Shown here piece by piece: positions 1 through 64,000 of a stretch of 64,000 nt of DNA. Made by a program: the position numbers and the translations under genes. Source of the stretch: Patescibacteria group bacterium (lineage in GTDB: Bacteria > Patescibacteriota > Patescibacteriia > UM-FILTER-42-10). The stretch covers positions 3,654 through 67,653 of the forward strand of contig JBAYGW010000005.1 in assembly GCA_041666485.1 (NCBI GenBank), read 5' to 3'. Position 1 is the stretch's first letter. Each line of letters starts with the position of its first letter. Under the pieces are notes generated by a model. That model did no database searches and was not told where the DNA came from. It was given only the letters and a program-made list of their open reading frames with translations.

Positions 1-1109
1 CTGTTTGGGAAATCGCTGAATATTACACCAAAGCTTTTAAGCATGACATTGCAGAGCTGAATATTGCAGAACCCGTGATCTGGTGCAAAGCCACAGACCA
101 CATCAAAGAGCAGATTGAACTGGTAAAAAAGCTTGAGGAAAAAGGTTATACCTATACCATTGGTGATGGAGTATATTTTGACACAAGTAAATTTGAAAGT
201 TATGGGCAGATGGCCCGACTTGATATAAAGGCACAAAAGGCCGGCGCCAGGGTAGCGGTCGTGGAAGGAAAGAAGAGTCCAAATGATTTTGCTTTGTGGA
301 AATTTTCACCAGACCCTTTGAAGGGTGAACCAAAACGCCAAATGGAATGGGAATCCCCTTGGGGAACCGGTTTCCCTGGATGGGCGATAGAATGTTCCGC
401 AATGGCGGTAAAATATTTAGGCCAGCCTTTTGATATTCATTGCGGTGGTGTGGATCATATTCCTGTTCACCATACCAATGAAATTGCACAGAGCGAAGCG
501 GCAAATGACAGGAAAATGGCAAACTATTGGCTACATGGAGAGTTCCTGATTCTCAAAGACGAAAAAATGGCTAAATCTGCCGGTAATTTCATTACTTTAG
601 AAACACTGAAAGAAAAAGGGATTAATCCCCTCGCCTATCGCTATTTACTGCTTACTACCCATTACCGTTCCAAACTGACTTTCAACTGGACAAACCTGGA
701 AGGCGCTAACACCGCGCTTAATTCCATTTACCGGCAGATGGAAGAGCTGGACAGTTCTAATCCGGTAGTTAATGAGGATTTTAAACAACAATTTGAGGAT
801 GCAATTAATGACGATTTGAATATGCCAAAAGCATTGGCCTTGGTCTGGAAAGTACTCAAATCTAATCTTCCGGCAACCGCTAAAAAAGGAACCCTGCTGG
901 AATTTGATAAAGTGCTTGGACTGGGTCTGGATAAGTCTGACCTTACAGAAGAAACACCAAAGCACGTTAAGACATTGGCAACAAAGAGGGAGCATGCGCG
1001 TTTAGCCAAGGATTTTAAGGAGGCTGATAAATTGCGGGCGGAAATTGAAGCTGAGGGATATATTGTCACTGATACATCAGAGGGGCCAAAAATTTCTAAA
1101 AAGAAATAA
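1..1109 (+). CDS. cysS: Cysteinyl-tRNA synthetase, C-terminal part (5' end lies upstream of the window)
   Basis: Frame is open from position 3. KMSKS-type motif 'KMAKSAGN'. Class I aaRS anticodon-binding region resembling CysRS. Confidence 0.85.
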   Translation, partial: VWEIAEYYTKAFKHDIAELNIAEPVIWCKATDHIKEQIELVKKLEEKGYTYTIGDGVYFDTSKFESYGQMARLDIKAQKAGARVAVVEGKKSPNDFALWKFSPDPLKGEPKRQMEWESPWGTGFPGWAIECSAMAVKYLGQPFDIHCGGVDHIPVHHTNEIAQSEAANDRKMANYWLHGEFLILKDEKMAKSAGNFITLETLKEKGINPLAYRYLLLTTHYRSKLTFNWTNLEGANTALNSIYRQMEELDSSNPVVNEDFKQQFEDAINDDLNMPKALALVWKVLKSNLPATAKKGTLLEFDKVLGLGLDKSDLTEETPKHVKTLATKREHARLAKDFKEADKLRAEIEAEGYIVTDTSEGPKISKKK

Positions 1110-1669
1110 TGTTATTATTGAATCTGGATCAGTTAATTTTTGAAAAAATTTATCAGGTTATTCCTCATAACCTGTTTTTTGATTGGTTTTTTCTGACTGT
1201 TTCAACAATTGCCCATCCGAAAATAATTTGGTTTCCTTTAATCATTTTATTTTTAATTTTTTATAAGCAGCATAAAGGCTGGGTGTTTTTTGAATCCGCG
1301 ATTGCCATCGGCATCGGCGTGGTAGTCAATGAATATATGATTAAAAATATTTTCGCACGTTTAAGGCCTTTTGAATTTTACGACTGGGTAACCACCATTG
1401 ACCACACTGCCACCGGATATTCTTTCCCATCAAGCCACGCACTGGTCGCGTTCAGTTTTGCAGCCGTAATAATTCTGAATACAAAACAAAAATGGCTGCA
1501 CAATTTACTGATTGTTTTTGCCGTATTGGTTTGCCTTTCCCGTATCTATCTGGGAGTGCATTTCCCCGGCGACGTTATCACAGGGGCCATAATCGGAACG
1601 CTGCTCGGCTGGCTGGCGTCCAAATTTCTTCCGCGCTTTTACAAGGCTCTATTTCACAAACAGATGTAA
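1109..1669 (+). CDS. PAP2-family phosphatase (undecaprenyl-diphosphate / phosphatidic acid phosphatase-like)
   Basis: PAP2 motifs 'PSSHA' and 'SRIYLGVHFPGDV'. Multiple TM segments. Start overlaps the cysS stop. Confidence 0.7.
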   Translation: MLLLNLDQLIFEKIYQVIPHNLFFDWFFLTVSTIAHPKIIWFPLIILFLIFYKQHKGWVFFESAIAIGIGVVVNEYMIKNIFARLRPFEFYDWVTTIDHTATGYSFPSSHALVAFSFAAVIILNTKQKWLHNLLIVFAVLVCLSRIYLGVHFPGDVITGAIIGTLLGWLASKFLPRFYKALFHKQM

Positions 1670-1718
1670 ATTGGTAAACAAAAAATCCCGCATTAATCTC
1701 GCTGGATTTTTTTATATT

Positions 1719-2288
1719 CTAAATATCGTATTTATATCTTTTCTTCGCTGCCGCTCCGCCTTTGATCATAATCATCAGCAAGATCGGCGCGAGTACCCAG
1801 ATAAACTGGCTGATTTCTAAAGTAAATAGTGTCTTGGTCAGCGGGGCAAGCCCTTCAATGGCTGACTTCGGCAGGAATGATAAGGTAATGCTGATCAAAA
1901 GTCCGACGTGCAAAATACTGAAAATAATCACCTGCCACCATTTTCCCCGTTCGTCAGAACTGGCGACTGTGGAGATTAAAGCGGATCGGGAAAGCATAAA
2001 AAATAACGCAACAAAAACAGCTACAAAAGCTGTTATTTTAACTACAAAGAATTGATTTACTCCGATCTCTCCGGTAGTATCCCCCAAAAACGGCGCGGTA
2101 TTGATCACGGCCATGGCCATATAGATGCTGATCAGGATTACGATAATCCGGTCACGACCCAGTGACATGCCGTAAAGCAGCGCAGCGATGACAAAAAACA
2201 GGATAATAAAGAGGTCCCAAGTTGGTTCTGACCAGTCGAAATTAGCTACCCACGAACCGGTGTCTGCTACAACTGTTGTGAAAAACAT
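1719..2288 (-). CDS. Hypothetical polytopic membrane protein
   Basis: 189-aa ORF with 5-6 hydrophobic segments. No recognisable motif. Confidence 0.4.
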   Translation of the reverse strand: MFFTTVVADTGSWVANFDWSEPTWDLFIILFFVIAALLYGMSLGRDRIIVILISIYMAMAVINTAPFLGDTTGEIGVNQFFVVKITAFVAVFVALFFMLSRSALISTVASSDERGKWWQVIIFSILHVGLLISITLSFLPKSAIEGLAPLTKTLFTLEISQFIWVLAPILLMIMIKGGAAAKKRYKYDI

Positions 2289-2394
2289 TGTGTTTCTCCC
2301 CCTTTTGTTTTATTTTAGCTGATTACTTTGTAAGTATAACACAAAAACAATAAATAGGCAATTGCGATGCCTAAATTACTGTGGATAAACTGAT

Positions 2395-3480
2395 TTAATC
2401 CAGTTTTTGCAGATTTTCCAATAATTCGCGCTGTTTCCGCGATAATTTTTCGGGTGTTTTTACGATGATTTCTACCAACTGATCGCCCCTACCCCGGGCA
2501 TTCAGGTGCATAACCCCCTTGCCTTTGATTTTGAAAACTTTACCGGATTGAGTGCCGGCCGGAACCCTTAACTGCCCTTCGCCGTCCAAAGTATTTACAT
2601 TGATTTTATCTCCCAATGCCGCCTGGGCAAAACTGATTTCCGCAACTGTAAAAACATTGTCCCCGTCCCGCTGAAATTCCGCGTGCGGTATAACTCGGAT
2701 GGAAACATACAAATCTCCCGCCTGACTTCCGCGCTGACCCGCTTCCCCTTCGCCGGAAAGACGGATGGACTGTCCGTTATTGATACCGGCCGGAATTTTT
2801 ATCTTAATCCGCTTGCTGGCACGCTCCACACCGGTGCCACGGCAGTTTGTACATTTATCTTTAATAGTCTTTCCTTCGCCTTTGCATTCCGGGCATATTC
2901 CACGGGTTCGGATCTGTCCTAAAATAGTTCTTTGCAGCTGATCCACCTGGCCGGAACCTTTGCACATCGGACATTCCACAATCCCGCTGGAGCTTTCCGC
3001 TCCGGAACCGCTGCATTTTTCGCAAGTAACTGTTTTATAAAGTTCCACTGTTTTTTCCGCGCCGAACGCCGCCTCTTCAAAAGTAACCTGCATTTCTGTT
3101 TCAATATCCATACCTCTTTGCTGGCGCGCGCTGGCTCTTGCTCTGCCTCCGCCGAAGAAGTCGCCGAAGATATCGCCCAGATCGCCAAAATCAAAATTTA
3201 TCCCGTCCGCTCCGCCGAACCCTGCTTGCCTGGGGTCAAATCCGGCACCGCCTGAAAAGCCACCCTGCTGGTCAAAAGCTGAGCCGAACTGGTCGTATTG
3301 TTTACGCTTGTCTTCCTTAGAAAGCACCTGATAAGCCTGATTTAATTCCTTAAACTTGGCTTCATCACCGGTATTTTTATCCGGGTGATATTGATGCGCT
3401 TTTTTCCGGAACGCTTTTTTGATTTCTTCCTGCGAAGCGTCTTTTGCTACGCCTAAAATTTCATAATAATCTGTTGCCAT
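2395..3480 (-). CDS. dnaJ: Chaperone DnaJ
   Basis: N-terminal J domain ('DYYEILGV...HPD'), G/F-rich linker, four CxxCxGxG zinc-finger repeats, C-terminal domains. Confidence 0.92.
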
Positions 3481-3491
3481 ATCGTTTCTTC

Positions 3492-4634
3492 CTATTCTCC
3501 CAATATTAATACATCAACATCTTTCTTTTCCTGAGTGATACGCACGAATTTAGTTGCAAATAAAATCATGAAAATTAAGGATGTAAACGAATTGATTAAG
3601 GTCAAAAATATAAATCCGAACAAATTTAACGCAAAGAATAAACTTAAAGCCAAAAGCGGTGTGATGAAATCCTCGTACGGTCCCAGGAACTGAAATGCGT
3701 ATTTGCGAATAATTTTTGCAATCACTTCCGAAAGTTTATCCGACCCCTTGGCGTCAATACCGACACTTTTGATAAATTCATCACGGGCATCGTTAATCTG
3801 CTCCTGAAAAATATTTTGTACGAAAGCAGATGATACCAGAGTTTGCGCGGATAGATCTTCGCTGTACAGACTATCCCGAATTTCGGGCGGCAGGGCATTA
3901 ATATCCACTTCCCCGCTCAGCACCTTGTTCCGCAAGTCATCAATCAGCGCCTGACCTTCTTTCACCTTCGGGCTGTTTATTGAATCTTCCAACTCTTGAT
4001 TCAGCTGACCACTGATACTTTCCACTACGCCGGCGCTCGTTTCAAAAATAAACTGGTCAAGCGTTTTGTCCGGATCATATCCTTTGATCTGAGTTGGGAT
4101 GATTTCATTGGCAATATTGGTGCTACTTATAATCAAAGAGTCAATTGCCTGACGCCCGCTATCTCTGTCCTGTTCCGAAGTAACGATATAGAATAGCATG
4201 GAAATAGAGAGCGCCATTGCCACCACCACTCCGCCGATTCCCCAGTGCATGATCTTGTACAAGGAAAACTTGATTCTTCCTTTCACCTCGTTATGCGTCC
4301 GGTGCGCATAGTACACGAAGATTAATATCTGTAAAAGAGAGATAATTAAAAGCCAGGGTGAGAAAGAGAAAAAGAGAAGCATCGGCAAACTGGAGAGCGC
4401 CCAGATTGGCAATTGGATTACTTCTTTCTTCACTACGATCGCGGTTGTGCTTACCAAAGCCAGATAAAAACAAAAAGCAATGACCGGGAAGATTAACCGG
4501 AGCAGCATCTGCCAGATGGATAGGTTTTGGCCGGACCATTCCAGATTGAAAACCGTAGACAAAGCATACCAAGCCAGCACGCTGGCTAAAACAGTCAGCA
4601 CCCCTAAAACAGCTATTTTGGTATTCTTGGTCAT
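3492..4634 (-). CDS. Hypothetical membrane protein (inserted between dnaK and dnaJ)
   Basis: 380-aa ORF with several N-terminal TM helices, a central acidic soluble region and C-terminal TM helices. No family recognised. Confidence 0.45.
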
Positions 4635-4651
4635 GGTTTTGTTTTATTTAA

Positions 4652-4972
4652 TTATGCTTTGAAGCCGACTTCGTCCGCCGGAGCATCCGTAACATCTATT
4701 GTACCAAAATTTGCCTCATAGCGCTTGACGTTGTCCTGCAGTGCCAAAAGAACACGTTTCATGTGGCCCGGTGAGGTTTTTACGCGGTTGGTAACCACGC
4801 CCACGCCTTCCGCCTGGTGAATATTGATAAAATCAATCGTAAACTCGTCTTTGGTATGCATGACGCGCATGCTGTTCGCGTAATTGGATCCGGCTAATAC
4901 GCTTTCCGGGATCTTAATTTGCATTTGTCGCTGTTGCCCTTGCGGGGGCTGTTGGCTTTGTTGTTGTGGCAT
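4652..4972 (-). CDS. Small hypothetical protein, DUF3467-like
   Basis: 106 aa, Q-rich N-terminus. Motif 'YANSMRVMHTKDEFTIDF' resembles the DUF3467 core as recalled from memory. Confidence 0.4.
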   Translation of the reverse strand: MPQQQSQQPPQGQQRQMQIKIPESVLAGSNYANSMRVMHTKDEFTIDFINIHQAEGVGVVTNRVKTSPGHMKRVLLALQDNVKRYEANFGTIDVTDAPADEVGFKA

Positions 4973-4980
4973 GGGTATTA

Positions 4981-6045
4981 TTATAGTTGGTTAATTAATT
5001 TGGTAAGCTTCTCTTTGGTAAATGTATTCATCTGCCACTTGCCAAGTCTCGCATACAATCTATTTGCCAAGTCACTTGGTCTGTTCGGGTTAGGGATGAT
5101 TTCAGCAATGAGTTGTTGTGATTTTTTCCAAGCGTCGTTTCCGTACGTCCAAGTATCTATTCCTCCTCCTTCATATGCCGGATCAATCCAAAGTGAAAAC
5201 GTGGTCTTGCCGTGATCATGTTCTACGGTGATAGTAGCCGTCTTTGGCGTTTTGTGGGCTGACACACCAGGTAGCACGAATCTGCCCTCGTTAATATCAT
5301 GAAATATATCCAAATATTCTTGCGCGGGTTTTTCTTGTTTGACTTCGGTATAGGCAGAAATAAAGTCTTGATCAGAGGGTAATCCCGGCTTTGTTTTGGA
5401 GGTCAGGTCTTTTTTCACTTCACTGCCGAATAACCTCGGGATGACTATTTCGTATGACCCATGCTTGTAGTATTTAAGTTCCACGGCGAAGATATCAAAT
5501 TCGCTGTTTTGGTTGATGTAAATGATGAGGTTTTTTAGCTGTTCGTGGAGCGAATCCATGAGTACCACGAATTTGAAACTGCCATCCTGGAAGCTTCGCC
5601 GTACTTGCTGGAGCAATTGGTCACGGCCTTCGTCAGTAAGCCCAAAGAATTCTTGCATTCTGGTGGGCAGTTCCGGTAGATTTTGTTTTACTAAATATGT
5701 ATTCAATTGCTCAAGGAAAGTATTCGCGTCACGTGTGTTGTGCCACAAGGACGCGCCGTAATCCAAGACCTGGGCGACTACTTTGCGCTTGTCCGGATTT
5801 TTATACAGCTTCGTTTCGATCAAATAAATGTCTCCGGTGTTGTCTATACCGACCGCATCAATGGGTCCGCTGTCAGTGGAAAATTCCCGGGCGAGAATAA
5901 GCAGTTTAATATCGTCTCTAATGTCATAGATCGGAACGCTTTCTGGGTTGTTGAAAATGTATTCTTGCAGAGAGTCTTCTTGGGGGAATGATGTAGGGTC
6001 TACTTTCTCCGCTCTTTTGCCGTTGTGAGTGATAATTAATGTCAT
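4981..6045 (-). CDS. Predicted PD-(D/E)xK nuclease (NucS/DUF91-like catalytic core) with an uncharacterised C-terminal domain
   Basis: 'GPIDAVGIDNTGDIYLIETKLYKN...VVAQVLDYGASLWH' matches the D...D-x-E-x-K plus 'QxxxY' architecture of NucS/DUF91/Shedu-type nucleases. About 230 aa of unknown function follow. Confidence 0.55.
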   Translation of the reverse strand: MTLIITHNGKRAEKVDPTSFPQEDSLQEYIFNNPESVPIYDIRDDIKLLILAREFSTDSGPIDAVGIDNTGDIYLIETKLYKNPDKRKVVAQVLDYGASLWHNTRDANTFLEQLNTYLVKQNLPELPTRMQEFFGLTDEGRDQLLQQVRRSFQDGSFKFVVLMDSLHEQLKNLIIYINQNSEFDIFAVELKYYKHGSYEIVIPRLFGSEVKKDLTSKTKPGLPSDQDFISAYTEVKQEKPAQEYLDIFHDINEGRFVLPGVSAHKTPKTATITVEHDHGKTTFSLWIDPAYEGGGIDTWTYGNDAWKKSQQLIAEIIPNPNRPSDLANRLYARLGKWQMNTFTKEKLTKLINQL

Positions 6046-6125
6046 ATGTGGATGGTATTTTTAATTTTAATAAATATTCCATTAAACTGAAGGTGGGAAT
6101 GCGCATTCCCACCTTCAGCTACTGT

Positions 6126-8048
6126 TTACTTATCCTTTTTTTCTTCTTTCTTTTCCTCAGTAAACTCGCCTTCTACCGGTTCTTTGTCTCCTTCTTTTTT
6201 CTCACCGGATTTATCAGCGTCGGCTTTTTTAGCCGCTTCTTCTTTCTGTTGTGCTTCATACATCGCCTGCCCGATCTTCTGGGCGGCGGTGGAGAGTTCT
6301 TCGGTCGCTTTTTTGATCGCTTCCACGTCGTCTTTGTCTTTCACATCATTAACCGCTTTTACCTTTTCTTCCACAGCTTTTTTATCTTCTTCCTTAATCT
6401 TATCTCCGCCTTCTTTGATCGCTTTTTCAGAAGTGATCACCATGGTTTCCGCCATGTTGCGGGCTTCAATCAGATTTTTCTTTTTCTTATCTTCTTCAGC
6501 GTGGATTTCCGCGTCTTTCTTCATCTTTTCCACTTCCTCATCGGACAGTCCGGAAGAAGCTTCAATACGGATGCTTTGTTCTTTATTGGTTGCTTTATCC
6601 TTTGCTTTCACGCTCAGAATTCCGTTGGCATCAATATCAAAGCCGACTTCCACCTGCGGGATTCCGCGCGGTGACGGAGGAATGCCATCCAGGATGAATC
6701 TGCCCAGTGATTTGTTATCGCTGGCCATTTCTCTTTCACCCTGCAGGACGTGAATCTCCACCGATGTCTGATTGTCTGCTGCGGTAGAAAATACCTGACT
6801 CTTGGATGCTGGGATTGTGGTGTTCTTTTCAATTAGCGGTGTGCGTACTCCGCCTAAAGTTTCGATACCTAGTGTTAACGGTGTAACGTCCAATAACAGC
6901 ACGTCTTTTACTTCTCCCTGCAAAACGCCGGCTTGTACAGCAGCGCCGATTGCTACTACTTCATCCGGGTTTACGGTTGAGTTCGGTTTTTTGCCGAAGA
7001 ATTCTTCTACCTTCTTCTGTACCAAAGGCATTCTGGTTTGTCCGCCGACTAATACGATTTCATTCATGTCTTTGGCTTCCAGGCCGGCATCTTTCAATGC
7101 CTTTTTGCAAGGTTCCAGAGTCTTTTCCACGAAATCACCGACAATATCTTCCAGTTTGGCGCGGGTCAGTTTTAATACCAAATGTTTCGGGCCGGATTCA
7201 TCCGTTGTGATGAACGGCTGGTTGATTTCCGTTTCCTGCGTGGATGACAGTTCTATTTTGGCTTTTTCCGCGGCTTCCTTGATTCTCTGCAGAGCCAGAT
7301 TGTCCTTGGACAGGTCAATTCCCTGATCCTTTTTGAATTCATCCAGAATCCAATGCATGATGCGCTGGTCAAAGTCATCTCCGCCGAGGTGCGTGTCGCC
7401 GTTGGTGGCTTTCACTTCCACAGTGTCATCGCCGATTTCCAAAATGGAAATATCAAATGTTCCGCCGCCCAAGTCATAGACCGCGATCTTTTCGTCTTTC
7501 TTCTTGTTGAACCCGTAAGCCAGCGCTGCGGCGGTCGGTTCGTTGATAATTCTTTTTACGTCAAACCCGGCAATCTTGCCCGCGTCTTTGGTCGCCTGCC
7601 TCTGTGAGTCGTCAAAATAGGCCGGTACGGTAATTACCGCTTCGGTTATTTTCTCACCCAGTTTGTCTTCGGCATCCGCCTTCAGTTTCTGCAGAATCAT
7701 CGCGGATACTTCCTGCGGGGTGTGCTGTTTATCACCCATTTTTACCGTCACACCGTCATTGTTTTTTTCAATTTTGTACGGAAGAGTCTTCGCATCATTC
7801 TGGACCTCATCATCTTCCCATCTGCGACCGATCAGACGCTTCACGGAAAATACCGTATTTTCCGGATTGGTTACCGCCTGTCTTTTGGCCAGCTGGCCGA
7901 CTAAGCGTTCTCCGCTTTTGGAAATTGCGACCACGGAAGGAGTGGTGCGGTTTCCTTCTTTATTTTCCAGCACTTTCGGCTCGCCCCCTTCAACGATCGC
8001 CATCGCTGAGTTGGTGGTACCGAGATCAATACCTAATATCTTTGCCAT
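6126..8048 (-). CDS. dnaK: Chaperone DnaK (Hsp70)
   Basis: '[16 protein letters not shown]', 'DLGGGTFD' and full Hsp70 architecture with a K/E-rich tail. Confidence 0.96.
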
Positions 8049-8106
8049 TTTACTTAATTCCTTTCTTTAATGATTGATAATGTTTAATAAGTTGGTCTTT
8101 TGAACC

Positions 8107-8157
8107 CGGGCGGACGAACGAATGAATCGCTCATCCGCCCGGAGCCAGAAGCTCCGG
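8107..8157 (-). terminator. Pair of overlapping, mutually exclusive GC-rich hairpins between hsp20 and dnaK (possible terminator/attenuator)
   Basis: CGGGCGGA...TCCGCCCG (8107-8141) and CCGGAGC-cagaa-GCTCCGG (8139-8157) share 3 nt. A weak T-run follows on the minus strand. Confidence 0.3.
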
Positions 8158-8164
8158 ATGATTC

Positions 8165-8596
8165 CTATTTGGAACCTTTTTTTAATACGTTTACTTTGAT
8201 TGTTTTTGGCATTACCTGTTCCGCTTTGGGAATAGTAATTTTTAGAATTCCGTTTTCAAAATCGGCATTGGCCTTATCACCGTCTACGGCAATCGGCAAT
8301 GCTACTGCGCGGTGGAATCCGCCGGTTCTTACCTCTTTGCGGTAATATTCCTTTTCATCTACTTCCGACTTCTTTTCCATAGAACCTTCAATGGTTAATA
8401 CATCATTTTCAATGGAAATATTTACCTTTTCCGGATCAACGCCGGCTAATGGTGTTTCCACAATTACCGAGTCCTTTGTCTGATAGACGTCAATCGCCGG
8501 AACGAATCCGCTGGACATGCCGGACATATATTCTTCCATAAATTTGTCCATGTCATCCCAAGGCTGGATCATCGGGCGATATTTCATAATATGCAT
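8165..8596 (-). CDS. Small heat-shock protein, Hsp20/alpha-crystallin family
   Basis: 143 aa. Alpha-crystallin domain pattern ('AVDVYQTKDSVIVETPLAGV...ENGILKITIPK'). Confidence 0.85.
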   Translation of the reverse strand: MHIMKYRPMIQPWDDMDKFMEEYMSGMSSGFVPAIDVYQTKDSVIVETPLAGVDPEKVNISIENDVLTIEGSMEKKSEVDEKEYYRKEVRTGGFHRAVALPIAVDGDKANADFENGILKITIPKAEQVMPKTIKVNVLKKGSK

Positions 8597-8622
8597 ATAT
8601 TTATCTCCTTGTTTGTTAATAA

Positions 8623-9132
8623 TTATTTTGCTACTTTGACTTTCGCCGGCTGGATTACCCTGCCGTTTAAACGAAAGCCAGTTGTTAATTCTTCTGTTAT
8701 CATTCCTTTTTCTAAATCTGACTCCACTTCTTCAATCGCCTCGTGCATCTCCGGATTAAACTGTTCACCGACTGTTTTGATTTCTTCAATTCCCAAACCT
8801 TTTAATATATTACTTAAATTATTCTGAATGTGCGTGATTCCGACCAGCCAGTTGGAACCCTCAATTTCCTTCGGCACATGTTTCATCGCCTGTTTAAACT
8901 GGTCCACAAGCGGAAATATGTCCAAAAGCATCCCCGCGTTAGCAAATTCAATCAATTCTGTCTGTCTTTGCTCCTGTTCCCTTTTGAAATTGATATAATC
9001 CGCCTTAGCGCGCTTCCAACCGTTGAGATACTCTTCCGCCTGGTTTTTCGCGGTTTCTAATTCTTTTTGAATGTTCTGATGCGGTTCCTGTACCTGTTTC
9101 TCGTGCTTATCGTGTTTATCGTGATGAGTCAT
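8623..9132 (-). CDS. grpE: Nucleotide exchange factor GrpE
   Basis: Coiled-coil N-terminus, GrpE C-terminal domain. Sits between hrcA and hsp20/dnaK. Confidence 0.85.
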   Translation of the reverse strand: MTHHDKHDKHEKQVQEPHQNIQKELETAKNQAEEYLNGWKRAKADYINFKREQEQRQTELIEFANAGMLLDIFPLVDQFKQAMKHVPKEIEGSNWLVGITHIQNNLSNILKGLGIEEIKTVGEQFNPEMHEAIEEVESDLEKGMITEELTTGFRLNGRVIQPAKVKVAK

Positions 9133-9141
9133 AAATATTGA

Positions 9142-9861
9142 TTACAAATTAGTTATAAGCTCCTGAGTGTATTTGATCAGCGCCCGGTTGTGGGAGTAAT
9201 TCATCCGCATCGGACCGAGGATTGCGATCAAACCCTCTTTATGGTCACTTTGAAATTTAGTTAAAATTGTACTGCATTGCTTGCCGAACGGATTATTTTT
9301 CCCCAGTAGAATATGCACGTCTCTGCTGATATCGTTGTAAATTCCCGCTACCGCTTCGTCCAGATGATCAATCACTTCGCTCAAATTGTAAATTAGATTC
9401 AGCTCGGCAAATTCCGGTTGTCGGAAAACATTGGTCAGACCGGTATAGTAAATATCTCTGGGCGAAAACCCCACCACCACCGCGCCGTTGGAAAGCGCCG
9501 CGACTTCCTTTGCCACCTGTTTCACCACCAATGAATCCTCGTTGTCTGATTTAAGAATTTCCTGCAACTGACTTTTGTGCTTTTCGCTTAAATCCTTTTC
9601 ATCCATAAAATTATCAATAAAAAAGCGGTAACCTTTTTCTGTTGGAATTCGTCCTGCTGAAGTATGGGGCTGAGTCAGATAGCCGTCTTTCTCCAGATCC
9701 ATCATTTCGTTGCGGATGGTGGCTGTAGACAAGTCAAAACCGCCTTTACCCACCAATAGGTTAGAACCAACCGGTATGGCGGTTTTAATATGCTGTTTGA
9801 TGATTGCCGCAAGCAGGGCTTTTTTACGATCGTTTAGCTCCATATTTGTATCCATTAGCAC
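9142..9861 (-). CDS. hrcA: Heat-inducible transcription repressor HrcA (short form). The true start is probably the downstream Met at 9843, because the CIRCE operator overlaps the first ATG.
   Basis: N-terminal winged-helix 'RKKALLAAIIKQHIKTAIPVGSNLL'. Position upstream of grpE-dnaK. CIRCE lies immediately 5'. Confidence 0.75.
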   Translation of the reverse strand: MLMDTNMELNDRKKALLAAIIKQHIKTAIPVGSNLLVGKGGFDLSTATIRNEMMDLEKDGYLTQPHTSAGRIPTEKGYRFFIDNFMDEKDLSEKHKSQLQEILKSDNEDSLVVKQVAKEVAALSNGAVVVGFSPRDIYYTGLTNVFRQPEFAELNLIYNLSEVIDHLDEAVAGIYNDISRDVHILLGKNNPFGKQCSTILTKFQSDHKEGLIAILGPMRMNYSHNRALIKYTQELITNL

Positions 9862-9881
9862 TCTTAATGGTAGAGTGCTAA
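9855..9881. promoter_or_regulatory. CIRCE operator (HrcA binding site), perfect inverted repeat TTAGCACTC-N9-GAGTGCTAA
   Basis: Exact match to the CIRCE consensus at 9855-9863 / 9873-9881. Confidence 0.9.
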
Positions 9882-9884
9882 TTC

Positions 9885-9912
9885 AGTATAGCATACCAAA
9901 AAAAGGGGTCAA
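9885..9912 (-). promoter_or_regulatory. Sigma-70-type promoter for the hrcA operon (TTGACC-16-TATACT on the minus strand), directly abutting CIRCE
   Basis: -35 at 9907-9912 (ggtcaa on plus strand), -10 at 9885-9890 (agtata on plus strand). Confidence 0.5.
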
Positions 9913-9919
9913 GTCCCCT
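9898..9919 (-). terminator. Hairpin AGGGG-tcaagt-CCCCT followed by a T-run on the minus strand. Likely terminator of the glycosyltransferase gene. Overlaps the hrcA -35.
   Basis: Seen at 9904-9919. The A7 tract at 9898-9904 on the plus strand gives a U-run on the minus strand. Confidence 0.45.
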
Positions 9920-9970
9920 GCTTTCCCTCGTTTAACTATAAATTAATTCAATCGGAAAGCGGTATTTTCC

Positions 9971-11245
9971 TTACTTTTTCCTTTTCTTATTATCCAAGGA
10001 TTCCATGAAATGCTCTATGATATCAACTGCCCGGTTGCCGTTACGGTATGAACGGATTGCTTTTTTGAATTTTTGCGCGTTCTTACGGTATTTATTGTGT
10101 TTTAATATTTTTTCAATCGCAAACCGGATTTCCGACGGTTTAACATCCAGAGCGTCTTTCAGCAGGGAATTCGGATTGACCCAGGTTGGTTTGATCGGAT
10201 TCAGGTTAATACCGCATTTCAGGCGTTCAATTCTTTTGGCGTTATACCACTGTCCGTAGTTATGCGGAATTACAATGCATGGCTTACCGTATTTCAAAGC
10301 CTGCATAACCGTGCCATGCCCGCCGTGATGAATGACAATATCACTGATCTCACATGCTCTCTGGCCGGGTAAATAGGTTTCCACCCACACATTTTTCGGT
10401 AGTTTGCCGATTTTCCTTTTATTGAAATTCGGTCCGAGACTGACAATCAACTGGTAGTCAGAATCCGTGATTGCTTCAACCGTATTATTGAACATATCCT
10501 GATTATAGATTGTTCCGCCAAGGGAAAGATAAATGATCGGCTTGTTTTTATTCAAGTCCTTAAACCAAGCCGGCTCTTTTTTTTCAAAACCCTTCCAGAG
10601 CAACGGGCCGACAAAATAAGCATCACTCGGCAGCGGAGAAAGCGAATTATATTCCGGAACATCCGCAACCAGTTTGAGATCCGCGTCGTACTGGGCATAA
10701 ACCGAAGCTTTAGCATACTGGTCGGATACTTTATGAAAAGGAACCTTCATCGCCTGGCGCGAAATAAAATTTACAAAAATCCAGCCGATAAAATAGTAAA
10801 ACTGGTTTAAAAGTTTCTTTTCGGAAAGATCCAGACCGTTTCCCTTCCAGAATTCTTTGAGGTAAATTGAATTGGCGATCGTAATCCACGGCACTTTTTT
10901 TATTCGGGTGGAGATACAGGCGGTAGTCCGCTTGTCAGAAATTACAACATCCGGTTTATATTTATCAATAATTGATAAATCTTCCTGCACGTAATTGGAA
11001 AGCAAATCCAAATATTCATTTTTCTGGGCAAATTTATACTCCTCCGCCACGTCAAAACTGGTTGATGGCGCCAGTGTATAAGTTCCGTAACCGGCTTTAC
11101 GCACAAAATTCCGCTTATCCATACTGACGGCAAAGCGGATATGATATTTAGACTTCGGCAACAGATCAGCAATCGCCAAACAACGGGTGATATGCGCCAA
11201 CCCGTCGGAGTGCGGAAGAAACAGAATTTTTTTTCTTTTGATCAT
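9971..11245 (-). CDS. GT1-family (UGT/MGT-like) glycosyltransferase
   Basis: C-terminal nucleotide-sugar binding signature 'HHGGHGTVMQALKYGKPCIVIPH'. 424 aa. Confidence 0.7.
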   Translation of the reverse strand: MIKRKKILFLPHSDGLAHITRCLAIADLLPKSKYHIRFAVSMDKRNFVRKAGYGTYTLAPSTSFDVAEEYKFAQKNEYLDLLSNYVQEDLSIIDKYKPDVVISDKRTTACISTRIKKVPWITIANSIYLKEFWKGNGLDLSEKKLLNQFYYFIGWIFVNFISRQAMKVPFHKVSDQYAKASVYAQYDADLKLVADVPEYNSLSPLPSDAYFVGPLLWKGFEKKEPAWFKDLNKNKPIIYLSLGGTIYNQDMFNNTVEAITDSDYQLIVSLGPNFNKRKIGKLPKNVWVETYLPGQRACEISDIVIHHGGHGTVMQALKYGKPCIVIPHNYGQWYNAKRIERLKCGINLNPIKPTWVNPNSLLKDALDVKPSEIRFAIEKILKHNKYRKNAQKFKKAIRSYRNGNRAVDIIEHFMESLDNKKRKK

Positions 11246-11248
11246 TCT

Positions 11249-11866
11249 TTAATGTGAATAAGGTTTCCCGGATAATTTGGCTATTTCCTGCATAACTTCC
11301 CCGGTGGCCTTGTATAAAAGCTCTTTGGTAATTTCTTGATTATAATATTTGTCTAACGTAATCGGCTTGCCGACTTTAATCTTCGCTCTGCCGATCCCTT
11401 TGAAAAAATCTTTAAAAGACGCCTTAACAGTAGAGCCGCGCGGGCCGTCAATCCCGACCGGCACAACCGGTACCCTGTTAATGATGGCTAGTCTGGCCAC
11501 GCCGGTTTTACCTTTTGCTAATTCTCTATCAGGATTAGCTTTGCCTTCAGGAAATATACCAACAACTTCGCCTCTTTTCAATACCCCGTCTAGTTTTTCC
11601 AGGGCGCCTGCGCGATTTTCCGGATCAATCGGTACCGCGTCAAAAATCCGGTAATTCCCCGTCTTCGCAATAAAATTGATATGCCGGTTGATTGTTTTTA
11701 TTACCGGCGCCAGCAGAATATATTGGTCAAAATAACTGACATGATTTGCGGCAATTATAAAAGCACCGCTCTGCGGAATGTTTTCACAACCCTCGGGCTT
11801 TTTGGTAAGCAAATTAGTAAAAAAATATATCGGTCTGACAAACCAGGAATTAAGTCGTATTTTCAT
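11249..11866 (-). CDS. 1-acyl-sn-glycerol-3-phosphate acyltransferase-like (PlsC family)
   Basis: HX4D motif 'NHVSYFD'. 'FPEG' motif. Confidence 0.7.
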   Translation of the reverse strand: MKIRLNSWFVRPIYFFTNLLTKKPEGCENIPQSGAFIIAANHVSYFDQYILLAPVIKTINRHINFIAKTGNYRIFDAVPIDPENRAGALEKLDGVLKRGEVVGIFPEGKANPDRELAKGKTGVARLAIINRVPVVPVGIDGPRGSTVKASFKDFFKGIGRAKIKVGKPITLDKYYNQEITKELLYKATGEVMQEIAKLSGKPYSH

Positions 11867-11868
11867 AT

Positions 11869-12987
11869 TTACAGTTTTAAAGATTTTCTGCGGATATAGA
11901 CACTCTCAACGATACCAATTGAAAGTAAGCTCATCATCAGCGAACTTCCTCCGGCGCTGATGAATGGCAGAGGCAATCCGGCGACCGGTGCCAAACCCAG
12001 ATTCATCCCGATATTAATGAACATCTGTACCACAATCATTACCATAATCCCCCAGGCCGCGTAAATGCCGAAATCATCCTGCGCAACCCGGATAATTCTG
12101 ATAATCCGCCAAAATAAAAGCCCAAATATGGAAATTACGAAAAAAACGCCAATAAATCCCAGCTCTTCTGCAATCACGGCAAAAACAAAATCCGTTTCTT
12201 TTGCCGGCAAGAAATTTAAACGGCTCTGCGGGCCGAGCGAAAGACCCCTACCCCAAAACTGGCCGGAACCGATGGAAATAATGGACTGACTGACATTATA
12301 GCCCTGCTTCAGCGGGTCGCGCGTCGGTTGAACAAAATTGAGCACACGTTCTTTCTGGTAATCAGCCAGGAAAAACCAGCTGACAAACATCACCAAAAGC
12401 ATTGTACCCAGGATAATCAGGATGTGCGACTTTTTGATCCTGGTCAGCCAGGTCATCCCCGCCCAGATTGAAATAAAAATAATTGCGGATCCTAAATCCG
12501 GCTGCATCAGTACCAGCAATACCGGCAGGGCGATGAATGATGCGCTGATCAAAACGTTTTTGAAAGTAAACGGCTCGGATGCCTTATGCGCCAGGTATCG
12601 GGCCAGAAAAATAATCATCAGTATTTTTACAATTTCTACCGGCTGAAAAACCTGTCCAAAAAAAGAATACCAGCCTTTGGTACCGCGCACCGTAATACCG
12701 AAAAATAGCACCCCCAATAAAAGTGACACCCCCACCCAATAAATAATATTGGCATACCCCCTCAAAAACCGGTAATCAAAAAAGGCCAGGCTGAATAAGA
12801 AAATTATTCCCAGGCCAAAAGCCACTGACTGCGTGATCAACAAACTGAACGATCCGCCTTCCTGATTGACTGAAATGCTGTAAATAGCCAGCAACCCGAA
12901 CAGCACCAGAATGGTTACAATAATAAACAGGATCCAGTCAAACTTTTTAAATTGAGATAAGTATTTATCAAATATCATACCGATCAA
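11869..12987 (-). CDS. SEDS-family peptidoglycan glycosyltransferase (FtsW/RodA)
   Basis: About 10 TM helices. Conserved SEDS blocks ('PDLGSA', 'AEELGFIG'). Confidence 0.8.
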   Translation of the reverse strand: MIGMIFDKYLSQFKKFDWILFIIVTILVLFGLLAIYSISVNQEGGSFSLLITQSVAFGLGIIFLFSLAFFDYRFLRGYANIIYWVGVSLLLGVLFFGITVRGTKGWYSFFGQVFQPVEIVKILMIIFLARYLAHKASEPFTFKNVLISASFIALPVLLVLMQPDLGSAIIFISIWAGMTWLTRIKKSHILIILGTMLLVMFVSWFFLADYQKERVLNFVQPTRDPLKQGYNVSQSIISIGSGQFWGRGLSLGPQSRLNFLPAKETDFVFAVIAEELGFIGVFFVISIFGLLFWRIIRIIRVAQDDFGIYAAWGIMVMIVVQMFINIGMNLGLAPVAGLPLPFISAGGSSLMMSLLSIGIVESVYIRRKSLKL

Positions 12988-13004
12988 AAGAAATAAATCA
13001 AACT

Positions 13005-13862
13005 CTAGAATTCATCCGGTGAATACAACATACCCGGGTCATAGGCGTTTACTTCCGGCACAATCTTAACATTGGTAATTGACCGGTATTCGTCACTCCA
13101 GGAGATCCCCAGCTCTTTTGAAGCAAGCGCGCCGAACCGGTCAAATTTTATTTCATTGATTGCAACCGGCCGGTCACCGCTGTACAGTACTACCTGAAAA
13201 TTTACCTGCCAGAAATTATAGACTGTATTATTTTTAATATTTGCACTGGCTCTGGTGGAAAACGAGGTATAAGTGCCGCGCTCGCCCTGAATCGGGAGAT
13301 AATCTACTTTTGCATTATTTATTTCAAAATTAAGCGCGGGCTTTTCTTGCGGGAACTCAATCCTCTGCCACCCCGGATTATCTATAACCAACTTAGCAGC
13401 CGGCTTTTGCGCCGAGCTCTTTACCGAATACTTAAAAATAAACCGCTCCTCCTGCGGCAATAAAAAGGTATCGCCGGAATCCAGGTCAACTCCGTCCAAA
13501 ACAAAATGATACTGCAAATTACTTGCCATCCATTTTGCGTTTGGATTTTTCACATCGGCCACCAAATGGTAGGTTTGCGTCTGGCCGGGAACCGGTACTA
13601 ACTCTGTATTGACCACCTGAATATTCTGCGGTGCATTCGCCTGTTGGTATGCCTTAAAATCTATATATGTCTGACTAATTTGACTAGGTATCGCAACATA
13701 TCTACTCCACGTATAAAGCAGGATGACAGAGGTAAACAGGATGTACAAAAAAACCAGTAAATCCGCCACGGCTAGCAAAATGACCCACCACTTTTTCAGC
13801 TGGTAACGGTGGGTAACCCACCAAATGCTTATTTTAAGTTGTTTATCGCTGTATTCCGGCAT
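13005..13862 (-). CDS. Hypothetical membrane-anchored protein
   Basis: 285 aa. Single N-terminal TM, beta-rich extracytoplasmic region. Confidence 0.4.
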   Translation of the reverse strand: MPEYSDKQLKISIWWVTHRYQLKKWWVILLAVADLLVFLYILFTSVILLYTWSRYVAIPSQISQTYIDFKAYQQANAPQNIQVVNTELVPVPGQTQTYHLVADVKNPNAKWMASNLQYHFVLDGVDLDSGDTFLLPQEERFIFKYSVKSSAQKPAAKLVIDNPGWQRIEFPQEKPALNFEINNAKVDYLPIQGERGTYTSFSTRASANIKNNTVYNFWQVNFQVVLYSGDRPVAINEIKFDRFGALASKELGISWSDEYRSITNVKIVPEVNAYDPGMLYSPDEF

Positions 13863-13979
13863 AGATTATTCGTTGATATAAAAATACCATAAAAGGGCAA
13901 AAAGATGAAGCTTATTCATGTACTGTGCAAGATATGATATACTACATACGTTATCAATCTAATACTTCAATTTAAAAAT

Positions 13980-14321
13980 ATGTTTGACACCAGTAAGGAT
14001 ATATTATTTCTCGTCATTGCACTCTGTGTGTTTGTTGTTACAGTATTTTCCGTCTGGATTTTATATTACATTGCACAAATATTGAAATCTTCAAAAGAGA
14101 TGGTGGAAGAGATAAAGAATAAAGTGGAAGAGTTCGGCAACATACTGAATTTGCTTAAAGATAAAATCACCCATTCAACCACCATGCTGACAACGGTGGT
14201 AAAAGGGGTAACTGATTTATTGAATATGTTCAAAGGCAGAAGTTTCAGAAAAAAGGATAATGATGAAGAAGCATACGAAGAAGAGGAAGTTTCAGAAAAA
14301 CCACGCCGCAAAAAGAAATAA
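13980..14321 (+). CDS. Small hypothetical membrane-anchored protein
   Basis: 113 aa. N-terminal TM, charged K/E-rich C-terminus. Followed by a clean terminator. Confidence 0.35.
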   Translation: MFDTSKDILFLVIALCVFVVTVFSVWILYYIAQILKSSKEMVEEIKNKVEEFGNILNLLKDKITHSTTMLTTVVKGVTDLLNMFKGRSFRKKDNDEEAYEEEEVSEKPRRKKK

Positions 14322-14340
14322 CTCTCAATCGGAAATTATA

Positions 14341-14368
14341 AGCCCTCACAAATACAGAGGGCTTTTTG
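14341..14368 (+). terminator. Rho-independent terminator (AGCCCTC-N9-GAGGGCT + TTTTT)
   Basis: Perfect 7-bp stem followed by a T5 run, 20 nt after the stop at 14321. Confidence 0.65.
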
Positions 14369-14374
14369 TTGCAT

Positions 14375-14403
14375 TGATCAGGTCGGGGGAAAAGTGTTAT
14401 AAT
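14375..14403 (+). promoter_or_regulatory. Candidate promoter of dnaE: TTGATC-17-TGtTATAAT (extended -10)
   Basis: -35 at 14375-14380, TGn at 14395-14397, -10 at 14398-14403. 28 nt upstream of the dnaE ATG. Confidence 0.45.
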
Positions 14404-14431
14404 TTACAACTGAATTAACAAAACATCCAGC

Positions 14432-17400
14432 ATGAGTTTCGTCCATCTCCACACGCACAGCCATTACAGTCTGCTCGACGGACTGCCGAAAATCGGCGAT
14501 TTGGTTGCTAAGGCAAAAAAGCTGAATATGAACGCCCTGGCTTTGACCGACCATGGAGTTTTGTATGGTGCGATTGAATTTTTTCAAAAAGCGACGGAGG
14601 CCGGAATCAAACCGATAATCGGCGTGGAAGCCTATGTGGCAAAAAACGGAATGTACAACAAAAGATCCCGGGTTGATGACCGGCCGTACCATCTGATCCT
14701 GCTGGCCAAAAACCAGACCGGTTATCAGAATCTGCTGTCGCTTGTTACCAAAGCTCATCTGGAAGGATTTTATTACAAACCGCGCATTGACTGGGAGTTA
14801 CTGCAAAAACACTCCAAAGGCTTGATTGCCATGACCGCCTGTTTGCAGGGAGAGATACCGTCCGCGATCAGAAACAGCGATTTGAAACACGCCGAGGAAT
14901 TGATTAAAAACTATGCTTATTTGTTCGGTGAAGGAAATTTTTATCTGGAGCTGCAGCATCATCCCAGTATTGAACAGCAACAGCGTGTGAATGATGCACT
15001 GATTGGTCTGGGTAAAAAATTGAACGTCCCGCTGGTCGCAACCAATGACGTGCATTATCTGGAACCGGCGGATGCCTATCCGCAGGATGTGCTTTTGTGC
15101 ATCCAAATGAAAAGAAAGCAGGAAGAAACGGACCGGATTTCCTATGTCGGGGAAGATTTTTCCTTAAAGACACTAGAACAAATGGCCAGGGATTTCAGCC
15201 ACGTCCCGGAAGCGATAGAAAATACAGTTAAAATTGCCGAGAAGTGCAATTTGGACATTGAGTTCGGTAAAATAATGCTCCCGCATTTTGAAACGCCGAA
15301 GGAGAAAAATGCCGACGAATATTTACGGGAGCTCTGCTACCAAGGGATTAGCAAAAGATTCGGTATAAATATTCCGTCCGACCCGGCAAAACAGAATATT
15401 AATGATGACGAAACAAAAAAGATAATTGACCGCCTGGAATATGAATTAACGGTAATTCACAAAACTGGATTCGCCTCGTATTTTTTGATTGTGCAGGATT
15501 TTGTTAACTGGGCAAAAAGCAACAAAATCGTGGTTGGTCCGGGCAGAGGCTCCGCCGCCGGCAGTATTGTTTCCTATGTATTAAATATAACAAACCTTGA
15601 TCCCCTGCACTACGAGCTGATGTTTGAAAGATTTCTAAATCCCGAAAGAATTTCAATGCCTGATATTGATATTGATTTTGCCGATTCCCGCCGGAACGAA
15701 GTTATTACTTACGTGGAAGAAAAGTACGGCAAGGATCATGTGGCACAGATCATCACTTTCGGAACTATGGCCGCGAGAGCTGCCATCCGCGATGTCGGCA
15801 GAGTACAGGGACTGCCCTACAATTTTTGCGACCAAGTGGCAAAAATGATTCCGATGTTCATGACGCTGGATGATGCACTGAAAGCCGTACCGGAACTGAA
15901 AAGCTTGTACAGCACTGATCCGGAAGCAAAGAAGCTGATTGATACGGCCAAAAAACTGGAAGGTGTCGCCCGACATACCTCCACCCATGCCTGCGGAATT
16001 GTGATTGCTCCGGATCCGCTGGAGATGCATGTACCGACTCAATATGCCAGTCAGGATGACAAAACGATCATCACCCAGTATTCGCTGAACCCGATTGAGG
16101 ATCTGGGTCTTTTGAAAATGGACTTCCTCGGACTGAAGAACCTGACGATTCTGGAGAATGCCTTGGATATTATTTTTAAAACAACCGGTGAAGAAATAGA
16201 CATTGATAAAATTCCGCTGGATGACAAAAATGCTTTTAAGCTGTTCCAGAAGGGCGATACAATCGGTGTATTCCAGCTGGAAAGTTCCGGTATGACCCGT
16301 TACCTGAAGGAACTGAAACCGACTGATCTTGAAGACATCATCGCAATGGTTTCACTGTACCGGCCGGGACCGATGGAACTGATTCCGGATTATATTGCCG
16401 GCAAGCGCGGAAAGAAAAAAATTTCCTATCTCCATCCGAAACTGGAACCAATTTTAAATAAAACGTACGGCATTGCCGTTTATCAGGAACAGATTCTGCA
16501 GATTGCCCGCGATTTGTGCGGTTTCACATTGGGAGAAGCCGACATTCTGCGTAAGGCAATCGGTAAAAAAATCCGTTCTCTGCTGATGGAACAGCGGGAA
16601 AAATTTGTCCAGGGAGCAATCAATAACGGCATCCAGAAGCGCATCGCGGAAAAGCTGTTTGATTTCGTTGAGCCATTCGCCGAATACGGGTTTAACCGGT
16701 CCCATGCCGCCTGTTACGCAATGATCGCCTACCAGACAGCATACCTGAAAGCCAACTGGCCGGCTCAATTTCTGGCCGCACTTTTGACCGCTGACTACGG
16801 CAACACCGACCGGATTGCCGTGGAAGTTGCGGAAACAAAAAAACACGGTATTGAAGTTGTACCGCCGGATGTTAATGAAAGTTTTTCCACTTTTACCGTA
16901 GTTAAAGAAAGCCTGGACACCGAACAGCCGCGCATTCGTTTCGGACTGATGGCTATAAAGAATATCGGCACCAATATTGTCCGCACCATCATTGATGAAA
17001 GAAAAAAAGACGGTAAATATCAAAACCTGGAGGATTTTCTGAGACGCGTGCAAACAAAGGATTTAAACAAAAAGTCGCTGGAGAGTCTGATTAAGTGCGG
17101 AGCCATGGATGATTTCGGTAACCGCCAGACACTCCTGGATAATTTGGAATCAATATTAATCTACGCCAAAAACAGCCAGCGGGAAAGACTGAACGGCCAG
17201 ACCAACCTCTTCGGTATGCTGCCCGCTGAACACAGCCCGAAGCTGCGATTAACCGAATCAGAACCGGTGGATAAAAAAACAAGACTGGGTTGGGAAAAAC
17301 AGCTGCTGGGAATGTACATTTCAGAGCACCCGCTGGATGATTACCGGGAACAGCTGGAAAAATTGACCAGCCCGATCAATACACTAAGTAAAGGACTGAA

Positions 17401-17902
17401 AAGAAATATCACCGTCGGCGGAATAATAACTTCAATCAAAAAAATAATTACAAAAACTAACGAACAGATGCTTTTTGTCACCCTGGAAGATCTGACCGGA
17501 GCGGTAGAAATTATTGTATTCCCTTCCACGCTGAAGGATAATCATGAAATCTGGGCAGAAGATAAAATGCTGCTGGTTACGGGAAAAGTAAATACCAAAG
17601 AAGGCATTCCGAAATTAATCTGCGAAAAAGTAAAAGAGTTTGACGGACAAGCAAATTACGGTAAACCGGAAGTAGCGGAAAAGAAAATTCATGTTGAAAT
17701 TGCTAATTTGGAAAAAGAGACGCTGGACAAATTGAAAATAATTTTTGAAAATAATCCGGGTGAATACAAAGTTTTTCTGGCATGGAAAAATGGCGGCAGC
17801 CCTAAAATTATTTCAACCAAAACCGCAATCAGTATCAGTGATGAAACAGTGGCTGAAATTGAAACTATCGTCGGTAGCGGTGCGGTAAAAATATCAGACT
17901 AG
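14432..17902 (+). CDS. dnaE: DNA polymerase III alpha subunit
   Basis: PHP domain 'FVHLHTHSHYSLLDG'. Polymerase core. OB-fold C-terminus. 1156 aa. Confidence 0.95.
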   Translation: MSFVHLHTHSHYSLLDGLPKIGDLVAKAKKLNMNALALTDHGVLYGAIEFFQKATEAGIKPIIGVEAYVAKNGMYNKRSRVDDRPYHLILLAKNQTGYQNLLSLVTKAHLEGFYYKPRIDWELLQKHSKGLIAMTACLQGEIPSAIRNSDLKHAEELIKNYAYLFGEGNFYLELQHHPSIEQQQRVNDALIGLGKKLNVPLVATNDVHYLEPADAYPQDVLLCIQMKRKQEETDRISYVGEDFSLKTLEQMARDFSHVPEAIENTVKIAEKCNLDIEFGKIMLPHFETPKEKNADEYLRELCYQGISKRFGINIPSDPAKQNINDDETKKIIDRLEYELTVIHKTGFASYFLIVQDFVNWAKSNKIVVGPGRGSAAGSIVSYVLNITNLDPLHYELMFERFLNPERISMPDIDIDFADSRRNEVITYVEEKYGKDHVAQIITFGTMAARAAIRDVGRVQGLPYNFCDQVAKMIPMFMTLDDALKAVPELKSLYSTDPEAKKLIDTAKKLEGVARHTSTHACGIVIAPDPLEMHVPTQYASQDDKTIITQYSLNPIEDLGLLKMDFLGLKNLTILENALDIIFKTTGEEIDIDKIPLDDKNAFKLFQKGDTIGVFQLESSGMTRYLKELKPTDLEDIIAMVSLYRPGPMELIPDYIAGKRGKKKISYLHPKLEPILNKTYGIAVYQEQILQIARDLCGFTLGEADILRKAIGKKIRSLLMEQREKFVQGAINNGIQKRIAEKLFDFVEPFAEYGFNRSHAACYAMIAYQTAYLKANWPAQFLAALLTADYGNTDRIAVEVAETKKHGIEVVPPDVNESFSTFTVVKESLDTEQPRIRFGLMAIKNIGTNIVRTIIDERKKDGKYQNLEDFLRRVQTKDLNKKSLESLIKCGAMDDFGNRQTLLDNLESILIYAKNSQRERLNGQTNLFGMLPAEHSPKLRLTESEPVDKKTRLGWEKQLLGMYISEHPLDDYREQLEKLTSPINTLSKGLKRNITVGGIITSIKKIITKTNEQMLFVTLEDLTGAVEIIVFPSTLKDNHEIWAEDKMLLVTGKVNTKEGIPKLICEKVKEFDGQANYGKPEVAEKKIHVEIANLEKETLDKLKIIFENNPGEYKVFLAWKNGGSPKIISTKTAISISDETVAEIETIVGSGAVKISD

Positions 17903-17941
17903 CGGTACTCTTCCGATAAAATCGGAATTTTGGTATGATAA

Positions 17942-17965
17942 GGGTGGAAAATAACCATCCTTTTT
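17942..17965 (+). terminator. Weak terminator hairpin GGGTGG-N7-CCATCC (one G-U pair) + TTTTT
   Basis: Located 40 nt after the dnaE stop. Confidence 0.35.
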
Positions 17966-17971
17966 AAGTAT

Positions 17972-19129
17972 ATGCCGGCAATTAAAAAAGCAAAAATAGG
18001 AAAACGCTATTCAAAAATGGCTGTGCTGTTTCTCGGCGTGGCTTTGGTTGCGGTCGTCGCTATTGTATATGTATCGCTCGCCAAAACAGTAATCACGATT
18101 ACGCCCAGTCCGGAAGCGGTCAGTATTTCCTTTGATTTACCTTTAACCGCCGGAACAAATCAGTCTGAAAGCACGTCATATTCCCTAACAGGGCGGTTAG
18201 TGGAAAAACAGATCAAGGAAACCAAGACATTTACCAATGTAACCAGTCAAAGCAAAGTGCAGGGCAAAGCAGAAGGCGTGGTTACAATCTACAATAATTA
18301 TGGAAGCAACCAGCCGTTAACCGCAACCACCCGTCTGCTTTCGGAAGACAATGTTCTGTTCCGAACCAAAGAAACAGTGACGGTCCCGGCAGGAGGACAG
18401 GTTGAGGTTGCTGTGGAAGCGGATCAGGCTAGCGAGGCGGGCAATATCGGTCCTTCCCGATTTACGATCGTCGCGCTTTGGAAAGGACTGCAGGACAAAA
18501 TTTATGCCGAAAGCTCGGACGCAATGTCTAACGGCCTCCGTGACGTAACAGTCGCAACGCTGGAAAATATCAATGACGCCAAGGAACAATTTGCGATTGA
18601 ATTGAAGGAAAAAGCGACGGAAGAATTATCCCGGGAAGTGGCAATTAATAATTCATCGGAAAAAATTCTGCCACAGGCAGTTACTTACCAAATCTTAGAG
18701 GAAGATGCCGATGTTGAACCAGATACCGAAGTGAATTCATTTGATATAACCAGTAAAATAAATGTCATCGCCGCGGTATTTGATGAAACCGAATTATTCA
18801 ACCACACCAAACAACTGCTCTCTGAGAGAGTACCGGCAAACAAAGAACTGGCCGGCACGGAAATTAGCCTTTTACAATACGAAATAAAATCTTACGACCT
18901 GGAAAATCAAACTGCTGTTTTGGATGTATCGCTAAACGGAACTACCTATGTTAAATTGACCAGTCCGATTTTTGACCGCGATAATCTTTTAAACCGTGAT
19001 AAGCAGGAAATCAAAACATATTTTCTGGATTTTCCGGAAATTCAAAATGTGGATGTGAAATTTTCTCCGTTTTGGGTGTTCCGCTCCCCTTCCTTGAAAG
19101 ATCATATTGAAATCGTAATTACCAAATAG
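17972..19129 (+). CDS. Hypothetical membrane-anchored protein
   Basis: 385 aa. N-terminal TM ('VLFLGVALVAVVAIVYVSLA'). Extracytoplasmic T/S/N-rich region. Confidence 0.4.
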   Translation: MPAIKKAKIGKRYSKMAVLFLGVALVAVVAIVYVSLAKTVITITPSPEAVSISFDLPLTAGTNQSESTSYSLTGRLVEKQIKETKTFTNVTSQSKVQGKAEGVVTIYNNYGSNQPLTATTRLLSEDNVLFRTKETVTVPAGGQVEVAVEADQASEAGNIGPSRFTIVALWKGLQDKIYAESSDAMSNGLRDVTVATLENINDAKEQFAIELKEKATEELSREVAINNSSEKILPQAVTYQILEEDADVEPDTEVNSFDITSKINVIAAVFDETELFNHTKQLLSERVPANKELAGTEISLLQYEIKSYDLENQTAVLDVSLNGTTYVKLTSPIFDRDNLLNRDKQEIKTYFLDFPEIQNVDVKFSPFWVFRSPSLKDHIEIVITK

Positions 19130-19336
19130 CTCTGTCACATATTTGACAATCAGCCTGTTTTGGCATATCTTTAATCTACTTTCAAGCGATTGAGAAAGCC
19201 GACCAACTTTCTTCTCTCTAATCTGGAGAGGTGGATAAAACCGCTAAGCTTGCAAGCAAATCTATATAAAAGCGCCTAATTCTTGTATTATTACACTTAG
19301 GAATATGGGTGGAACCGTCCCGCAAAATCCGGGACC

Positions 19337-19364
19337 CCAAACACAATTAGTTGTTTGGTTTTTT
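19337..19364 (+). terminator. Terminator-like hairpin CCAAACA-N8-TGTTTGG + TTTTTT, at the 3' end of a candidate sRNA
   Basis: AT-rich stem with a T6 run. No CDS ends nearby, so it probably terminates a non-coding transcript starting near 19178. Confidence 0.4.
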
Positions 19365-19378
19365 AATTTTTAAATCTT

Positions 19379-19867
19379 ATGAAAGAATTATCACATTTCT
19401 GCGTAACTGACGTTTTTCTCGAAAATGAATTTGAGGAAGTTCTGATGTTGAAACGCAGTAAAAAGAAAAAGATCTTGCCAAATTTATACAATGGCCTGGG
19501 AGGTAAGATTGATAATGGTGAAACACCACTTCAGGCAATCCAAAGAGAAGCAAAGGAAGAAGCCGGAGTTATTTCAATGGAAAATTTACAGTACAGAGCG
19601 AATCTGTCTGTAAAAGATAAATTCGGATTTTGGCAGATATATATTTTTTACGGCAATGTCTACAAGAAAAATATAATTATTAAGGAAGTTGACGAAGGGA
19701 CATTGGAGTGGATACCAAAGAATAAATTACTTGACTATCAACTTGTCCCCGATTTGAATAACTGGTTACCAAAGATGTTCGCAAATCCAGAGGCCTTCCA
19801 ATTTGTAAAAATTGAATATGATGATAAATATAATTTAAAAAAAATAATGATTACACCATTAACTTAA
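19379..19867 (+). CDS. NUDIX hydrolase
   Basis: Nudix box 'GGKIDNGETPLQAIQREAKEEAGV' (Gx5Ex7REUxEExGU). Confidence 0.75.
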   Translation: MKELSHFCVTDVFLENEFEEVLMLKRSKKKKILPNLYNGLGGKIDNGETPLQAIQREAKEEAGVISMENLQYRANLSVKDKFGFWQIYIFYGNVYKKNIIIKEVDEGTLEWIPKNKLLDYQLVPDLNNWLPKMFANPEAFQFVKIEYDDKYNLKKIMITPLT

Positions 19868-19872
19868 ATAAT

Positions 19873-21672
19873 ATGAAAAAAGAAACACCAATTGAGCTTA
19901 AACGCCATTCGCTCGCGCATGTCATGGCGGCGGCCGTTGCCAATCTGTACCCCGGAGCTAAATTCGGCGTCGGTCCGATAATTGATAACGGGTTTTATTA
20001 TGATATTGATCTCCCAGAACAGCTTTCGCCTGATGATCTGAAAAAAATTGAAAAAGAAATGATCCGGCTGATTAATCAGAAACTCGCTTTTGAGCTGGAA
20101 GAGCTTCCGATCAAAAAAGCGATTGAATTTTTTACCAAACAGAAACAGGATTATAAAATTGAGCTACTTAATGATCTGCAACAGAAAGGCACCACCCGGA
20201 TTTCAGAGGAAGAAGCACAGGATCTGGATCCGAAGCAGAAAGACAAAGTAACAATTTATAAAACCGGCGATTTCACTGATTTATGCCGCGGCCCGCATGT
20301 TGATACTACAGAGCAACTGCAGAATTGCGCATTTTCTTTGGATAGAATCGCCGGAGCCTATTGGCGCGGTGATGAGAAGAATAAACAACTGACCAGAATT
20401 TACGGTTTGGCATTCAACAGCAAAAAAGAACTGTCGGAGTATAAACACAATCTGGAACTGGCCAAAGAAAGAGACCACCGAAAAATCGGCAAAGAGCTGG
20501 GGCTTTTCCATATTTCACCGGAAGTAGGCGCGGGATTACCGCTTTGGACCCCGAAGGGCACAACCATCCGTAGGGAGCTGGAAAAATTCCTGACTGAACT
20601 GCAGGAAAAGGACGGCTATGACCAGGTGATTACTCCGCATATCGGCAAAATTGATCTATATAAAACATCCGGCCACTGGCAGAATTACCGTGAAAACATC
20701 TATTCCCCGATGAATATTGACGGGGAAGAATTTGTGCTGAAGCCGATGAACTGCCCGCACCACATTCATATCTATTCCTCTCAAATGCGCAGTTATCGGG
20801 ATCTGCCGATTCGTCTTTCCGAATTCGGCACTGTTTACCGCTATGAACAATCCGGCGAACTGACCGGCCTGGTCCGGGCGCGCGGGTTTACGATTGATGA
20901 TGCTCATATCTTCTGCCGAACTGATCAGATTAAAGAAGAATTTTCCAATGTGATTGAACTGATCAAAACAGTTTTCTCCACCCTGAAATTCAAAGACTTT
21001 GAAGCACGCATCGGACTCCGGGATCCGAAATCCAGCAAATATGTCGGATCGGATGAGCTGTGGGAACGCGCTGAAAAAGAGATTGAAGAAGTGGTTAAAT
21101 CAAAGAAAGTTAAATACATCAAACAGGAGGGTGAAGCCGCTTTCTACGGACCGAAGCTGGATTTCGTAGTCAGAGACGTGATCAATCGTGAATGGCAACT
21201 GGGAACGATCCAGGTGGATTATAACCTGCCTGAGCGGTTTAAACTGGTATACAAAGGTGCGGACGATAAAGACCACCGTCCGGTGATGATCCACCGCGCG
21301 CCTTTCGGTTCCATGGAGCGGTTTGTCGGAATCATGATTGAACATTTCGGCGGAGCTTTCCCGACCTGGCTCTCCCCTACGCAAGTTTATGTCATTCCGG
21401 TCGGCAAAGACCATTTCAAATTCTCAGAGGAATTGGGCAAATCGCTGAAAGCACAGGGTATCCGTACGGAAGTTGATCTGAACCGGGAAACGGTCGGCTA
21501 TAAAATCCGTAAAGCGGAAAAACTGAAAGTATCCTACATGCTGGTAATCGGCGACAAGGAAGTAAAAGATAAAGATCTGACTGTCCGCGCCAGAGGATCC
21601 AAAGATACCAAGCAGATGAAACAGGAAGAATTTGTGGAAAAGATCCAGAAAGAAATTAAGGAAAGGAAATAA
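19873..21672 (+). CDS. thrS: Threonyl-tRNA synthetase (lacks long N-terminal editing extension)
   Basis: Class II motifs. 'HRKIGKELGLF'. Anticodon-binding C-terminus. Confidence 0.93.
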   Translation: MKKETPIELKRHSLAHVMAAAVANLYPGAKFGVGPIIDNGFYYDIDLPEQLSPDDLKKIEKEMIRLINQKLAFELEELPIKKAIEFFTKQKQDYKIELLNDLQQKGTTRISEEEAQDLDPKQKDKVTIYKTGDFTDLCRGPHVDTTEQLQNCAFSLDRIAGAYWRGDEKNKQLTRIYGLAFNSKKELSEYKHNLELAKERDHRKIGKELGLFHISPEVGAGLPLWTPKGTTIRRELEKFLTELQEKDGYDQVITPHIGKIDLYKTSGHWQNYRENIYSPMNIDGEEFVLKPMNCPHHIHIYSSQMRSYRDLPIRLSEFGTVYRYEQSGELTGLVRARGFTIDDAHIFCRTDQIKEEFSNVIELIKTVFSTLKFKDFEARIGLRDPKSSKYVGSDELWERAEKEIEEVVKSKKVKYIKQEGEAAFYGPKLDFVVRDVINREWQLGTIQVDYNLPERFKLVYKGADDKDHRPVMIHRAPFGSMERFVGIMIEHFGGAFPTWLSPTQVYVIPVGKDHFKFSEELGKSLKAQGIRTEVDLNRETVGYKIRKAEKLKVSYMLVIGDKEVKDKDLTVRARGSKDTKQMKQEEFVEKIQKEIKERK

Positions 21673-21675
21673 CAT

Positions 21676-22737
21676 ATGTCAGCAGAATTCCGACCAAACA
21701 CAACCCCGCCACCTGATAATGACCGGGTTGAAGATGAAATAATTGATACTGAACCAAAATGGAAAAAACCGGTTGATCTGCAATTAGAAATGCCGGCGCT
21801 GTTTGATTTGGGAAATATATCAAAGATAACCGGTAAACCGATTGAACGCATAGAAGTCGTAAATTCAGCAAGAAAGAATAGTGGGGATCTTGAAAAATTC
21901 TTGGTCAGATATTATGCGGAATGCAGTGTTTATTATGCAACATCTAATACAAACTACCAGATGAAACCGGCATATAATAACCATCTGGCCCTCCACACGC
22001 AAATGCCGGATCAAACAGTACCGAAACCAGTCGGTTTTATTGAAGAGGTTAATGCTGTCATTTATGAAGAACTGGCGGGAGAGAATTTTGTTGAGCATAT
22101 GCAAAGTTCTTCATATGAAAATAAGTTAGAACTATTTCGAAAAGCCGGCAAAGTATTAAATCAAATGCACCAAGTAAATCCTGAGTCTGTTGATTCCAGC
22201 GCAAATACATCCAACGCCAGTCTGGAAAACATAATGTCATCAATTAACTCTGATACATTTATTGAGCTTGAAGCACGAGATCCGGAATTCACTGCCAGAC
22301 TGAAAGAATTATACGAAAAACTTGTTGCATATGAAACAAGACTAATAGCTGATTCTGAATTAGTAGTTGCGCATGGCGATTTTCATCCTAAAAATCTTAT
22401 AGTTACCGATGAAGAAAGTATCGGCATTGTTGATTTTACCGACGTATCTGTTACTGCACGCGGGCGTGATATCGGCGGGTTTTTGGAACAGACATATGCA
22501 ATAATCAGAGACCAGGAAGATTTAGAAACAGACGAACGGATTAGTCAATATCAAGAAGCTTTCATCGCCGGTTATGGCGATGGCATTAAGCTGGATGATC
22601 AGGAGGTCAAATTCTATCAAGCTTGGCAAGCATGGCGAAATTCAATGTATTACGCAGGAAAAGTAGTGCCTGATTTTGTTAGAGCAGAAAATTATCTACA
22701 AAGAGCAGTAAACCATTTTGCGGAAGTCCGCCAATAA
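21676..22737 (+). CDS. APH/ChoK-like phosphotransferase (kinase-fold) family protein
   Basis: Catalytic loop 'HGDFHPKN' and 'IVDFTD' (Brenner and DFG-like motifs). Starts 4 nt after the thrS stop. Confidence 0.6.
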   Translation: MSAEFRPNTTPPPDNDRVEDEIIDTEPKWKKPVDLQLEMPALFDLGNISKITGKPIERIEVVNSARKNSGDLEKFLVRYYAECSVYYATSNTNYQMKPAYNNHLALHTQMPDQTVPKPVGFIEEVNAVIYEELAGENFVEHMQSSSYENKLELFRKAGKVLNQMHQVNPESVDSSANTSNASLENIMSSINSDTFIELEARDPEFTARLKELYEKLVAYETRLIADSELVVAHGDFHPKNLIVTDEESIGIVDFTDVSVTARGRDIGGFLEQTYAIIRDQEDLETDERISQYQEAFIAGYGDGIKLDDQEVKFYQAWQAWRNSMYYAGKVVPDFVRAENYLQRAVNHFAEVRQ

Positions 22738-22740
22738 TTA

Positions 22741-24027
22741 ATGCCGAAATATTACAACCACATCCTGGGCTGCCAGATGAACAAGCTGGACGCGGAAAAG
22801 ATGGATGCCCTACTAGATGCGATGGGTTTCACATCAACCACTAAGGAATCAGAAGCGGATCTGATCAATGTTTTGGCGTGTTCAGTCAGACAGTCCGCTA
22901 TCAACCGGATCGACGGCAAATTGAAAGTTTGGAATAAACTGCGGAAAGAAAAACCGCTAACCACCCTTCTGACCGGATGTGTACTGCCTAAAGACAAAAA
23001 AGGAATCGGCAAGCAGTTTGACATTTTACTGGACATGTCGCAATTGCACACACTCCCCCAGCTTTTGAAAAAGCGCATGCAGGATATTGAGGACATTTTC
23101 CCTGACAGCGACTATTTCAAACTGCCGACCAAACACAAATCTCCTTTTCAGGCATTTGTAACAATCCAAAACGGGTGTAATAAATTTTGCCGGTATTGCG
23201 CCGTCCCCTACACCAGGGGCAGAGAAATTTCGAGACCCGCCGACCAGATTATTGCAGAGGTTAAAGACCTGGTTGAAAATGGATATAAAGAAATTACCCT
23301 GCTCGGCCAAACTGTAAATTCCTATATCAATCCGGAAAAAGGAACAGTTAAATCATTTGCTGATTTGCTTAAAGTATTGGGGCAAATCAAAGGCGATTTC
23401 TGGATTCGTTTTATTTCTCCATACCCGACTGATTTTTCTGATGAATTGATCGACGTTATAGTCAGTGATAAAAAAATATGCCCGCATCTGCACATACCGG
23501 TTCAAGCAGGCAGTAACGACATGCTGAAAAAAATGCTCCGGAAATACACGAGGGAAGAATATTTGGACCTGATCAAAAGGATCCGTAACAAAATGCCGGA
23601 TGTGGCAATAACTACGGATATCATCGTCGGGTTCTGCGATGAAACAGAAGAGAATTTTGCAGACACATTGGACTTGTACGAAAAAGTTAAATTTGATATG
23701 GCATACTTAGCGCAGTATTCCAAAAGACCCGGCACACAAGCGACAAAACTTTTTAAAGACAATATTCCGCAGAAAGTGAAAAAGCAACGGGAAGTGGCTT
23801 TGAATGAAGTGGTAAAGAAATATGCGCTTCTGAATAATCAGAAACTACTGAATAAAACAGTTACAGTCCTGCCGGAGAACATGAGAAAGGGTTTGTTGTT
23901 CGGGAAGACTGATAATAATAAACCAATCCAAATACAACGCGGAACCAAGGATCTGATTGGAAAATTTATTTCCGTCAAAGTCACCAAAGTTAATCCGTGG
24001 AGTTTGGAAGGCAGTTTAAAAAAATAA
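22741..24027 (+). CDS. miaB: tRNA methylthiotransferase MiaB (radical SAM)
   Basis: N-terminal 'GCQMN'. Radical-SAM 'CNKFCRYCAVP'. TRAM-like C-terminus. Confidence 0.85.
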   Translation: MPKYYNHILGCQMNKLDAEKMDALLDAMGFTSTTKESEADLINVLACSVRQSAINRIDGKLKVWNKLRKEKPLTTLLTGCVLPKDKKGIGKQFDILLDMSQLHTLPQLLKKRMQDIEDIFPDSDYFKLPTKHKSPFQAFVTIQNGCNKFCRYCAVPYTRGREISRPADQIIAEVKDLVENGYKEITLLGQTVNSYINPEKGTVKSFADLLKVLGQIKGDFWIRFISPYPTDFSDELIDVIVSDKKICPHLHIPVQAGSNDMLKKMLRKYTREEYLDLIKRIRNKMPDVAITTDIIVGFCDETEENFADTLDLYEKVKFDMAYLAQYSKRPGTQATKLFKDNIPQKVKKQREVALNEVVKKYALLNNQKLLNKTVTVLPENMRKGLLFGKTDNNKPIQIQRGTKDLIGKFISVKVTKVNPWSLEGSLKK

Positions 24028-24051
24028 GCCTTGTCCAAGCGGGAGCAAAGC

Positions 24052-24570
24052 TTAATGATTGAAAAGTGAGAACAGGCGGTATGCCGCGAGAGCTGTGGTC
24101 AGAACACCGACCATGTTCCCAGTGAAAATGAGCAGATACGCGCGCGGCAGTTTCAGAAGCCGCGCTGTGATGACGGATGCCGTGACCGCGTACGGCAGAA
24201 GCGGGATGGCGACCAGGATGAAGATCACGACGCTCGGGTACCGGCTGTTCACGATGTAGCTTGTGAGCATGTCGCGGAAACGTTGCAGACCGGCGTTGAT
24301 TGCGAAAAGCCGCAGCTCCATCTGGTGTGAACGGCCATTGGCGCCGTTCTGCCGGAGGACGCGTCTGGTGAGCGCAATCGTCTGCTCGCCCAGCCACAGC
24401 AGCATCTCGGGGAAGTAGAACATCAGCGACATCCCGATGCTCGAGCCGATGAGCAGTGTGAGGAACCCCTTCCAGAAGCCATACCCGGCCAGAAAGACAG
24501 CAAACGCCGTCACCTCTTCCTGCCAGATGGCCGACCAAACGAAGAATAGCTCGTCCAACAAGAAAACCAC
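24052..24570 (-). CDS. Hypothetical membrane protein encoded in a GC-rich island (possibly DedA/VTT-like)
   Basis: 172 aa, 4-5 TM segments. Codon usage and GC content differ sharply from the neighbours. The family call is weak. Confidence 0.35.
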   Translation of the reverse strand: MVFLLDELFFVWSAIWQEEVTAFAVFLAGYGFWKGFLTLLIGSSIGMSLMFYFPEMLLWLGEQTIALTRRVLRQNGANGRSHQMELRLFAINAGLQRFRDMLTSYIVNSRYPSVVIFILVAIPLLPYAVTASVITARLLKLPRAYLLIFTGNMVGVLTTALAAYRLFSLFNH

Positions 24571-24692
24571 GTGTTGACCTCCTGTCAGGGTGAATCCAAA
24601 GGCAGGAACGAAGTATCATAATTTAACATAAACTTATTTGTAGGTCAACGTTTAAAAACAGTAACCATTGCGAGGAGTCCCGTTAGTAATCT

Positions 24693-24764
24693 GTCATGCT
24701 GAACTAGTTTCAGCATCTCCGGTTCCATAGCGATGAGGGATTCTGAAACGAGTTCAGAATGACA
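24693..24764. repeat. 72-bp palindromic MITE/REP-like element, copy A
   Basis: GTCATGCTGAAC...GTTCAGAATGAC terminal inverted repeats with two internal hairpins. Near-identical arms to copy B at 36978-37047. Confidence 0.6.
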
Positions 24765-24826
24765 ATTGATAGCACTCGGGGGGGGCATCCCGCTCTTGTC
24801 TAAACAATCGTATCGATAACAAACAA

Positions 24827-25705
24827 ATGAAAAAACTAATCGTAATCCTAGGTCCAACCGCATCCGGAAAAACCGGCATGTCTTTAGCATTGGCAAAAAA
24901 ATTTAAAGGCTTCGTTATCTCCGCAGACTCGCGTCAGATTTACCGCGGAATGGATATCGGCACCGGAAAATTGACCAGGGATAAATGGCAAGGAATCACC
25001 CACCGCATGATTGATATTATTGATCCCGATCAGGAATACAGTCTGGCGCAGTTTCAAAAAACAGTATTTGCCATTATTAATGAAGAGCAAAACTTATTGC
25101 CGATCATGGTCGGCGGAACCGGACTTTATATTCAGTCGATCGTGGATAATCTGGATATTCCCAAAGGAGGAATGGATAAAGTTTTGCGCAAGGAATTGGA
25201 TGCAAAAACACCTGAGGAACTTTTCAAAATGCTGATTCAGCTGGACTATAAATCCGCCCAGGAAATAGATATTAATAATAAAAGAAGGCTGATCCGGGCG
25301 ATAGAAGTTTTCAAAGTTTCCGGCGAAAAGTATTCGGAAAAAAAAGGAAAAAACAGTCCCCTAGTGCAGGCACTGCAAATCGGCATTAAATTATCCAGAG
25401 AAGAAATGTACCGGCGCATTGACCGGCGGGTGGATGAAATGATCCAAGCAGGCCTTTTGGATGAAGTAAAAACGCTTGGTGAAAAGTTCGGCTTTGATAT
25501 CCCCTCCATGTCCGCCATCGGCTACCAACAACTGTCCGCGTATTTTAAAAAGGAAATTTCATTAGCTGAAGCGGTGGCCCAAATCAAGAACGACTCACAT
25601 CATTATGCCAAAAGGCAGATGACCTGGTTTAAGCGCGACCATCGGATCAAATGGATAACATCCGTGGATGAAGCGGAAGAGCTGGTTGCTGATTTTCTGG
25701 GGTAA
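24827..25705 (+). CDS. miaA: tRNA dimethylallyltransferase
   Basis: P-loop 'GPTASGKT'. IPPT family layout. 292 aa. Confidence 0.9.
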   Translation: MKKLIVILGPTASGKTGMSLALAKKFKGFVISADSRQIYRGMDIGTGKLTRDKWQGITHRMIDIIDPDQEYSLAQFQKTVFAIINEEQNLLPIMVGGTGLYIQSIVDNLDIPKGGMDKVLRKELDAKTPEELFKMLIQLDYKSAQEIDINNKRRLIRAIEVFKVSGEKYSEKKGKNSPLVQALQIGIKLSREEMYRRIDRRVDEMIQAGLLDEVKTLGEKFGFDIPSMSAIGYQQLSAYFKKEISLAEAVAQIKNDSHHYAKRQMTWFKRDHRIKWITSVDEAEELVADFLG

Positions 25706-25710
25706 TTGCC
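25657..25710. repeat. Direct repeat copy 1 (3' end of miaA) of a ~41-54 bp duplication
   Basis: 'gaagcggaagagctggttgctgattttctggggtaattgcc' recurs at 26190-26230 with 3 mismatches. Confidence 0.7.
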
Positions 25711-25874
25711 TAATCTTCTTCATATAACAAAACGGTGATAAGATACAAGATATGCGATATGTTCGCATAATAACAAGTTTGCGTACAGACACACCTTATC
25801 CTACAATGCTTACCCTCATTCCCCAATTACCAGTTACTAGTTACTAACTACTTAATCAATATAATACTGCCATT

Positions 25875-26165
25875 ATGAAATTTGACGAGCCGCCAAAACC
25901 AGAAGGATTCAGCAAATATCAGATGGATATCATGCACGAAATTGAGCATGGCCGAGCTTCAAGCGTTGAAGAAGCGGTTAAAATAGTGGAACTGGCCATG
26001 TTTGAGCAACGCATAGAACAATTTTCCGAAGACGATTTAAAACGCGATGCGGACGGATCCTGGCATACTTTTGAACAAAAAATCAAGGCGGTTTTCCCCG
26101 AACTACCGGAAGATCGGCAAAGAGCTATGAAAGCGGCCGTCACCATGCATTTATGCGGAATGTGA
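25875..26165 (+). CDS. Small acidic hypothetical protein, flanked by the miaA-3' direct repeats
   Basis: 96-aa ORF. No motif recognised. Confidence 0.35.
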   Translation: MKFDEPPKPEGFSKYQMDIMHEIEHGRASSVEEAVKIVELAMFEQRIEQFSEDDLKRDADGSWHTFEQKIKAVFPELPEDRQRAMKAAVTMHLCGM

Positions 26166-26176
26166 TTTAGCGGCTG

Positions 26177-26230
26177 TTAAATCGGTGCAAGAAGCGGAAG
26201 AGCTGGTTGCTGGTTTTTTGGGGTAATTCC
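26177..26230. repeat. Direct repeat copy 2: an in-frame remnant of the miaA 3' end ('..EAEELVAGFLG*')
   Basis: Matches 25657-25710. Would encode the same last 10 aa as MiaA with one substitution. Confidence 0.7.
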
Positions 26231-26266
26231 CCTAGTGTCAAAGCATATGTGTAGCTACGGGAAGGC

Positions 26267-26374
26267 ATCAGTACCCATTGCGAATCCTGATTCGCCAGCT
26301 GGCGAACGAAGGGTGAAGCAACCCCGATATATCAGCACCCATTGCGAACCTTGTGCAACAAGGTGTGGCAATCC
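26267..26374. repeat. Two tandem ~45-58-nt units with conserved flanks (TCAGYACCCATTGCGAAYC ... GGTGNRGCAAYCCC) and different perfect palindromes at the core
   Basis: Unit 1 core is TTCGCCAGCTGGCGAA (26290-26305). Unit 2 core is CCTTGTgcaACAAGG (26348-26362). Confidence 0.5.
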
Positions 26375-26561
26375 CGTTCCTTTTGACTTAAGTGTATCCA
26401 TTCCGGGGGTCTTCTCCTGTCTTTTGCTTTCATCCTTATGTGTGGCCCCGGTCCCAGATTTTGGGGTTTTCTCGTTGTTCTTCTTAATAAAACAAAATGG
26501 TGGTAAAATACAGGATATAAAGAAAATAAGTGTTTATGAATTAATCTAATTATATTTTCAC

Positions 26562-27632
26562 ATGAAAAATGGTAAGCATAAGAATAATGTAGTAGAGCTT
26601 TTTTCAGGTTGCGGTGGTTTTTCTTGTGGTTTTGAAAAAGCGGGATTTAATATTTTTTTAGGAGTCGATAATGATCAACCATCTTTAGATACATTTAAAA
26701 AAAATCATCAAAATTCAGTAGTCATGAATTTAGATTTATCACGAAATAATGCAATCGATAAAATTATTAAAGTTACTAATGGAACGAAGGTTGATATTAT
26801 AATTGCTGGTCCTCCATGCCAGGGTTTCTCTTTAACTGGAACCAGACTAAAAGATGATAAAAGGAATAAATTATTTAATACCGTTTTTGATTTAGCAGAA
26901 CATTTAAAACCAAAAGCAATCATAATAGAAAACGTTCCAGGCCTCGAAACACTTTATGGAGGTGTAGCAAAAAAAAGGATTTTAGAAAGATATGATGAGT
27001 TAGGTTATGAAGTAACTAGCCATGTACTTTTTGCACCAGATTTTGGTGTACCACAGATTAGAAAAAGAATTGTTTTTGTAGGAATATTAAAAAAAATTGG
27101 TAAAAAATTCATTTTTTCAAAACCATTGCTTAATAAAGACAATTATGTAAATTGTGAAGAGGCAATTGGTGACTTGCCAAAACGAGAAAAAGAGTTTGGG
27201 AATGAAGTTGATAAGTATATAAAGGCACCAAAAACTAAATACCAAAAAGAGATGAGGGGAAAAACAATAAAGTTATTTAATCACGTAAGCACAAAACATT
27301 CACCCCATGTTATTGATGTTATCTCCCAAGTACCGGAAGGTGGCAACTACAAAAACTTACCGAAAGGTGTTGGAGAAACAAGAAAATTCAACGAGGCATG
27401 GACACGTTATCATAGTAAAAAACCATCAAAAACAATAGATACGGGTCATAGAAATCATTTTCATTACAAATATAATCGTGTGCCTACTGTTAGAGAAAAC
27501 GCACGTTTACAGTCTTTTCCTGATCATTTTATATTCACTGGAAGCAAAACTCAACAATATAGGCAGGTTGGTAACGCTGTACCTCCACTATTAGCATATT
27601 CTATTGCAAAAGAATTATTGAAGTATATTTAA
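26562..27632 (+). CDS. DNA (cytosine-5)-methyltransferase, copy 1
   Basis: Motif I 'LFSGCGGFSCGF', motif IV 'GPPCQGFS', motif VI 'ENVPGL', motif X 'GNAVPP'. Very AT-rich gene. Confidence 0.9.
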   Translation: MKNGKHKNNVVELFSGCGGFSCGFEKAGFNIFLGVDNDQPSLDTFKKNHQNSVVMNLDLSRNNAIDKIIKVTNGTKVDIIIAGPPCQGFSLTGTRLKDDKRNKLFNTVFDLAEHLKPKAIIIENVPGLETLYGGVAKKRILERYDELGYEVTSHVLFAPDFGVPQIRKRIVFVGILKKIGKKFIFSKPLLNKDNYVNCEEAIGDLPKREKEFGNEVDKYIKAPKTKYQKEMRGKTIKLFNHVSTKHSPHVIDVISQVPEGGNYKNLPKGVGETRKFNEAWTRYHSKKPSKTIDTGHRNHFHYKYNRVPTVRENARLQSFPDHFIFTGSKTQQYRQVGNAVPPLLAYSIAKELLKYI

Positions 27633-27636
27633 CTCT

Positions 27637-28866
27637 ATGTCTAGAAAAAGAAAAGTTAATGTAATAGACTTATTTGCAGGTTGCGGTGGATTAACTGATG
27701 GTTTTGAGTATAAAAATAATTACAATATCTTAGCTACTGTTGAATGGGATAAACAATGCTGCAATACGTTGCAAAATAGATTATCTAAAAAATGGGGTTA
27801 TAAAAATGCGGCAGATTTGGTATTAAACTTTGATATTCAAAGAATAAAAGAATTACTAACTGGTTGGAAAAATGATGTAAAATACGGAAATAATGTCGGC
27901 CTTAAAAAACTAATAGGGAAAAATAAAGTTGATGTAATAGTAGGCGGACCACCATGTCAGGCATACTCTGTGGCCGGAAGAATTAGAGATAAAAATGGGA
28001 TGCACACAGACTATAGGAATTTTCTTTTTGAAAGTTACATTGCTTTAGTTAAAGAATTTAAACCTAAATTCTTTATTTTTGAAAACGTGCCTGGAATATT
28101 GAGTGCAAAACCTGGTGGAATCTCAATTATTGACAGAATAAGAGAATCATTTGGTAAAATAGGATACACCATTGCTGATGACTTAAGAAAAATAGCTATT
28201 GTTGACAGCTCTGATTTTGGTGTTCCTCAAATTAGAAAAAGAGTCATTATTTTAGGTGTAAACAAAAACGTTTATCGTAATAATGCCAACGAAATTATAA
28301 GGGATTTCTACTTCAATATTTTACCTTCCTTGAAATTTAAAAATAAGATGACTGTTAAAGATGCCTTGAATGACTTACCTAAATTCTTTCCATTGAATGA
28401 AAATAAACATAATAATCAATCCCACTCAATTTCCAAAAAATCAAATATATATAATCACATACCTAGATTTCATAGTAAAAGAGATATTGAAATATTTAAA
28501 ATACTTACTAATGATATTAAAAAAAGAGAAAATAAGTATACTTCTATTGCAGAGCTAAAAAAATTGTACTTCAAATTTACTGGAAAAAATTCTAATATCC
28601 ACAAATATCATGTTTTAAAAGAAGATGAACCAAGTAACACTATACCTGCTCACTTATATAAAGACGGTTTAAGACATATTCACCCTGACCCAAAACAAGC
28701 AAGAAGTATAACAGTAAGGGAGGCAGCTAGATTACAAAGCTTTGAAGATAATTTTGAATTTTTAGGAACCATGGGAGATCAATATAAAATGATTGGAAAT
28801 GCCGTCCCCCCAAAATTAGCATATGCTATTTCTGAAGCATTGTATAATTTAATTGAAAAATATTAA
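27637..28866 (+). CDS. DNA (cytosine-5)-methyltransferase, copy 2 (larger target-recognition region)
   Basis: Motif I 'LFAGCGGLTDGF', motif IV 'GGPPCQAYS', motif VI 'ENVPGIL', motif X 'GNAVPP'. Confidence 0.9.
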   Translation: MSRKRKVNVIDLFAGCGGLTDGFEYKNNYNILATVEWDKQCCNTLQNRLSKKWGYKNAADLVLNFDIQRIKELLTGWKNDVKYGNNVGLKKLIGKNKVDVIVGGPPCQAYSVAGRIRDKNGMHTDYRNFLFESYIALVKEFKPKFFIFENVPGILSAKPGGISIIDRIRESFGKIGYTIADDLRKIAIVDSSDFGVPQIRKRVIILGVNKNVYRNNANEIIRDFYFNILPSLKFKNKMTVKDALNDLPKFFPLNENKHNNQSHSISKKSNIYNHIPRFHSKRDIEIFKILTNDIKKRENKYTSIAELKKLYFKFTGKNSNIHKYHVLKEDEPSNTIPAHLYKDGLRHIHPDPKQARSITVREAARLQSFEDNFEFLGTMGDQYKMIGNAVPPKLAYAISEALYNLIEKY

Positions 28867-28883
28867 GCAATAATTTATATTTT

Positions 28884-29870
28884 ATGCCAAAATTTTACAT
28901 AAAAAAATTAACCCCCCAAGAACTTGGATATCGTTCAGGTAGACCAAAAGGTGGCGGTAGATATTTTTATGTTTCAAAGGATTGTTTAGAATTTTTCCCC
29001 CCTTTATCTGAAAACATACTCAATGATTCAGTTTTAATACCTATAATTCCTCCATTCTCGAATAATAAAGTATATAGTAATTTTGTTTATCATAATGATA
29101 AACATGCAATTGAAAACGGTACGAGGGATGAATATAGACTCTATCTTAATAAACAGATTGATCCTAATGGTGAATATTTTAGCATTGACGACATTGTTGT
29201 TTTTGAAAAACAAGAAGAAAAAATTGATCAAGAAATTATTCCAACATATTTTTTAAACAGATTTTTAGCGAGTGCACCAGAATACAATATCTTAAACAAT
29301 ATAATTGAAAAATCTGAAATCAGAGGTGGACATGCACTATATGATGGTGAGCTTTCTGTTTCAACACAAACAACTAAATTTTCTGCAGATAATCGAGTAA
29401 TAATTCCTGAAGAAGTTGAAAAAGAAGTAAAAGATAAACTTACTGAAAACGAAGAAGAAATGGGTGCACACTTATTTAATTCAATAAGTTTTAGGGATTT
29501 TGTCTTAAATAGTTATGGTTATAAATGTGCAATCACAAATAAATCAATCACATGGAAAAATCTTAATAATTTAGAGGCTGCACACATTAAACCGAAATCA
29601 CACAGAGGAAGTTTTCTGCCATGTAATGGAATAGCCTTGTCAAGAGATATGCACTGGGCATTTGATAAAGGATTTATCTCCATAAACGACGATTATACAG
29701 TTTTAGTACACAAGGACGTGAAAGAAACAATGCTTAAAGAAATAGACGGAAAGAAAATTAACTTACCAATAGAAGATTTCTTTAAACCAAACAAAGAGTA
29801 TCTTAAACATCACAGAGAAAATGTATTCGGTCTATTTCATCATTCAGGATCGTTAAGGTCAATTAATTAA
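28884..29870 (+). CDS. Putative restriction endonuclease, HNH (His-Me finger) family, cognate to the adjacent methyltransferases
   Basis: C-terminal 'YKCAITN...LEAAHIKPKSH...NGIALSRDMHWAFDKG' HNH signature. N-terminal region resembles a DNA-binding module. Operonic with the two MTases. Confidence 0.6.
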   Translation: MPKFYIKKLTPQELGYRSGRPKGGGRYFYVSKDCLEFFPPLSENILNDSVLIPIIPPFSNNKVYSNFVYHNDKHAIENGTRDEYRLYLNKQIDPNGEYFSIDDIVVFEKQEEKIDQEIIPTYFLNRFLASAPEYNILNNIIEKSEIRGGHALYDGELSVSTQTTKFSADNRVIIPEEVEKEVKDKLTENEEEMGAHLFNSISFRDFVLNSYGYKCAITNKSITWKNLNNLEAAHIKPKSHRGSFLPCNGIALSRDMHWAFDKGFISINDDYTVLVHKDVKETMLKEIDGKKINLPIEDFFKPNKEYLKHHRENVFGLFHHSGSLRSIN

Positions 29871-30122
29871 ATCAACAAATGTATTTTTAGATTAGGCCGA
29901 ACAGATGCGGATAAATACCCATTACAATACCACTCATGACAAAAATACAAAAAATTGTGGAATATTTCAAAATAAGCAATATGTTCAAATAACAGCAAGT
30001 TATCAGACATAATTTTTATATAATTTTGTTAATTTCCCACGTAACTTGTAGAATTCAGAAATAATGAATAAAGTTTCATTATCATTCAACCAAAACAATA
30101 TTCACAAATAACCATAGATACT

Positions 30123-31406
30123 ATGAAAACACGTTTTCAAACAATGTCTATAAATCGTCTCTTTAAGTATCGTGAAAGAATCGATTTAGAACCGTCTTTT
30201 CAGCGTGAGAAAGTTTGGTCCAGTGACAAGCAACAACACTTCCTAGACACACTTCTAAAAGGTTGGGGAGTGCCAAAATTATACCTTCAACTAGATGAAA
30301 GCCCATCGGGTAAAAGAAACTACATCTGTATTGATGGGAAGCAACGCCTTACATCAGTTTTTTCTTTTTTAGAAAATCGTATACCTCTTAGTAAAAAATA
30401 CTCAGGTGAATTTGGTGGCAAATATTATCTTGATTTACCAGATAAAATTCAGAATAAATTTGATGACTATAAACTTCATATCGAGGAAGTAACTGATCCG
30501 GAAGAAAAGGAAATGAGCGAGCTTTTTAAGCGGTTGCAGCTTGGCTCACCACTCAACTCGGGAGAGAAGCTAATGGCTATAGTTGGAGATATGCACAATC
30601 TTGTAAAGAAATATTCCGTCCATCCATTTTTTAAAAAGAAAGTGGCATTACCGAATACTAGATATGCTCATTTTACTGTATGTGCTCAGGTTTGTTGCTT
30701 AGAGACTGTTGGGATTACAGATATCCCACTTCGCAAATTAGAATTGTTTTTTTCGAGCCACGAGGATTTTCGTAGCAGTGGTTTTGAACTTAAAACAAAG
30801 ATACAAAAAATTAAAGAAGTGCTAGATTATCTCAACAAAATGTTCGCCGCAGAATCACCTGACCTTCGCAATAGAGCAAGTGTAGTATCTATTTATCTAC
30901 TTGTATCTGATTTGATAGATAAGGGAAATATTAAAGGGAAGGAAAATAAATTAAGACGGTTCTTTGCAACATTTACAAAAGAATTACGAAATGAAATTGA
31001 AAAAGGTGTTGGGGCAAAGGACGCACAATTTATAAACTATCAGTCAGCGATTATTCAGGGTGCTGATGATCAAAAGTCTATCAAACTTAGGAGAGAAATA
31101 TTATTGAATAAACTTTATAGTTACGATCCTTTTTTCTATCGAATTATGCATCCACAACTTTCTCCAATTGAAAAATTTAGTAATTTATATGGGAACGTGG
31201 AAGATCGTCTCGGAAACTCGCAGCGAGTAGATGATTGGCTGGTAAGTAAAAAACCGAGAATCAAAACCGTGACTTGTCGAGGTAAAAAAGAGACGTTTAT
31301 AACACATATTAGACATTGCATCCACCATAATAAACATGGTAAATACACAAAATTAGATCTTCGTAATGCAACAAACTTATTAAATCAAATAGGCACTCCA
31401 ACCTAA
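30123..31406 (+). CDS. DUF262 (ParB/Srx-like) domain protein with a His-rich C-terminus. GmrSD-like candidate type IV restriction enzyme.
   Basis: DUF262 blocks 'EPSFQREKVWS', 'LLKGWGVPKLYL', 'IDGKQRLTS'. C-terminal 'HIRHCIHHNKHG...NATNLL' may be a degenerate His-Me finger. Confidence 0.6.
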   Translation: MKTRFQTMSINRLFKYRERIDLEPSFQREKVWSSDKQQHFLDTLLKGWGVPKLYLQLDESPSGKRNYICIDGKQRLTSVFSFLENRIPLSKKYSGEFGGKYYLDLPDKIQNKFDDYKLHIEEVTDPEEKEMSELFKRLQLGSPLNSGEKLMAIVGDMHNLVKKYSVHPFFKKKVALPNTRYAHFTVCAQVCCLETVGITDIPLRKLELFFSSHEDFRSSGFELKTKIQKIKEVLDYLNKMFAAESPDLRNRASVVSIYLLVSDLIDKGNIKGKENKLRRFFATFTKELRNEIEKGVGAKDAQFINYQSAIIQGADDQKSIKLRREILLNKLYSYDPFFYRIMHPQLSPIEKFSNLYGNVEDRLGNSQRVDDWLVSKKPRIKTVTCRGKKETFITHIRHCIHHNKHGKYTKLDLRNATNLLNQIGTPT

Positions 31407-31423
31407 ATACTATGATTAATATA

Positions 31424-31463
31424 CAAAAAAACAAGCCCTGAAATATTCAGAGCCTGTTTTGTT
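31424..31463. terminator. Bidirectional terminator between the convergent DUF262 and carbamoyltransferase genes
   Basis: A7 - GCCCTGAA-atat-TTCAGAGC (one mismatch) - TTTTGTT. Confidence 0.5.
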
Positions 31464-31477
31464 ATATGATTATTATC

Positions 31478-32413
31478 CTATTTCCCCATCAGCCACAGAA
31501 TGATGGCTTTTTGAATATGCATCCTGTTTTCCGCCTGATCGAATATTATGGAGTTTGGATGATCAATAGCGTCACGGGATATCTCATAACCCACGTGGCA
31601 GGGCATACAGTGCATAATTCCGGCCTTGGGGCTGTATTTATCCACGATTCCGGCATTGAGCTGGAACGGCTTGAATTCTTCAATTCTCTTGTCATATTCC
31701 GCTTTAAACTCCGGTTTGACCTTGCCGTCTTCGAAAAATTCCATATCCATCCAGGTGTCCGTATGCACGTAATCCGTATCTTTCATTGCCTCTTCAATAT
31801 CCACTGTTTTATGCACCTTCCCTGTTGCTTCTGCCATTTGGTTCAGCTCTTCATCAACACTGATTTCGTGTACTTTCGGTGCTGCCAGATAGATATCTAT
31901 TCCCAGTTTGGTGCAGACCAGCTTCAAAGTATTGCTGACGTTGTTTTCGATTCCGAGCCAGGTTACTTTTTTAATATTTTCAATTCCCCCGCTGTGTTCC
32001 ACCATCGTCAAAAGATCCCCGAGTGACTGGCATGGATGGTATTTTTCGGAGCAGGCGTCGATTACCGGAATTTTATTGAGGGATGCGGCAATATTGACAT
32101 CATTAAAAGATTTTGCCCGGAACATTAATACGTCGCCGAAACGCATTACGGCCTGAATCTCGTCTTTGTAATCAGTCAGGGCAAATTGCGATGTCCGACT
32201 GTCCAGAAATATTGCATGTCCGCCCAGCTGAGTCATGCCGGCTTCAAAAGAAAGCCTGGTGCGGGTGGATGTCTTCTGGAAAAGCATGATTAATGTTTTG
32301 TTTTTCAAAACATCTCCGTATCTTTCCGGATTAGCTTTGATCTCCTGCGCTTTGCGGATAATCTCCAGAATATCCTCTTTGGAATAGTCTTTTAGTGTAA
32401 GACAGTGTTTCAT
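31478..32413 (-). CDS. Ornithine-carbamoyltransferase-like transcarbamylase (specificity uncertain)
   Basis: 'STRTR', 'HPCQ' and C-terminal 'HCMPCH' (OTCase HCLP-like). Distinct from the bona fide pyrB at 38506. Confidence 0.65.
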   Translation of the reverse strand: MKHCLTLKDYSKEDILEIIRKAQEIKANPERYGDVLKNKTLIMLFQKTSTRTRLSFEAGMTQLGGHAIFLDSRTSQFALTDYKDEIQAVMRFGDVLMFRAKSFNDVNIAASLNKIPVIDACSEKYHPCQSLGDLLTMVEHSGGIENIKKVTWLGIENNVSNTLKLVCTKLGIDIYLAAPKVHEISVDEELNQMAEATGKVHKTVDIEEAMKDTDYVHTDTWMDMEFFEDGKVKPEFKAEYDKRIEEFKPFQLNAGIVDKYSPKAGIMHCMPCHVGYEISRDAIDHPNSIIFDQAENRMHIQKAIILWLMGK

Positions 32414-32420
32414 TGTTTTC

Positions 32421-32488
32421 GTAATTAGTAATTAGTTATTGGTAATTGGTAAGAAGTAATTCGTAATTGGTAAATTATAATTGGTAAT
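32421..32488. repeat. Array of degenerate GTAATTGGTAA-type short tandem repeats (about 6 units) in the promoter region of the carbamoyltransferase gene
   Basis: 'gtaattagtaattagttattggtaattggtaagaagtaattcgtaattggtaaattataattggtaa'. Confidence 0.6.
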
Positions 32489-32533
32489 ATGATGTAACCA
32501 TTGTATGTCCTGAGCGAAGTCGAAGGACGAGCC

Positions 32534-33340
32534 TTACTGAGTTCTTTTCAAATACGCGTCCCATGCCACTTTTTTATATTCTTTTGCGGAAGCAACCGGG
32601 TCATCCGCGCCGTAAATCCCCCGCCCGACGATTATTATATCAGAACCGGCACTTATCACATCCGCCGGAGTGGTATATTGCTGTTTCAGCGCATCTGTGC
32701 CGCCTGCGAGCTTTACTCCCGGAGTCATTATAATAAACTCTTCACTGTTTAGTCCAGAGAGTTTAGCCAGTTCCTGTACATCCCCGCCGTTTCCGATAAA
32801 ACCGATCACAAAATCAGAATAAGTCCGTGCCATATCCACCGCTTTTTTGGTGTATTCATCGGTTGCCAGGTTTCCTGTGGAACTCATCTGTGCCAGCAAA
32901 ATTAATGCTCTCTCTTGTCCGTTCTCTTCGGCCACAGCCTTTAGACCTTCAATAATTCCGGGACCGGGGACAATATGCGCATTGACCATATCCGACCATT
33001 CAACAATTTTATAAATCCCTTTCCCGTACTGCATTTTCACTGTATTGCCGATATCCGCAAATTTTCGGTCCTCAAAGATCAAAAAATTGTGCTTTTTAGC
33101 GAGGTTAGATAACTCTGCGATAAATCCTTCATTAAAGCCTTCTATAATATCTATATGTGTTTTTAGGATGCATAGTTCCGGACCAATCTGGTCCGCCAGT
33201 TTTAGTACTAAATCCGCCTCCGGTTCATCCACCGCCAGTGCGAGGTTAGTCTGTTTTTCATCCATCAGTTGATACAATCTTTTAGCCACCGGGTTTTTGG
33301 CTAATTGTGAACGCTTGAGATATGTTTTAGATTGATTCAT
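32534..33340 (-). CDS. pyrF: Orotidine-5'-phosphate decarboxylase
   Basis: 'ILKTHIDI', 'DRKFADIGNTV', 'GRGI' motifs. Confidence 0.85.
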   Translation of the reverse strand: MNQSKTYLKRSQLAKNPVAKRLYQLMDEKQTNLALAVDEPEADLVLKLADQIGPELCILKTHIDIIEGFNEGFIAELSNLAKKHNFLIFEDRKFADIGNTVKMQYGKGIYKIVEWSDMVNAHIVPGPGIIEGLKAVAEENGQERALILLAQMSSTGNLATDEYTKKAVDMARTYSDFVIGFIGNGGDVQELAKLSGLNSEEFIIMTPGVKLAGGTDALKQQYTTPADVISAGSDIIIVGRGIYGADDPVASAKEYKKVAWDAYLKRTQ

Positions 33341-33352
33341 AGGTAAAATTAA

Positions 33353-34132
33353 TTATTCACTTGGTTCCGCTTCTCTTTTACTTTGCATTCTGGCAAAAGT
33401 CATATAATCAAGTTCCTCCTGCGTCAGTTCCGGATTTTTGAGTTTGTAATAATCAGTATCCGACATCCCTTTTAGATCAGTCTGGTCATATCCGAGGCGC
33501 TGTGCGATTTCCAGGACCTTCTCTTCACTGTCCGCTTCTATCTCAGCCCAGGGCGTACCGGCCGGACCTTCATTCAGCTCAACTTTGCATCCGTCCAGTG
33601 CAAATGTCGTCCGGTATTTCTCTTTCTGCGATTTAACAATATAACCGACCGAGTTTAAAAGTTCAATGATCGAGCTATCCTCCGGCAACTCCGTTTCCAG
33701 TTCCACCCGGTTATCAATTCCTTCTTTATTTTTTCTTGTTTCCTTGACTGTAAAAAGCATCTTGCCGGTATCCTGACGCAATCTGACCATCCGCGTCTTC
33801 GCTCCTTTCGATGTACGCACAATCAGTTCACCATCCTCTGTTTCGGATACTATTTCAATGCCAAGAAATCTGAACATTTCTTTCAGCTTATCTCTATTAT
33901 TGATCTCCTCCAGACTAAACGGCACCTCCGAATTGTTTTCCAGCATATCCGATTTACGGAAACTGCGATCAGACAGTAATCGCCTTTCTCCGATCGGTTC
34001 CGCCCCCAGTGCATTAAGACGTTCTAAAAACTGTTGCGGATCGCCAAGATTAACAATCTTCGCTTCGATCTCTCTGGGCAGTTCCTGTTGTTCACCGGAA
34101 TTTTCGCCCGGAATAAATGGTTTATCAATCAT
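33353..34132 (-). CDS. CYTH-domain (triphosphate tunnel metalloenzyme) protein embedded in the pyr operon
   Basis: N-terminal 'EIEAKI' ExExK motif and acidic/basic pattern of the CYTH fold. About 60-aa C-terminal extension. Confidence 0.55.
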   Translation of the reverse strand: MIDKPFIPGENSGEQQELPREIEAKIVNLGDPQQFLERLNALGAEPIGERRLLSDRSFRKSDMLENNSEVPFSLEEINNRDKLKEMFRFLGIEIVSETEDGELIVRTSKGAKTRMVRLRQDTGKMLFTVKETRKNKEGIDNRVELETELPEDSSIIELLNSVGYIVKSQKEKYRTTFALDGCKVELNEGPAGTPWAEIEADSEEKVLEIAQRLGYDQTDLKGMSDTDYYKLKNPELTQEELDYMTFARMQSKREAEPSE

Positions 34133-34158
34133 ATATTTAACAAATTATCAGTACAATT

Positions 34159-34833
34159 TTACTGAGAAACTCCGTACTTGGCAAGATAGGCTTCCACCCT
34201 GTCCTTCGTTGCATCATCCAGATATATTTTCCCGTCAATTTTCTGGTTGTGTAGCACGTCGATCACCTCTCGTACTGTCACAATTGCTTTTACCGGGATG
34301 CCGAATGATTTTTCAAATTCCAAAAGTGCATCATTGCCGTCATTATCCATTTCCTGCCGGTTGAATGCTATCACCAACCCGGAGAAGATGACATTTTCAA
34401 ATTTTGCTTTGATCATATTCACAGCGTCTTCTTTGGTCTTGCCGGTAGTCATTACATCGTCAATCAGAATAATCTTTTGGCCAGGTGTAGGTTCATAGCC
34501 GACAAACGCGCTTTTGTCGCCGTAATCTTTTACCTCTTTCCGGTCAAAAAGATATCCTTTGTCCATGCCGAAATCTTTCGCCAGCGCCATGGACGTGGCA
34601 ACTGCCAGCGGGATTCCTTTGTAGGCCGGCCCGAAGATCACATCAAAATCCACCACTTCCTCGCGGATCAGCGCGGCGTAAAAATAACCCAGTTTATAGA
34701 TTGAAGATCCGGTATTGAAATTACCGGTTGTGAAAAAATACGGGGAAATGCGTCCGCTTTTTAACGTGAACTCGCCGAATTTCAATGCTTCCGATCTAAC
34801 CAAGAATTCTATAAAATCTTTCTTATAACTCAT
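34159..34833 (-). CDS. pyrE: Orotate phosphoribosyltransferase
   Basis: PRPP-binding 'ILIDDVMTTGKT'. OPRTase layout. Confidence 0.85.
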   Translation of the reverse strand: MSYKKDFIEFLVRSEALKFGEFTLKSGRISPYFFTTGNFNTGSSIYKLGYFYAALIREEVVDFDVIFGPAYKGIPLAVATSMALAKDFGMDKGYLFDRKEVKDYGDKSAFVGYEPTPGQKIILIDDVMTTGKTKEDAVNMIKAKFENVIFSGLVIAFNRQEMDNDGNDALLEFEKSFGIPVKAIVTVREVIDVLHNQKIDGKIYLDDATKDRVEAYLAKYGVSQ

Positions 34834-36109
34834 AATTTATCTCCTTACCTTTAAATTGTTCGTTAATTTCCAAAGAATTGTAAACAATATTTCCGCCGAC
34901 GATTGTTGATACGGGCCAGCCGGTCAGATTCTTCCCGACAAAGGGCGTCCATCCGCATTTAGATTCCATTTCTTCATTGATCACTTCTTTTTCCAGTGAC
35001 ATATCAACGAGTACCAGATCCGCATCGTAGCCCTCCGCTATCTTTCCCTTGTTTTTGATTTTAAATATTCTGGCGGGGTTTTCGCAGACTAACTCAACAA
35101 TTTTCTTCAAATCAATCCTTCCTTTACTCACCTCGTTCAAGAGTAATGGTAACATAGTTTCCACCCCCGGCACACCGGCTGGTGCTTGCCAATACGACTG
35201 CATCTTTTCTTCCTTGGTGTGCGGTGCGTGATCCGTTGCTATCGTATCAACCGTGCCGTCCATTATCCCGCGCCATAGCGCTAAGCGGTCCGCTTCAGGT
35301 CTGAGTGGTGGATTCATCTTGACCCAATTCCCCTGTTTGCCGTATTCACTGCTGTTTAAAAATAAATGATGCGGAGCAACCTCGCAGGTTACCGGAAGGC
35401 CTTTGCTCTTTGCGGATTTGATCAGTTTCAGTTCCCCTGCGGAGCTGACATGACAAAAATGGACGCGGGCTTTGGTTTGTTCCACAATTTCAAGAATATT
35501 TTTTACGGCAATTATTGCCGCCTCCGGCGCCCGTACTTTGGTATGAATCATCGGATCATCCGAATCTTTAAATTCAACGCTTTTTTGCTTAATAAATTCT
35601 TCGTCCTCGGCATGGATCAAAAAAAGTTTGTTGCACTCATTAAATATTTTCTTTACATCTTCCATTTTATCTACCAAAAGATCCCCGGTGGATGACCCGA
35701 AATATATTTTTACTGCCGAAATATTTTTAGCGGAATTTAGAAATTCCAGATTGTCTGTTGTGGCACCGATATGAAAACCGTAATTGATCACACTCTTTTT
35801 TGCTTTTTCCCGTTTCAAATTTAAAGATGCATTATCAATGATCGGCGGGTTGTTGTTCGGCATATCCAGGACTGTGGTGACCCCTCCTTTTACCGCGGAA
35901 CGCGATCCGGTCAGCCAGTCCTCTTTTTGTTCTCCGCCCGGCTCTCGGAAATGTACATGGCCGTCGATTAAACCGGGTAATAATAAAAGACCGGCGCAGT
36001 CAATTGTTTCCTTTTCTATGCCTTTGCCGATTTTACTGATTATTCCGTCTTTAATATGCACATCCGCCTCCTCCGATCCCAGACGGCAATTCTTCAGTGT
36101 ATATTCCAT
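34823..36109 (-). CDS. pyrC: Dihydroorotase
   Basis: Metal-binding 'IDGHVHFREPG'. Amidohydrolase fold. 428 aa. Confidence 0.85.
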   Translation of the reverse strand: MEYTLKNCRLGSEEADVHIKDGIISKIGKGIEKETIDCAGLLLLPGLIDGHVHFREPGGEQKEDWLTGSRSAVKGGVTTVLDMPNNNPPIIDNASLNLKREKAKKSVINYGFHIGATTDNLEFLNSAKNISAVKIYFGSSTGDLLVDKMEDVKKIFNECNKLFLIHAEDEEFIKQKSVEFKDSDDPMIHTKVRAPEAAIIAVKNILEIVEQTKARVHFCHVSSAGELKLIKSAKSKGLPVTCEVAPHHLFLNSSEYGKQGNWVKMNPPLRPEADRLALWRGIMDGTVDTIATDHAPHTKEEKMQSYWQAPAGVPGVETMLPLLLNEVSKGRIDLKKIVELVCENPARIFKIKNKGKIAEGYDADLVLVDMSLEKEVINEEMESKCGWTPFVGKNLTGWPVSTIVGGNIVYNSLEINEQFKGKEINYEL

Positions 36110-36111
36110 AT

Positions 36112-36927
36112 TTAAAATTCCTTCTTTACTCCGGACCCTGACCTGTGGAATTTACCGAATTCAGTGATTGTTCTGGCGCGTTCTGAATCGACGACCGGCC
36201 CTTTGATACACATCGGCTCGCCGGTACCGTCCACGGAACAGGCTCCGCAGACTCCCATACCGCATTTCATGTAGCGTTCAATGCTGATCTGGCAATTAAT
36301 ATTGAGCGGTTCGCAAATATCAAACACCGCTTTTTCCATCAGCTCCGGACCGCAGGTATAAACCAAATCAATTTTTTCTTTACTTAATATTTCTTTCAAG
36401 GGACCTGTAACCATCCCTTTAATTCCGAATGACCCGTCATTGGTCGTGGTATAAACCTTCGCTTTTAAATTATTTAAACGGTCCAGGAATAGCAAATATT
36501 CTTTTGAACGCGCTCCGTTGATAAAATGAATTTCAACATTGTCTTTGGCCAGCTCTTCCGCCATGTTTAATAATGGAGCAACACCGTACCCACCCCCGAC
36601 CATCACCACTTTTTTCGCTCCTTTCTCTTTCCAGAATCCATGTCCATACGGCCCGCGGATTCCTACCCGGTCGCCCACTTTCAGTTTAAAAAGTTCCTCA
36701 GTAAAAGGACCGACTTTCGCAATAGCTAAACCCATCTCATTTCCGGTATCGTAGGCAATACTGAAGGGCTTTTCGTCCAATCCTGGTATCCAGAGCATCG
36801 CAAACTGCCCGGGCTGTGAATTTAAAGCATGCTGAAAATAAAATGTATCCACATTTACATTTTCCTTCTGGCGCCGGACGATCGGCAACATCAGCGGTTT
36901 ATCCAGTTTATTGATCCATTTTTCCAT
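36112..36927 (-). CDS. pyrK: Dihydroorotate dehydrogenase electron-transfer subunit
   Basis: FAD/NAD-binding fold and C-terminal 2Fe-2S cysteines 'CGMGVCGAC'. Confidence 0.85.
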   Translation of the reverse strand: MEKWINKLDKPLMLPIVRRQKENVNVDTFYFQHALNSQPGQFAMLWIPGLDEKPFSIAYDTGNEMGLAIAKVGPFTEELFKLKVGDRVGIRGPYGHGFWKEKGAKKVVMVGGGYGVAPLLNMAEELAKDNVEIHFINGARSKEYLLFLDRLNNLKAKVYTTTNDGSFGIKGMVTGPLKEILSKEKIDLVYTCGPELMEKAVFDICEPLNINCQISIERYMKCGMGVCGACSVDGTGEPMCIKGPVVDSERARTITEFGKFHRSGSGVKKEF

Positions 36928-36977
36928 AAATAATTCCCTAATTTCTTTAAAGTCTAAACAAATTCACATTTTCTCAG

Positions 36978-37047
36978 GTCATCCTGAACTCGTTTCAGGA
37001 TCTATACTTGTTAATGGCGGAGACTCTGAAACAAGTTCAGAGTGACA
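36978..37047. repeat. 72-bp palindromic MITE/REP-like element, copy B (pyrD-pyrK spacer)
   Basis: GTCATCCTGAAC...GTTCAGAGTGAC. Both internal hairpins are conserved with copy A. The central ~22 nt differ. Confidence 0.6.
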
Positions 37048-37086
37048 TAAACAAAGTCAGAATTTGTAACTATTTTAATTAGCATT

Positions 37087-37137
37087 CAATTACCAATTAC
37101 ATATTACCAGTTACTAATTACAAATTCCCAATTACTT
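37087..37137. repeat. TTACCAATTAC-type short repeat array (reverse orientation of the 32421 array), overlapping the pyrD 3' end
   Basis: 'caattaccaattacatattaccagttactaattacaaattcccaattactta'. Confidence 0.55.
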
Positions 37138-38049
37138 ATTATGCGCCAACCCGATTATCTCACTAATAGAATCAAATCCTTCCGCCTCCATATATTCTTT
37201 AATCTCATCACAAATCAGCCTGAACACTTCCGCACCGCGGTAATATACTGCCGTTCCTACCTGAACCGCTGTTGCTCCCAGCATCATCATTTCAATCGCG
37301 TCTCTGCCGGTCGTGACCCCGCCGATACCGATCACCGGAATTTTTACCGACTGGTATATGTCAGAAACGCACCGCACCGCAATCGGCCGGAGCGCCGGAC
37401 CGGTAACACCCCCCATGCCAAAATGCAGAATCGGTTTTTTGGCATAGATATCCAGGTGAATCCCGGGTCCCATGGAATTAACCGCGGAGATTGCGTCCGC
37501 ACCACCCGCTTCCGCCGCCTTGGCTACTTCACCGATCGGCTGGCTTTCCGGCGATACTTTGATAAATAAAGGTAACTTAGTTTTCTCTCTGATTCTTCTG
37601 GTAATTTCCTCGGTGGCCTTCGGCGTTCCCTGTCCCGCCATCGTTCCGTAACCCGGAGTATGCGGGCAGGATAAAACCGCTTCCACTGCTGAAAATTCGT
37701 CGGTCAGAAAATTCTCCGCCATATAGGCGAACTCATCCGCATCTTTACCGATAATACTGGCAATCACCGGCGCTTTTAATTCTTTCAGATTAATAAACTC
37801 CGCTTTGGCTTTTTCCAGACCGGGGTTGGAGTAACCGACCGCATTCATAAAACCGCCCTCAATCGCGTGCATGTTCGGCGCATCATGACCTTTGCGTTCT
37901 TCCCGGCTGATGGATTTTATCACACAACCGCCGGCACCGTTTTGGATAACGTATTTCAAAGAATCCCGGATTACCCCAAGAATTCCGGACGCCAGGATCG
38001 TCGGATTAGCAAAATCAATTCCCGCTAATTTTATGGAAACATCTGGCAT
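37132..38049 (-). CDS. pyrD: Dihydroorotate dehydrogenase 1B catalytic subunit
   Basis: FMN-binding TIM-barrel motifs ('SAVNSMG', 'IGIGGV'). Paired with pyrK. Confidence 0.9.
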   Translation of the reverse strand: MPDVSIKLAGIDFANPTILASGILGVIRDSLKYVIQNGAGGCVIKSISREERKGHDAPNMHAIEGGFMNAVGYSNPGLEKAKAEFINLKELKAPVIASIIGKDADEFAYMAENFLTDEFSAVEAVLSCPHTPGYGTMAGQGTPKATEEITRRIREKTKLPLFIKVSPESQPIGEVAKAAEAGGADAISAVNSMGPGIHLDIYAKKPILHFGMGGVTGPALRPIAVRCVSDIYQSVKIPVIGIGGVTTGRDAIEMMMLGATAVQVGTAVYYRGAEVFRLICDEIKEYMEAEGFDSISEIIGLAHNK

Positions 38050-38052
38050 AAA

Positions 38053-38502
38053 TCAGGCAAGGGTTATTTCATCAATCCCGAAAGTTCTTTCGCAAAAGAA
38101 ACAGTATAATTCAATCGGTTTTTCTTTGGCCAGTGTGAATTTCGTTACTACCGGCTCGTGGTTAGTTACACAGTTCGGGTTTCCGCATTTGATTATTCCG
38201 TCTATCTGTTCCGGGATCTTGATCGGAATTTTTTTGGCTACTTTGAAATCCCTGATGATGTTGATCGTGGCATTGGTTGCGACAATCGCGAGCCTGTTGA
38301 CCTCTTCCGGTGTCAGTTCCCGATTTTCAATTTTGACAACATCTTTCTTCCCGCTGCGTTTGCTTTTGAAATGCATTCCTAAAGTGACAATATTCTGGTC
38401 ATTGGCGACTCCCAAAAGATTGATCACATCCATTCCCTTGCCGGAAGGAATATGGTCAATTACCGTACCGTCTTTGATTGCGTAAACTTTGTAAGCGCGC
38501 AT
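38053..38502 (-). CDS. pyrI: Aspartate carbamoyltransferase regulatory subunit
   Basis: C-terminal zinc domain 'CGNPNCVTNHE...CFFCER'. Confidence 0.85.
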   Translation of the reverse strand: MRAYKVYAIKDGTVIDHIPSGKGMDVINLLGVANDQNIVTLGMHFKSKRSGKKDVVKIENRELTPEEVNRLAIVATNATINIIRDFKVAKKIPIKIPEQIDGIIKCGNPNCVTNHEPVVTKFTLAKEKPIELYCFFCERTFGIDEITLA

Positions 38503-38505
38503 AGT

Positions 38506-39426
38506 TTATTTTCCTAAGGTTAAGGCTAAAAGCGCTTCGCGTACCCAGAGGCCGTTGGAAGCTTGCTGAAAGTAATAAGCGTATGGAGTGTCATCCACTT
38601 CGTAATTAATTTCGTTCACTCTGGGCAGCGGATGCAAAATCCTAAAATTCTTCTTAACGTGTTTCAGCAGTTCGTTATTGATAATGTAAACATCTTTCAC
38701 TTTTTCATATTCCACCGCGTCCGCAAATCTTTCCTTCTGAATGCGGGTCGCATAAAAAATATCCATCTTTGACATTAATGACTCCGGGCGGGTGTGTTCG
38801 GAATACTTTACTTTATTCGCTTTAATTTCATTCAGTACATGTTTCGGCATTTTTAATTCTTCCGGTGAGATAAAGTACAGCCGGCAGTTAAACAGCGATA
38901 GAGCATACGCCAGAGAGTGTACGGTCCGGCCATATTTCAGATCCCCGACCATCGCCACATTCAGACCGTTCAGTTTTTTCTGCGTTTCCAGTATGGAAAA
39001 CAGGTCCAGAAAAGTCTGGGTCGGATGCTGATTGGCACCGTCACCGCCGTTTAAAATCGGGTTATTGGAAACATCCGCCGCCAGGCGCGCCGCTCCTTCC
39101 AGTGAATGCCGCATCACAATCACGTCGCAGTATTTTTCCACAATCCGGATGGAATCCGACAAAGACTCACCTTTTGCCGAAGAACTGGTTTTGGCATCCG
39201 CCAAAGTGATAACGGATCCGCCTAAACGTTGCATAGCCGATTCAAAAGAGAAACGGGTTCTGGTGGACGGCTCAAAAAAGAGGCTCGCCATAATCTTACC
39301 CTTAAGCAAATCCGGTTTTGGGGTATTTTTAAAATCCTTTGCTTTTTTTAGTACATGTAAAATCTCCTGCTTGGAAAAGTCCCTGATTGAGATAATGTCC
39401 CTGTTTTTGAAGTTGATATTGTTCAT
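38506..39426 (-). CDS. pyrB: Aspartate carbamoyltransferase catalytic subunit
   Basis: 'STRTRFSFE', 'HPTQ'-region and ATCase-type 'HPLPR'. Confidence 0.9.
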   Translation of the reverse strand: MNNINFKNRDIISIRDFSKQEILHVLKKAKDFKNTPKPDLLKGKIMASLFFEPSTRTRFSFESAMQRLGGSVITLADAKTSSSAKGESLSDSIRIVEKYCDVIVMRHSLEGAARLAADVSNNPILNGGDGANQHPTQTFLDLFSILETQKKLNGLNVAMVGDLKYGRTVHSLAYALSLFNCRLYFISPEELKMPKHVLNEIKANKVKYSEHTRPESLMSKMDIFYATRIQKERFADAVEYEKVKDVYIINNELLKHVKKNFRILHPLPRVNEINYEVDDTPYAYYFQQASNGLWVREALLALTLGK

Positions 39427-39595
39427 ATTTTGTCCTTAGGATAAAAAAAATCCCTTTTCAGGGAATAAATCACCGTACAATATATTTTCGGAACAAATTG
39501 TCGGTAATGTTGTTAATCATTTCAATCGCTAGTGTAGCAGTTATCAAATCGCCTGTAAACCCCCTCATTATACCTAGTTTTCCACAGATACTTGC

Positions 39596-41086
39596 TTAAC
39601 CGATCATTTTTTTCAGCATTTCAGTGGCTACTTTCGGATTGACCTTACCCTTAGTTTCCTTCATCACCTGGCCGACCAAAAACTGCAGAACATTTTCATT
39701 CCCGGACTGATAATCCGCCACCGCCTGTTCATTTTCTTTCACAATTTTTTCCACGATTGATTCAATTTCCGATGAATCATTCATCTGTTTCAGATTCTTT
39801 TCCTGAACCACCTGTGAGGGATCGGAGCCTTTTTCAAACATAACCCTCAGCACTTGTTGTGCCGCACTGCTGTTAATTTCTTCCAAATATACCATCTTCA
39901 CAAGCTCTGCCATATTCTCCGGGCTGATTTTTATCTTTTCCGGTGCGGTCTGACTTTCTTTTAACAACATAAAAAGTTCGGTTGTAATCCAGTTCACTGT
40001 CATTTGCAACAATTTCTTTTCCGTTTTATCATCCAACGCTGATTTATCCTCCTGACTTGCAACCCAGGCACTCAGTTCAGTGATTGTATTTTCAAAAAAA
40101 TCGGCAATTGATTGGGAATAGGTTAAAGTAACCGCCTGAGAACAAGTTGTGCCAAGCTCCTGATGGAATCTTTTTCTTTTTTCATCCGGCAGTTCGGGCA
40201 GTTTCGCTTCTACACTACTGATGTACTCTTCAGTAAAATGGAGTGGCGCCAAGTCCGGTTCGGGGAAATAGCGGTAATCCTGTTGCTCTTCTTTACTGCG
40301 TTCTTCCTTGGTAATTCCCCGGTCATCCAGCCAGCGCATGGTTATCAGCTTGTCGGGCGGTGTTCCCGCCTCCCACAGTTTGGTTTGTCTTTCTATCTCA
40401 AAAGTGAGTGCACGTTCTACACCACGGAATGAATTCATATTTTTAATTTCCGTTTTGGTGTAAAACTTTCTGTCTCCTTCCGGCCGCAGGGAAATATTCG
40501 CATCACAACGCAGATTACCTTTTTCCATATCGGCATCGGAGATATCCAAGTATTCCAAAAGCAGTTTCAGGTCTGTCAGAAATATTCTGGCCTCCGCCGG
40601 CGTCCTGATATCCGGCTCCGTTACAATTTCAATCAGAGGCGAGCCCGCGCGGTTAAAATCCACCAGACTGTAATCCGCACCCTGCGGGTGCGTCAATTTT
40701 GCCGCGTCCTCTTCCATATGCAGGCGGGTAATCCCGATGCGTTTCCGTTCTTCGCCGATGGTGATAATCAAACGCCCGTCTTCACCGACCGGCTGGTCCA
40801 ACTGGGAAATCTGGTAGCCTTTCGGCAAATCGGGATAAAAATAGTTTTTCCGGTCAAATTTGGAATGCTCATTAATCTTGCAATGCAAAGCCAGCGCGGT
40901 GAGCAGCGCGTGATCTACCGCCTGTTGGTTGGTTACCGGCAGTACTCCGGGGTGCCCCATGCAGATCGGGCAAACATTAGTATTCGGCTTGACTTGATCA
41001 CTGTCATTGGAACATGCACAAAACATCTTGCTCTTGGTATTGAGCTGTACGTGTATTTCCAGACCGATAATTGTTTCCAGTTTCAT
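39596..41086 (-). CDS. gatB: Asp/Glu-tRNA amidotransferase subunit B
   Basis: 'MKLETIIGLEIHVQL'. GatB/YqeY C-terminal domain. Confidence 0.9.
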   Translation of the reverse strand: MKLETIIGLEIHVQLNTKSKMFCACSNDSDQVKPNTNVCPICMGHPGVLPVTNQQAVDHALLTALALHCKINEHSKFDRKNYFYPDLPKGYQISQLDQPVGEDGRLIITIGEERKRIGITRLHMEEDAAKLTHPQGADYSLVDFNRAGSPLIEIVTEPDIRTPAEARIFLTDLKLLLEYLDISDADMEKGNLRCDANISLRPEGDRKFYTKTEIKNMNSFRGVERALTFEIERQTKLWEAGTPPDKLITMRWLDDRGITKEERSKEEQQDYRYFPEPDLAPLHFTEEYISSVEAKLPELPDEKRKRFHQELGTTCSQAVTLTYSQSIADFFENTITELSAWVASQEDKSALDDKTEKKLLQMTVNWITTELFMLLKESQTAPEKIKISPENMAELVKMVYLEEINSSAAQQVLRVMFEKGSDPSQVVQEKNLKQMNDSSEIESIVEKIVKENEQAVADYQSGNENVLQFLVGQVMKETKGKVNPKVATEMLKKMIG

Positions 41087-41098
41087 GGGGTAATTGTA

Positions 41099-41779
41099 TC
41101 ACGCCTTAATTATTGATGAAACAACCTCCCACACCTTCTCATGAATCACTTCGCGGGAAAGCAGTTCGTCATTTTCCACGCAATTCACAATATGAAAACC
41201 ATATTTTTCTGCTGCTTCCATGTATGTTTTTTCCGCGTTTTCCAGATGGTTCAGATCCTCTTCGTGGATATCATGCGTTTTGCCTTTCAAATATTCCCTG
41301 GCTTCTTTTTTTCCGACCAACCCCTGTGCGATTTTAGCCGGCACATACAAGATAATTGTTGCATCCGGACGCGGTATTCCGAGCTGGTTGTATTCCATAT
41401 TATCTAGCCAGGCAAAATATTTTTCTCGGTCTTTTACATCTTTAATTTTTCCTCCCTGATGTCCCATGTTAGAGGAAACATAACGGTTGGCAATCACAAT
41501 TTTTCCTTCATTCAGACTTCTGCGTAAATCCTTGCTGGCAGAATAGCGGTCCATCGCATAAAAAAGCGAGGCGGTATATGGATTTACTTCATCCGCTTTG
41601 CCAAACTCGCCGTTCAGATAGTCCTCCACCATTACAGCGGATCGTTTCCCGTATCTCGGGAAATCAGCGTACTCTTTGGCAAACCCTTCTTTCTCTAAAC
41701 GCGCCAACAATAAATCCGTCTGGGTCTTTTTTCCGGACCCGTCCGTCCCGTCTAAAACAATCAGCTTGCCTTTTAGCAT
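41099..41779 (-). CDS. tmk: Thymidylate kinase (eukaryote/archaeal-like long form)
   Basis: P-loop 'VLDGTDGSGKKTQ', DRY-like region, LID. 226 aa. Confidence 0.7.
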   Translation of the reverse strand: MLKGKLIVLDGTDGSGKKTQTDLLLARLEKEGFAKEYADFPRYGKRSAVMVEDYLNGEFGKADEVNPYTASLFYAMDRYSASKDLRRSLNEGKIVIANRYVSSNMGHQGGKIKDVKDREKYFAWLDNMEYNQLGIPRPDATIILYVPAKIAQGLVGKKEAREYLKGKTHDIHEEDLNHLENAEKTYMEAAEKYGFHIVNCVENDELLSREVIHEKVWEVVSSIIKA

Positions 41780-42264
41780 TATTTTTCCAGTTCTAAAAAT
41801 GTAAATTGAAGATTCTCGTGCCGGCCGTTCCCTTTGACCGTTACTTTTTCAAATGCAGAATAATCAGGAAAGAAAGTATCACCGTCAAAATCGCCTTTGA
41901 CAATTGTCAGATAAAGTTTGTCCGCTAAGGGAATCGCCTGTTTATATATTTCTCCGCCACCGATGATGAATATCTCATCCCCGCCCTCCTGCTTGGCTGC
42001 AAACTCAATCGCATTCTCTAAGGAAGATGATACAAATCCACCCTTTGTGGCTTTTAGATTGTGCGAGACAATGATATTCGTTCTGTTTGGTAAGGGCCGT
42101 CCGATCGATTCATGTGTTTTCCGACCCATAATTACCGGGTGACCGGTTGTGATCATTTTAAATCTTTGTAAATCTTCCGGTATATTCCATAATAACTTGC
42201 CATTTTTACCAATGGCGTGGTTTTCAGATAATGCGCAGATGATATTAATTTTTGATTTGATCAT
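41779..42264 (-). CDS. folA: Dihydrofolate reductase
   Basis: 'IGKNGKLLW', 'VIMGRKT', 'IIGGGEIY'. Confidence 0.8.
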   Translation of the reverse strand: MIKSKINIICALSENHAIGKNGKLLWNIPEDLQRFKMITTGHPVIMGRKTHESIGRPLPNRTNIIVSHNLKATKGGFVSSSLENAIEFAAKQEGGDEIFIIGGGEIYKQAIPLADKLYLTIVKGDFDGDTFFPDYSAFEKVTVKGNGRHENLQFTFLELEK

Positions 42265-42330
42265 GGTTTTTATATCAAGGCTCAGATTATTTTATTTTCC
42301 GTCATTCGAAACAAGCCCGGAATGACAGTT

Positions 42331-43230
42331 CTAAACCGCTATTTGGGCGACAATCCTCGGATGCGGATCGTAACCTTCTAAATTAAAATCCTCAAATTTA
42401 AATTTGAAAATATCCTTAACATCCGGATTTATTTTCATGACCGGCAATGTCTTGGGCTCCCGTGATAACTGCAGTTTAACCTGATCCATGTGATTATTAT
42501 AAATATGCACATCGCCAAATGTATGGATAAATTCACCCGGTTCAAGTCCCGTTACCTGTGCCATCATCATGGTTAATAGCGAATATGAAGCAATATTAAA
42601 AGGCACACCCAAGAATACATCGGCACTGCGCTGATAAAGCTGGCAGGATAATTTGCCGTTTACCACGTAAAACTGGAATACGGTATGACAGAGTGGTGGC
42701 GCGGATGTTTTACCTTTAATTAAAGACTGAATATCCGCCACATTCCACCCGCTGACCAGAATCCTTCTGGAATCCGGAGTGGTTTTAATCATATCCACTG
42801 CATTCTGGATCTGGTTGATCTTTGTTCCGTCCGGCGCTTCCCAACGGATCCACTGCTTGCCGTAAACCGGTCCCAGATCTCCCCATTTTTCCGCGAAACC
42901 ATTTTCCGATTTTATTTTCTCAACAAATTCATCCAGAGATTCATTCTGATATTCCGGACTGGCCTTATATGTTTCGTACGGCCATTCATTCCAGATCCGC
43001 ACGCCGTTATCAACAAGGTATTTAATATTTGTATCGCCGGTCAGAAACCAAAGCAGTTCGTGAATTATACCTTTCACAAACATTTTTTTGGTGGTGAGCA
43101 GGGGAAAACCGTCCTGCAGGTTTACGCGCATCTGATATCCGAAATAACTGCGCGTACCTGTACCGGTACGGTCAGATTTGTTTGTTCCTTTATCCAATAT
43201 CGTTTGTAATAAATCCTGATATTGTTTCAT
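42331..43230 (-). CDS. thyA: Thymidylate synthase
   Basis: Active-site '[12 protein letters not shown]'. ThyA fold. 299 aa. Confidence 0.9.
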
Positions 43231-43775
43231 TTCTTCCTTCTATTAAATTTCATCATCATTTCAACATAAGAACTGCCGATAATAAGATCCTTTTCTGAAA
43301 CACCAATTTTTTTATAAAATTCCTTGATTGCAATCAGGGCTTTCTTTGACTCAGTATTCATCATTTCAACTTCCATATACTCCCCTAACCCTTTTACCTT
43401 GTCCAGAACTATATTCAGTCTACCATATTTATAGTCTTCCCTAACCTTGTCTACAACCACACACTTGATAAACCTTAATTCACTCAACATTTGCTGTACT
43501 AGCCTTACATCTGTTATCGGTAGCTCATACTCTGCCGCTTCATAAACACTGGATATTTTATGAACTTCTAGTGAACCTTTATTTGATCCACCGTCATATC
43601 GTATACGAAATTTTAGTCTGCTGTTTTTACCGTAATACTTTTCTCCCTTTGCCGGTGTATAGTAAATATCTACAATTCTTTTACTTCCTTTTCTTCTTGC
43701 ACCAATCTTTACCAGCTCTTTCCGTATTTTCAAAAGAGAAGCGATTCTTGCTTTAATTTCAACTTCTGTCTGCAT
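43227..43775 (-). CDS. CYTH-domain protein (second paralog), translationally coupled to thyA (ATGA overlap)
   Basis: 'EVEIKARI' CYTH N-terminal motif. 182 aa. Confidence 0.55.
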
Positions 43776-43860
43776 TATATTATTGCTACTGCTAAATAGT
43801 ATTGATCATAAGGCATGCGAGCGTTCGACTGAAGCTCACGCCGACGGCTCACCACCTACT

Positions 43861-43895
43861 CCCTAATCCCTATTCCCTACACCCTAATCCCTAAC
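43861..43895. repeat. Heptamer tandem repeat (CCCTAAN)x5, reverse complement of TAGGGNN. G-tracts lie on the minus, mRNA-sense strand.
   Basis: 'ccctaatccctattccctacaccctaatccctaac', 4 nt downstream of the dut stop. Confidence 0.7.
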
Positions 43896-43898
43896 AAA

Positions 43899-44321
43899 CT
43901 ACTTACCGGTACTACCGAACCCGCCTTCACCCCTGGGTGATTCAGAAAGCTCGTCCACTTCCTCAATTTCCGCTGTTTCAATTTTCTGAATCAGAAGCTG
44001 TGCTATTTTATCCCCCTTGCTGATAGTGAAATCCTCATCACCCGCATTGTATAAAACTACCCCGTACTCTCCACGATAAGTATATTCAATCACACCGCCA
44101 AAACTAGTGATACCGTATTTTGATGCCAATCCGCTTTTATCCCAAATCAGCGAAACATATCCTTCGGGCAATTCCAGGGCAAATCCGGTTTTAAAATGGT
44201 GTCTTGTTCCGGGTTTTAATATAACATCTTCCAGAGAAAAAATATCCATTCCGGCATCGCCGATATGCGCATATTTTGGGATCTGCAGATCCGGGTGCAG
44301 TCTTTTAATTTTTATCTTCAT
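43899..44321 (-). CDS. dut: dUTP diphosphatase
   Basis: 140 aa. Trimeric dUTPase motifs ('GDAGMD', 'SGLASKYG', 'GVIEYTYRG'). Confidence 0.75.
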   Translation of the reverse strand: MKIKIKRLHPDLQIPKYAHIGDAGMDIFSLEDVILKPGTRHHFKTGFALELPEGYVSLIWDKSGLASKYGITSFGGVIEYTYRGEYGVVLYNAGDEDFTISKGDKIAQLLIQKIETAEIEEVDELSESPRGEGGFGSTGK

Positions 44322-44860
44322 TCCACTAATTTATCTAATTGCTTATAGAAATCTTCTATGGTTCCATTATTATCAATAATCACATCCGCTTTTTCAATCA
44401 TGTCCTGAATATGAACCTCCGCTTCCGCATCGCTGTCTTTTTGAAATTCTTCCCAGTTTTTTTCGGAATCACCAGGATTCTCATTTCTATTGATTAATCT
44501 TTCGTAGCGCGTTTTAGCATCAACCTGCAAACTGACCAGCTTAAATCCCGGGATCGCTTTCAGGTGTTCAATATCAGTCCAGCGCCTGACACCGTCAATT
44601 ACAATTATTTCGCAATCAGCTTTTTTCACGTCCTCCGCAATTGCTTTTGACAAAATATCCTGAGAAAAATTTTCCCTTAAAACCTGTGAAATATTCTGCA
44701 GATTTTCCCGGGTCTGTGGTAAGTAAACCCGATCCGCTACGTCACGCAGAATAGTTGAAAAACGGAAACTTTCGGCTCCGTATTTTTCGCTCAGATATTT
44801 GCAGGCGGTACCTTTCCCGCTTGCGATCAGTCCTGTAAATCCAAGAACTTTCTTGTTCAT
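44318..44860 (-). CDS. P-loop nucleotide/nucleoside kinase (possible dNMP kinase)
   Basis: Walker A 'GLIASGKGT'. Context in a deoxynucleotide cluster. Family assignment is tentative. Confidence 0.45.
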   Translation of the reverse strand: MNKKVLGFTGLIASGKGTACKYLSEKYGAESFRFSTILRDVADRVYLPQTRENLQNISQVLRENFSQDILSKAIAEDVKKADCEIIVIDGVRRWTDIEHLKAIPGFKLVSLQVDAKTRYERLINRNENPGDSEKNWEEFQKDSDAEAEVHIQDMIEKADVIIDNNGTIEDFYKQLDKLVE

Positions 44861-44871
44861 GAAATGAATAA

Positions 44872-45414
44872 TTATTTTTTTGTTTTCATTTCCACATCAC
44901 CCTCATCCGGTTTCATCACTTCTATATCACTTGAGAATATTTCCTGTAACTGCTTCTGCCATTCTTTATTTTCCTGATAAACTTCCACTTCAATCCCCGC
45001 TTCTTTCAGAAAATCCACAACTTTTGAATTGCGGTACACTTTTCCCATTACAACTTTCTTTATGCCGGCCGCAATGATGTATTTTGTACAATGGATACAG
45101 GGGCTATATTTCGTGTACATAGTTGACCCTTGAGTATTAGTCCCTGAAACCGTTGCAGCCTGAAGAATAGCATTGTGCTCGCCGTGGATAGTTCTGACAC
45201 AGTGCCCTTCTTCCATCAGATGACCCACTTCATCACAGTGCGGGAGACCTGGTGGCGAACCGTTATAGCCAGTGGAAATAATCCTACGGTCTTTAACCAA
45301 AACAGCGCCTGCGCGCAGACGATCGCAAGTACTGCGGGTTCCGATAATTTTTGCAATCGCCATGAAATAATCATCCCACGATGGGCGGACATGTTTATTG
45401 GTTTCTTTTTCCAT
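44872..45414 (-). CDS. dCMP deaminase
   Basis: Zinc motifs 'HGEHNAILQA' and 'PCIHCTKYI'. Confidence 0.8.
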   Translation of the reverse strand: MEKETNKHVRPSWDDYFMAIAKIIGTRSTCDRLRAGAVLVKDRRIISTGYNGSPPGLPHCDEVGHLMEEGHCVRTIHGEHNAILQAATVSGTNTQGSTMYTKYSPCIHCTKYIIAAGIKKVVMGKVYRNSKVVDFLKEAGIEVEVYQENKEWQKQLQEIFSSDIEVMKPDEGDVEMKTKK

Positions 45415-45438
45415 ATTCTTCTCCCTAAAGTTTATGGT

Positions 45439-46161
45439 TTAGGCAACAACCTTCACACTTGGTCCCATAGAACTCGCTAGATGAACCTGCTTGATATAAG
45501 TTCCTTTAAGCGATTCTGGTTTTGCTTTTTTTATCGCATCCATCAATACCGCATAGTTCTCTTTCAATTTTTCGTCATCAAATGACACTTTCCCGATCAT
45601 CTGGTGAATATTGCCTGAATCATCAGAACGATACATAGCCTTACCCGACACTAATTCTGATATAGTTTTTTTCACATCCTTAGTGATAGTATCAGTTTTC
45701 GGGTTCGGCATTAATCCTTTTTGCCCCAGAATCTTGGCGATACTGCCCAGATTTTTCATGATCTGCGGCTCAGCGATGGCAATATCAAAATCACATTTCT
45801 TGGTGGATTTAATCTCTTTTATCACCGACTCGTCGCCGATAATATCCGCACCCGCCTCTTTCGCCTCTTTTTCCTTTTCCGGGGAAACAAATGCCGCGAT
45901 CCGGAGTTTTTTTCCTAAACCATGAGGAATCAAAAATGTACCTCTGATCATTTGATCCGCTTTCTTGGTATCAATACCCAGACTGATATGCACTTCCACC
46001 GAAGAATCAAACTTGGTGGTAGATGTTTCTCTGATAATTTTAATCGCTTCAGCTATCGGATATACCTTAGTTCTGTCGATTTTTTTGCTTGCTTCAATGT
46101 AACGCTTGCTTTTTTTGGTCATTGTATTTTCCTTCGTGGTGCAAACCCCCGGTTTTACCAA
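45439..46161 (-). CDS. rplA: 50S ribosomal protein L1 (probable true start at 46122, Met14)
   Basis: 'KKSKRYIEASKKIDRTKVYPIAEAIKIIRE...' L1 signature. Confidence 0.9.
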   Translation of the reverse strand: MVKPGVCTTKENTMTKKSKRYIEASKKIDRTKVYPIAEAIKIIRETSTTKFDSSVEVHISLGIDTKKADQMIRGTFLIPHGLGKKLRIAAFVSPEKEKEAKEAGADIIGDESVIKEIKSTKKCDFDIAIAEPQIMKNLGSIAKILGQKGLMPNPKTDTITKDVKKTISELVSGKAMYRSDDSGNIHQMIGKVSFDDEKLKENYAVLMDAIKKAKPESLKGTYIKQVHLASSMGPSVKVVA

Positions 46162-46179
46162 GGTCCCACAAGTTAATTA

Positions 46180-47076
46180 TTATTTATCTTCTAATTTTTT
46201 ATGAGTTTCCTGCTCCTTACGCACTGTTCGCCAATGGTACCAGAATAAAGGAATACCTAACAGAATAAACGGCAGATTGCGTGCGGCTTCGGTTTGAGTG
46301 TTATCAAATGAAGTTTGAGATAATGTCTGCCAGTTATCATAATCAACAATCCATCCTTCAGCCGTTGTTACAGTTGCTGCATCAAACTGACATTTTTCCG
46401 CACAATCAATAATGCTCTGTACAGAGTTTTTTTCCATTGACATAGCTGTTTGCTGACTGATGACTTTCTGATTCAATTTGTCAGCCTCAGATGCCGTGGG
46501 GAAAACCCAGGTTTTGAGGATAAGATTGATCATAATCCCGCCGGCAATTACAAACATCAACAATGCCCCCAGTGAAACCAGATAGTAATAGATCGGGCGG
46601 ATTACGGTAGAACCACCTTCTTTCTTAGCATCCTTCTGTACAGACCGGAAATGAATGATAAATATCGGTAATGCGATAATTAAGAAAGAGAGCGCTGCCA
46701 CTGCTGCCTGTGAATTTTGATAATTTGGATTATTACTTGTTTCCTGCCACGCTGCGTAACTTTCTTGCCAAGTGGTAATTAAAGTTTTGTTGTCGTCCGT
46801 AATCTGGCATTCCCCCGTGCAATCAATACTGGTTGTCGGTTCTCCGACTTTTTGATCTGCCACGTTAAAATACAAAGACGGTGGCGGACCGGCACGATAC
46901 GGATCATTATTTGCATCAGTTAAAACCCATGTTTTCAAACCCAGGTTGATTAACGCAATTAGGGAGCCAACAACCAAAGCCAGGGTAATGAAAGAAGCCA
47001 AATAAAAATAGATATGTCTTATAATATTCGCTTTTTTCTGCTTGCTTGGTTGCTGTTCTTCCATGGAATAATTCAT
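46180..47076 (-). CDS. Hypothetical membrane protein with internal tandem duplication, inserted between rplA and rplK
   Basis: Two repeats of [TM-'LKTWV'-Cys-containing ectodomain]. 298 aa. Confidence 0.45.
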   Translation of the reverse strand: MNYSMEEQQPSKQKKANIIRHIYFYLASFITLALVVGSLIALINLGLKTWVLTDANNDPYRAGPPPSLYFNVADQKVGEPTTSIDCTGECQITDDNKTLITTWQESYAAWQETSNNPNYQNSQAAVAALSFLIIALPIFIIHFRSVQKDAKKEGGSTVIRPIYYYLVSLGALLMFVIAGGIMINLILKTWVFPTASEADKLNQKVISQQTAMSMEKNSVQSIIDCAEKCQFDAATVTTAEGWIVDYDNWQTLSQTSFDNTQTEAARNLPFILLGIPLFWYHWRTVRKEQETHKKLEDK

Positions 47077-47086
47077 GAATAATTAA

Positions 47087-47509
47087 TTATTCAATAGTTA
47101 TGCCCATCTGGCGGGCAGTGCCTTCAATAATTTTCATCGCGCCCTCAATATCATTGGCGTTCAGATCTGGCATTTTCTTTTCCGCAATTTCCCTGATCTG
47201 AGCCTTGGTTACTTTGCCGACTTTGGTGATTAAAGGATTACCGGATCCTTTCTGGATTCCGGCCGCTTTTTTTAGAAGTTCTGCTGCCGGAGGAGTTTTG
47301 AGAATAAAAGAATAAGTCCGATCTTCATAAACGGTTATCTCAACAGGTGTTATATCACCGCCGAGATCCTTGGTCTCATTATTGAACTTGGTGCAAAATT
47401 CCTGGATATTCAAGCCGTGTTGACCTAAAGCCGGTCCGACTGGAGGCGCAGGATTTGCTTTGCCTGCCGGAATCTGTAATTTTATAACTGTCTTAATTTT
47501 CTTTGCCAT
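47087..47509 (-). CDS. rplK: 50S ribosomal protein L11
   Basis: '[22 protein letters not shown]' L11 signature. Confidence 0.92.
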
Positions 47510-47611
47510 TTTTTTGATAGTTTAAGTTATGAGATTTACGCTTGAAGATTTAAGTTTCCGGCACATCTAGAAGCAATGTACCAACTATCAACCTTGATCT
47601 TACAAATATTT

Positions 47612-47944
47612 TTAAAGCTCTTTAACACTTATTAATTTGATTCTGTTTTCAAATCCACCTCTTTCTTCATGCTTGGTATCTTTTTTTCTTTTCACATCAT
47701 CCGGAGAAATCTGTTCTAAATCCTGTACAGCTTCAATCAATTCCAGCAAGTCGGCGAGTTCGTTGATAATTTCGTCTTTTCCATCAGCCGATAGCAGTTC
47801 TTTTGCTTCTTCAACAAACTTTTCTCTGAGCATTGTGCGATATTCATCCTCTTCCAACTGTTCATACTGACATTCATCCCCGGATGCTTCAATGACTTCC
47901 GGGATTCGGTCGCGCACCAGCTTGTTATATTCTACATCTTTCAC
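47612..47944 (-). CDS. MazG/HisE-like nucleotide pyrophosphohydrolase-fold small protein
   Basis: 'YNKLVRDRIPEVI' and EExxE helices typical of all-alpha NTP pyrophosphatases. Confidence 0.5.
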   Translation of the reverse strand: MKDVEYNKLVRDRIPEVIEASGDECQYEQLEEDEYRTMLREKFVEEAKELLSADGKDEIINELADLLELIEAVQDLEQISPDDVKRKKDTKHEERGGFENRIKLISVKEL

Positions 47945-47955
47945 ATTAATATCTG

Positions 47956-48501
47956 TTAGAGTTTCTTAATCTGCAGTGAATCAAGCTCGGTAGGCGTTTC
48001 TCGGCCGAACATGGATACCAGTACTTTAACTTTGCCGCGGGCATCATCAACTTCCGAAACTTTTCCTTCCATTTCCTTGAAAGGACCGTCGGTAATCCGG
48101 ACGGGATCGCCAACCGCGACATCAATCTTGTATTTCGGCTCTTCAATCCCCATCCGCTTCTGCAGGTTCTTTACTTCATCCTCGGAAATAGGAGTCGGCG
48201 TTGTGCCGGTTCCCACAAATCCGGTTACATTCGGAGTGTTTCGCACGACATACCACGATTCATCAGTAACGATCATTTCCACCAGCACATATCCTGGAAA
48301 AATTTTTTCGGTTACAATTTTACGTTTTCCATTTTTTATCTTAATCTTTTTTTCGGTAGGAATTAAAACGTTGAAAATTTTATCCTCCATATCCATTGAT
48401 TCAATTCTCTGTCGAAGGTTTCGGGAGACATTTTCTTCATATCCCGAATAAGTATGTAGTACATACCAACGTTTTCCATGTTTTGCAGTTTGTTTTGGCA
48501 T
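47956..48501 (-). CDS. nusG: Transcription termination/antitermination factor NusG
   Basis: NGN 'KRWYVLHTYSGYE'. C-terminal KOW 'GDPVRITDGPFKEMEGKV'. Confidence 0.92.
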   Translation of the reverse strand: MPKQTAKHGKRWYVLHTYSGYEENVSRNLRQRIESMDMEDKIFNVLIPTEKKIKIKNGKRKIVTEKIFPGYVLVEMIVTDESWYVVRNTPNVTGFVGTGTTPTPISEDEVKNLQKRMGIEEPKYKIDVAVGDPVRITDGPFKEMEGKVSEVDDARGKVKVLVSMFGRETPTELDSLQIKKL

Positions 48502-48504
48502 AGC

Positions 48505-48744
48505 TTATTTTATTAATTGCTCAAGCCCTAAATTCAATAAATAATCGGCCAGTCCTAGGAACACAGCCACCGATATACTAACCCCGATCACAATCAAAGT
48601 GTGCTTAATCGCCTCCTTGCGGCTGGGCCATGTAACTTTTCTTAATTCATCTTTCGATTCTTTGAAATATCGAAATATTTTGTTGTTGGTTATTGGCATT
48701 TTTTGGTCTTTAAAAAGCCCTCGTCGGGCTCTGATTTTTATCAA
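48505..48744 (-). CDS. secE: Preprotein translocase subunit SecE
   Basis: 'ELRKVTWPSRKEAIKHTLIVIGVSI' plus single TM. Canonical position upstream of nusG. Confidence 0.8.
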   Translation of the reverse strand: MIKIRARRGLFKDQKMPITNNKIFRYFKESKDELRKVTWPSRKEAIKHTLIVIGVSISVAVFLGLADYLLNLGLEQLIK

Positions 48745-48806
48745 TCAAATCATACCCGAAATCAAAATAATTTGCAAGTGCTTGGGTTAAAAATTGTGAA
48801 ATTTCG

Positions 48807-50903
<2,097 letters not shown>

Positions 50904-50920
50904 CTACCTTTCTTCAAGTA

Positions 50921-53308
50921 TTATTGTGCTCGAATTTGAGCGTTAAACTTTTGTTCTAATGATTTAATTATCTGATTATGAAATTTTTGCGCTTCAGCAA
51001 GCGAAAGCGTCCGGTCATCGGCACGGTAATCCAAGTGCAGCGCCATACTTTTTTTACCATCGCCAATCTGTTTTCCGATATAGACATCAAACAGCTCCAC
51101 TCGGGCAAGCAACTCACCACCGGCCTGCCAGACAGCATGTTCAATCTGTTTGTATAAAATCTTCCGGTCAATAACAAACGCCACATCCAACATTACACTG
51201 GGATATTTTGGCAATACATTAAATATTTTTAAAGTTGTAAGATAATCCAGAAACACAACTAGAAAATATATCGGCCGATCCAGGTCAAAATTTTTGGCTA
51301 CTGTTCCGGAAAGCTGTGAAAGTGTTGCGATCACTTTACCGTTATGAGTAAATTTCAATGACTTGCGTGTATTATACGCATCCCAATACGGGCAATCAGT
51401 CGCACCGGATTTTTCCAGCAGTTCGCTTTCGTACTTCACGTTCTGTTCCTCAAAAAGCTGTTCTAATGTGCCTTTCAGCTCAAAAAATTCCCCGCCGTCT
51501 TTTGACTCTCCAGTGATAACCGCGCTTAACAGCGGCGCCTCGTGAGTTTTGCCGCCGGTCTTTGGAAAATACACATTGGAAAGCTCAAATAATTTCAAAT
51601 TTTCTGTATGCTTCAGATTTTCGTGGACATTATTTAACAGACCCGACAGCAGTTCAGTCCGCAGATACTGTTGATTTGAGGCAAGCGGGTTGGCGACCTC
51701 AATATGGTCTGATATTTTTAAACCCATTCTTTGTATATTTTCTTTACTGGTAAAGGAATAATTATAAACCTCAGTAAACCCTTTTCCTTTAAAATAGGCT
51801 TTCACCTGTCTGATTCTGGACAAATATTTCGGCTCCACGGGTGGCTCTAAATTGCCGGTTGGTACGGATTCGCCCAGCTTATTGTAACCATAAATTCGGG
51901 AAATTTCTTCAATAATATCTTCCGGGATTTTCAGATCAGGACGATAAGTCGGGGCCAGAACTTCCAGTGTATTTTTACCTCGCTTGGTGACTTCCGCACC
52001 CAGTGAATTTAATATGGAAATAATTTCTTTTGCCGGAATTTTTATTCCAAGAATATTTTCAATTTTATCAGTATTAACCGTAATTTTAACCGGTTCCAGT
52101 TGCCATGTTCCGATATCAACCACCTGTTCTAATATGGCAGTCGGCATCATTTCCTTCAACAGGGAAAATGTATAAGTTAAATGCGCCAAAGTCTGGTTTG
52201 GGTCAACTGTCTTTTCGTAACGGCCGACCGCGTCTGTTCTAGCCCCGAGTTTGCGCGATGTCCGTCGGATAGTTATCGGATCAAAAGCCGCCGCCTGCAA
52301 AACAATGGTTTTGGTTTTTTCATTAATCTCACTGTTCGCTCCGCCCATAATTCCGGCCAGATCAATTATCCTTTCCCCGTCTTCAATAATCAGCATCCCG
52401 GCTTCCAAATTCCAGGTTTTACTATCCAGTGTTGTTACTTTCTCGCCGTTCTTTGCCGGACGGACCGTCATTGTTTTCCCCTTAATTTTATCATAGTCAA
52501 AAGCGTGTAACGGCTGACCGCGGTCCAACATGATGTAGTTTGTTAAGTCCACAATGTTATTAATTGACCGCACTCCGACTGATTCTAAACGCTTGCGCAC
52601 CCATTCTGGGGAAGGCCCGACTTTTATTCCGCTAATCACCAACGCCGAATAACGCGGGCACAATTTTACATCCTTTACTTCTACTTTAACAATCTGATTT
52701 TTTTTCGGTTCCTCTGAAATATCATATAATTCCCTTTTCAATTTTGATCCCGTAATCGCCGCGATCTCCCGGGCGACGCCGAAGTGCCCCATCAGATCCG
52801 GTCGGTTGGCAAGTACATCCAAATCAAGCACCACGTCATCTAATCCTAATTCTTTAACAACATCATTACCTATTTTTGCCTTATCATCTAAAAATAAAAT
52901 TTCATGATCACCTTTTTTCGGCAATCCCAGTTCTTCTGAGGAGCAAATCATCCCGCAGGATTCCACACCTCTGATATTTGCCTTTTTCAGTTCCATGCCG
53001 TTCGGCAATTTCGCGCCCACCATGGCAAACGGCACTTTCTTACCAACAGATTCCGGTTTGATATTAACTCCACCGCAGACTACTTCAAATTTTTCTTTAC
53101 CGTTGTTAACTGATACCAGATTTAACTTATCGGCGTTAGGATGTTTTTTGATACCTAAAATCTCCGCTACCACTACATTTGAAATATTACCGCTAGTTTT
53201 TTCAATCGTATTCACTTCAACCGAACAGATCGTCAAATCATCAGCCAGTTTTTCTGGAGTTGTCCGAATCGCGACATATTCTTTTAACCAATTAAGTGAT
53301 ACTTTCAT
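50921..53308 (-). CDS. pheT: Phenylalanyl-tRNA synthetase beta subunit
   Basis: tRNA-binding OB N-terminus. B3/B4, B5 and FDX-ACB domains. 795 aa. Confidence 0.9.
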   Translation of the reverse strand: MKVSLNWLKEYVAIRTTPEKLADDLTICSVEVNTIEKTSGNISNVVVAEILGIKKHPNADKLNLVSVNNGKEKFEVVCGGVNIKPESVGKKVPFAMVGAKLPNGMELKKANIRGVESCGMICSSEELGLPKKGDHEILFLDDKAKIGNDVVKELGLDDVVLDLDVLANRPDLMGHFGVAREIAAITGSKLKRELYDISEEPKKNQIVKVEVKDVKLCPRYSALVISGIKVGPSPEWVRKRLESVGVRSINNIVDLTNYIMLDRGQPLHAFDYDKIKGKTMTVRPAKNGEKVTTLDSKTWNLEAGMLIIEDGERIIDLAGIMGGANSEINEKTKTIVLQAAAFDPITIRRTSRKLGARTDAVGRYEKTVDPNQTLAHLTYTFSLLKEMMPTAILEQVVDIGTWQLEPVKITVNTDKIENILGIKIPAKEIISILNSLGAEVTKRGKNTLEVLAPTYRPDLKIPEDIIEEISRIYGYNKLGESVPTGNLEPPVEPKYLSRIRQVKAYFKGKGFTEVYNYSFTSKENIQRMGLKISDHIEVANPLASNQQYLRTELLSGLLNNVHENLKHTENLKLFELSNVYFPKTGGKTHEAPLLSAVITGESKDGGEFFELKGTLEQLFEEQNVKYESELLEKSGATDCPYWDAYNTRKSLKFTHNGKVIATLSQLSGTVAKNFDLDRPIYFLVVFLDYLTTLKIFNVLPKYPSVMLDVAFVIDRKILYKQIEHAVWQAGGELLARVELFDVYIGKQIGDGKKSMALHLDYRADDRTLSLAEAQKFHNQIIKSLEQKFNAQIRAQ

Positions 53309-53317
53309 GGTGAATTG

Positions 53318-53355
53318 TTAGGGTATAGGGTTTAGGGAGAAGGGATTAGGGTTAG
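53318..53355. repeat. Heptamer tandem repeat (TAGGGNN)x5 with five GGG tracts at 7-nt period. Fills the pheS-pheT spacer and overlaps the pheS stop.
   Basis: 'ttagggtatagggtttagggagaagggattagggttag'. Confidence 0.7.
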
Positions 53356-54392
53356 AATTGTTTTAAAAACCTTATGTCGTTCTCAAACAAAGCGCGGATG
53401 TCGGCGATCTTATGTTTGATCATCAAGGGCCGTTCAATGCCGAAACCAAAGGCAAAACCCTGATACTTTTTCGGGTCATAGTTCGCTGCTTTCAGGACAT
53501 TCGGATGGATCATACCGCAGCCACCCATCTCCAGCCAGCCGGTGTTTTTACAGGTCGGGCATCCTTTTCCGTCGCAAATGGTACAGGAGACGTCAAATTC
53601 CGCTCCCGGCTCCACGAACGGGAAATAAGAAATGCGAAAACGGACCTTAATGTCCTTCTCCAGGATTTCTCTCATTGCATAATGCAGTGTTCCCTTCAAA
53701 TCAGAAAAAGTTATATCAGTGTCAACAGCTACACCGTCAAATTGATGAAACATTGGTGTATGGGAAATATCTTCATCACGGCGGTAGCATTTACCGGTGG
53801 CAATCACACGCAGTGGCGGCTTTCTCTTTTCCATCGTTCTGACTTGTGATGCGGAGGAGGTATGCGTTCTCAACAATAATTCGCCGTATTTACCGACAGA
53901 CGCATTTTTTCCTTTTTTAATGTAAAAAGTATCCTGCATATCGCGCGCCGGGTGATCTGCCGGCACATTCAATGCCTGAAAGTTGTAATAATCATTTTCA
54001 ATTTCCGGTCCGTCAACAATATCAAAATTCATGGAACGGAACACATCCCAGATTTTTTCCAGCATCTGGGTAATCGGATGCAAATGTCCTGCTTGCGTTC
54101 TGACACCCGGCAGTGTCGGATCAAAAAACTCTGTTCCTTCTTCAGGGTAACTTGAAAATTTTAATTCCGCTGTTTTCAGCGCATTAGTCAGCTCATTTTT
54201 GATTTCATTTGCCAATTTACCGATTACCGGCTTCATTTCATCCGAAATATCCTTGATTTCCCGTAGCACCTTAGTAATTTTGCCTTTTCTGCCCAAATAC
54301 TCAATCTCCAGATTTTTCAAACTTTCGGAGTCATTAACTTTCTGGATCTCTTCCAGTGCTTTTTGCTTCAGTTGTTCCAGGGTTTTTTTCAT
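53352..54392 (-). CDS. pheS: Phenylalanyl-tRNA synthetase alpha subunit
   Basis: Class II core motifs. 346 aa. Confidence 0.9.
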   Translation of the reverse strand: MKKTLEQLKQKALEEIQKVNDSESLKNLEIEYLGRKGKITKVLREIKDISDEMKPVIGKLANEIKNELTNALKTAELKFSSYPEEGTEFFDPTLPGVRTQAGHLHPITQMLEKIWDVFRSMNFDIVDGPEIENDYYNFQALNVPADHPARDMQDTFYIKKGKNASVGKYGELLLRTHTSSASQVRTMEKRKPPLRVIATGKCYRRDEDISHTPMFHQFDGVAVDTDITFSDLKGTLHYAMREILEKDIKVRFRISYFPFVEPGAEFDVSCTICDGKGCPTCKNTGWLEMGGCGMIHPNVLKAANYDPKKYQGFAFGFGIERPLMIKHKIADIRALFENDIRFLKQF

Positions 54393-54398
54393 ATAATA

Positions 54399-54803
54399 TT
54401 ATTCTTGATGTTGCTCATGTTGCGTAACCGGATTTTCTCTGCCCAGTAAAAAGAATTCCAGCAGTCCTAAACCCATAATCAGCAAGACCGCGTTCCACCA
54501 GGTAAACAGATTGTTAGCTTGGAGCATTAAAGAAATCACAATTAGGGAAGAAAATAAGACCGACTGGCGCAATGAAACCCCGATGTGACGGAATAGTACC
54601 GATCTTTTCACAAAAATAGCACGTACAAAAAAGCCAAATAAGGCAAATGTTCCCATTAGCGACAAAAAAAGCATGATATAGAAAGAAAAAAGCCCGACAA
54701 AACCTGAGTTAAAAGGGTCAATATTCAGAATAACCAATACAAAAGCCCCCCACGAAATGAGGGTCCCAAATCCCATAATTAACAGGTATCTTCTTAACGG
54801 CAT
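54399..54803 (-). CDS. Hypothetical small membrane protein
   Basis: 134 aa, 4 TM segments. Confidence 0.4.
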   Translation of the reverse strand: MPLRRYLLIMGFGTLISWGAFVLVILNIDPFNSGFVGLFSFYIMLFLSLMGTFALFGFFVRAIFVKRSVLFRHIGVSLRQSVLFSSLIVISLMLQANNLFTWWNAVLLIMGLGLLEFFLLGRENPVTQHEQHQE

Positions 54804-55007
54804 ATAACACTAAAGAATCTTATCTCATCGTAGTTTTTTGAAGAGATTTCCACCTAGATTGTAACAGATTTTCGTGATTTCAGCAAACGATTTTTTGGGG
54901 CAAAAAAGGTCATTTTTCCAAAGAAAAAAGGCTCCGAACATTCATGGGAGTGAATGGGAACCTTTCGGGAAACGAGGGGTCGAGCATAGCTCGACAAAGG
55001 TGCGATG

Positions 55008-55442
55008 CTACGCGATACGCTGGACTTCGAATCCGACGTATTCGCGCTTGATGAACTTGCCTCTGAAGGTCGTGGTCGTATGGTACTTCTCCTGATAGAC
55101 CAGGATCACCAGCTCGCCCGGCTGCCTTTGGGTGATGTGGTCTGCGGGTACGCAGACCAAGCCCACCGGCGTGTCGATGACCATGACCACCTGGTCGCAC
55201 GTGGCAACCGTTGTTACGAACTTGCGTCCGTTAGTGGCCGCCGTGGCAACTCCCAGGTTCTGAGTGAATAGGCCGTGGAACACGACCTGCCCCGAGATCG
55301 CCTGTGATGCGGAGTGCTCCACGACGATCTTGTTGTCGAAGATCCCCGCGACCAGGAGGATCAGGGCGATGGCCAACAGGACAATTAGAAGGCCCTTCTG
55401 GAACCGATAGCGAAGCTCCGCCTCATGAGAATCGTATGCCAT
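55008..55442 (-). CDS. Hypothetical N-terminally membrane-anchored protein in GC-rich island 2
   Basis: 144 aa. TM 'LLIVLLAIALILLVAGIF'. GC-rich codon usage unlike the neighbours. Confidence 0.4.
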   Translation of the reverse strand: MAYDSHEAELRYRFQKGLLIVLLAIALILLVAGIFDNKIVVEHSASQAISGQVVFHGLFTQNLGVATAATNGRKFVTTVATCDQVVMVIDTPVGLVCVPADHITQRQPGELVILVYQEKYHTTTTFRGKFIKREYVGFEVQRIA

Positions 55443-55503
55443 GACTCACACTCTCCTAATTCGTCGACCGTGTTGCTATCCGAGCTGATTCCCAGATAGC
55501 GTG

Positions 55504-55983
55504 TTAGTTGCCGACGGGGAGCGCAGCGAGCAGGGCCCGGGGTTCGTTTTCCGGGCGGAGGTGCCGGGGGTGGATTTTCAGAACACGGGTCCTGCTTCCT
55601 TCGCTGACCACGGTGGTGACCACAGCCGTTGCCGGCCGAGTTGAGTCGGCGGGGCAAATCTCCACCAACTGTTTGGCCACCACGAGTATGGCCCTGCCGT
55701 TGTAGCTCGACAGGTTGTCGGAGCTGATAGAGACCATGTACGCGGTATTCGCGTACTTGTTCTTGAGGAGATTGACCGTCAGGAAGGATTCCAGCCGGTA
55801 CTCCCCCTCGGTGAGCTGGGACAGCCCGATCACCGGGATGCTGTACGCACGCAGATTCTTGATCTGCTGGCGGTAGACGAGACTGCTCCCGATCCCGAGG
55901 AAGATGGCGAAGAAGGCGAGGACAACCCAGAAACGGGTGGCGGTGTACCAGTGGTACCGCTTGGCGAGCTGCAAGTTAGGCAT
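55504..55983 (-). CDS. Hypothetical N-terminally membrane-anchored protein in GC-rich island 2 (possible paralog of 55008-55442)
   Basis: 159 aa. Same topology. Shared 'CPAD/VPAD' region. Confidence 0.4.
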   Translation of the reverse strand: MPNLQLAKRYHWYTATRFWVVLAFFAIFLGIGSSLVYRQQIKNLRAYSIPVIGLSQLTEGEYRLESFLTVNLLKNKYANTAYMVSISSDNLSSYNGRAILVVAKQLVEICPADSTRPATAVVTTVVSEGSRTRVLKIHPRHLRPENEPRALLAALPVGN

Positions 55984-56102
55984 GATCTACACCTTTCACT
56001 TCCGTGTGTGGAAACACCCTCACGCGCAAAGGCGTTTCAGAGAAGAACCTGATCCACGCGTGACCGAGTATACTAGCACATCTCAACCGGATTGTCAAGC
56101 CA

Positions 56103-56186
56103 CGTCAGAAGGTACGATTGCGCAATCGCACCTTCTGACGGTGTTAAGACTCAATCAAAACAGGCGCGACATCAATGTCGCGCCTG
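56103..56186. repeat. Two long GC-rich palindromes: a 40-bp near-perfect one (CGTCAGAAGGTACGATTGCG/CGCAATCGcACCTTCTGACG) and an 11-bp-stem hairpin (CAGGCGCGACAT-caa-ATGTCGCGCCTG)
   Basis: Seen directly. They lie between the GC island and the 3' end of the pilus operon. The second hairpin is likely a terminator for the minus-strand pilus operon. Confidence 0.6.
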
Positions 56187-56207
56187 CACACTAAAATAAA
56201 TATTAAA

Positions 56208-57248
56208 CTATTCCTCTATCCAGCCGTCTTGACTGATGTTGTAGGAAAGAATTATATTGGCAATTTGGTTATAAATACCCTCCAGGTCGGAAGCGGATGG
56301 TGCGTAGAAATACATGTTAGGATCTGTGGCAATATCGTTACGTAAAAAGTCTTCATTCACGCTACTCCCTAACCCGATCGCAAAAATCAAAATCCCGACG
56401 TTGTCCGCTTCATCCGCCTTTGTTCTGGCATAAAGTTCCGCGGCGCTGATTGGTGACGGCACATTTGCTACACCATCGGTTAACAGAATTTCAACTTTGA
56501 TATCCCCGGACGGCACATTTGTCTGTATATTAGTTGTAGCCAATCCAATTGCATCGCCAATATTGGTATTGCCGGTCGGCGTCGGTATTATATTTACCGC
56601 TGCCTGCGCGGCGGCAAAATCATTTGAGGAAGAAAAATTTAGTTGCGCTGATTGATTATAAGAAACAACTCCGATCTTATCATAAAGTGGATCCATTTCA
56701 TCAATAAACGATTTCGCCGCTTCTTTGGCAAAAATCATCGGTCGTGGACCCCACAACCCGCCATTATTTATACATTCTATGGAGTTGAGATACGCGGGAT
56801 TCGTGCAACCATCACCATCATCATCCATGCTACCAGAACGGTCTATTATGTGATAAATGGTAGTGTCGTTTCTTGTGGCAGAAGCACCCGCATCGGCATA
56901 ATAACTGGCAACAGTACGAACGCTATTGGCAAACGTTCCGGTTCCAACTAATTTGCCGGAAGCGACACCGGCATTATGCTGTGCCACAACTTCACACTCT
57001 ACCCCGTCAATATTGATTGTTGTTCCAGTATAGTTTTCGTCTGTGCGTAATTGCAGATATCCTTCTTCAATGCAGGTTTGAGCTGAGTAAAATGCTTTTT
57101 CCGTGGAAATAGAATTTCTGGCGATAATTTTTTCTCTAGTGGCCGTAACATTGTTGGAAAAGACAAATAAAAACATAACAATCATCGTAAAGAAAACCAT
57201 TAAAATGGTGATACTGCCTTCCTGATTTCTTTTTCTAAAATTATTCAT
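56208..57248 (-). CDS. Pilus-associated protein with N-terminal prepilin-like TM segment and C-terminal von Willebrand factor A (MIDAS) domain
   Basis: 'IIDRSGSMDDDG' DxSxS MIDAS motif. N-terminal hydrophobic helix. Last gene of the pilus operon. Confidence 0.6.
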   Translation of the reverse strand: MNNFRKRNQEGSITILMVFFTMIVMFLFVFSNNVTATREKIIARNSISTEKAFYSAQTCIEEGYLQLRTDENYTGTTINIDGVECEVVAQHNAGVASGKLVGTGTFANSVRTVASYYADAGASATRNDTTIYHIIDRSGSMDDDGDGCTNPAYLNSIECINNGGLWGPRPMIFAKEAAKSFIDEMDPLYDKIGVVSYNQSAQLNFSSSNDFAAAQAAVNIIPTPTGNTNIGDAIGLATTNIQTNVPSGDIKVEILLTDGVANVPSPISAAELYARTKADEADNVGILIFAIGLGSSVNEDFLRNDIATDPNMYFYAPSASDLEGIYNQIANIILSYNISQDGWIEE

Positions 57249-57249
57249 G

Positions 57250-57762
57250 TTACTGTTGTCTGAATGATATCGTAGAATTTATATCAGACTCTCCTGTTCC
57301 TTTTTCAACAATCAAATTAATCCTAAGAGATGAAGAGACTTTCTTAAACGAAACTAGCGAAACATTTACATCTTCATCAGTTAAAAGCTTCATACTAGAC
57401 GGAGCGGGAATCAAATTCATATCCTGTCCATAATACATTTTCCCGCCATTTAATTCATATACTGTAATAATGTTGTCGGGGGCAACAGGGTTAGTATAAA
57501 AATGAGAATAGACTATCGCTTTTGTTCCGCTTGCCTGGATGTCCACATCATAGGCATTACGCAAGGAATAAGTCATTTTTTCAATAATTTGTCTGGCATT
57601 GTACTGCGCTGTCTGCTGATTGTTGGTCAGTACTCGCTGTTCGGTACTGTTTACCAGAAACATAGTCAGCATCAGGGTAACGATACTGGAAATACCCAAA
57701 TACACCATCAACTCCATCAGGGTCGTACCTCGCTGATTAAATTTGATCAGTCTTAATTTCAT
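57250..57762 (-). CDS. Minor (pseudo)pilin, class III signal peptide
   Basis: 'RGTTLMELMVYLGI' prepilin cleavage/methylation motif. Confidence 0.6.
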   Translation of the reverse strand: MKLRLIKFNQRGTTLMELMVYLGISSIVTLMLTMFLVNSTEQRVLTNNQQTAQYNARQIIEKMTYSLRNAYDVDIQASGTKAIVYSHFYTNPVAPDNIITVYELNGGKMYYGQDMNLIPAPSSMKLLTDEDVNVSLVSFKKVSSSLRINLIVEKGTGESDINSTISFRQQ

Positions 57763-58247
57763 TGTCCTAACCAGTTAGTAATATAGCTGGCAAATGAGAT
57801 ATCTCTCATATTATCTCTCTCCTGCCATTCCACTTTTACGTCAAGCCGCCTTGCTTGATTATCTTCCGTCCCCGATGCACTCAAATTACCGGCCGCGTCT
57901 CTATAAGCTTTGCTAATATGTATCGTCCGATAATACTTGCCGTTAAGTTCCTGTGCCGGGTTTGCCGGATCACTTGGCAATATTTCAAATGTATTACCGT
58001 TTTCTTGAATCTGATAAAAACCTTCGGATAAAACGCTAATCAAATTCCAGTCTGACTGTTTTATAGCAAAAAGCTGTTCCATTGATTCTTTAGCATAAGC
58101 TGTCGCTTCCACTTCTTGTTTTGAAGCAATCACTAACTGGTGATTGACTCCGATCAGATTACCGATCGCCAAAGAAAAAACCGCTGCCAGACTGATACTT
58201 AGCAGTACTTCAATCAACAGACTTCCTTTTTGATTATGCCAGTTCAT
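57759..58247 (-). CDS. Minor (pseudo)pilin
   Basis: 'KGSLLIEVLLSISL' prepilin motif. Confidence 0.6.
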   Translation of the reverse strand: MNWHNQKGSLLIEVLLSISLAAVFSLAIGNLIGVNHQLVIASKQEVEATAYAKESMEQLFAIKQSDWNLISVLSEGFYQIQENGNTFEILPSDPANPAQELNGKYYRTIHISKAYRDAAGNLSASGTEDNQARRLDVKVEWQERDNMRDISFASYITNWLGQ

Positions 58248-58684
58248 AAAGATAATATTTTAACTGTTCCCGGTTTCCTGATTTCAATACGGGAACTATT
58301 TACCCCCGCATAAAGGATAAATAAATCCAAATCCTGATCCGGGATGCCTGTTAGCTTATTAAAAACTATGTCGTCACTTGCCGAACACGTGAATTCTTGC
58401 GGAAAGTTGTATGTTTCTGATACTAATTCCGGATTCACTGATAATAAATCTATTGCATTGCCGCTGCAACGCACCGCCCATGCACGACCTGATTCCGCTG
58501 ACTGCGCTCTGCTTTGTGCTTCACGAACTATCTGCGCGACCTTATCTGCTTCAGTTACAGCTTGTGCACCTGTTTTACCTTTTGATAAAGAAATCACCGC
58601 CACACCGGCAATCAGACTGACTGCGGTTATGACGATCAGTACCTCAATTACAGTGAAGCCAAATTGTTTTTTCAGGTTTTTCAT
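58244..58684 (-). CDS. Type IV (pseudo)pilin / major pilin candidate
   Basis: 'KKQFGFTVIEVLIVITAV' canonical G-F-T-x-x-E motif. Confidence 0.7.
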   Translation of the reverse strand: MKNLKKQFGFTVIEVLIVITAVSLIAGVAVISLSKGKTGAQAVTEADKVAQIVREAQSRAQSAESGRAWAVRCSGNAIDLLSVNPELVSETYNFPQEFTCSASDDIVFNKLTGIPDQDLDLFILYAGVNSSRIEIRKPGTVKILSL

Positions 58685-59889
58685 AATATATTTGCAAAAT
58701 TCCAGAGGGGATACATCACTGCTAGGGCTAATCCGCCGACCAACACACCGGTGATCAATAACATTACCGGTTCAATTAATGTTGACAGATTGTCGCTCCA
58801 GTTCTGAATGTCGTCATCATAATATTTTGCCGAATGATGAAGCATATCATCCAAATAGCCGGTCTTTTCTCCGGTTGATATCATTTTCTGGAACAGCGGT
58901 AAAAACAGATCTGGGTCGCCTTTGAAAATATCGGAAAGCGAAACCCCACGTCTTACAAAAACTTCACCCGCTCGGATAGCGTCACGATAAACAACATTAC
59001 TCGCGGCGTTGCTGGCTAATGTCAAACTTTGATCAATTGAGACACCGGACTTGGTTAGCATGTGTAGCGATCTGGAAATCATTGCTAAATTTAATTTTCT
59101 GATAACCATTCCGATCATCGGCAGACGAAGTGTTAAACGATGGATTGATTTTTTGAATTTCTCCGAATATCTAATACTCAAACGAAATGAAATAATACAT
59201 AACGCAATTCCAACTGCCAGTAACAAACCATAGTTGACGATAAAATTGCTGATTGCAATTAAGATACGGGTAAATACGGGCAATTGTGCGGAAACATCAT
59301 CGTAGATGGCCGCGATTCTTGGAATCACCACCACCATCATCACGGCAACAATTGCAATCATCGTTACAAAAATAAGTGCCGGGTAGATTAATGAATTTCT
59401 GATCTTTCTTAATAATTTATAATCGCTCTCTTGCTGGGTTGTCAGAAATTCCAGCACATCAACCAGTTTTCCTCCGTGTTCGCCGATTCTGATCATGGCA
59501 ATTGCCACCGGAGAAAAAACATTTTTGTACTTTTCCAAAGCAGATGAAAGTGTTTTTCCTGAATTCACTGCTTTTTCCAAATCCGAAATAATTATCTTCA
59601 TATTTGGATTGGAGTTCTGTTCTCTGGAAGAAGCTAATGCTTCAGGAAGATTTAATCCGGCTCTCATCATTGTCATCAGACTGCGCAAAAAAAGGATGCG
59701 GTCAATTCTGGAAATATACCGGAACATGCTCTGCCAAAATGCATTTCCACTTTTTATTTTCACCAAGGTAACAACTGAATTTCCTTCACTGGAAAGCTGC
59801 TTTGACACTCTCTTCTTTGTCCAACCCCGAGCTAATCCACGGTGAATGGTATTTTCTAGATCAATAAATGTGTATTCAAAATTTTTCAT
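58681..59889 (-). CDS. pilC: Type IV pilus / type II secretion platform protein (PilC/GspF family)
   Basis: Two GspF repeats and 3 TM. 402 aa. Confidence 0.85.
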   Translation of the reverse strand: MKNFEYTFIDLENTIHRGLARGWTKKRVSKQLSSEGNSVVTLVKIKSGNAFWQSMFRYISRIDRILFLRSLMTMMRAGLNLPEALASSREQNSNPNMKIIISDLEKAVNSGKTLSSALEKYKNVFSPVAIAMIRIGEHGGKLVDVLEFLTTQQESDYKLLRKIRNSLIYPALIFVTMIAIVAVMMVVVIPRIAAIYDDVSAQLPVFTRILIAISNFIVNYGLLLAVGIALCIISFRLSIRYSEKFKKSIHRLTLRLPMIGMVIRKLNLAMISRSLHMLTKSGVSIDQSLTLASNAASNVVYRDAIRAGEVFVRRGVSLSDIFKGDPDLFLPLFQKMISTGEKTGYLDDMLHHSAKYYDDDIQNWSDNLSTLIEPVMLLITGVLVGGLALAVMYPLWNFANIL

Positions 59890-59897
59890 ATTTTTGA

Positions 59898-61565
59898 TTA
59901 TTTAGTAACCCGTATTACCTCTTCTAGGGTAGTTTGTTTATTTAGTACTTTAATTATTCCATCTTCATACATCGTTTTCATATTCTTTGCCCTTGCTGTA
60001 TCTTCTATTGAAGATGAATGTGCCCGGTTGATTATCAAATCATGAATATCTTCATCAACTTTCAGAACTTCAAAAATTCCGGTTCTTCCAGAATATCCGG
60101 TATTCAGACACGCGGGACATCCTTTGCCTTTTGCAACGGTTGGTTGTTCTTTATTGGAATACTTTGCTACCAGCCCTTTCGGAATTGAATCAACAACATA
60201 TTCAGTTTTGCAGGAATCACAAATATTTCGGACTAAACGCTGACCAATAATCGCCTTTAAAGTAGACGCGATCAAATATGGCTCCACACCCATATCAAGT
60301 AACCTCGGGATTGCGGCGGCGGCGCTGTTAGTGTGTAGAGAAGTTAATACTAGGTGGCCGGTCATTGCCGCATTAATTGCGATCGTTGCCGTTTCTTTGT
60401 CCCGGATTTCTCCGATCATAATAATATCCGGATCCTGACGCAATATTGAACGCAGGCCATTAGCAAAATTTAAATCCACATGCGGATTTACCTGTATCTG
60501 ATTCGCACCGGTCAAATGATATTCAATCGGATCTTCAATTGTGGAAATATTTACTTGCTGGTTATTTATTTCTTTCACAAGAGAGTATAAAGTTGTCGTC
60601 TTACCTGAACCGGTCGGTCCGGTAATTAAAATCATCCCGTTGGAAAACCCCAGTATCTTTTTTAAATCTTCGCGGTTGCTTTTTTCCAAACCCAGTGTAT
60701 CCAGCGAAAGGTTTTCATTATCCGTATCCAGAAATCTTAACGAGGCTTTTTGGCCGTGCAATGTCGGGATAATTGATAAACGCACCGCGACTTTATACCC
60801 GGATTCATTGAAACTGAACCGTCCGTCCTGCGGGCGCATGTGCTCGTCAATGCGAAGTTGAGATAATATTTTAGTACGTGCAATTATCGGAGCGAGTAGT
60901 TCTTTCGGCAAAGTGAAAAATTCATGAAGCATCCCATCCATCCGAAAACGAACTGAAACCGAATTCTCGCGCGGTTCAATATGCATATCACTTGCCTCGC
61001 TTTTAATGCCAAAAATTATTAACTGGTTCAGCAGTGAAATAATCGGGGCTTCCTGCCCCATTGTTTCCGGAGTATTATTGACTCTACAAGCTCTGATAAT
61101 CAGTTCATCAATTGCTTTTTTGCTGGATTCTGCGGAATTATTAAATGCTTCTTCCAAATATTGTTTAATATCTCTCTGATTAGCCAGATACACCGCCACA
61201 TCTTTATTCAGTGACCTTTTAACATATGCAATTAATTCCGTATTCTCCGGTCTGGCCATTGCCACGTAGACATATGCTTCATCCTCCTGAAAAGGCAAAA
61301 CCAAATGTTCCAAACAAATGGAAGATGGGAGTTTTTTAACCACTTCCTGGTATATTTTAACCTGATTCAAATCAACCACCTGCAGTGAATGGGAATCCTG
61401 GAGCAGTGAAATCAACTTGGATGACGGGACAATTCCTTGCTCAATACAAAAATCCAAAACATTACCCATTTGGAGTTTTTCATACTCTTTGAGCTTATTG
61501 GATGTTTCTTTGGATAATATACCCTCTTTTCTTAGGGCATCGGTTACTTGTTTTGTCGCTATCAT
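59898..61565 (-). CDS. pilB: Type IV pilus assembly ATPase (PilB/GspE family)
   Basis: Walker A 'GPTGSGKTTTLYS'. Asp/His boxes. Tetracysteine 'CDSC...CPAC'. Confidence 0.9.
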   Translation of the reverse strand: MIATKQVTDALRKEGILSKETSNKLKEYEKLQMGNVLDFCIEQGIVPSSKLISLLQDSHSLQVVDLNQVKIYQEVVKKLPSSICLEHLVLPFQEDEAYVYVAMARPENTELIAYVKRSLNKDVAVYLANQRDIKQYLEEAFNNSAESSKKAIDELIIRACRVNNTPETMGQEAPIISLLNQLIIFGIKSEASDMHIEPRENSVSVRFRMDGMLHEFFTLPKELLAPIIARTKILSQLRIDEHMRPQDGRFSFNESGYKVAVRLSIIPTLHGQKASLRFLDTDNENLSLDTLGLEKSNREDLKKILGFSNGMILITGPTGSGKTTTLYSLVKEINNQQVNISTIEDPIEYHLTGANQIQVNPHVDLNFANGLRSILRQDPDIIMIGEIRDKETATIAINAAMTGHLVLTSLHTNSAAAAIPRLLDMGVEPYLIASTLKAIIGQRLVRNICDSCKTEYVVDSIPKGLVAKYSNKEQPTVAKGKGCPACLNTGYSGRTGIFEVLKVDEDIHDLIINRAHSSSIEDTARAKNMKTMYEDGIIKVLNKQTTLEEVIRVTK

Positions 61566-61731
61566 TTTTTTACCAAAAAGATTTTGCTAAGGTAAGCACA
61601 TTTTTTTGCTTTCAAATACTTTGTTTTATTACTACTAATAAAACATGCAACCTTATACCAAATCCGCTACTTTGTCAATCCCCCCCAAGCAATTACCTTT
61701 GTTTGAAGAAAAAATAATCAAATATTATAAT

Positions 61732-61766
61732 AAAAAATCCCGCAAATACCAAGAGGGTATTGCGGG
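61732..61766 (-). terminator. Rho-independent terminator (CCCGCAAATACC-aagag-GGTATTGCGGG, U-run on minus strand)
   Basis: 27 nt downstream of the stop of the 61793-62257 gene. A6 on the plus strand. Confidence 0.6.
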
Positions 61767-61792
61767 TAGCCGGTTAAAGCCAAAAGAGCTGG

Positions 61793-62257
61793 TTACAGGT
61801 TGACGACAAGCGTTTCCGCCTGAATAAAGTGGATCGGACCGAAGTCCCGGCGCATGCGCGCCAGCTCCTTTTCGGACCAGTCCGGTGCCACCGCCTTGCC
61901 GCAGTCCACCGTGTCGGCCAGATGTTCCTCAGTAAGCAACTCAAACGCTTCGGGAGTGACCTGGCAGAGTTTGCCGGTCACAACCATCTCAAATTCATCG
62001 CGGACGTTCTCCGCGATGACGGCATTCAGCGTCCTGAAATCGATTGCGTTTCCGGCGAAGAAGAATTTCGTCCCGTCCTGGCAGCAGATATATACGCCGC
62101 CTTCGGGAACTGATGCATTCTGCCGAATTGACATGAAGACGTTCCCCATGTCATCACAACGCTCCACCCAGAGGCGGAGATTCTCAACGCGATCGACGGA
62201 GGCACTTGCCTGCTTACTCATGTACCATTCCCCTTCAAGGCTTCGGTTCACATCCAT
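61793..62257 (-). CDS. Hypothetical protein, GC-elevated
   Basis: 154-aa ORF followed by a strong terminator. GC visibly higher than flanks. No secure family. Confidence 0.4.
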   Translation of the reverse strand: MDVNRSLEGEWYMSKQASASVDRVENLRLWVERCDDMGNVFMSIRQNASVPEGGVYICCQDGTKFFFAGNAIDFRTLNAVIAENVRDEFEMVVTGKLCQVTPEAFELLTEEHLADTVDCGKAVAPDWSEKELARMRRDFGPIHFIQAETLVVNL

Positions 62258-62365
62258 GTGGCGAACTGACGTCCACCTGCGGTAGAAATGCCAATACTAC
62301 CAGAATATAATTTTATGTCAACCCCGCTAGAAATTAGATTTATAACGGGGTGAAGGCGGATATAC

Positions 62366-62393
62366 AAAAAAGGCCTGCGAATTTAGCAAGCCT
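62366..62393 (-). terminator. Terminator hairpin (AGGCCTGC-N7-GCAAGCCT) with U-run on the minus strand, after the ABC permease gene
   Basis: Seen directly. One mismatch in the stem. Confidence 0.45.
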
Positions 62394-62408
62394 TTCATCA
62401 AATATTTA

Positions 62409-63629
62409 TTATTTATCTTTCTGTTTCTGTATCAGGTATTTAAAAGATATTTTCCGGTTTACCTCCAGCGATCCAACTTCAAATAATTTAAAGGCAAAAT
62501 AGAAACCGGCCATCACATATAATGTTACAACAACAACCCCCAATATTGACTCCCACATGGTTAATGCGCCAATAGAGCTACGGAAAATCAAAATCAGCGG
62601 AGCGGTAAATGGAGTAAAGCTCACTATCCTGGATAATACTCCTGATGGTTCCGCCAATAAAAATGATGCGAAATAAATCGGGATAATTGAAAGAATGATA
62701 AAGACTGAAGAAAACTGCTGGGCATCACGATATTTTGGCATTGCCGCGCCAACCCCCACCATGATGCTGGAAAGAAACAGAAAACCGCCGATCGTATAGA
62801 ATACGGATAGCAGGATCTGCCCGAATGTTACATCAACGGCCGACCAATCTATTGTAATAGGAAAAATATTCGTAGAAGCAACCACAATCCCGGTCATCAA
62901 AACCCCCAATGCAAACAGTGAAGTCAGAGATACGCCGGTAAGTCCAACTAGTTTTCCCCAGATCAGCTGGCGCGGTTTAACAATGGATAATATTGTTTCA
63001 ATCATCCGATTCTCTTTTTCTTCCGAAACACTGGATAACATAAATCCGGATGAAAACATAACCATTACAAAATAAACCAATATAGAAACTATCGGGATAA
63101 TAAATACTTCAAACCGCTGGTCTACCGCCACTCCATTTTTGTACAGAGTCTTTTCCAACTTTATATCACTGGAAAATAAAGCAATCCTAGCCGGATCTTT
63201 AATTTCCATCAAAATATTTTGCTTCAGCATTTCTACAGCCACCGCGTTGAACCGGTCACGCGAAATTAGGCTGGTATCCGGGGCGTAAATCTGAATTACC
63301 TTTTCAGTCAGTATATTTTCCGGATAATAAAATGCCGCATCTGCGCTTCCTCCCCTAACCTGCTCCTTAGCAATCTCAATATCGTCAGCAATAAAATATG
63401 GAGGTACAATCATATTTTTAGAAATTATTCCGGACCGGTCAACGATCAGAATGTTATCAATATTCTTCACTTCCTCCGCTATCTTTTTCTCAACCTGTGT
63501 CGCCGATGTACCTGAAACAGCGGCTAAGCCCAGATAAATAACCGGAACAATTACAATCATAATCCAAAAAGACGGTTTTTGTACTATCTTTAAATATTCT
63601 TTTTTTGCAACCTTTAGGATTGTGTTCAT
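62409..63629 (-). CDS. ABC-2 family transporter permease
   Basis: 406 aa. N-terminal TM, large extracytoplasmic loop, 5 C-terminal TM. Adjacent to an ABC ATPase. Confidence 0.7.
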   Translation of the reverse strand: MNTILKVAKKEYLKIVQKPSFWIMIVIVPVIYLGLAAVSGTSATQVEKKIAEEVKNIDNILIVDRSGIISKNMIVPPYFIADDIEIAKEQVRGGSADAAFYYPENILTEKVIQIYAPDTSLISRDRFNAVAVEMLKQNILMEIKDPARIALFSSDIKLEKTLYKNGVAVDQRFEVFIIPIVSILVYFVMVMFSSGFMLSSVSEEKENRMIETILSIVKPRQLIWGKLVGLTGVSLTSLFALGVLMTGIVVASTNIFPITIDWSAVDVTFGQILLSVFYTIGGFLFLSSIMVGVGAAMPKYRDAQQFSSVFIILSIIPIYFASFLLAEPSGVLSRIVSFTPFTAPLILIFRSSIGALTMWESILGVVVVTLYVMAGFYFAFKLFEVGSLEVNRKISFKYLIQKQKDK

Positions 63630-63631
63630 AG

Positions 63632-64000
63632 TTATTTTGATACCATTACAAATATTTCTTCCAAAGAAGGTGCTGCTACTTCAAACTTTGTGATTTTCAA
63701 TTCTGTACCTGCTAAATACGATAGCGTTTCCTTTGGCGTGATTCCTTCTTTTAAAATTAGAGAGGCGGAATTAGTCGTATCATTGGCGACTGAATAAAGC
63801 CGGTCATTCTCCGGCAGTACGCCCCGAAACTGCACGTGAATCCGGTCTTCGCCGAACTGCGCTTTTACTTCATCCACCGCTCCGTATAAAATACGTTTGC
63901 CATCCTGGATCATAATCAGGCGGTTGGCAATTTTTTCCACTTCTTCCATCTGATGAGTAATAAATATGATCGTGCTGCCCTTTTCCTTCATTTCCAAAAG
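63632..64000 (-). CDS. ABC transporter ATP-binding protein, C-terminal part (5' end beyond the window)
   Basis: D-loop/H-loop 'TIIFITHQMEEV'. C-terminal regulatory region. Confidence 0.75.
   Translation of the reverse strand, partial: LLEMKEKGSTIIFITHQMEEVEKIANRLIMIQDGKRILYGAVDEVKAQFGEDRIHVQFRGVLPENDRLYSVANDTTNSASLILKEGITPKETLSYLAGTELKITKFEVAAPSLEEIFVMVSK

Follow-up and report, generated by a model that had tools for sequence, protein, structure and literature searches.

Genes of probably very different age separate dnaK and dnaJ in a patescibacterial heat-shock operon

The pairing of dnaK and dnaJ is near-universal, and the locus described here raises the question of which genes have come to lie between the two, and when. 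In the window, the whole 64-kb stretch of Patescibacteria DNA that was analysed, dnaK (6126..8048) and dnaJ (2395..3480) are separated by three co-oriented genes, as the initial annotation had noted and as ORF coordinates and strands confirm. It had read the three as a single captured module. We consider it probable that the locus instead combines two layers of very different age, an old dnaK operon and a gene-turnover hotspot that carries the nuclease gene ORF-A.

Organisation and regulatory signals of the operon

All ORFs were confirmed on the minus strand in an ORF check of the window, and Pfam matches were obtained to DnaJ, HSP70, HSP20, GrpE, HrcA and DUF3467. The gene hrcA (9142..9861; Pfam HrcA), which more likely starts at the ATG at 9843, with a length of 233 aa that matches the relatives, is followed by grpE (8623..9132; PF01025, E=3.8e-38), hsp20 (8165..8596; PF00011, E=6e-18) and dnaK (PF00012, E=1.8e-260). 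Then come ORF-A, encoding a nuclease of 354 aa (4981..6045), ORF-B, encoding a DUF3467 protein of 106 aa (4652..4972), and ORF-C, here called memC, encoding a polytopic membrane protein of 380 aa (3492..4634) immediately upstream of dnaJ. The latter is of type I, with a J domain, a Zn finger and a C-terminal domain (Pfam DnaJ), and a terminator-like hairpin with a T-run 3' of it (2355..2373, minus strand) probably marks the operon end. The gaps between the nuclease and DUF3467 genes (8 nt), DUF3467 and memC (17 nt), and memC and dnaJ (11 nt) agree with the 8-19 nt given initially, but dnaK and the nuclease gene are 80 nt apart.

Just upstream of hrcA, a perfect CIRCE operator, TTAGCACTC-N9-GAGTGCTAA (9855..9881, no strand assigned; no mismatch, none expected by chance), is preceded by a TG-extended, sigma-70-like promoter candidate, TTGACC-16-TATACT (9885..9912, minus strand; a consensus match only). 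The presence of a perfect CIRCE at the promoter together with hrcA identifies this, by sequence, as a heat-shock operon. No further CIRCE copies were found in the window, and the operator is positioned upstream of hrcA alone in 14 of 15 operon loci, a placement that is conserved in the relatives.

The 80-nt gap behind dnaK contains a hairpin with a perfect 16-bp stem, a 4-nt loop and a weak U-tail (6087..6118, minus strand; dG -31.9 kcal/mol, z=-6.5), and none of 200 shuffled sequences was equally stable. Hairpins of different sequence likewise follow dnaK in the sister contigs L001, L002, L003 and L006. The structure may act as an attenuator, as a terminator or in stabilising the mRNA 3' end. 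Positions 2000-10200 gave no match in an Rfam scan, hence the hairpins of the locus do not correspond to a known RNA thermometer or motif. A REP-like repeat was also considered and rejected, as the post-dnaK hairpin occurs only once in the window. Promoter-like matches inside the region (11, against 14.8 expected from shuffled sequence) are no more frequent than in shuffles, so that no internal promoter can be claimed. Since the sole CIRCE is located at hrcA and a strong hairpin separates dnaK from the nuclease gene, the proposed co-transcription of the three genes with the chaperone genes under CIRCE/HrcA control is only plausible. The older layer would comprise hrcA-grpE-hsp20-dnaK-DUF3467-memC-dnaJ, with one promoter and one CIRCE/HrcA operator upstream of hrcA.

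A variable slot between the dnaK hairpin and DUF3467

Comparison with sister genomes delimits the younger part of the locus. DNA homology to them (~86% identity) stops at ~6090 and restarts at 4983, enclosing only the nuclease gene; in blastn alignments it covers 12000..6150 and 4983..3 against L006, and 9920..6091 and 4982..3 against L001. The segment without homology (4983..6090, minus strand, ~1.1 kb), whose left edge is marked by the post-dnaK hairpin, consists of nothing but the nuclease gene and a 45-nt leader. At the position between dnaK and DUF3467, the nuclease gene is absent in all relatives examined. L006, L001, L002 and L003 show the arrangement dnaK-[differing genes]-DUF3467-memC-dnaJ, with shared outer flanks. 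Judged from these alignments, the nuclease gene is a recent horizontal capture, and the only recent one among the three genes.

The younger layer would then be the interval from the post-dnaK hairpin to the DUF3467 start codon, filled with different cargo in each relative and, in this genome, with a single horizontally acquired gene. The slot measures 0-2.9 kb and holds 0-5 genes, part of them on the opposite strand, and cargo proteins from 12 distinct slots form 26 clusters, of which almost every one is confined to a single lineage. Recognisable among it are Y1_Tnp (IS200-type transposase), DUF218, Sigma70_r2, 23S_rRNA_IVP and Tad4, besides unknowns. Identical copies of ORF-A in the same dnaK context are found on contigs from three samples.

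The cassette does not have the features of a transposon or integrative element, namely TIRs, TSD, att repeats and an adjacent recombinase: around it (4800-6300) there are no direct or inverted repeats or att-like sites beyond chance-size matches, and no recombinase is present among the ORFs of the slot. Its GC content (0.43-0.46) does not differ from that of the flanks. The GC skew departs from that of dnaK and dnaJ, but the difference extends over DUF3467 and memC as well and is thus not diagnostic of capture. The slot was also considered as a defence island, which was rejected, the PADLOC results for its other cargos being unconvincing; as these cargos are not recognisably of a defence type, the slot is better described as a general hotspot. 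Expression of ORF-A may depend on read-through of the dnaK hairpin, in which case it would be heat-inducible, or on a promoter of its own. Possibly, a slot behind this hairpin offers captured genes such as the nuclease a stress-inducible, low-level expression.

ORF-A, a predicted restriction-like nuclease

ORF-A is composed of a nuclease domain with a following alpha/beta region (residues ~1-215) and a distinct C-terminal domain (~225-354). The assignment to the PD-(D/E)xK nucleases made initially is borne out by several observations. The PADLOC profile PDC-S11 (PDLC04916) matches residues 10-204 with E=1.3e-15, and 20 family members share residues E54, D63, E77-x-K79 and Q92 without exception. 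The AF2 model, of moderate confidence (pLDDT 73.7), predicts strands 48-57, 60-68 and 73-78 followed by a helix (86-103), consistent with an alpha/beta core bearing the D...(D/E)xK motif. In a Foldseek search against the PDB, NucS/EndoMS ranked on top (E=3.9e-3, probability 1.0), followed by the AdnA nuclease domain, Card1, HincII and SduA; all these matches, the best included, were weak but consistent with this fold.

More than 1548 homologs of ORF-A were found. Carriers amount to 315 of 185,579 GTDB species representatives, in which the N-terminal 215 aa are 50-60% identical and which range over Patescibacteria, several other bacterial phyla, DPANN and other archaea; two of these genomes have two copies. 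In none of 80 nuclease-homolog loci was DnaK, DnaJ, GrpE, HrcA, Hsp20, DUF3467 or memC encoded within 6 kb. Instead, the closest homologs are found among mobile-element or defence genes. That of 88% identity follows phage terminase genes, with SLFN_AlbA_2, NERD and an MmeI-type restriction-modification gene nearby, those of 81% and 62% immediately follow a large serine recombinase and are accompanied by a ParB-methyltransferase, and one of 46% adjoins a BsaWI-type restriction enzyme and a methyltransferase. At one nuclease-homolog locus, L090, a weak DUF3467-like ORF is located 2.5 kb away.

The closest characterised relative is PDC-S11/Madara, a PADLOC candidate and single-gene anti-phage nuclease from E. 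coli ECOR34, for which a nuclease-dependent defence specific for modified DNA was demonstrated experimentally (bioRxiv 10.64898/2026.09.05.749240). Like ORF-A, it is a single-gene protein of ~350-390 aa, and both occur on mobile elements and beside restriction-modification or defence genes. The likeness covers the N-terminal module, with its catalytic Asp and E-x-K, and the following alpha/beta region (BLASTP, 25% identity over residues 20-214, E=2e-11; hhalign, 96% probability over residues 17-215), while neither BLASTP nor hhalign aligned anything of ORF-A to a canonical PDC-S11 protein past residue 215. The canonical protein covers positions 1-373 of 375 of a PADLOC PDC-S11 profile (E=6e-169) and carries a C-terminal DUF4268 (PF14088, E=1.4e-35), described as EVE-like. 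In contrast, ORF-A at best covers profile positions 12-181 of 358, and DUF4268 was not matched in it or in four family members at E<=0.1. A Madara-like action is thus extrapolated from half of the protein. The hosts differ as well, the ORF-A family being found in CPR, DPANN and other environmental lineages.

With this relative as a guide, ORF-A would be a stand-alone restriction-like endonuclease whose catalytic module is homologous to the nuclease half of PDC-S11 and whose C-terminal domain may serve for target sensing or specificity. By analogy, its most likely action would be the cleavage of foreign DNA, perhaps in modified form, in a type IV-like defence carried by mobile elements. With this family, whose C-terminal domain is new, the reach of the NucS-like PDC-S11/Madara module would extend to CPR bacteria and DPANN archaea, which may be useful for cataloguing type IV-like defences in lineages where defence systems are poorly known.

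A role in the maintenance of mobile elements, ORF-A being left behind in the slot after the passage of an element, seems unlikely to us but deserves consideration. The nuclease might aid the replication of phages or integrative elements, exclude competitors or counter host defences, none of which would amount to host defence. Such a role would fit the position of the closest homologs directly downstream of large serine recombinase or terminase genes, the structural match to Gp54 of Bacillus phage G (E=4e-9), the N-terminal homologs on 257 plasmids, and the IS200-type transposase and Tad4 in the same slot of relatives. However, since defence genes commonly ride mobile elements, these contexts do not discriminate between the two functions. 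A tblastn search of the nuclease against 50,697 phage genomes gave no match, PDC-S11/Madara, which alone among the relatives of the nuclease module has been tested by experiment, protects its host, and ORF-A is intact and identical in the three samples with no other element genes alongside.

That ORF-A could be a housekeeping repair nuclease of the NucS/EndoMS type, placed in a heat-shock operon because stress calls for repair, is considerably less probable. Patescibacteria have reduced repair repertoires, and the best fold and sequence matches of ORF-A in the PDB are indeed to NucS/EndoMS (2vld, 5gke), with which it shares the D-(13)-E-x-K spacing of the catalytic core. Yet the similarity is confined to this core and remains far below family level (Pfam NucS_C, 13.2 bits with a cutoff of 24; NCBIfam NF003270, 21.6 bits with a cutoff of 216; PDB profile search, 2vld at E=0.21). 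Unlike in NucS/EndoMS, the nuclease domain is N-terminal, and the N-terminal DNA-binding domain NucS_N was not detected in ORF-A. The patchy, mobile distribution across domains of life, the genomes with two copies, the absence from sister genomes, and the mobile-element or restriction-modification contexts of the homologs further argue against a housekeeping role.

The conserved DUF3467-memC pair and comparison with known systems

ORF-B, initially described as a small DUF3467-like protein, matches PF11950 well above the gathering threshold (E=2.6e-20, 72.7 bits, cutoff 25; profile positions 4-91 of 92) and has a disordered, Q/P-rich N-terminus ahead of a beta-beta-beta-alpha core. A fold search gave only non-significant PUR-alpha/PC4-like matches (E>0.1), and a sequence-profile search against the PDB gave none; a SecB-like fold, which had been suspected, found no support in either. 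In agreement with its annotation as a polytopic membrane protein, the hydropathy of memC indicates ~5 N-terminal and 1-2 C-terminal transmembrane segments, and ~170 aa make up an acidic soluble domain. The unnamed family of memC comprises 613 clusters at 50% identity, and the identity of memC to the sister contigs is 91% (L006), 83% (L001), 70% (L002) and 55% (L003).

Every relative examined, as well as many more distant contigs, has DUF3467 and memC in the interval from dnaK to dnaJ. In a metagenome scan, DUF3467 was followed by dnaJ on the same strand at 21 of the 37 loci whose downstream sequence reached at least 2.5 kb, and dnaK preceded it at 16 of the 34 that extended at least 4 kb upstream. 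Some 40% of the well-flanked loci had neither gene in the vicinity. Across the DUF3467-linked loci, DnaK identity ranges from 56 to 99%. Several loci, for example L093, L101, L104, L106, L110, L117 and L120, have a dnaK-DUF3467 gap of 50-216 nt free of ORFs, and in some lineages dnaK, DUF3467 and dnaJ are directly adjacent. A distant memC member (E=7e-20) is again located between dnaK and dnaJ, and in another distant relative the memC stop codon overlaps the dnaJ start (MKDYYDILGV). The fact that the pair keeps the same position in every relative, the pattern specified beforehand as pointing to an old operon rather than a recent insertion, marks it as ancient. Going by this synteny, DUF3467 and memC are vertically inherited, lineage-specific operon members, tightly packed with dnaJ.

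Hence, of the proposed capture of a toxin/defence module, the part concerning the nuclease stands, with a recently acquired gene of a defence-candidate family, while DUF3467 and memC have to be taken out of it. That all three entered as one unit is hardly tenable: their common orientation, the gaps of 8 and 17 nt, the PADLOC assignment of the nuclease and the DUF3467-like ORF at L090 would suit it, but in every relative the pair is found with no nuclease beside it, at all 80 nuclease-homolog loci the nuclease stands without the pair, sister-genome homology restarts exactly at the nuclease stop codon, and PADLOC has no match for DUF3467 or memC. The supposed three-gene defence module would thereby reduce to an ordinary event, the entry of one mobile restriction-like gene into a hotspot.

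Going by their synteny, the most likely function of DUF3467 and memC would be to assist DnaJ/DnaK as accessory factors, or to take part in the quality control of membrane proteins. More tentatively, and as something possible rather than probable, they may be unrecognised components of the DnaK-DnaJ system in Patescibacteria, for instance a small adaptor and an anchor that would bring DnaJ to the membrane or regulate it there; over a wide radiation they are retained between the two chaperone genes, sometimes with translational coupling to dnaJ. Full-text literature searches on DUF3467 and on the dnaK operon in Patescibacteria returned nothing relevant, the single paper that mentions DUF3467 being unrelated, and the splitting of dnaK and dnaJ by DUF3467, often together with a membrane protein, in a broad group of Patescibacteria appears to be an unreported conserved feature. 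The DUF3467-memC-dnaJ linkage may therefore be a more novel lead than the nuclease and provides a testable hypothesis of DUF3467 as a DnaK/DnaJ accessory factor.

Hotspots flanked by core genes are the sites at which defence islands and further accessory genes build up. The slot described here resembles them in its fixed flanks, dnaK and DUF3467, and in a content that is unrelated between related genomes, with a transposase, a nuclease of the defence type and an anti-defence-like gene among it. It differs from known hotspots in its very small size, its location inside a stress operon, a cargo that is for the most part not recognisably defensive, and in that no recombinase target or repeat was found at the slot. 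The operon shares with the canonical CIRCE/HrcA operon of Bacillus subtilis, hrcA-grpE-dnaK-dnaJ, a leading hrcA, a perfect CIRCE at its promoter, the succession of grpE, dnaK and dnaJ, and a stem-loop behind dnaK. It differs in that hsp20 is inserted ahead of dnaK, that dnaK and dnaJ are separated by DUF3467 and a membrane protein, an arrangement conserved across a broad Patescibacteria-like clade, and that the hairpin behind dnaK is followed by a slot of variable cargo.

A composite interval between dnaK and dnaJ

The chaperone operon at 2395-9861 (minus strand) has the gene order hrcA, grpE, hsp20, dnaK, ORF-A, ORF-B, ORF-C and dnaJ, with all chaperone genes verified by Pfam. The three genes between dnaK and dnaJ, at exactly the coordinates given by the initial annotation and all on the minus strand, are ORF-A (4981-6045, a nuclease of 354 aa), ORF-B (4652-4972, 106 aa; DUF3467, Pfam E=2.6e-20) and ORF-C ("memC", 3492-4634, a membrane protein of 380 aa). 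A Pfam search of ORF-A and ORF-C gave no family above threshold. Gaps of 8-19 nt had been proposed throughout, which applies to ORF-A/ORF-B, ORF-B/ORF-C and ORF-C/dnaJ (8, 17 and 11 nt), but not to dnaK and ORF-A, which are separated by 80 nt. This spacer contains a perfect 16-bp hairpin at 6087-6118 (dG -31.9 kcal/mol, z=-6.5) with a poor U-tract behind it. A perfect CIRCE element is located at 9855-9881, 5' of hrcA and downstream of a promoter-like site (TTGACC-16-TATACT), while no second CIRCE was found within the 64-kb window; a terminator-like hairpin with a T-run lies 3' of dnaJ (2355-2373).

A search with ORF-A returned a 100% identical NCBI protein from a "Patescibacteria group bacterium" MAG. 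For ORF-C, a word-indexed search gave 12 homologs at 44-91% identity, and looking up their contigs yielded four sister loci with common outer flanks (glycosyltransferase ... hrcA on one side; dnaJ, a 189-aa ORF, PAP2, cysS, AAA and CorA on the other). All four share the DUF3467-memC pair directly ahead of dnaJ, and none (0/4) contains ORF-A. Instead, dnaK is followed by ORFs of 138, 47 (opposite strand) and 236 aa in L006 (memC 91% identical), by one of 232 aa in L001 (83%), by two of 211 and 196 aa in L002 (70%), and by ORFs of 158 and 245 aa, an IS200-type Y1 transposase and a 90-aa ORF on the opposite strand in L003 (55%). The locus is composite. The initial annotation had read the three genes as one captured toxin/defense-type module; as a three-gene unit this is wrong, and capture of a defence-type gene holds for ORF-A only, DUF3467 and memC being old members of the operon.

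Some further features of the region were noted. The hsp20-dnaK spacer (116 nt; window 8049-8170, minus strand) forms two stable hairpins (dG -42 kcal/mol, z=-5.3) with no Rfam match, possibly acting ahead of dnaK as an internal terminator, processing site or thermosensor. The multi-pass membrane ORF of 189 aa behind dnaJ (1719-2288, minus strand; without a Pfam family) keeps this position in L001, L002 and L006; a hairpin resembling a terminator and a promoter-like site (2361..2333) precede its start. At about 7 kb past dnaJ, L001 (16837-17143) and L006 (16816-17143) encode a large VirD4/TrwB-like protein (T4SS-DNA_transf, DUF87), the counterpart region of which lies beyond the window start.

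DUF3467 and memC in chaperone operons

Scanning metagenomes with a DUF3467 alignment gave 80 loci, the flanks of which were scored by tblastn with the window chaperones. dnaJ was located downstream on the same strand in 21 of the 37 loci having at least 2.5 kb downstream, and dnaK upstream in 16 of the 34 having at least 4 kb upstream; with both flanks adequate (n=28), both genes were present in 15 loci and neither in 11. As DnaK of the linked loci is 56-99% identical to the window DnaK, the linkage spans a wide radiation. In at least 10 of the scanned loci a memC-like ORF (25-54% identity) separates DUF3467 from dnaJ, and a memC profile search gave 613 clusters at the 50% identity level, mostly of 300-420 aa, with 242 of them reaching E<=1e-10. 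One distant member (E=7e-20) is found in the order hrcA-grpE-dnaK-[Tad4]-memC-dnaJ, and the stop codon of another overlaps the start of dnaJ (DnaJ N-terminus MKDYYDILGV). Every operon locus covering the region 5' of hrcA has CIRCE there, and in none of the operon loci examined does it precede DUF3467 or memC.

Locus L159 has an extra gene between DUF3467 and dnaJ, and an extra CIRCE-like element (7282-7308, 1 mismatch) directly 5' of dnaJ, which suggests that dnaJ regains its own HrcA control once uncoupled. Beyond this clade, DUF3467 occurs in other gene contexts. In an unrelated lineage (L137:2686-4861) it directly follows two genes read by eye, from their N-terminal sequences, as hslV and hslU, another protein-quality-control setting.

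The AF2 model of DUF3467 shows a beta-beta-beta-alpha core (pLDDT about 90 over residues 34-89) behind a disordered Q/P-rich N-terminus, and Foldseek against the PDB returned nothing significant. Clues to its function come only from the conserved position and the tight coupling to dnaJ. The N-terminal part of ORF-C contains about five hydrophobic segments, followed by an acidic soluble stretch at residues about 155-320 (31 D/E versus 16 K/R) and a hydrophobic block at 322-364. A joint action of DUF3467 and memC with DnaJ/DnaK is a tentative and rather doubtful proposal. The conserved DUF3467-memC-dnaJ arrangement in Patescibacteria is nevertheless the more interesting lead.

A gene-turnover hotspot behind dnaK

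By blastn, the window matches L006 from 12000 to 6150 (87% identity) and from 4983 to 3 (85.5%), and L001 at 9920-6091 and 4982-3. Because homology stops and restarts there, the non-homologous segment was placed at about 4983-6090. It comprises ORF-A and a 45-nt leader, starting just past the dnaK hairpin and ending with the ORF-A stop codon, 8 nt ahead of the DUF3467 ATG. Its GC content is that of the flanks, and no direct or inverted repeats bracketing it were found. A GC-rich perfect hairpin directly behind the dnaK stop occurs in every relative, with the structure kept and the sequence differing.

In 24 loci with co-oriented dnaK and DUF3467, between 50 and 2860 nt separate the dnaK stop from the DUF3467 match. 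Where a lineage has no memC, the two genes are mostly adjacent with no intervening ORF (e.g. L093, L101, L104, L106, L110, L117, L120); members of the clade with memC have one to five ORFs in the slot, falling into 26 clusters that are nearly all restricted to a single lineage. Identifiable cargo includes Y1_Tnp, DUF218, an opposite-strand sigma-70-family protein, a 23S-rRNA-IVP four-helix protein and a Clp_N/LonB-lid-like protein. The slot is thus a variable hotspot of gene turnover. A defence island was also considered and rejected in favour of a general hotspot, as PADLOC gave no convincing match for the cargo of the relatives.

Three different samples have contigs that encode the identical ORF-A protein in its dnaK context. 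One assembly, ERZ27249449, contains both the nuclease allele (L175) and the allele with the 138-aa ORF and DUF218 (L006), on contigs about 87% identical in their flanks, and therefore two related populations with different cargo coexist. L006, the closest relative, also carries a second, long nested inverted repeat of about 90 nt behind the post-dnaK hairpin (6200-6290), which resembles a miniature inverted-repeat element; the entire 141-nt stretch has a dG of -73 (z=-9.6). In a distant relative lacking DUF3467, an opposite-strand gene with a Pfam Tad4 match (PF25186; L173:4496-4837) lies between dnaK and memC.

The ORF-A nuclease and candidate defence systems

The ORF-A family comprises more than 1548 matches of about 355 aa, with a strikingly conserved N-terminal part of 215 residues and a variable C-terminal part of 140. 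There is little or no variation at E54, D63, E77-T78-K79 and Q92 and in the block KNPDKRxVVAQVLDYGA. Relatives, 50-60% identical in the N-terminal module, occur in 315 of 185,579 GTDB species representatives, twice in each of two genomes, among bacteria (many Patescibacteria classes, Trichlorobacter/Geobacter, Ignavibacteriota, Planctomycetota, Verrucomicrobiia, Chloroflexia, Elusimicrobia) and archaea (Woesearchaeota, Nanoarchaeota, Thermoplasmata, Methanomicrobia), a pattern of horizontal transfer. None of 80 homolog loci (819 kb) has DnaK, DnaJ, GrpE, HrcA, Hsp20, DUF3467 or memC within 6 kb. An 88% identical homolog follows the genes for the small and large terminase, and its neighbours include SLFN_AlbA_2, an S24 repressor, NERD and an MmeI-type restriction-modification gene. 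The 81% and 62% homologs are directly 3' of a large serine recombinase, itself behind a ParB-N6/N4 methyltransferase, the latter locus also containing a methyltransferase, NOV_C and an SNF2 helicase; at the DNA level, the window and the 81% locus are similar over the gene and just 15 nt of leader. A 46% homolog adjoins a BsaWI-type restriction enzyme and a LexA-fused methyltransferase. The weak DUF3467-like ORF (88 aa; L090:10643-10909) located 2.5 kb 3' of a 46%-identical homolog, beside a BsaWI-type restriction-modification pair, is probably a coincidence.

No promoter for ORF-A can be called from the sequence. Stem-loops behind dnaK are thought to reduce downstream expression in other bacteria, and by analogy the post-dnaK hairpin would keep the genes behind it at a lower level of expression than dnaK. 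ORF-A may then be expressed by read-through at a low, possibly heat-inducible level. We lean slightly towards an active restriction-like endonuclease directed against foreign DNA, the C-terminal domain of which would select the target, possibly modified DNA.

The AF2 model of ORF-A (pLDDT 73.7) has NucS/EndoMS as best PDB match (E=3.9e-3, probability 1.0), followed by the AdnA nuclease domain, Card1, HincII and SduA, and matches Bacillus phage G Gp54 in BFVD (E=4e-9). Assignment as NucS was rejected, as ORF-A falls far short of the score cutoffs and lacks the NucS N-terminal domain. PADLOC matched the N-terminal half only, to the candidate defence family PDC-S11 (E=1.3e-15) and, less strongly, to PDC-S18. 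A preprint (10.64898/2026.09.05.749240) shows that PDC-S11 of E. coli, now called Madara, restricts T4 with glucosyl-hmC and not T4(C), depends on the nuclease Asp (D63A), and combines an N-terminal NucS-like PD-(D/E)xK domain with a C-terminal EVE-like domain. tblastn with ORF-A gave N-terminal-only matches on 257 plasmids and no match in phage genomes. ORF-A belongs to a defence-candidate lineage of PD-(D/E)xK proteins and is horizontally mobile.

A canonical PDC-S11 protein encoded on an E. coli plasmid gives a full-length match to PDLC04913 (E=6e-169) and carries Pfam DUF4268 at residues 238-372; its gene lies beside SIR2, ATPase, IS66 and type II restriction genes. ORF-A aligns with it over residues 17-215 only (BLASTP E=2e-11; hhalign 96%). 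DUF4268 is absent from ORF-A and its family members, and ORF-A has no full-length profile match. Because the C-terminal domain and the full-length match fail, we class ORF-A as a variant sharing the PDC-S11 nuclease module; it most likely works like a stand-alone nuclease of the PDC-S11 type.

Follow-up and report, generated by a model that had tools for sequence, protein, structure and literature searches.

The gene under study (gene X) occupies positions 4981-6045 on the minus strand of the window, i.e. the whole stretch of 64,000 nucleotides analyzed here, and in the list of open reading frames it runs from ATG to a stop codon at 4981-4983. Its deduced product of 354 amino acid residues, a two-domain nuclease, is 100% identical to NCBI entry MFA6525004.1, a 'hypothetical protein' of a Patescibacteria MAG. 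A search of a 90%-clustered database returned 1,548 homologous proteins at E ≤ 1e-3, nearly all of 350-370 amino acids, and the family profile matched 4,318 clusters at 50% identity; these matches lie far above chance, confirming gene X as a real open reading frame. In an alignment of 30 family members (45-88% identity) the residues E54, D63, E77, T78, K79, D85, K86, R87, Q92, D95 and Y96 are invariant, as are E189, Y193 and E199, and the window copy retains all of them.

Upstream of gene X lies dnaK (6126..8048, minus strand), which belongs to an hrcA-grpE-hsp20-dnaK operon with a perfect CIRCE operator (9855-9881). Just past the dnaK stop codon, the terminator scan and reading of the sequence revealed a perfect hairpin with a 14-bp stem (6087..6118, minus strand), resembling a terminator or attenuator; relatives harbor different hairpins at the same place. 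Gene X starts 41 nt beyond this hairpin, following an AT-rich stretch, and 8 nt past its stop begins a DUF3467 gene (4652..4972, minus strand; Pfam DUF3467, E = 2.6e-20), beyond which lie a membrane-protein gene and dnaJ. Comparison by blastn with the closest relative, L090, whose DnaK is 99% identical, showed 87% nucleotide identity down to position 6150, resuming at 4983; the segment in between (4984..6149, minus strand) has no counterpart in L090 and represents a lineage-specific cassette, in place of which L090 has 1,539 bp harboring a pair of unrelated genes. Gene X was absent from all 80 of the closest dnaK loci. The relatives share the succession of dnaK, a variable gap and DUF3467, the slot being filled there by DUF218, membrane proteins or an IS200-like transposase, none of them recognizably defensive. 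A conserved partnership of gene X with DUF3467, dnaK or dnaJ was rejected, its context being unique to the window. The window copy thus sits in a strain-variable slot and is mobile accessory cargo, acquired between the dnaK hairpin and the DUF3467 gene.

Residues 1-210 (5416..6045, minus strand) constitute a NucS-like PD-(D/E)xK nuclease domain with an intact E54/D63/E77-x-K79/Q92xxxY96 site, as delineated by PADLOC PDC-S11, BLASTP, AlphaFold2 (AF2) and Foldseek. The AF2 model places, in order, a helix at 23-32, strands at 49-57, 60-67 and 73-77, a helix at 86-103 and a strand at 157-163, which fits the alpha-beta-beta-beta-alpha-beta core. Within the catalytic core (residues 54-96; 5758..5886, minus strand), D63 (5857-5859), E77 (5815-5817) and K79 (5809-5811) are located on strands 60-67 and 73-77 in the D...(D/E)-x-K arrangement, while the invariant Q92 and Y96 form a QxxxY motif in helix 86-103, after the ExK strand. 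A helical insertion (residues about 105-155; 5581..5733, minus strand), modeled as helices 107-120, 126-134 and 138-153, lies inside the PDC-S11 alignment. The domain is closed by two final strands, 184-195 and 198-206 (residues 184-206; 5428..5496, minus strand), which include AVELKYYKH. The first-pass annotation of this DNA had taken FDIFAVELKYYKH, found at residues 183-195, for a second D...ExK-like stretch; in the AF2 model it is a beta-strand of the same nuclease domain. A second nuclease motif at this place was also rejected on conservation: the gene X clade has E189, Y193 and E199 without exception, but E189 is not kept in a bona fide Klebsiella PDC-S11 protein, being aligned to non-acidic residues.

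The same annotation had claimed a NucS-like PD-(D/E)xK core from a peptide that is indeed present at residues about 28-101, and in this respect it is borne out by Pfam NucS_C, NCBIfam NucS and the Foldseek matches to 2vld and 5gke. The predicted structure likewise contains the alpha-beta-beta-beta-alpha-beta core with the D/E/K residues, and its closest PDB relative is NucS. NucS (2vld) and EndoMS (5gke) took ranks 1-3 in the Foldseek search of the PDB (E = 0.01-0.017, probability 0.95-1.00), with TM scores of only 0.2-0.3, weak in absolute terms. NucS_C was matched by 30 of the 30 aligned members, all below threshold (best E = 4.4e-4), with gene X itself reaching 13.2 bits against a gathering threshold of 24, and NCBIfam NucS matched residues 19-100 only (E = 9.5e-5). 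Assignment to true NucS/EndoMS was rejected: NF003270 scored 21.6 bits versus a cut-off of 216, residues 19-100 being aligned only to model positions 126-198. Gene X shares with this archaeal and actinobacterial mismatch endonuclease the catalytic fold and the D / ExK / QxxxY residues, but it lacks the N-terminal DNA-binding/dimerization domain of NucS, and its nuclease is N-terminal, in reversed order. NucS is moreover a core repair gene, whereas gene X is an accessory gene far under the NucS cut-offs. The NucS-like catalytic domain and the location within hrcA-grpE-hsp20-dnaK-...-dnaJ, with its perfect CIRCE operator, could still be read as signs of a housekeeping or stress DNA-repair nuclease of the NucS/EndoMS kind, expressed with the heat-shock operon. 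This reading is highly improbable in view of the missing N-terminal domain and the tenfold shortfall in score just mentioned, the absence of the gene from the 80 closest dnaK loci, with unrelated genes instead in the nearest relative, its patchy, horizontally spread distribution, and its position 3' of the terminator-like hairpin of dnaK.

The Shedu nuclease resembles NucS, and Shedu (SduA/DUF4263) combines single-gene defense with a PD-(D/E)xK nuclease, as gene X putatively does; in Shedu, however, the nuclease domain is C-terminal. The additional claim of a Shedu/DUF4263 core did not survive, as neither the Pfam nor the PADLOC Shedu models matched gene X at E ≤ 10 and this family was rejected. 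The top 50 Foldseek PDB matches of the gene X model included no Shedu structure.

Among defense models, PADLOC PDC-S11 (PDLC04916) matched gene X over residues 10-204 with an HMM E value of 1.3e-15, and PDC-S18 matched with E = 1e-8. BLASTP aligned residues 20-214 with a Klebsiella plasmid protein (25% identity, E = 2e-11) that is a full-length PDC-S11 (6e-169) and carries Pfam DUF4268; the nuclease domains of gene X and PDC-S11 are homologous. A further protein, P0174, joins an N-terminal domain 53% identical to that of gene X to a DUF4268-type C-terminal domain and thereby bridges the two groups. Validation of the PDC-S11 family came in 2025-26 with MdgA and Madara, single-protein, modification-dependent restriction nucleases composed of a NucS-like domain and DUF4268. 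Madara, the PDC-S11 protein of E. coli ECOR34, acts against T4(ghmC) while leaving T4(C) unrestricted, and loses this activity on D63A substitution (bioRxiv 10.64898/2026.09.05.749240); purified MdgA degrades glucosyl-hmC T4 DNA in vitro, which E77A abolishes. The residues equivalent to Madara D63 and MdgA E77, each of which is needed for defense or nuclease activity, are present in gene X: the catalytic Asp is numbered D63 in both gene X and Madara, and the stretch VIV[E>A]NKLDD, as specified by the mutagenic primer for MdgA, lines up with LIETKLYKN of gene X, placing E77 of MdgA in an (I/V)-E-x-K-L motif comparable with LIETKL.

In overall plan Madara and gene X are alike, both being single proteins of about 355-390 amino acids with an N-terminal NucS-like nuclease, a linker and a C-terminal domain of ~140 amino acids, and both occurring in defense or mobile contexts; MdgA, compared via its motif, falls into the same architecture class. 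They differ in the C-terminal domain, which is DUF4268 in Madara/PDC-S11, where it is described as EVE-like (bioRxiv 10.64898/2026.09.05.749240), and in MdgA, versus a type designated A in gene X, and the N-terminal identity is ~25% only, as measured against the Klebsiella PDC-S11. A further parallel, by description, is END-Mag (MDV2503288), in which a NucS-like PD-DExK nuclease is coupled to an inactive EndoIII/Ogg domain and restricts phages with modified G (PMC12191111). It resembles gene X in joining such a nuclease to a swappable C-terminal sensor, a role that the gene X domain would share by inference, but its sensor has a helix-hairpin-helix glycosylase fold, while the C-terminal part of gene X forms, in the model, an alpha/beta sandwich and matches no fold of that kind. 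Between the two options of a single-gene defense nuclease and a novel architecture proposed at first reading, the former stands as a candidate on the strength of the PDC-S11 match, whereas the latter does not, the plan being that of PDC-S11, Madara and MdgA (about 350-390 amino acids); no partner other than element genes is conserved across loci. The arrangement of a NucS-like nuclease at the N-terminus and another domain at the C-terminus is hence already known, and only the C-terminal domain is new.

Since the PDC-S11 alignment reaches residue 204-214, this C-terminal domain measures about 135-140 amino acids, and not the ~230 initially supposed, the nuclease domain itself accounting for ~210. 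Together with the linker it spans residues 215-354 (4984..5403, minus strand), which are predicted to form a separate, well-folded domain of alpha/beta fold replacing the DUF4268 of Madara and MdgA (domain-only AF2 model: pLDDT 88, pTM 0.83). Its conserved residues are D225, F228, K265, P267, K268, W299 and W337, and with a near-neutral pI of 6.8 it is not obviously DNA-binding. Neither gene X nor 26 type A domains matched any Pfam family, DUF4268 included, and Foldseek found no significant match in the PDB or BFVD. No identification of the domain was obtained from a profile search of PDB sequences or from hhalign against the other C-terminal domain types; against DUF4268, hhalign gave a probability of 0.1%, and the pairwise comparison with Klebsiella PDC-S11 produced no C-terminal alignment. 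Comparison with modified-base readers (SRA, EVE/PUA, YTH, winged helix, EndoIII and DUF4268) was equally without a match. A database search with the type A profile recovered three fragments only and missed the full-length family, and is uninformative on other architectures.

The type A domain is one of several. Among 345 members with 53-60% identical nuclease domains, 171 carry type A, 129 type B and 11 type C, the others having DUF4268 or singleton domains, so that one nuclease has been combined with three or more exchangeable types of C-terminal domain; B and C are related to each other, and neither A nor B/C has a family assignment. As Madara and MdgA were described in 2025-26 only as a NucS-like nuclease with DUF4268, the gene X family adds further types, at least two of them major (A and the related B/C), to the same nuclease module.

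Gene X is probably a defense nuclease whose C-terminal domain sets the target. More specifically, the preferred reading, to which a probability of roughly 0.55 can be given, is that of a stand-alone, single-polypeptide defense endonuclease of the PDC-S11/Madara/MdgA class, with a C-terminal domain that senses modified DNA. This domain would detect some feature of the invading DNA, a non-canonical (hypermodified) base being the most likely candidate. Detection would license cleavage of that DNA by the N-terminal domains, which probably pair as a dimer, so that gene X would function in the manner of a Type IV restriction enzyme and need no cognate methyltransferase. The role of the C-terminal domain as a sensor or specificity module is suggested by its counterparts, and, because type A matches no known modified-base reader, modification dependence can be proposed for gene X only by analogy of architecture.

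The same features of type A, unlike known base-reader folds and not basic, are what an abortive-infection or toxin-type nuclease could display, in which the C-terminal domain would sense a non-DNA cue (a phage protein or small molecule) and free non-specific DNA degradation. The authors of the Madara study leave open a 'non-specific abortive response' (bioRxiv 10.64898/2026.09.05.749240), and the divergent XRE regulator adjoining gene X in 19 loci suggests tight control of a toxic gene. Such a nuclease is nevertheless unlikely: the tested relatives discriminate on DNA modification (MdgA in vitro, Madara and END-Mag in vivo), and many gene X copies, that of the window included, have no adjacent regulator or antitoxin.

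The distribution of the family is patchy, comprising Patescibacteria, Geobacterales, Ignavibacteriota, Verrucomicrobiia and the archaeal Woesearchaeota and Thermoplasmata; it crosses phyla and domains and is horizontally spread, the nuclease module being abundant in Patescibacteria and scattered across other bacteria and archaea. Copies 78-83% identical to one another sit in differing neighborhoods. Of about 80 loci in other genomes, roughly 30 have gene X within or next to a small element with the gene order ParB-methyltransferase, TerS, TerL, cargo and serine recombinase, which like a phage satellite possesses terminase genes without capsid genes. In phage GenBank records no gene X homologue was found, and viral contigs yielded 7 matches among 2.9 million, showing that it is rare there. 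Scanning viral sequences with one TerL sequence gave no match, and an alignment-based scan was required.

The satellite-like terminase set without capsid genes, and the location of gene X directly 3' of TerL in roughly 25-30 loci, lend some appeal to the idea that it serves the element itself in packaging, excision, replication or interference with a helper phage. A TerL-centered scan, however, showed that 17 of 34 elements with a TerL-to-serine-recombinase pair contain no cargo, that most are without gene X, and that in sister elements the slot accommodates canonical PDC-S11, Type IIG restriction-modification enzymes, PDC-S14, a DRT reverse transcriptase or HKD+Snf2. Neither the side of the element on which gene X sits nor its orientation is fixed, the majority of its copies have no element genes nearby, and none were found in the window. 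Together with the rarity in viral contigs, this makes a service function decidedly unlikely. By raw counts, the genes within two positions of gene X include Type IIG restriction-modification enzymes, methyltransferases, mad2 and Cas4-like nucleases. Proximity to known defense genes, proposed earlier as a check, therefore holds for the family, which is found near defense genes and mobile elements, and fails for the window copy.

Methyltransferases bear on a further alternative, that gene X is a methylation-blocked, Type II-like restriction endonuclease whose methyltransferase is encoded elsewhere, either by the element or by the window. The element carries ParB-N6/N4 methyltransferases among its core genes, a small XRE protein like a restriction-modification controller is often adjacent to gene X, and two C5 methyltransferase genes lie at 26.5-28.9 kb of the window. 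The element methyltransferases are present with or without gene X, however, and those of the window lie 20 kb away in a low-GC island of their own, beside a more suitable partner, an HNH-domain protein. In the window, as in many solitary loci, gene X has no adjoining methyltransferase; solitary copies with none nearby are common and retain the catalytic residues, and the characterized relatives are all modification-dependent. A Type II-like enzyme is accordingly very unlikely. The presence of host and element methyltransferases also means that gene X cannot attack simple m5C, m6A or m4C indiscriminately, a point against the modification-sensing defense endonuclease favored here.

A broader and more tentative view, possible but less probable than the preferred reading, takes type A as an unrecognized sensor fold. 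Gene X would then represent a Patescibacteria-wide branch of Madara/MdgA with a specificity unlike that of known Type IV enzymes, its nuclease and interchangeable C-terminal domains forming a general plug-in platform for defense, spread by the terminase-bearing, capsid-less mini-elements, which would be a new class of integrative elements acting as defense-carrying phage satellites. The trigger of type A might in that case be either a non-DNA signal or a DNA modification that typifies phages infecting ultra-small bacteria. Should the A and B/C domains prove to be sensors, they would be candidate new DNA-modification readers and tools for detecting hypermodified phage DNA, and would open a first route to how uncultivated ultra-small bacteria defend themselves and to the DNA chemistry of their phages. 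A full-length gene X homologue is encoded by the cultured Trichlorobacter thiogenes ATCC BAA-34, which makes the function testable in a cultured organism.

The gene under study, X, occupies window positions 4981-6045 on the minus strand and encodes a protein of 354 aa identical to MFA6525004.1, a 'hypothetical protein' from a Patescibacteria MAG. It is a genuine conserved gene: 1,548 proteins in a 90%-clustered database match it at E<=1e-3, nearly all of them 350-370 aa long, and a search with the X-family profile returned 4,318 clusters at 50% identity, 318 of which lie at E<=1e-30. The residues invariant among 30 aligned sequences 45-88% identical to X (alignment A1) include E54, D63, E77, T78, K79, D85, K86, R87, Q92, D95 and Y96, as well as E189, Y193 and E199. 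In the AlphaFold2 whole-protein model built from A1 (pLDDT 78), residues 1-206 form a single domain comprising a helix (23-32), three strands (49-57, 60-67 and 73-77), a helix (86-103), three inserted helices (107-153), a strand (157-163), a helix (168-180) and two last strands (184-195 and 198-206), followed by a low-confidence linker (211-217) and a second domain. The second core strand carries D63, E77-x-K79 closes the third and Q92xxxY96 sits in the helix that follows; as modelled, this is the NucS/RecB-type PD-(D/E)xK arrangement.

With Pfam, X itself matched NucS_C alone and below threshold (E 0.09, 13.2 bits vs 24), and all 30 aligned members matched this family (best E 4.4e-4), the sole one found in more than two of them. 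Foldseek comparison of the full model with the PDB ranked NucS (2vld) and EndoMS (5gke) first (E 0.01-0.017, probability 0.95-1.0), ahead of the AdnAB nuclease and Card1. The first-pass annotation had quoted peptides that are indeed present in X (residues about 28-101, and 'FDIFAVELKYYKH' at 183-195), and its proposal of a NucS-like PD-(D/E)xK core is borne out by these NucS_C and Foldseek matches; its suggested likeness to Shedu was not recovered, no Shedu/DUF4263 model matching X at E<=10 in Pfam or PADLOC, and an assignment to Shedu was rejected on this ground. Identification as NucS itself was also rejected, since the NCBIfam NucS model reached 21.6 bits against a cut-off of 216 (E 9.5e-5) and covered residues 19-100 only. 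Taken together, the Pfam, NCBIfam, Foldseek and PADLOC results point to a NucS-like catalytic domain in a protein that is neither NucS nor Shedu. What had been taken for a second D...ExK motif at 183-195 corresponds to strand 184-195 of the nuclease domain; a bona fide PDC-S11 has 'QCFKATPY' opposite this strand, so that E189 is a clade-specific residue and not a second catalytic site.

PADLOC models for the candidate defence families PDC-S11 (E 1.3e-15, residues 10-204) and PDC-S18 (E 1e-8) matched X, and tblastn of X against plasmids returned 262 records, mainly from Klebsiella, Enterobacter and Escherichia. WP_013023770.1, a 393-aa protein from Klebsiella, is PDC-S11 over its full length (PDLC04913, E 6e-169) and is composed of the nuclease domain and Pfam DUF4268 at residues 238-372; X aligns with it at 25% identity across residues 20-214 (E 2e-11), with no significant alignment past this region. 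P0174, a family member with a DUF4268-type C-terminal domain, is 53% identical to X in its N-terminal domain (E 1e-78) and matches the Klebsiella PDC-S11 over the full length (E 3e-17), placing canonical 'NucS + DUF4268' proteins within the X clade, from which X is set apart by a domain swap. PDC-S11 is now named Madara and consists of an N-terminal NucS-like PD-(D/E)xK nuclease, a linker and an 'EVE-like' C-terminal domain; it restricts T4(ghmC), not T4(C), and loses defence in the D63A mutant (bioRxiv 10.64898/2026.09.05.749240). MdgA, a NucS + DUF4268 nuclease, protects against T4, and the purified enzyme breaks down T4 DNA much more effectively than it does unmodified T4-GT7 DNA, E77A being inactive; the primer used for this mutation encodes VIV[E>A]NKLDD (bioRxiv 10.1101/2025.02.28.640651), the counterpart of LIE77TK79L in X. 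END-Mag, in which an inactive EndoIII/Ogg domain is joined to a NucS-like nuclease, restricts modified-guanine phages (PMC12191111), and DUF4268 also accompanies GmrSD Type IV enzymes (PMC4619093).

The Madara/MdgA class, known only since 2025-26, has the same nuclease-first two-domain plan as X, and the 'novel architecture' earlier proposed for X is therefore withdrawn, this plan being already described and already a PADLOC candidate family. The other proposal, a single-gene defence nuclease, is retained as the best reading on the strength of the PDC-S11 homology: X is interpreted as a stand-alone defence endonuclease of the Madara/MdgA class, with a probability of roughly 0.55. The analyses establish its nuclease chemistry and its homology to this class; by analogy with the architecture and three characterised relatives, its C-terminal domain would act as a sensor, and its action would depend on modified DNA. 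A non-DNA trigger, which would make X an abortive or toxin nuclease, is considered unlikely.

Modelled alone, residues 215-354 gave a confident fold (pLDDT 88, pTM 0.83) in which two helices precede an antiparallel sheet of four strands, and a helix, a fifth strand and one more helix complete the domain. When the C-terminal domains cut from 345 family members were clustered, 171 including X formed type A, 129 type B and 11 type C, with many singletons and one two-member cluster joining P0174 to the Klebsiella DUF4268 domain. No Pfam family was common to 26 type A domains, no PDB sequence matched the type A domain, and Foldseek found nothing significant for it in BFVD or in the PDB, where the best hits (E 0.2) were weak frataxin- or SycE-like alpha/beta sandwiches. 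The hhalign probabilities were 0.1% for type A against DUF4268, 91% for B against C, and 58% for A against B over the first 42 residues only (linker and first helices). D225, F228, K265-T-P-K268, W299 and K336-W337 are conserved in type A, and this aromatic-plus-lysine set could, speculatively, line a binding pocket. New here are a large, mainly patescibacterial branch with C-terminal domains (type A; types B and C) matching nothing known, and evidence for C-terminal domain swapping on a highly conserved nuclease.

The X family was confirmed at no fewer than 145 loci among 185,579 species (one genome per species), a pattern-limited lower bound. Most belong to many Patescibacteria classes, the other carriers being Geobacter, Longimicrobiaceae, Ignavibacteriota, Verrucomicrobiia, Woesearchaeota, Thermoplasmata and Trichlorobacter thiogenes ATCC BAA-34. 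The T. thiogenes homologue (fetched locus L038:7992-9062, NZ_FUWR01000010.1) is full length and 43% identical, type A domain included, and this cultured bacterium from outside the Patescibacteria offers an experimentally tractable source. The N-terminal domain keeps 53-60% identity across Patescibacteria and the other carrier groups, and this high identity combined with the patchy spread indicates horizontal transfer. Copies 78-83% identical to X differ in their surroundings, namely pilin genes and Fic (L085), TerL by a PycTM/KAP-NTPase/helicase/methyltransferase island (L087), a preceding serine recombinase (L089) and a preceding whole mini-element (L006; see below). The dense candidate defence island beside the 78%-identical homologue (L087:9620-17074) encodes a PDDEXK_1 nuclease, a PycTM-domain protein, a KAP NTPase (1,021 aa), a SWI2/SNF2-ResIII helicase and an N6/N4 methyltransferase. 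Across all loci, the raw listing of genes within two of X contains Type IIG R-M enzymes, methyltransferases, mad2 and Cas4-like nucleases. Only seven loci lie in viral contigs, and X is nearly absent from phage GenBank records.

The neighbour survey, made by crude gene calling and clustering with element parts named by Pfam and PHROGs, revealed a recurrent cassette in which a ParB-N6/N4-methyltransferase fusion, in some copies joined by a second methyltransferase, is accompanied by TerS, TerL (phrog_38, E 1.4e-72), an XRE regulator transcribed divergently, X, small genes that vary and a large serine recombinase (SerRec). This integrative mini-element of about 6-9 kb, found mostly in Patescibacteria, is without capsid or portal genes and looks like a phage-satellite-like entity with a defence cargo hotspot; a typical copy is L024:3579-12357, further ones are L006, L011, L012, L017, L019-L035, L057 and L180, and core-only forms include L185, L190, L203 and L217. 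MAG UBA6180 contains two copies, both with X (L025, L027). Many MAGs carrying the element and a Patescibacteria-type X are titled 'uncultured Gammaproteobacteria', 'Pseudomonadales' or 'Paludibacter' (e.g. L006, L012, L015, L019, L024), titles that are probably wrong.

A TerL-centred scan of viral contigs defined the core as ParB-MTase, TerS, TerL and SerRec, and 17 of 34 TerL-SerRec pairs had nothing in between, so that X is optional cargo; it also occurs on the other flank or in opposite orientation. Elsewhere the same slot holds canonical PDC-S11 (L219:4495-5436; PDLC04911, E 1e-120), Type IIG R-M, Type II methyltransferases, PDC-S14, a DRT-type reverse transcriptase or an HKD+Snf2 protein. 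Carriage of the X nuclease by a terminase-bearing, capsid-less integrative mini-element is likewise new. That X serves the element's own life cycle is distinctly unlikely, because elements without X and X without elements both exist. X might also be a restriction enzyme blocked by methylation, with the methyltransferase acting in trans; the methyltransferases occur independently of X, and this reading is judged improbable.

In the window, whose 64 kb are free of element genes, X stands in a heat-shock cluster with the order hrcA-grpE-hsp20-dnaK-X-DUF3467-membrane protein-dnaJ. A CIRCE operator at the hrcA start (9855-9881; TTAGCACTC-N9-GAGTGCTAA) has 0 mismatches, a perfect copy occurring in 0 of 100 shuffles, so that HrcA probably controls the hrcA-grpE-hsp20-dnaK operon. 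X starts 41 nt past a hairpin with a 14-bp stem located 3' of dnaK (6087-6118), and the DUF3467 gene (4652-4972) starts 8 nt past the X stop codon. Among metagenomic loci, the 80 whose DnaK is closest to that of the window all lack X. The ancestral order is dnaK, then DUF3467, then dnaJ; dnaK and DUF3467 are directly adjacent in L136, L137 and L142, and the gap between them in relatives ranges from 0 to about 5.6 kb, with unrelated genes inside. Homology to the nearest relative, L090 (DnaK 99% and DUF3467 98% identical, 87% nucleotide identity overall), ends at 6150 and restarts exactly at 4983, the X stop codon; L090 has a 144-aa protein and a DUF218 protein in this place, and L092 an IS200-like transposase among others. 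X in the window is a lineage-specific acquisition into a variable slot, with an unremarkable GC of 0.436. A NucS-like repair or stress nuclease is very improbable, given that X is without the NucS N-terminal domain, is patchily distributed and occupies a slot that holds replacements in relatives.

The dnaK-DUF3467 interval as a whole (window 4973-6125; gaps in L090-L146) is, within this lineage, a variable accessory-gene slot whose content, including DUF218, membrane proteins and NUDIX-like genes, differs in almost every relative; the hairpin that follows dnaK is likewise particular to each of them. Many Patescibacteria heat-shock operons keep the small DUF3467 protein between dnaK and dnaJ, a conservation suggestive of a function linked to chaperones. 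At L001, 2.5 kb and a BsaWI-type R-M pair separate an X homologue from a downstream DUF3467-like gene (11643-11909), a proximity that is probably coincidental.

X-carrying elements encode N6/N4 methyltransferases and the window encodes two C5 DNA methyltransferases, so X must tolerate these common marks; such tolerance fits hypermodified-base targeting, as in Madara/MdgA, or a different cue altogether. The two adjacent C5-cytosine enzymes (26562-27632 and 27637-28866; phmmer against PDB, E 1e-36 and 3e-31, M.HaeIII-like) lie in an island (26235-31406) with a GC of 0.29-0.36, compared with 0.42 for the window. They are followed by a 328-aa protein with a C-terminal match to the HNH domain in PDB 6yex (E 5.5e-6), and by a 427-aa protein with no match; the island is probably a two-methyltransferase R-M system gained by horizontal transfer.

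Follow-up and report, generated by a model that had tools for sequence, protein, structure and literature searches.

Two copies of a short palindromic repeat lie between genes in the 64-kb stretch of Patescibacteria (CPR) DNA analysed here, which we call the window; the names on pyrK homologues place its host near Candidatus Kerfeldbacteria. The window is the same sequence as ENA contig ERZ27249449 k141_146642. Copy A (24693-24763, 71 bp) is flanked by two divergent gene starts, that of a conserved ORF of 209 aa with unknown function (23990-24619, minus strand) and that of miaA (24827, plus strand); it is not in the miaB/miaA spacer to which an earlier, sequence-only reading of this DNA had assigned it. 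Copy B (36978-37046, 69 bp) does lie where that reading had put it, in the pyrD-pyrK spacer: pyrD stops at 37132 and pyrK starts at 36927, and the two genes are on the minus strand in an otherwise tightly packed pyrB-pyrI-pyrD-pyrK-pyrC operon. Both copies of the palindromic element were thus found at the places proposed for them, each one base shorter than claimed, and these two dimers are the only ones in the 64 kb. Their contexts differ, copy A occupying a divergent promoter region and copy B an intra-operon spacer.

Each copy consists of two inverted 25-nt arms (GTCAYNCTGAACTNGTTTCAGNRTC) around an unrelated centre of 19-21 nt. The left arm of copy A (24693-24717, plus strand) reads GTCATGCTGAACTAGTTTCAGCATC after a T, which gives a TGTC tag, and carries the oriented form of the motif on the top strand; it is followed by a 21-nt spacer (24718-24738) with no kinship to the spacer of copy B and by the right arm (24739-24763, minus strand), the bottom strand of which reads GTCATTCTGAACTCGTTTCAGAATC, again with a TGTC tag. 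In copy B the left arm (36978-37002, plus strand) reads GTCATCCTGAACTCGTTTCAGGATC after a G and so has an unusual GGTC tag, the spacer (37003-37021) is 19 nt long, and the right arm (37022-37046, minus strand) reads GTCACTCTGAACTTGTTTCAGAGTC on the bottom strand with a TGTC tag. The tags point outward in both copies (head-to-head), and since the arms are inverted each DNA strand bears exactly one arm in the oriented form.

Alignment of the arms of both copies in both orientations showed that the shared ends extend over 25 nt, with 19 of the 25 positions the same in all four arms. The terminal inverted repeats described earlier are therefore real, although their length is 25 nt and not 12 bp. 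Exactly four occurrences of the core CTGAACNNGTTTCAG were found in the window, all of them inside these arms, while shuffled sequence gave a mean of 1.22 matches to the core with two mismatches permitted. The centres (21 and 19 nt) are unrelated, as had been noted; the same had been said of the flanks, which is mostly correct except that copy B has an extra weak inverted repeat, about 20 nt long, outside each arm.

The pyrD-pyrK spacer that holds copy B (36928-37131) measures 204 nt and is missing from four relatives. Copy A is held by a composite insertion upstream of miaA (24664-24826), which is missing whole from relative L124; its outer parts, ACCATTGCGAGG (24664-24675) and AATTGATAGCACTCGGGGGGGGCATCCCGCTC (from 24764), are common to relative L123. 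Judging from the sequence, copy B and the insert around it uncouple the formerly overlapping pyrD and pyrK, and copy B is predicted to put a stable hairpin into the pyr operon transcript (-32.7 kcal/mol when the sense strand is folded as RNA). We rejected an intrinsic terminator at copy B because no U-tract follows the hairpin.

Two other regions of the window may be recorded here. Between miaA and an OTCase-like gene (26562-31406) there are two DNA cytosine methylase genes (PF00145), an HNH_2 nuclease and a GmrSD_N protein; this block is missing from relatives L123 and L124 and for that reason looks like a strain-specific restriction or defence island. A 385-aa protein (17972-19129) with a weak match to Baseplate_J (PF04865) adjoins DNA polymerase III alpha, an odd place for this domain, and is conserved in relatives (L124).

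Arm hairpins, covariation and occurrence in other genomes

Every arm comprises a GTC tag that stays unpaired, a stem of 8 bp with a loop of 5 nt, and a C, likewise unpaired, straight after the stem. Folded as single-stranded DNA the arms reach -5.3 to -6.7 kcal/mol each: -6.7 for the left arm of copy A, in which the tag and trailing C stay unpaired beside the 8-bp stem and 5-nt loop, -5.3 for its right arm and -6.1 for either arm of copy B. The stem starts with AT in three arms and with AC...GT in one, and the tails of the four arms are ATCTCC, ATCCCT, ATCTAT and GTCTCC.

Positions 5-6 and 22-23 co-vary across the four window arms (TG/CA, TT/AA, TC/GA and CT/AG). Because these positions change together within an arm, each window arm is a hairpin of its own. 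The whole element, as RNA or as DNA, can also make one long hairpin from both arms, and as RNA both strands reach -28.7 to -32.7 kcal/mol with z-scores of -4.4 to -6.1; in the long hairpin, mismatches would fall exactly at positions 5-6 and 22-23.

We then scanned one genome per prokaryotic species for the pattern GTCANNCTGAACNNGTTTCAGNNTC. Positions 5, 6, 22 and 23 were left free in this pattern, so that the matches provide an unbiased test of the arm hairpin. Watson-Crick pairing was found at both free pairs in 149 of 154 arms elsewhere, with eight dinucleotide combinations. Among unique arms, 21 of 26 were fully paired against a shuffle mean of 4.3 (0 of 10,000 shuffles reached the observed value), and pair counting registered 24 double-sided changes where shuffles had 6.9 (0 of 500). 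The covariation signal was lost when the partner columns were shifted by one to three. Where both arms of a dimer matched the pattern, the two were of different types in 17 of 23 cases, and separate arm hairpins are favoured over the long hairpin for this reason. One long hairpin as the selected structure was accordingly rejected: the covarying positions are usually not the same in the two arms of a dimer, and each arm is internally compensated.

In the genome scan the pattern was present in stretches from many phyla, at least 120 in all, where an arithmetic estimate (19 fixed bases, about 1.2e12 positions) leads to an expectation of about 4 chance matches. A scan of viral contigs likewise gave at least 120 stretches. 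A genome-wide pattern search, which the sequence-only reading had proposed, thus revealed a large family. Among the genome matches listed are Sphingomonadales, Bacteroidia, Treponema, Elusimicrobiota, Ignavibacteria, Nitrospirota, Campylobacterota, Gastranaerophilales, Rickettsia, several Patescibacteria and a Nanoarchaeota MAG. With a generic arm detector, which requires GTCA followed by a perfect stem of 7 bp and a C, the 120 listed genome loci yielded 242 arms against 5 in shuffles, the partner arms often having other stems such as CCGAAAC or CCGGATC. The 240 loci contain 100 unique dimers with their tags outward, whose spacers have a median length of 35.5 nt. In this set 62% of arms have C before GTC and 35% have T (one or the other in 96%), and across arms GTC and C25 were invariant.

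Tandem arrays of dimers, in units of about 80-110 bp arranged head to tail and reminiscent of BIME-like clusters, were observed in Ignavibacterium, Treponema and Lutibacter (L039:1500-1700, L053:60-300, L076:1180-1420 and 2660-2990).

Published relatives and the small GIY-YIG genes beside the arms

A literature search by repeat sequences and encoded peptides returned unrelated primer matches alone. By architecture, two published descriptions correspond to the family. Di Nocera, De Gregorio and Rocco (2013, BMC Genomics 14:522; PMC3733652) defined a superfamily of CGTC-tagged REPs, in which the tag is CGTC, often TGTC and also CCTC, the stems are of 8-9 bp and start with complementary A/T, the loops have 4-5 nt and an unpaired 3-nt tail has the consensus CCA. 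These units occur in five phyla, mostly as head-to-head dimers with tags outward, spacers of 20-100 bp and often different halves (heterodimers), and include the Neisseria dRS3 and Rickettsia RPE-4 and RPE-6 repeats; no associated gene or transposase was reported and no RAYT flanked by CGTC units (PMC3733652). The window arms resemble them in the TGTC tag (three arms), a stem of 8 bp that opens with an A-T and a T-A pair, a loop of 5 nt and a short unpaired tail, and their family resembles them in the predominance of head-to-head dimers, often heterodimers. They differ in that the tails are CTC, CCC, CTA and CTC, only the first C being conserved, and not CCA; in addition, one arm has GGTC and the 19-21-nt spacers are at the short end of the range.

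The second description is that of the Neisseria Transformation Sequence, NTS (CGTCATTCCCGCGMAVGCGGGAATCYRG; Chenal et al. 2025, Nat Commun 16:2388; PMC11893778). NTS and its relatives, the Ssn-related motifs (SRM), lie on either side of the gene for SsnA, a single-domain GIY-YIG protein of 94 aa that binds the NTS hairpin as single-stranded DNA only, cuts a few nucleotides upstream of it and does not bind RNA. Cleavage depends critically on the three bases that precede the palindrome, binding on the C directly after it, and activity of the Neisseria SsnA is lost when the palindrome sequence is changed (PMC11893778). The arms here share with SRM and NTS the oriented hairpin, formed by an imperfect palindrome of about 20-50 nt, with (H)GTC(W)(Y) on its 5' side and C directly on its 3' side, the intergenic location and the occurrence in multiple copies, and the critical positions of NTS coincide with GTC and C25, which do not vary between arms.

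The published SRM search string, HGTCWYN(0-2)YYVSBRHN(0-5)WNVSBRGN(0-2)RNCYNB (PMC11893778), gave no match anywhere in the window, the four arms included. It breaks down in the stem, since CTGAAC is incompatible with YYVSBR, whereas the flanking parts of the string do match: in the 5' flank HGTCWY, W is A and Y is T or C in all four arms and H is T in three (G in the left arm of copy B), and the tail RNCYNB fits all four. The stem is AT-richer (CTGAA/TTCAG) than in SRM and NTS, and the host is a member of the Patescibacteria (CPR). By analogy with the sequence requirement of the Neisseria enzyme, a cognate Ssn for the CTGAAC stem would have to be assumed to differ from SsnA in specificity.

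Canonical NTS arms (TGTCATTCCCGCGAAGGCGGGAATCCAG) adjoin CTGAAC arms, and are interchangeable with them, in a Rickettsia endosymbiont (L058), a Sulfurovaceae MAG (L035) and a Nanoarchaeota MAG (L020); at the Rickettsia locus one arm of either type together form a dimer. A canonical NTS-type dimer is also found in L126, a Kerfeldbacteria relative of the window. The Nanoarchaeota contig (JAHIPG010000372.1), on which a CTGAAC arm and a canonical NTS arm occur, is labelled archaeal (DPANN), and the arms there could represent a genuine transfer or a binning error.

To identify genes that accompany the arms we clustered the ORFs around them in the 120 listed genome loci. ORFs of about 100 aa were found in four loci, and no other recurrent neighbour emerged from this clustering. 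The four proteins are GIY-YIG proteins (Pfam PF01541, E-values 1e-15 to 2e-18), and arms abut small GIY-YIG ORFs at five motif-found loci, one of these a viral contig. The association was then tested from the protein side by scanning metagenomes with an alignment of small GIY-YIG proteins, from which 80 loci were kept. At least one arm lay within 300 nt of the Ssn-like gene in 67 of the 80, with arms on both sides in 46. Close to the gene the arm density was 3.9 per kb, further away 0.21 per kb; CTGAA[CT] stems were present in 56 of the 80 loci, and CTGAAC was the commonest stem hexamer (87 of 172 arms).

At 27 of the 80 loci the arms and the gene form a compact arm-gene-arm unit of 335-444 bp, which comprises, in order, a tag and hairpin, a short leader, a gene for a single-domain GIY-YIG protein of about 95-105 aa, and an inverted hairpin and tag; one of the 27 has canonical NTS arms. 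This repeat-gene-repeat arrangement, seen in other genomes, is a further likeness to SRM. The outer ends of the window copies are the same as those of the compact units, with 19-21 nt where the units have the gene. In about 14 of the 27 units (L261, L271, L286, L294, L301, L313 and others) the ssn ORF ends in a duplicated half-arm, ...AGTTCAGCATGA followed by GATGCTGAAAC..., so that the stop codon and the C-terminal residues of the protein come from repeat sequence.

A homologue search with a Sphingomonas-type Ssn-like protein gave thousands of close relatives, mostly on short contigs, and no named Neisseria SsnA among them. In a PDB profile search the nearest solved structures were the UPF0213 structural-genomics entries 1zg2 and 1ywl, and UvrC; no SsnA structure was found in that search. 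No ssn homologue was detected in the window by tblastn or HMM or in the contig gene tables (window positions 4.8-66 kb), and none at the relatives' loci by tblastn and HMM. The window does contain a type IV pilus or type II secretion-like cluster (55000-61565) with a T2SSE/MshEN ATPase, a T2SSF platform protein, a VWA protein and several small ORFs without Pfam matches; since the Neisseria Ssn acts on single-stranded DNA entering the cell, this cluster may have a bearing on the repeats.

Insertion sites in related genomes

In four relatives (L124/L125, L330, L331 and L332) the stop of pyrD and the start of pyrK overlap or all but touch, compared with the 204 nt in the window; pyrK identity to the window is 82% in L124/L125, 83% in L330 and L331 and 73% in L332. 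At the miaA site, 36 nt separate miaA from the ORF of unknown function in L124 against 207 nt in the window. Both window sites are therefore empty in L124/L125, the nearest of the relatives with empty sites, and three further relatives are without the pyrD-pyrK insertion. In the closest relative, L123 (pyrK 89% identical), both sites, compared with window 24664-24795 and 36928-37131, are filled by a different 125-nt GTCA...TGAC dimer with stems of the TTCGAG/TTCGAC type. The two L123 dimers (9760-9960 and 17270-17400) are versions of each other in opposite orientation, and the right boundary of the miaA site (...TGAC/AATTGAT) is identical in L123 and the window.

Since the sites are empty in L124/L125 and differently filled in L123, comparison of these sequences indicates that the elements arrived by insertion, that the insertions are a recent, derived state, and that the occupant of a site can differ between close relatives. 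Each of the two genomes, window and L123, has its own dimer type at both sites, a pattern which suggests replacement or homogenisation within a genome.

Target-site duplications, which the sequence-only reading had proposed to look for, were not seen: there was no excess of 2-8-bp direct repeats around the 100 unique dimers and none at either window copy. Longer repeats do occur around the inserts. A second, outer repeat surrounds the dimers (window 24664-24675 and 24764-24795; L123:9763-9777 and 9945-9960); it reads ACCATTGCGAG... (inverse ...TCGCAATGGT in L123) plus a G8 hairpin, CGGGGGGGGCATCCCG, and resembles GTCATTGCGAG-type repeats but begins ACC. The dimers seem to be nested inside this outer repeat. 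AT-rich GTAATTGGTAAT-like direct repeats are present between the pyrD stop and copy B (window 37047-37131), a perfect 12-nt copy of the GTAATTGGTAAT-like motif stands on both sides of the whole insertion in L123 (9743-9757 and 9976-9990), and on the far side of the insert upstream of miaA stands a degenerate copy of the region around the miaA start (window ~24649-24663). The flanking repeats and this degenerate copy could have arisen as long target duplications in the original insertion.

Assignment of the element and rival explanations

We consider each window copy to be a gene-less head-to-head dimer of Ssn-related motifs and hence a member of the CGTC/TGTC-tagged REP superfamily, and would put the probability of this assignment at about 85%. 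Because the published SRM string fails in all four arms, we file them, on their sequence, as an unlisted type of the SRM family and not as a match to its published definition. The REP-type family suggested by the sequence-only reading is thereby upheld, while the suggestion of a classic MITE is not, as no target-site duplications were found. Nor does the description as novel stand, given the correspondence of the family to the CGTC/TGTC-tagged REPs (PMC3733652) and to NTS and the Ssn-related motifs (PMC11893778).

Among the other mobile elements with which these dimers could be identified, the closest in outline are REPINs, dimers of classical REPs mobilised by RAYT, an IS200/IS605-like Y1 transposase. 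REPINs (Bertels and Rainey 2011; PMC3116915) are inverted dimers of self-folding repeats with a variable spacer, the same layout as here, and the REPIN/RAYT system further shares a repeat-flanked single-copy gene, many gene-less copies and the lack of target duplication, which is also what single-strand transposition would produce. REPINs, however, have the tag GTAG (GT[A/G]G) and an HUH/Y1 transposase as enzyme, where the repeats described here have (C/T)GTC and a GIY-YIG nuclease, and we do not count them as members of that system. The only gene family enriched beside the arms is the small GIY-YIG protein, no Y1_Tnp domain or Y1 transposase is listed in the contig gene tables (window positions 4.8-66 kb), no arm-flanked RAYT was seen in about 330 loci, and none flanked by CGTC units had been found previously (PMC3733652). 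A REPIN is thus extremely improbable, and the RAYT or IS200-like partner that had been anticipated is replaced by a gene of another type, for the Ssn nuclease of about 100 aa. A conventional MITE, that is a deletion derivative of a DDE-transposase IS recognised through its terminal inverted repeats, would account for the 25-bp inverted ends, the small size, the intergenic location and the insertion polymorphism. It has scarcely any likelihood in our view, as flanking direct repeats are not in excess around the 100 unique dimers, each presumed terminal repeat is palindromic in its own right and carries compensatory changes within it, the sequence types of a dimer's two arms often differ, and the full-length counterpart bears a GIY-YIG gene of about 100 aa and not a DDE transposase.

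Two further explanations would place selection on a local function. The sequence-only reading had offered a structured small RNA with two stem-loops, and a small or cis-regulatory RNA selected at the RNA level would agree with the good folding of both strands as RNA, with the necessary transcription of copy B within the pyr operon and with the argument that many REPs act in transcripts (PMC3733652). We found no Rfam match, either at gathering thresholds in the whole window or at E<=10 in 24600-24850, and the promoter and terminator scans gave nothing attributable to the elements. The covariation favours arms that fold alone, a tagged arm is present on each DNA strand, a symmetry needless for an RNA, and SsnA does not bind RNA (PMC11893778). 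The two copies lie in different transcriptional contexts, and their sites are empty in close relatives and therefore have no conserved regulatory role. An RNA of this kind is very improbable. A double-stranded binding site for a dimeric regulator would fit the palindrome and the position of copy A in a divergent promoter region; yet the compensating stem pairs, with eight combinations, indicate that the fold is kept and not base-specific contacts to the duplex, the same arm stands beside unrelated genes in many phyla, and the sites are missing from close relatives. The probability of such an operator is very small.

As to how an SRM dimer might work, the behaviour of the Neisseria SsnA and three homologues suggests that a cognate Ssn would bind the arm hairpin and trailing C when the DNA is single-stranded, as in replication, repair or DNA uptake, and would then cut a few nucleotides 5' of the tag. 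With inverted arms there would be one cleavable site per strand, at the outer edge of the element. Spread may occur by nuclease-triggered copying or by a transposition-like process that leaves no target duplication, and the copies in the window genome may be passive remnants; a mechanism of repeat movement was demonstrated neither in PMC3733652 nor in PMC11893778. More tentatively, and with rather low probability, the 335-444-bp arm-ssn-arm unit could be a minimal autonomous selfish element whose own GIY-YIG nuclease drives its copying, the gene-less dimers being cassettes swapped at fixed sites, for example by nuclease-triggered repair from another copy. Such an element and its cassettes would explain the different dimers at the same two sites in two CPR relatives (pyrK 89% identical) with an identical right boundary at the miaA site, and also the near-identical 25-nt arm from Sphingomonas to Bacteroidota, Spirochaetes, CPR, the Nanoarchaeota MAG and viral contigs.

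The window repeat, as an SRM dimer, is a routine member of a described superfamily and no new class of element. What may be new is the CTGAAC arm type that the published SRM string misses, the near-identity of these arms across phyla and viral contigs, the compact arm-gene-arm units of this type, a CPR host with clean empty-site comparisons, and the occurrence of different dimers at the same sites in close relatives. As the string misses the widespread CTGAAC type, published SRM counts probably underestimate the family. The compact units of about 350 bp represent a candidate enzyme-site pair of new specificity for single-strand DNA tools. The pairs of filled and empty sites in CPR indicate that such dimers insert, even between translationally coupled genes, and the presence of different dimers at the same sites in close relatives bears on how these repeats spread.

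Follow-up and report, generated by a model that had tools for sequence, protein, structure and literature searches.

Does a gene end that occurs twice mark the place where a mobile element has integrated? The question is raised by miaA in the window, the 64-kb stretch of Patescibacteria DNA analysed here. The initial annotation had noted that about 41-54 bp of the gene's 3' end recur 520 bp downstream and had read the two copies as attL/attR, possibly marking one boundary of a larger island whose recombinase had been lost. The duplicated miaA end is confirmed as a real feature. The misplaced copy is a recombination footprint of an ordinary kind and no proof of an integrase-driven mobile element. 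The gene and its two termini are located as follows.

24827..25705, plus strand: miaA (tRNA dimethylallyltransferase), intact, 292 aa (Pfam IPPT, E=2.8e-76)
25660..25710, plus strand: copy 1 of the repeat, functional end of miaA (46 nt up to and including the stop codon, and 5 nt downstream)
26181..26231, plus strand: copy 2 of the repeat, dead (fossil) end of miaA, in frame KSVQEAEELVAGFLG and stop (26224-26226)

With a length of 51 nt (25660-25710 and 26181-26231) and a spacing of 521 nt, the two copies agree at 45 of 51 positions (88%); the 41 bp with three mismatches described before correspond to 25670-25710. Over 38 nt the identity rises to 94.7%, and an exact 22-nt core, GAAGCGGAAGAGCTGGTTGCTG, is located at 25670-25691 and 26191-26212. 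The mismatches are grouped at both ends of the copies, and their likeness stops about 6 nt past the stop codon. The Smith-Waterman score of the pair is 79, compared to a mean of 16.8 and a maximum of 34 for shuffled sequences. No further copy is found in the window: with 3 mismatches permitted the core occurs in the 64 kb at these two sites only, 0 being expected (100 shuffles). None of 78 other Patescibacteria miaA loci carries a downstream copy of its own terminus, and a duplicated miaA end as a general trait of the Patescibacteria was rejected on this basis.

The second copy had been taken for an in-frame fossil of the MiaA C-terminus, and this description holds. Its in-frame reading is ...AAVKSVQEAEELVAGFLG and stop. 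Since it has no usable start and its frame is closed by a stop 31 codons upstream, copy 2 is a dead terminus; on the same grounds it was dismissed as part of a real ORF or as a frameshift extension of the neighbouring ORF96. The C-terminus of the intact protein, ...VADFLG and stop, is the ancestral one and is common to the 92% and 83% relatives. Over 57 nt the fossil shows 10 mismatches to the window's own miaA allele, 14 to that of the related lineage L110 and 15 to that of L111.

The region downstream of miaA is bordered on the other side by a second core gene, convergent with the first, and the interval between them is variable and of low GC.

26490..31420, plus strand: low-GC defence cargo, GC 0.28-0.36 vs ~0.43 (Pfam, PADLOC)
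26562-27632, plus strand: first Dcm MTase (Pfam / PADLOC)
27637-28866, plus strand: second Dcm MTase (Pfam / PADLOC)
28884-29870, plus strand: HNH type II REase (Pfam / PADLOC)
30123-31406, plus strand: DUF262/GmrSD_N protein, NsnA/PD-T4-2_A-like (Pfam / PADLOC)
31421..32413, minus strand: argF, coding for ornithine carbamoyltransferase (31478-32413), and its terminator (31421-31477); conserved flank on the right side of the hotspot (Pfam)

In five of five lineages (the window's own, L110, L001, L111 and the outgroup L115) the interval is bordered by miaA and argF. The cargo is a different one in each lineage: L110 has an HpaII R-M system together with Fic, L111 a DRT-like reverse transcriptase together with PIN, and L001 a patatin, and in L115 the interval is almost empty (747 nt). 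Homology of the window to L001, L110 and L111 starts again on the right at 31416-31428. With its constant flanks, variable cargo and deviant GC, the miaA-argF interval is a defence insertion hotspot flanked by core genes. The AT-rich island was thought to start just past copy 2; however, the GC content declines only from about 26500, and the roughly 260 nt in between (26232-26490) are of normal GC and contain a conserved non-coding element. Nor do the repeats bound the island. No third copy was found at its right end (31407-31420), and the repeats enclose only 470 bp with ORF96 as the sole gene. The M-M-R cassette is found again in unrelated contexts. Its nearest counterparts (66-69% REase identity) have an inovirus-like prophage or a serine recombinase as their neighbour and in no case miaA; the idea that the R-M island brought the miaA fragment along as its own end was rejected, and these cassettes are uninformative on the fossil.

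The supposedly lost recombinase was searched for with Pfam on all interval genes and 20 further window ORFs, and with precomputed Pfam assignments for the surrounding 10 kb on either side. Neither a recombinase nor a transposase nor a remnant of one was detected in the interval, within +/-10 kb of it or in the ORFs scanned across the 64-kb window, and the non-coding gaps of the interval (330 and 250 nt) leave no room for one. The 22-nt miaA core is absent from IMG/VR, and phage and plasmid records gave no match to a 921-nt segment. PilB/PilC-like genes occur in the window.

Between the two copies of the miaA end the following features are located.

25706..25732, plus strand: 27-nt miaA downstream flank, by blastn orthologous to L110, with homology until 25732 (L110 10919)
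25733..25874, plus strand: putative promoter/leader of ORF96 with an extended -10-like motif, CGGTGATAAGAT, shared in part with L001
25751-25769: 7-bp inverted repeat (palindrome) in the promoter/leader
25827-25846: array of the 7-mer TTACTAG in the promoter/leader, 2.9 copies
25875..26165, plus strand: ORF96, a conserved four-helix protein of 96 aa found in Patescibacteria only (AF2 pLDDT 86.5)
26166..26183, plus strand: conserved 3' flank of ORF96, TTTAGCGGCTGTTAAATC, ending in the junction microhomology GTTA/AATC (~26176-26183)

The inverted repeat is present as annotated, and so is the repeat array, although it amounts to just 2.9 copies. The stretch 25733..25874 probably acts as the promoter of ORF96. 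The small ORF between the repeats is real, with 36 invariant columns in the alignment of nine homologues; 13 homologues were found in total, in Patescibacteria only, and that of L110 is 96.9% identical to the window's. A match of ORF96 to a protein family, a PDB sequence or a known fold was not found, and a role as Xis or recombinase was rejected for this reason. ORF96 occurs in the same miaA-argF interval in L110 and L001. Because it is syntenic in these two lineages, where no significant duplication is seen, ORF96 is not a simple element cargo. A metagenome scan with ORF96 as the query yielded no new close lineage.

Comparison of the lineages also locates the breakpoint. After the ORF96 stop, the window, L110 and L001 have TTTAGYGGYTGTTA(YA)AATC in common. 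Past AATC, L110 and L001 go on with AAAA (4 more nt), and the window turns to the miaA-like GGTGCAAGAAGCGG. The motif GTTA.AATC resembles the miaA alleles GGGTTAAAAGC and GGGTTACATCC. Judging by these alignments, the junction between the ORF96 flank and the fossil is a window-specific, derived breakpoint in 4-8 nt of microhomology. At its left edge the fossil interrupts the conserved ORF96 flank, and no defined element end is present there. How far this short microhomology extends hinges on an unseen parental allele. The junction is known from a single metagenome assembly.

Past the fossil, the sequence of normal GC is taken up by a spacer and by a non-coding element, termed E.

26232..26328, plus strand: post-stop spacer (TTCCCCT..., cf. 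TCCCCT... in L111) and an additional copy of the 5' half of element E
26265-26328, plus strand: the extra 5' half-copy itself, CAGTACCCATTGCGA-hairpin-GAAGCAACCCCG
26329..26485, plus strand: element E in full length, ~150 nt, non-coding, homologous to copies in L111, L096 and L110
26404-26419 and 26450-26468: predicted terminator-like hairpins of element E

Element E comprises the E5 hairpin and a CCGGGG...CCCCGG stem that encloses a CU-rich stretch. Homologues are located at 10899-11066 in L111, 543-699 in L096 and 12277-12423 in L110. In L111 the element comes about 20 nt past the genuine miaA stop, and the succession of fossil, TTCCCCT and E is colinear with this lineage: 26188-26231 corresponds to L111 10841-10884 (82%), and the E region 26329-26492 to L111 10899-11066 (72%). 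Because E follows the real miaA stop in L111, the fossil is a displaced miaA end that has kept its native downstream sequence. In comparison to this arrangement, the 521-bp segment of new terminus, promoter and ORF96 has the appearance of an insert that duplicated 51 bp of its target. For this segment L111 represents the empty site, its single miaA terminus being contiguous with E without an insert, while L110 and L001 possess ORF96 without a significant second copy.

No Rfam family matched E at the gathering threshold or at E<=5, and it was rejected as a known RNA family; the 325-nt region is no more stable than its shuffles (z=-0.88). E was also rejected as a dispersed genome-wide repeat, full-length copies being found only at this hotspot (228 kb, then 1.48 Mb searched). 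A match to CCATTGCGA at 16341 is situated inside dnaE and is due to chance. In L110 and L111 full-length copies bracket the cargo as inverted copies, and the E elements are co-oriented behind both convergent flank genes. One could imagine E as the working part of a clade-specific cassette-exchange site, integrase-free or served by a recombinase in trans, in which it would act as a homology handle or as a recognition site for a recombinase or nuclease. The duplicated ends of miaA and argF would then be the footprints that mis-joins characteristically leave. We consider such a role distinctly improbable.

A significant fossil was found in none of L110, L001 and L111. At the orthologous spot of L001 there is a weak fossil-like resemblance of about the same length, which is non-significant (p=0.13; empirical p ~0.03-0.06, as 132/2080 to 57/2080 windows score as well). 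If this trace were real, the duplication would be older, and its good preservation in the window would need another explanation. On the opposite side of the hotspot, the terminator and 3' end of argF are duplicated in L110 over 176 nt (18043-18217 vs 19618-19785) and in L111 over 87 nt (16715-16800 vs 18132-18217), and the argF fossil of L111 keeps a copy of E. Since these two duplications differ in length, there is no fixed core, and homology-driven or illegitimate recombination fits better than an integrase. The gene trees of MiaA, DnaE, MiaB and ArgF are in conflict: the closest relative of the window is L110 for MiaA (92.5%), L001 for DnaE (95.5%) and L111 for ArgF (98.1%). The window, L085 and L112 all derive from sample ERZ27249449. 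Conflicting trees and co-occurrence in one sample are consistent with recombination between lineages.

The explanation that we favour, with moderate confidence, is a single illegitimate join of two related haplotypes in an integrase-free defence hotspot. This would be a case of homology-facilitated illegitimate recombination, with the same outcome as an "insertion with long target duplication". In one version of the interval miaA would have been followed by the promoter, ORF96 and further sequence, in the other by element E, the defence cargo and argF, the arrangement which L111 still has. A microhomology-mediated junction would have connected the ORF96 3' flank of the first version to a position about 46 nt before the miaA stop of the second, and the exchange would have been completed by ordinary homologous recombination in a conserved flank. 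The expected product is an intact miaA, followed by ORF96 and then by a dead miaA terminus still joined to its native E and cargo. We infer the mechanism itself and likewise its parents, co-occurring sister lineages. Among known genomes there is none with miaA, E, this R-M cargo and argF in succession, and none with miaA-P-ORF96 that has neither the fossil nor the patatin gene.

Site-specific integration at the miaA 3' end, with the copies as attL/attR and the recombinase lost or provided in trans, would explain why repeats with an identical core overlap the end of a gene that is restored, and why, set against L111, the 521-bp segment resembles an insertion at the end of miaA. The inverted full-length E copies around the cargo of L110 and L111 would fit as well, as would the shifting position of ORF96 and its neighbour genes between lineages: the orders h-o-r in L110 and r-h in L111 are circular permutations, a hint at circular intermediates. 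We nevertheless regard this reading as unlikely; a site-specific recombinase may lie elsewhere in the genome, beyond the 64 kb. Nothing examined contains a recombinase or a remnant; the 470 bp between the repeats hold a conserved gene and no recognisable Xis or recombinase; the left end of the fossil is located inside the ORF96 flank and not at a defined end; the argF duplications of 87 and 176 nt share no fixed core; the far end of the island has no repeat; and viral, phage and plasmid collections lack the core, which is unseen in the 78 other miaA loci as well. What stands of the att-type proposal is a terminus displaced by an insertion or join at a hotspot; its recombinase, defined end and fixed core find no support.

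The duplication might instead date back to the ancestor of the window, L110 and L001, the fossil having decayed or been lost in the relatives and been kept here by gene conversion or selection. The miaA-(P)-ORF96 adjacency of the window and L001, the position of ORF96 after miaA in L110, the L001 trace and the closeness of the fossil to the window's own allele agree with this. It is very unlikely all the same: the trace is not significant, L110 as the closest miaA relative has none, a drifted 51-nt repeat would soon be without the homology needed for conversion, the mismatches at both ends are as expected of two alleles, and the fossil has no evident function. An in-situ tandem duplication from the miaA end to ORF96, by slippage or unequal crossing-over at GTTA.A.ATC with subsequent loss of the second promoter and ORF96, would yield exactly this left junction, and the microhomology is indeed found both within miaA and behind ORF96, at a distance of some 520 bp. 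However, no promoter- or ORF96-like sequence occurs past the fossil stop, where the likeness to copy 1 soon ends; the fossil runs into a spacer and E, the native downstream region of miaA in L111, and 6 of its 51 positions disagree with copy 1, so that this course of events is highly improbable. An assembly artefact, a chimeric contig of two co-occurring strains, is brought to mind by the three related lineages in sample ERZ27249449 and by a junction seen in one assembly only. We hold it to be extremely improbable, as a k=141 de Bruijn contig is not bridgeable by 4-8 nt of microhomology or a 22-38 nt repeat, and similar scars recur in two separate records, L111 and L112 (one from JGI, one from ENA), as well as in L110, a 1.18-Mb JGI contig.

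Read as an illegitimate join, the locus offers a base-level view of defence-gene reshuffling in an uncultivated population of Patescibacteria (CPR), in which gene mobility is little known. A fixed slot between two convergent housekeeping genes holds lineage-specific cargo and no integrase, and the scars would be illegitimate joins of co-existing relatives. It also calls for caution, since not every duplicated gene end is an att site. The conserved border element E and the small conserved protein ORF96 provide concrete starting points for tests.

Integrase-mediated genomic islands insert at the 3' end of genes for a tRNA, tmRNA or protein (Williams 2002, cited in PMC10250203). Similar to the present case, a direct repeat of the 3' end arises there, and a replacement terminus makes the gene complete again. 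In contrast, neither an integrase nor a repeat bounding a large island is found here, the breakpoint is situated in an unrelated conserved flank, and the duplication lengths vary at one hotspot. The defence hotspots cDHS1/2 of P. aeruginosa (Johnson et al. 2023, PMC10250203) share with the miaA-argF interval the constant core flanks, the variable defence cargo of deviant GC and the lack of an assignment to one mobile-element class. With 0.7-9 kb the present interval is much smaller, its flanks are miaA and argF, and it shows conserved border elements E of about 150 nt together with visibly duplicated flank ends (PMC10250203).

"Insertion with long target duplication" (Nobusato/Kobayashi; Furuta et al. 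2010) was described mostly for naturally competent species, and the cases in H. influenzae include 46-bp repeats that overlap a gene end (PMC2853133). As described there, direct repeats of more than 30 bp (here 51 nt, otherwise unique, in two copies only) surround a short insert without mobility genes, the unique repeat is located at a gene 3' end, and a relative, here L111, has one copy and no insert (PMC2853133). In those examples R and M genes are placed between the repeats, whereas here only ORF96 is, with the R-M genes beyond copy 2; at 88% identity the present repeats are also more diverged than most of those reported (PMC2853133).

The T6SS effector-immunity arrays of V. cholerae arise by sequential displacement through homology-facilitated illegitimate recombination, and the "C-terminal displacement" of rhs is cited there as a related case (Kirchberger et al. 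2017, PMC5361080). The orphan of the present locus is a 51-nt gene terminus with a non-coding element and not an immunity gene, the cargo is anti-phage and not an inter-bacterial weapon, and the host is an uncultivated Patescibacterium (PMC5361080). In the arrays a conserved upstream gene serves as the homologous anchor, a part that a conserved flank may play here; in both systems there is an illegitimate join at the other end, and gene trees are mosaic without an integrase (PMC5361080). In both, too, the older downstream part is moved distally and retained as an orphan, and the process repeats itself at the same locus, which is represented here by the miaA fossil with its E and by the argF fossils of L110 and L111 (PMC5361080).

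The 3′ end of miaA recurs downstream of the gene, as stated in the initial annotation: positions 25660–25710, the live gene end, and 26181–26231 are identical at 45 of 51 nucleotides with a spacing of 521 nt. The local alignment score is 79, compared to 16.8 ± 2.9 for shuffled sequences. Both copies share the exact 22-nt core GAAGCGGAAGAGCTGGTTGCTG, for which no third site with up to 3 mismatches was found in the 64-kb window (0 expected from 100 shuffles). Read in frame, the second copy gives ...KSVQEAEELVAGFLG*; since it has no start and an in-frame stop lies 31 codons upstream, its earlier assignment as a dead MiaA terminus, here termed fossil, was confirmed. The locus in this Patescibacterium (W) is arranged as follows.

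Gene order at the locus
miaB, + strand, first in the local order
24052–24570, − strand, VTT-like membrane gene
24827–25705, + strand, miaA (Pfam IPPT, E=2.8e-76)
25875–26165, + strand, ORF96
26181–26231, fossil
26265–26485, non-coding element E
two Dcm methylases, then an HNH type II nuclease
30123–31406, DUF262/GmrSD_N protein
argF, − strand, with the pyr genes next

The GC content declines only from about 26500. Between the fossil and the AT-rich genes lie about 260 nt of non-coding DNA with normal GC, and the AT-rich island does not begin just past the second copy, as had been assumed. The DUF262/GmrSD_N protein matches the PADLOC model NsnA (E=5.9e-26) and also PD-T4-2_A, and according to Pfam lacks the usual DUF1524 nuclease half. 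A 250-nt AT-rich gap separates its gene from the restriction-modification (M-M-R) cassette, relatives of which (66–69%) occur in unrelated contexts, none adjoining miaA, and carry Vsr in the DUF262/GmrSD_N position. Extended −10-like motifs upstream of ORF96 (25729–25746, AAAACGGTGATAAGATAC) and of the first methylase (26494–26511, AAAATGGTGGTAAAATAC) are probably the promoters of these two units. On the other side of miaA, the VTT-like gene (window 24000–24500) has a GC content of 0.57, far above the about 0.42 of its neighbours, and is overlapped by a long ORF in another frame (23990–24619).

Searches starting from MiaA and ORF96 retrieved the miaA–argF interval in five further versions.

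Versions of the miaA–argF interval in related loci (h, 108-aa gene; r, RidA region)
L110, MiaA 92.5%: h, ORF96 (96.9% identical), r and E, then HpaII-type R-M with Vsr, four unknown genes and Fic
L001, MiaA 85%: patatin-like gene, ORF96
L111/L112, MiaA 83%: E, MazG-like, PIN, DRT-like reverse transcriptase, r, h
L096, short contig without miaA and argF: h, ORF96, E, a different methylase
L115 (outgroup), MiaA 70%: one small gene, interval 747 nt in total

The cargo differs in each lineage and is free of mobility genes; PADLOC model matches comprise NsnA/PD-T4-2_A, HNH REase, DRT reverse transcriptases, SoFic and REase_II. With such lineage-specific cargo between two convergent core genes, the interval is a defence-gene hotspot. 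In L001 (10860–10906) MiaA ends in a replaced and longer C-terminus, …VNNFLTNKFSFHGII* in place of …VADFLG*, exactly at the point where the AT-rich patatin-like gene adjoins it with a stop/start overlap (ATGA). Here the miaA end has received a second and distinct insertion. A small GIY-YIG nuclease gene is located directly upstream of miaA in L110 (9619–10014, overlapping the miaA start), L113 (9526–9822) and L114 (3575–3841), and is absent from W. As a free-standing homing-endonuclease-like gene it could promote breaks and recombination at the locus.

ORF96 is a conserved protein of 96 aa with a confident four-helix model (pLDDT 86.5), and matches no known family or fold, so that nothing ties it to recombination. 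Its family of 96-aa proteins is small (13 clusters, Patescibacteria only); 36 positions are invariant, and the C-terminus carries an MHLCG motif. More distant members occur in unrelated contexts. The 7-bp inverted repeat noted earlier is present in its leader at 25751–25769, as is the repeat array, though this is small (7-mer, 2.9 copies, 25827–25846). The palindrome is kept in L001 (about 11826–11837) with other sequence, GCGATATATCGC versus TATGCGA-tatgt-TCGCATA, and may be an operator or 5′ hairpin.

No second miaA terminus was found in L110, L001 or L111, nor at 78 other Patescibacteria miaA loci, and the fossil appears specific to the W genome. Of 57 anchored positions, 10 differ between the fossil and the live copy, about as many as between the live copy and the L110 allele (9 of 57), and the fossil combines characters found in different lineages. 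In L111, TCCCCT... comes after the true miaA stop, with E about 20 nt further on; in W the fossil is followed by TTCCCCT..., an additional 5′ half of E and then the complete E. The two post-stop regions are colinear, and the fossil occupies a native miaA context. Its left edge is a derived breakpoint. Past the ORF96 stop, TTTAGYGGYTGTTA(YA)AATC is common to W, L110 and L001; beyond AATC both L110 and L001 continue with AAAA... and W changes to the miaA-like GGTGCAAGAAGCGG... The switch point, GTTA.AATC, is similar to miaA alleles at the same position.

The element E (about 150 nt) reads CAGTAACCATTGCGA – hairpin – GAAGCAATCCCG ... TTCCGGGGG – CU-rich stretch – CCCCGG – terminator, with the hairpin flanked by CCATTGCGA...GCAATCCCG and a CCGGGG/CCCCGG stem enclosing the CU-rich stretch.

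Positions of E in related loci
L096, 543–699
L110, 12277–12423 and 19680–19524
L111, 10901–11051 and 16693–16598

In 116 loci (1.48 Mb), full-length E was limited to the borders of the hotspot: W, L096, L110 (twice) and L111/L112 (twice). It always stands behind a gene end and co-oriented with it; in L110 and L111 the cargo is enclosed by inverted copies. Its conservation is 72–85%; other intergenic DNA is not alignable. The consensus fold comprises a hairpin that shows compensatory changes, a CU-rich loop closed by a 6-bp GC stem that is invariant, and a terminator; based on five sequences, it is suggestive only. E has no Rfam family, and neither an Rfam match nor a tRNA was found at the locus. 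An E-like sequence also precedes miaA (24659–24800, CAGTAACCATTGCGAGGAGTCCCGTTAG...CGGGGGGGGCATCCCG), split by a 71-nt palindromic MITE-like insert (24693–24763, GTCATGCTGAAC...GTTCAGAATGAC). L001 carries a different insert, GTCAT...GTGAC, at the same spot (about 9790–9985), and in L111 the W version of the sequence (17789–17902, 88.6% over 114 nt) adjoins argF instead.

Comparable duplications were observed at the opposite flank. The argF terminator and 3′ end are directly duplicated in L110 (18043–18217 and 19618–19785; 176 nt, 83%), bracketing Fic, and in L111 (16715–16800 and 18132–18217; 87 nt, 91%), bracketing r-h, where the argF fossil has kept a copy of E on the side facing the island. 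These are the same kind of scar as the miaA fossil, which they mirror. Further, order and side of h, ORF96 and r vary between lineages: h-ORF96-r adjoins miaA in L110 (10912–12219) and r-h adjoins argF in L111 (16782–17791) in the same orientation, a circular permutation that hints at circular or tandem intermediates. The flank gene trees conflict as well, W being closest to L110 in MiaA, to L001 in DnaE and to L111 in ArgF. Three of the lineages stem from one common sample. PilC-like (T2SSF) and PilB-like (T2SSE) genes at 58681–61565 are compatible with DNA uptake, a link that we infer; a type IV pilus could supply the uptake route required for recombination among co-occurring lineages.

The simplest account, which we favour with moderate confidence, is that two related hotspot haplotypes, 'miaA-P-ORF96-flank' (P, ORF96 promoter/leader) and 'miaA-E-cargo-argF', were connected by a single illegitimate join. 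The former would have contributed its ORF96 flank, linked to a point about 46 nt upstream of the miaA stop in the latter, and homologous recombination in a conserved flank would complete the exchange. Seen from one parent, a 521-bp ORF96 segment would have entered the miaA end and duplicated 51 bp of the target; seen from the other, an E-plus-cargo block would be imported with a donor miaA stub, and either could be the recipient.

Site-specific integration, its recombinase lost or acting in trans, would explain the repeat form and the circular permutation. It is nevertheless unlikely: the duplication length is not constant, the far end of the island has no repeat, viral, phage and plasmid collections gave no attP-bearing element, and a search of the interval, of ±10 kb around it and of 20 further ORFs across the window detected no integrase, resolvase or transposase, nor the remnant sought. 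The proposed insertion footprint is partly supported: the second copy is a displaced terminus and the locus an insertion hotspot, but neither an att site nor an integrase has evidence behind it, and ORF96 is not the simple cargo of an inserted element. Gene conversion that homogenised an ancient duplication, a reading based solely on a weak, non-significant resemblance at the orthologous place in L001, is rather improbable. Tandem duplication in situ with subsequent deletion is contradicted by the L111-like sequence past the fossil and very doubtful, and we give least credence to an assembly chimera, as the shared stretch is just 4–8 nt at k=141.

The fossil is a new example of a recombination scar of an already known kind. 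It documents integrase-free turnover of defence genes in CPR bacteria, and the E border elements are also of interest. The join preferred here has its counterparts in homology-facilitated illegitimate recombination with the older end displaced (PMC5361080) and in the mobility-gene-free 'insertion with long target duplication' (PMC2853133), and the miaA–argF interval is of the same kind as the core-gene-flanked defence hotspots (PMC10250203).
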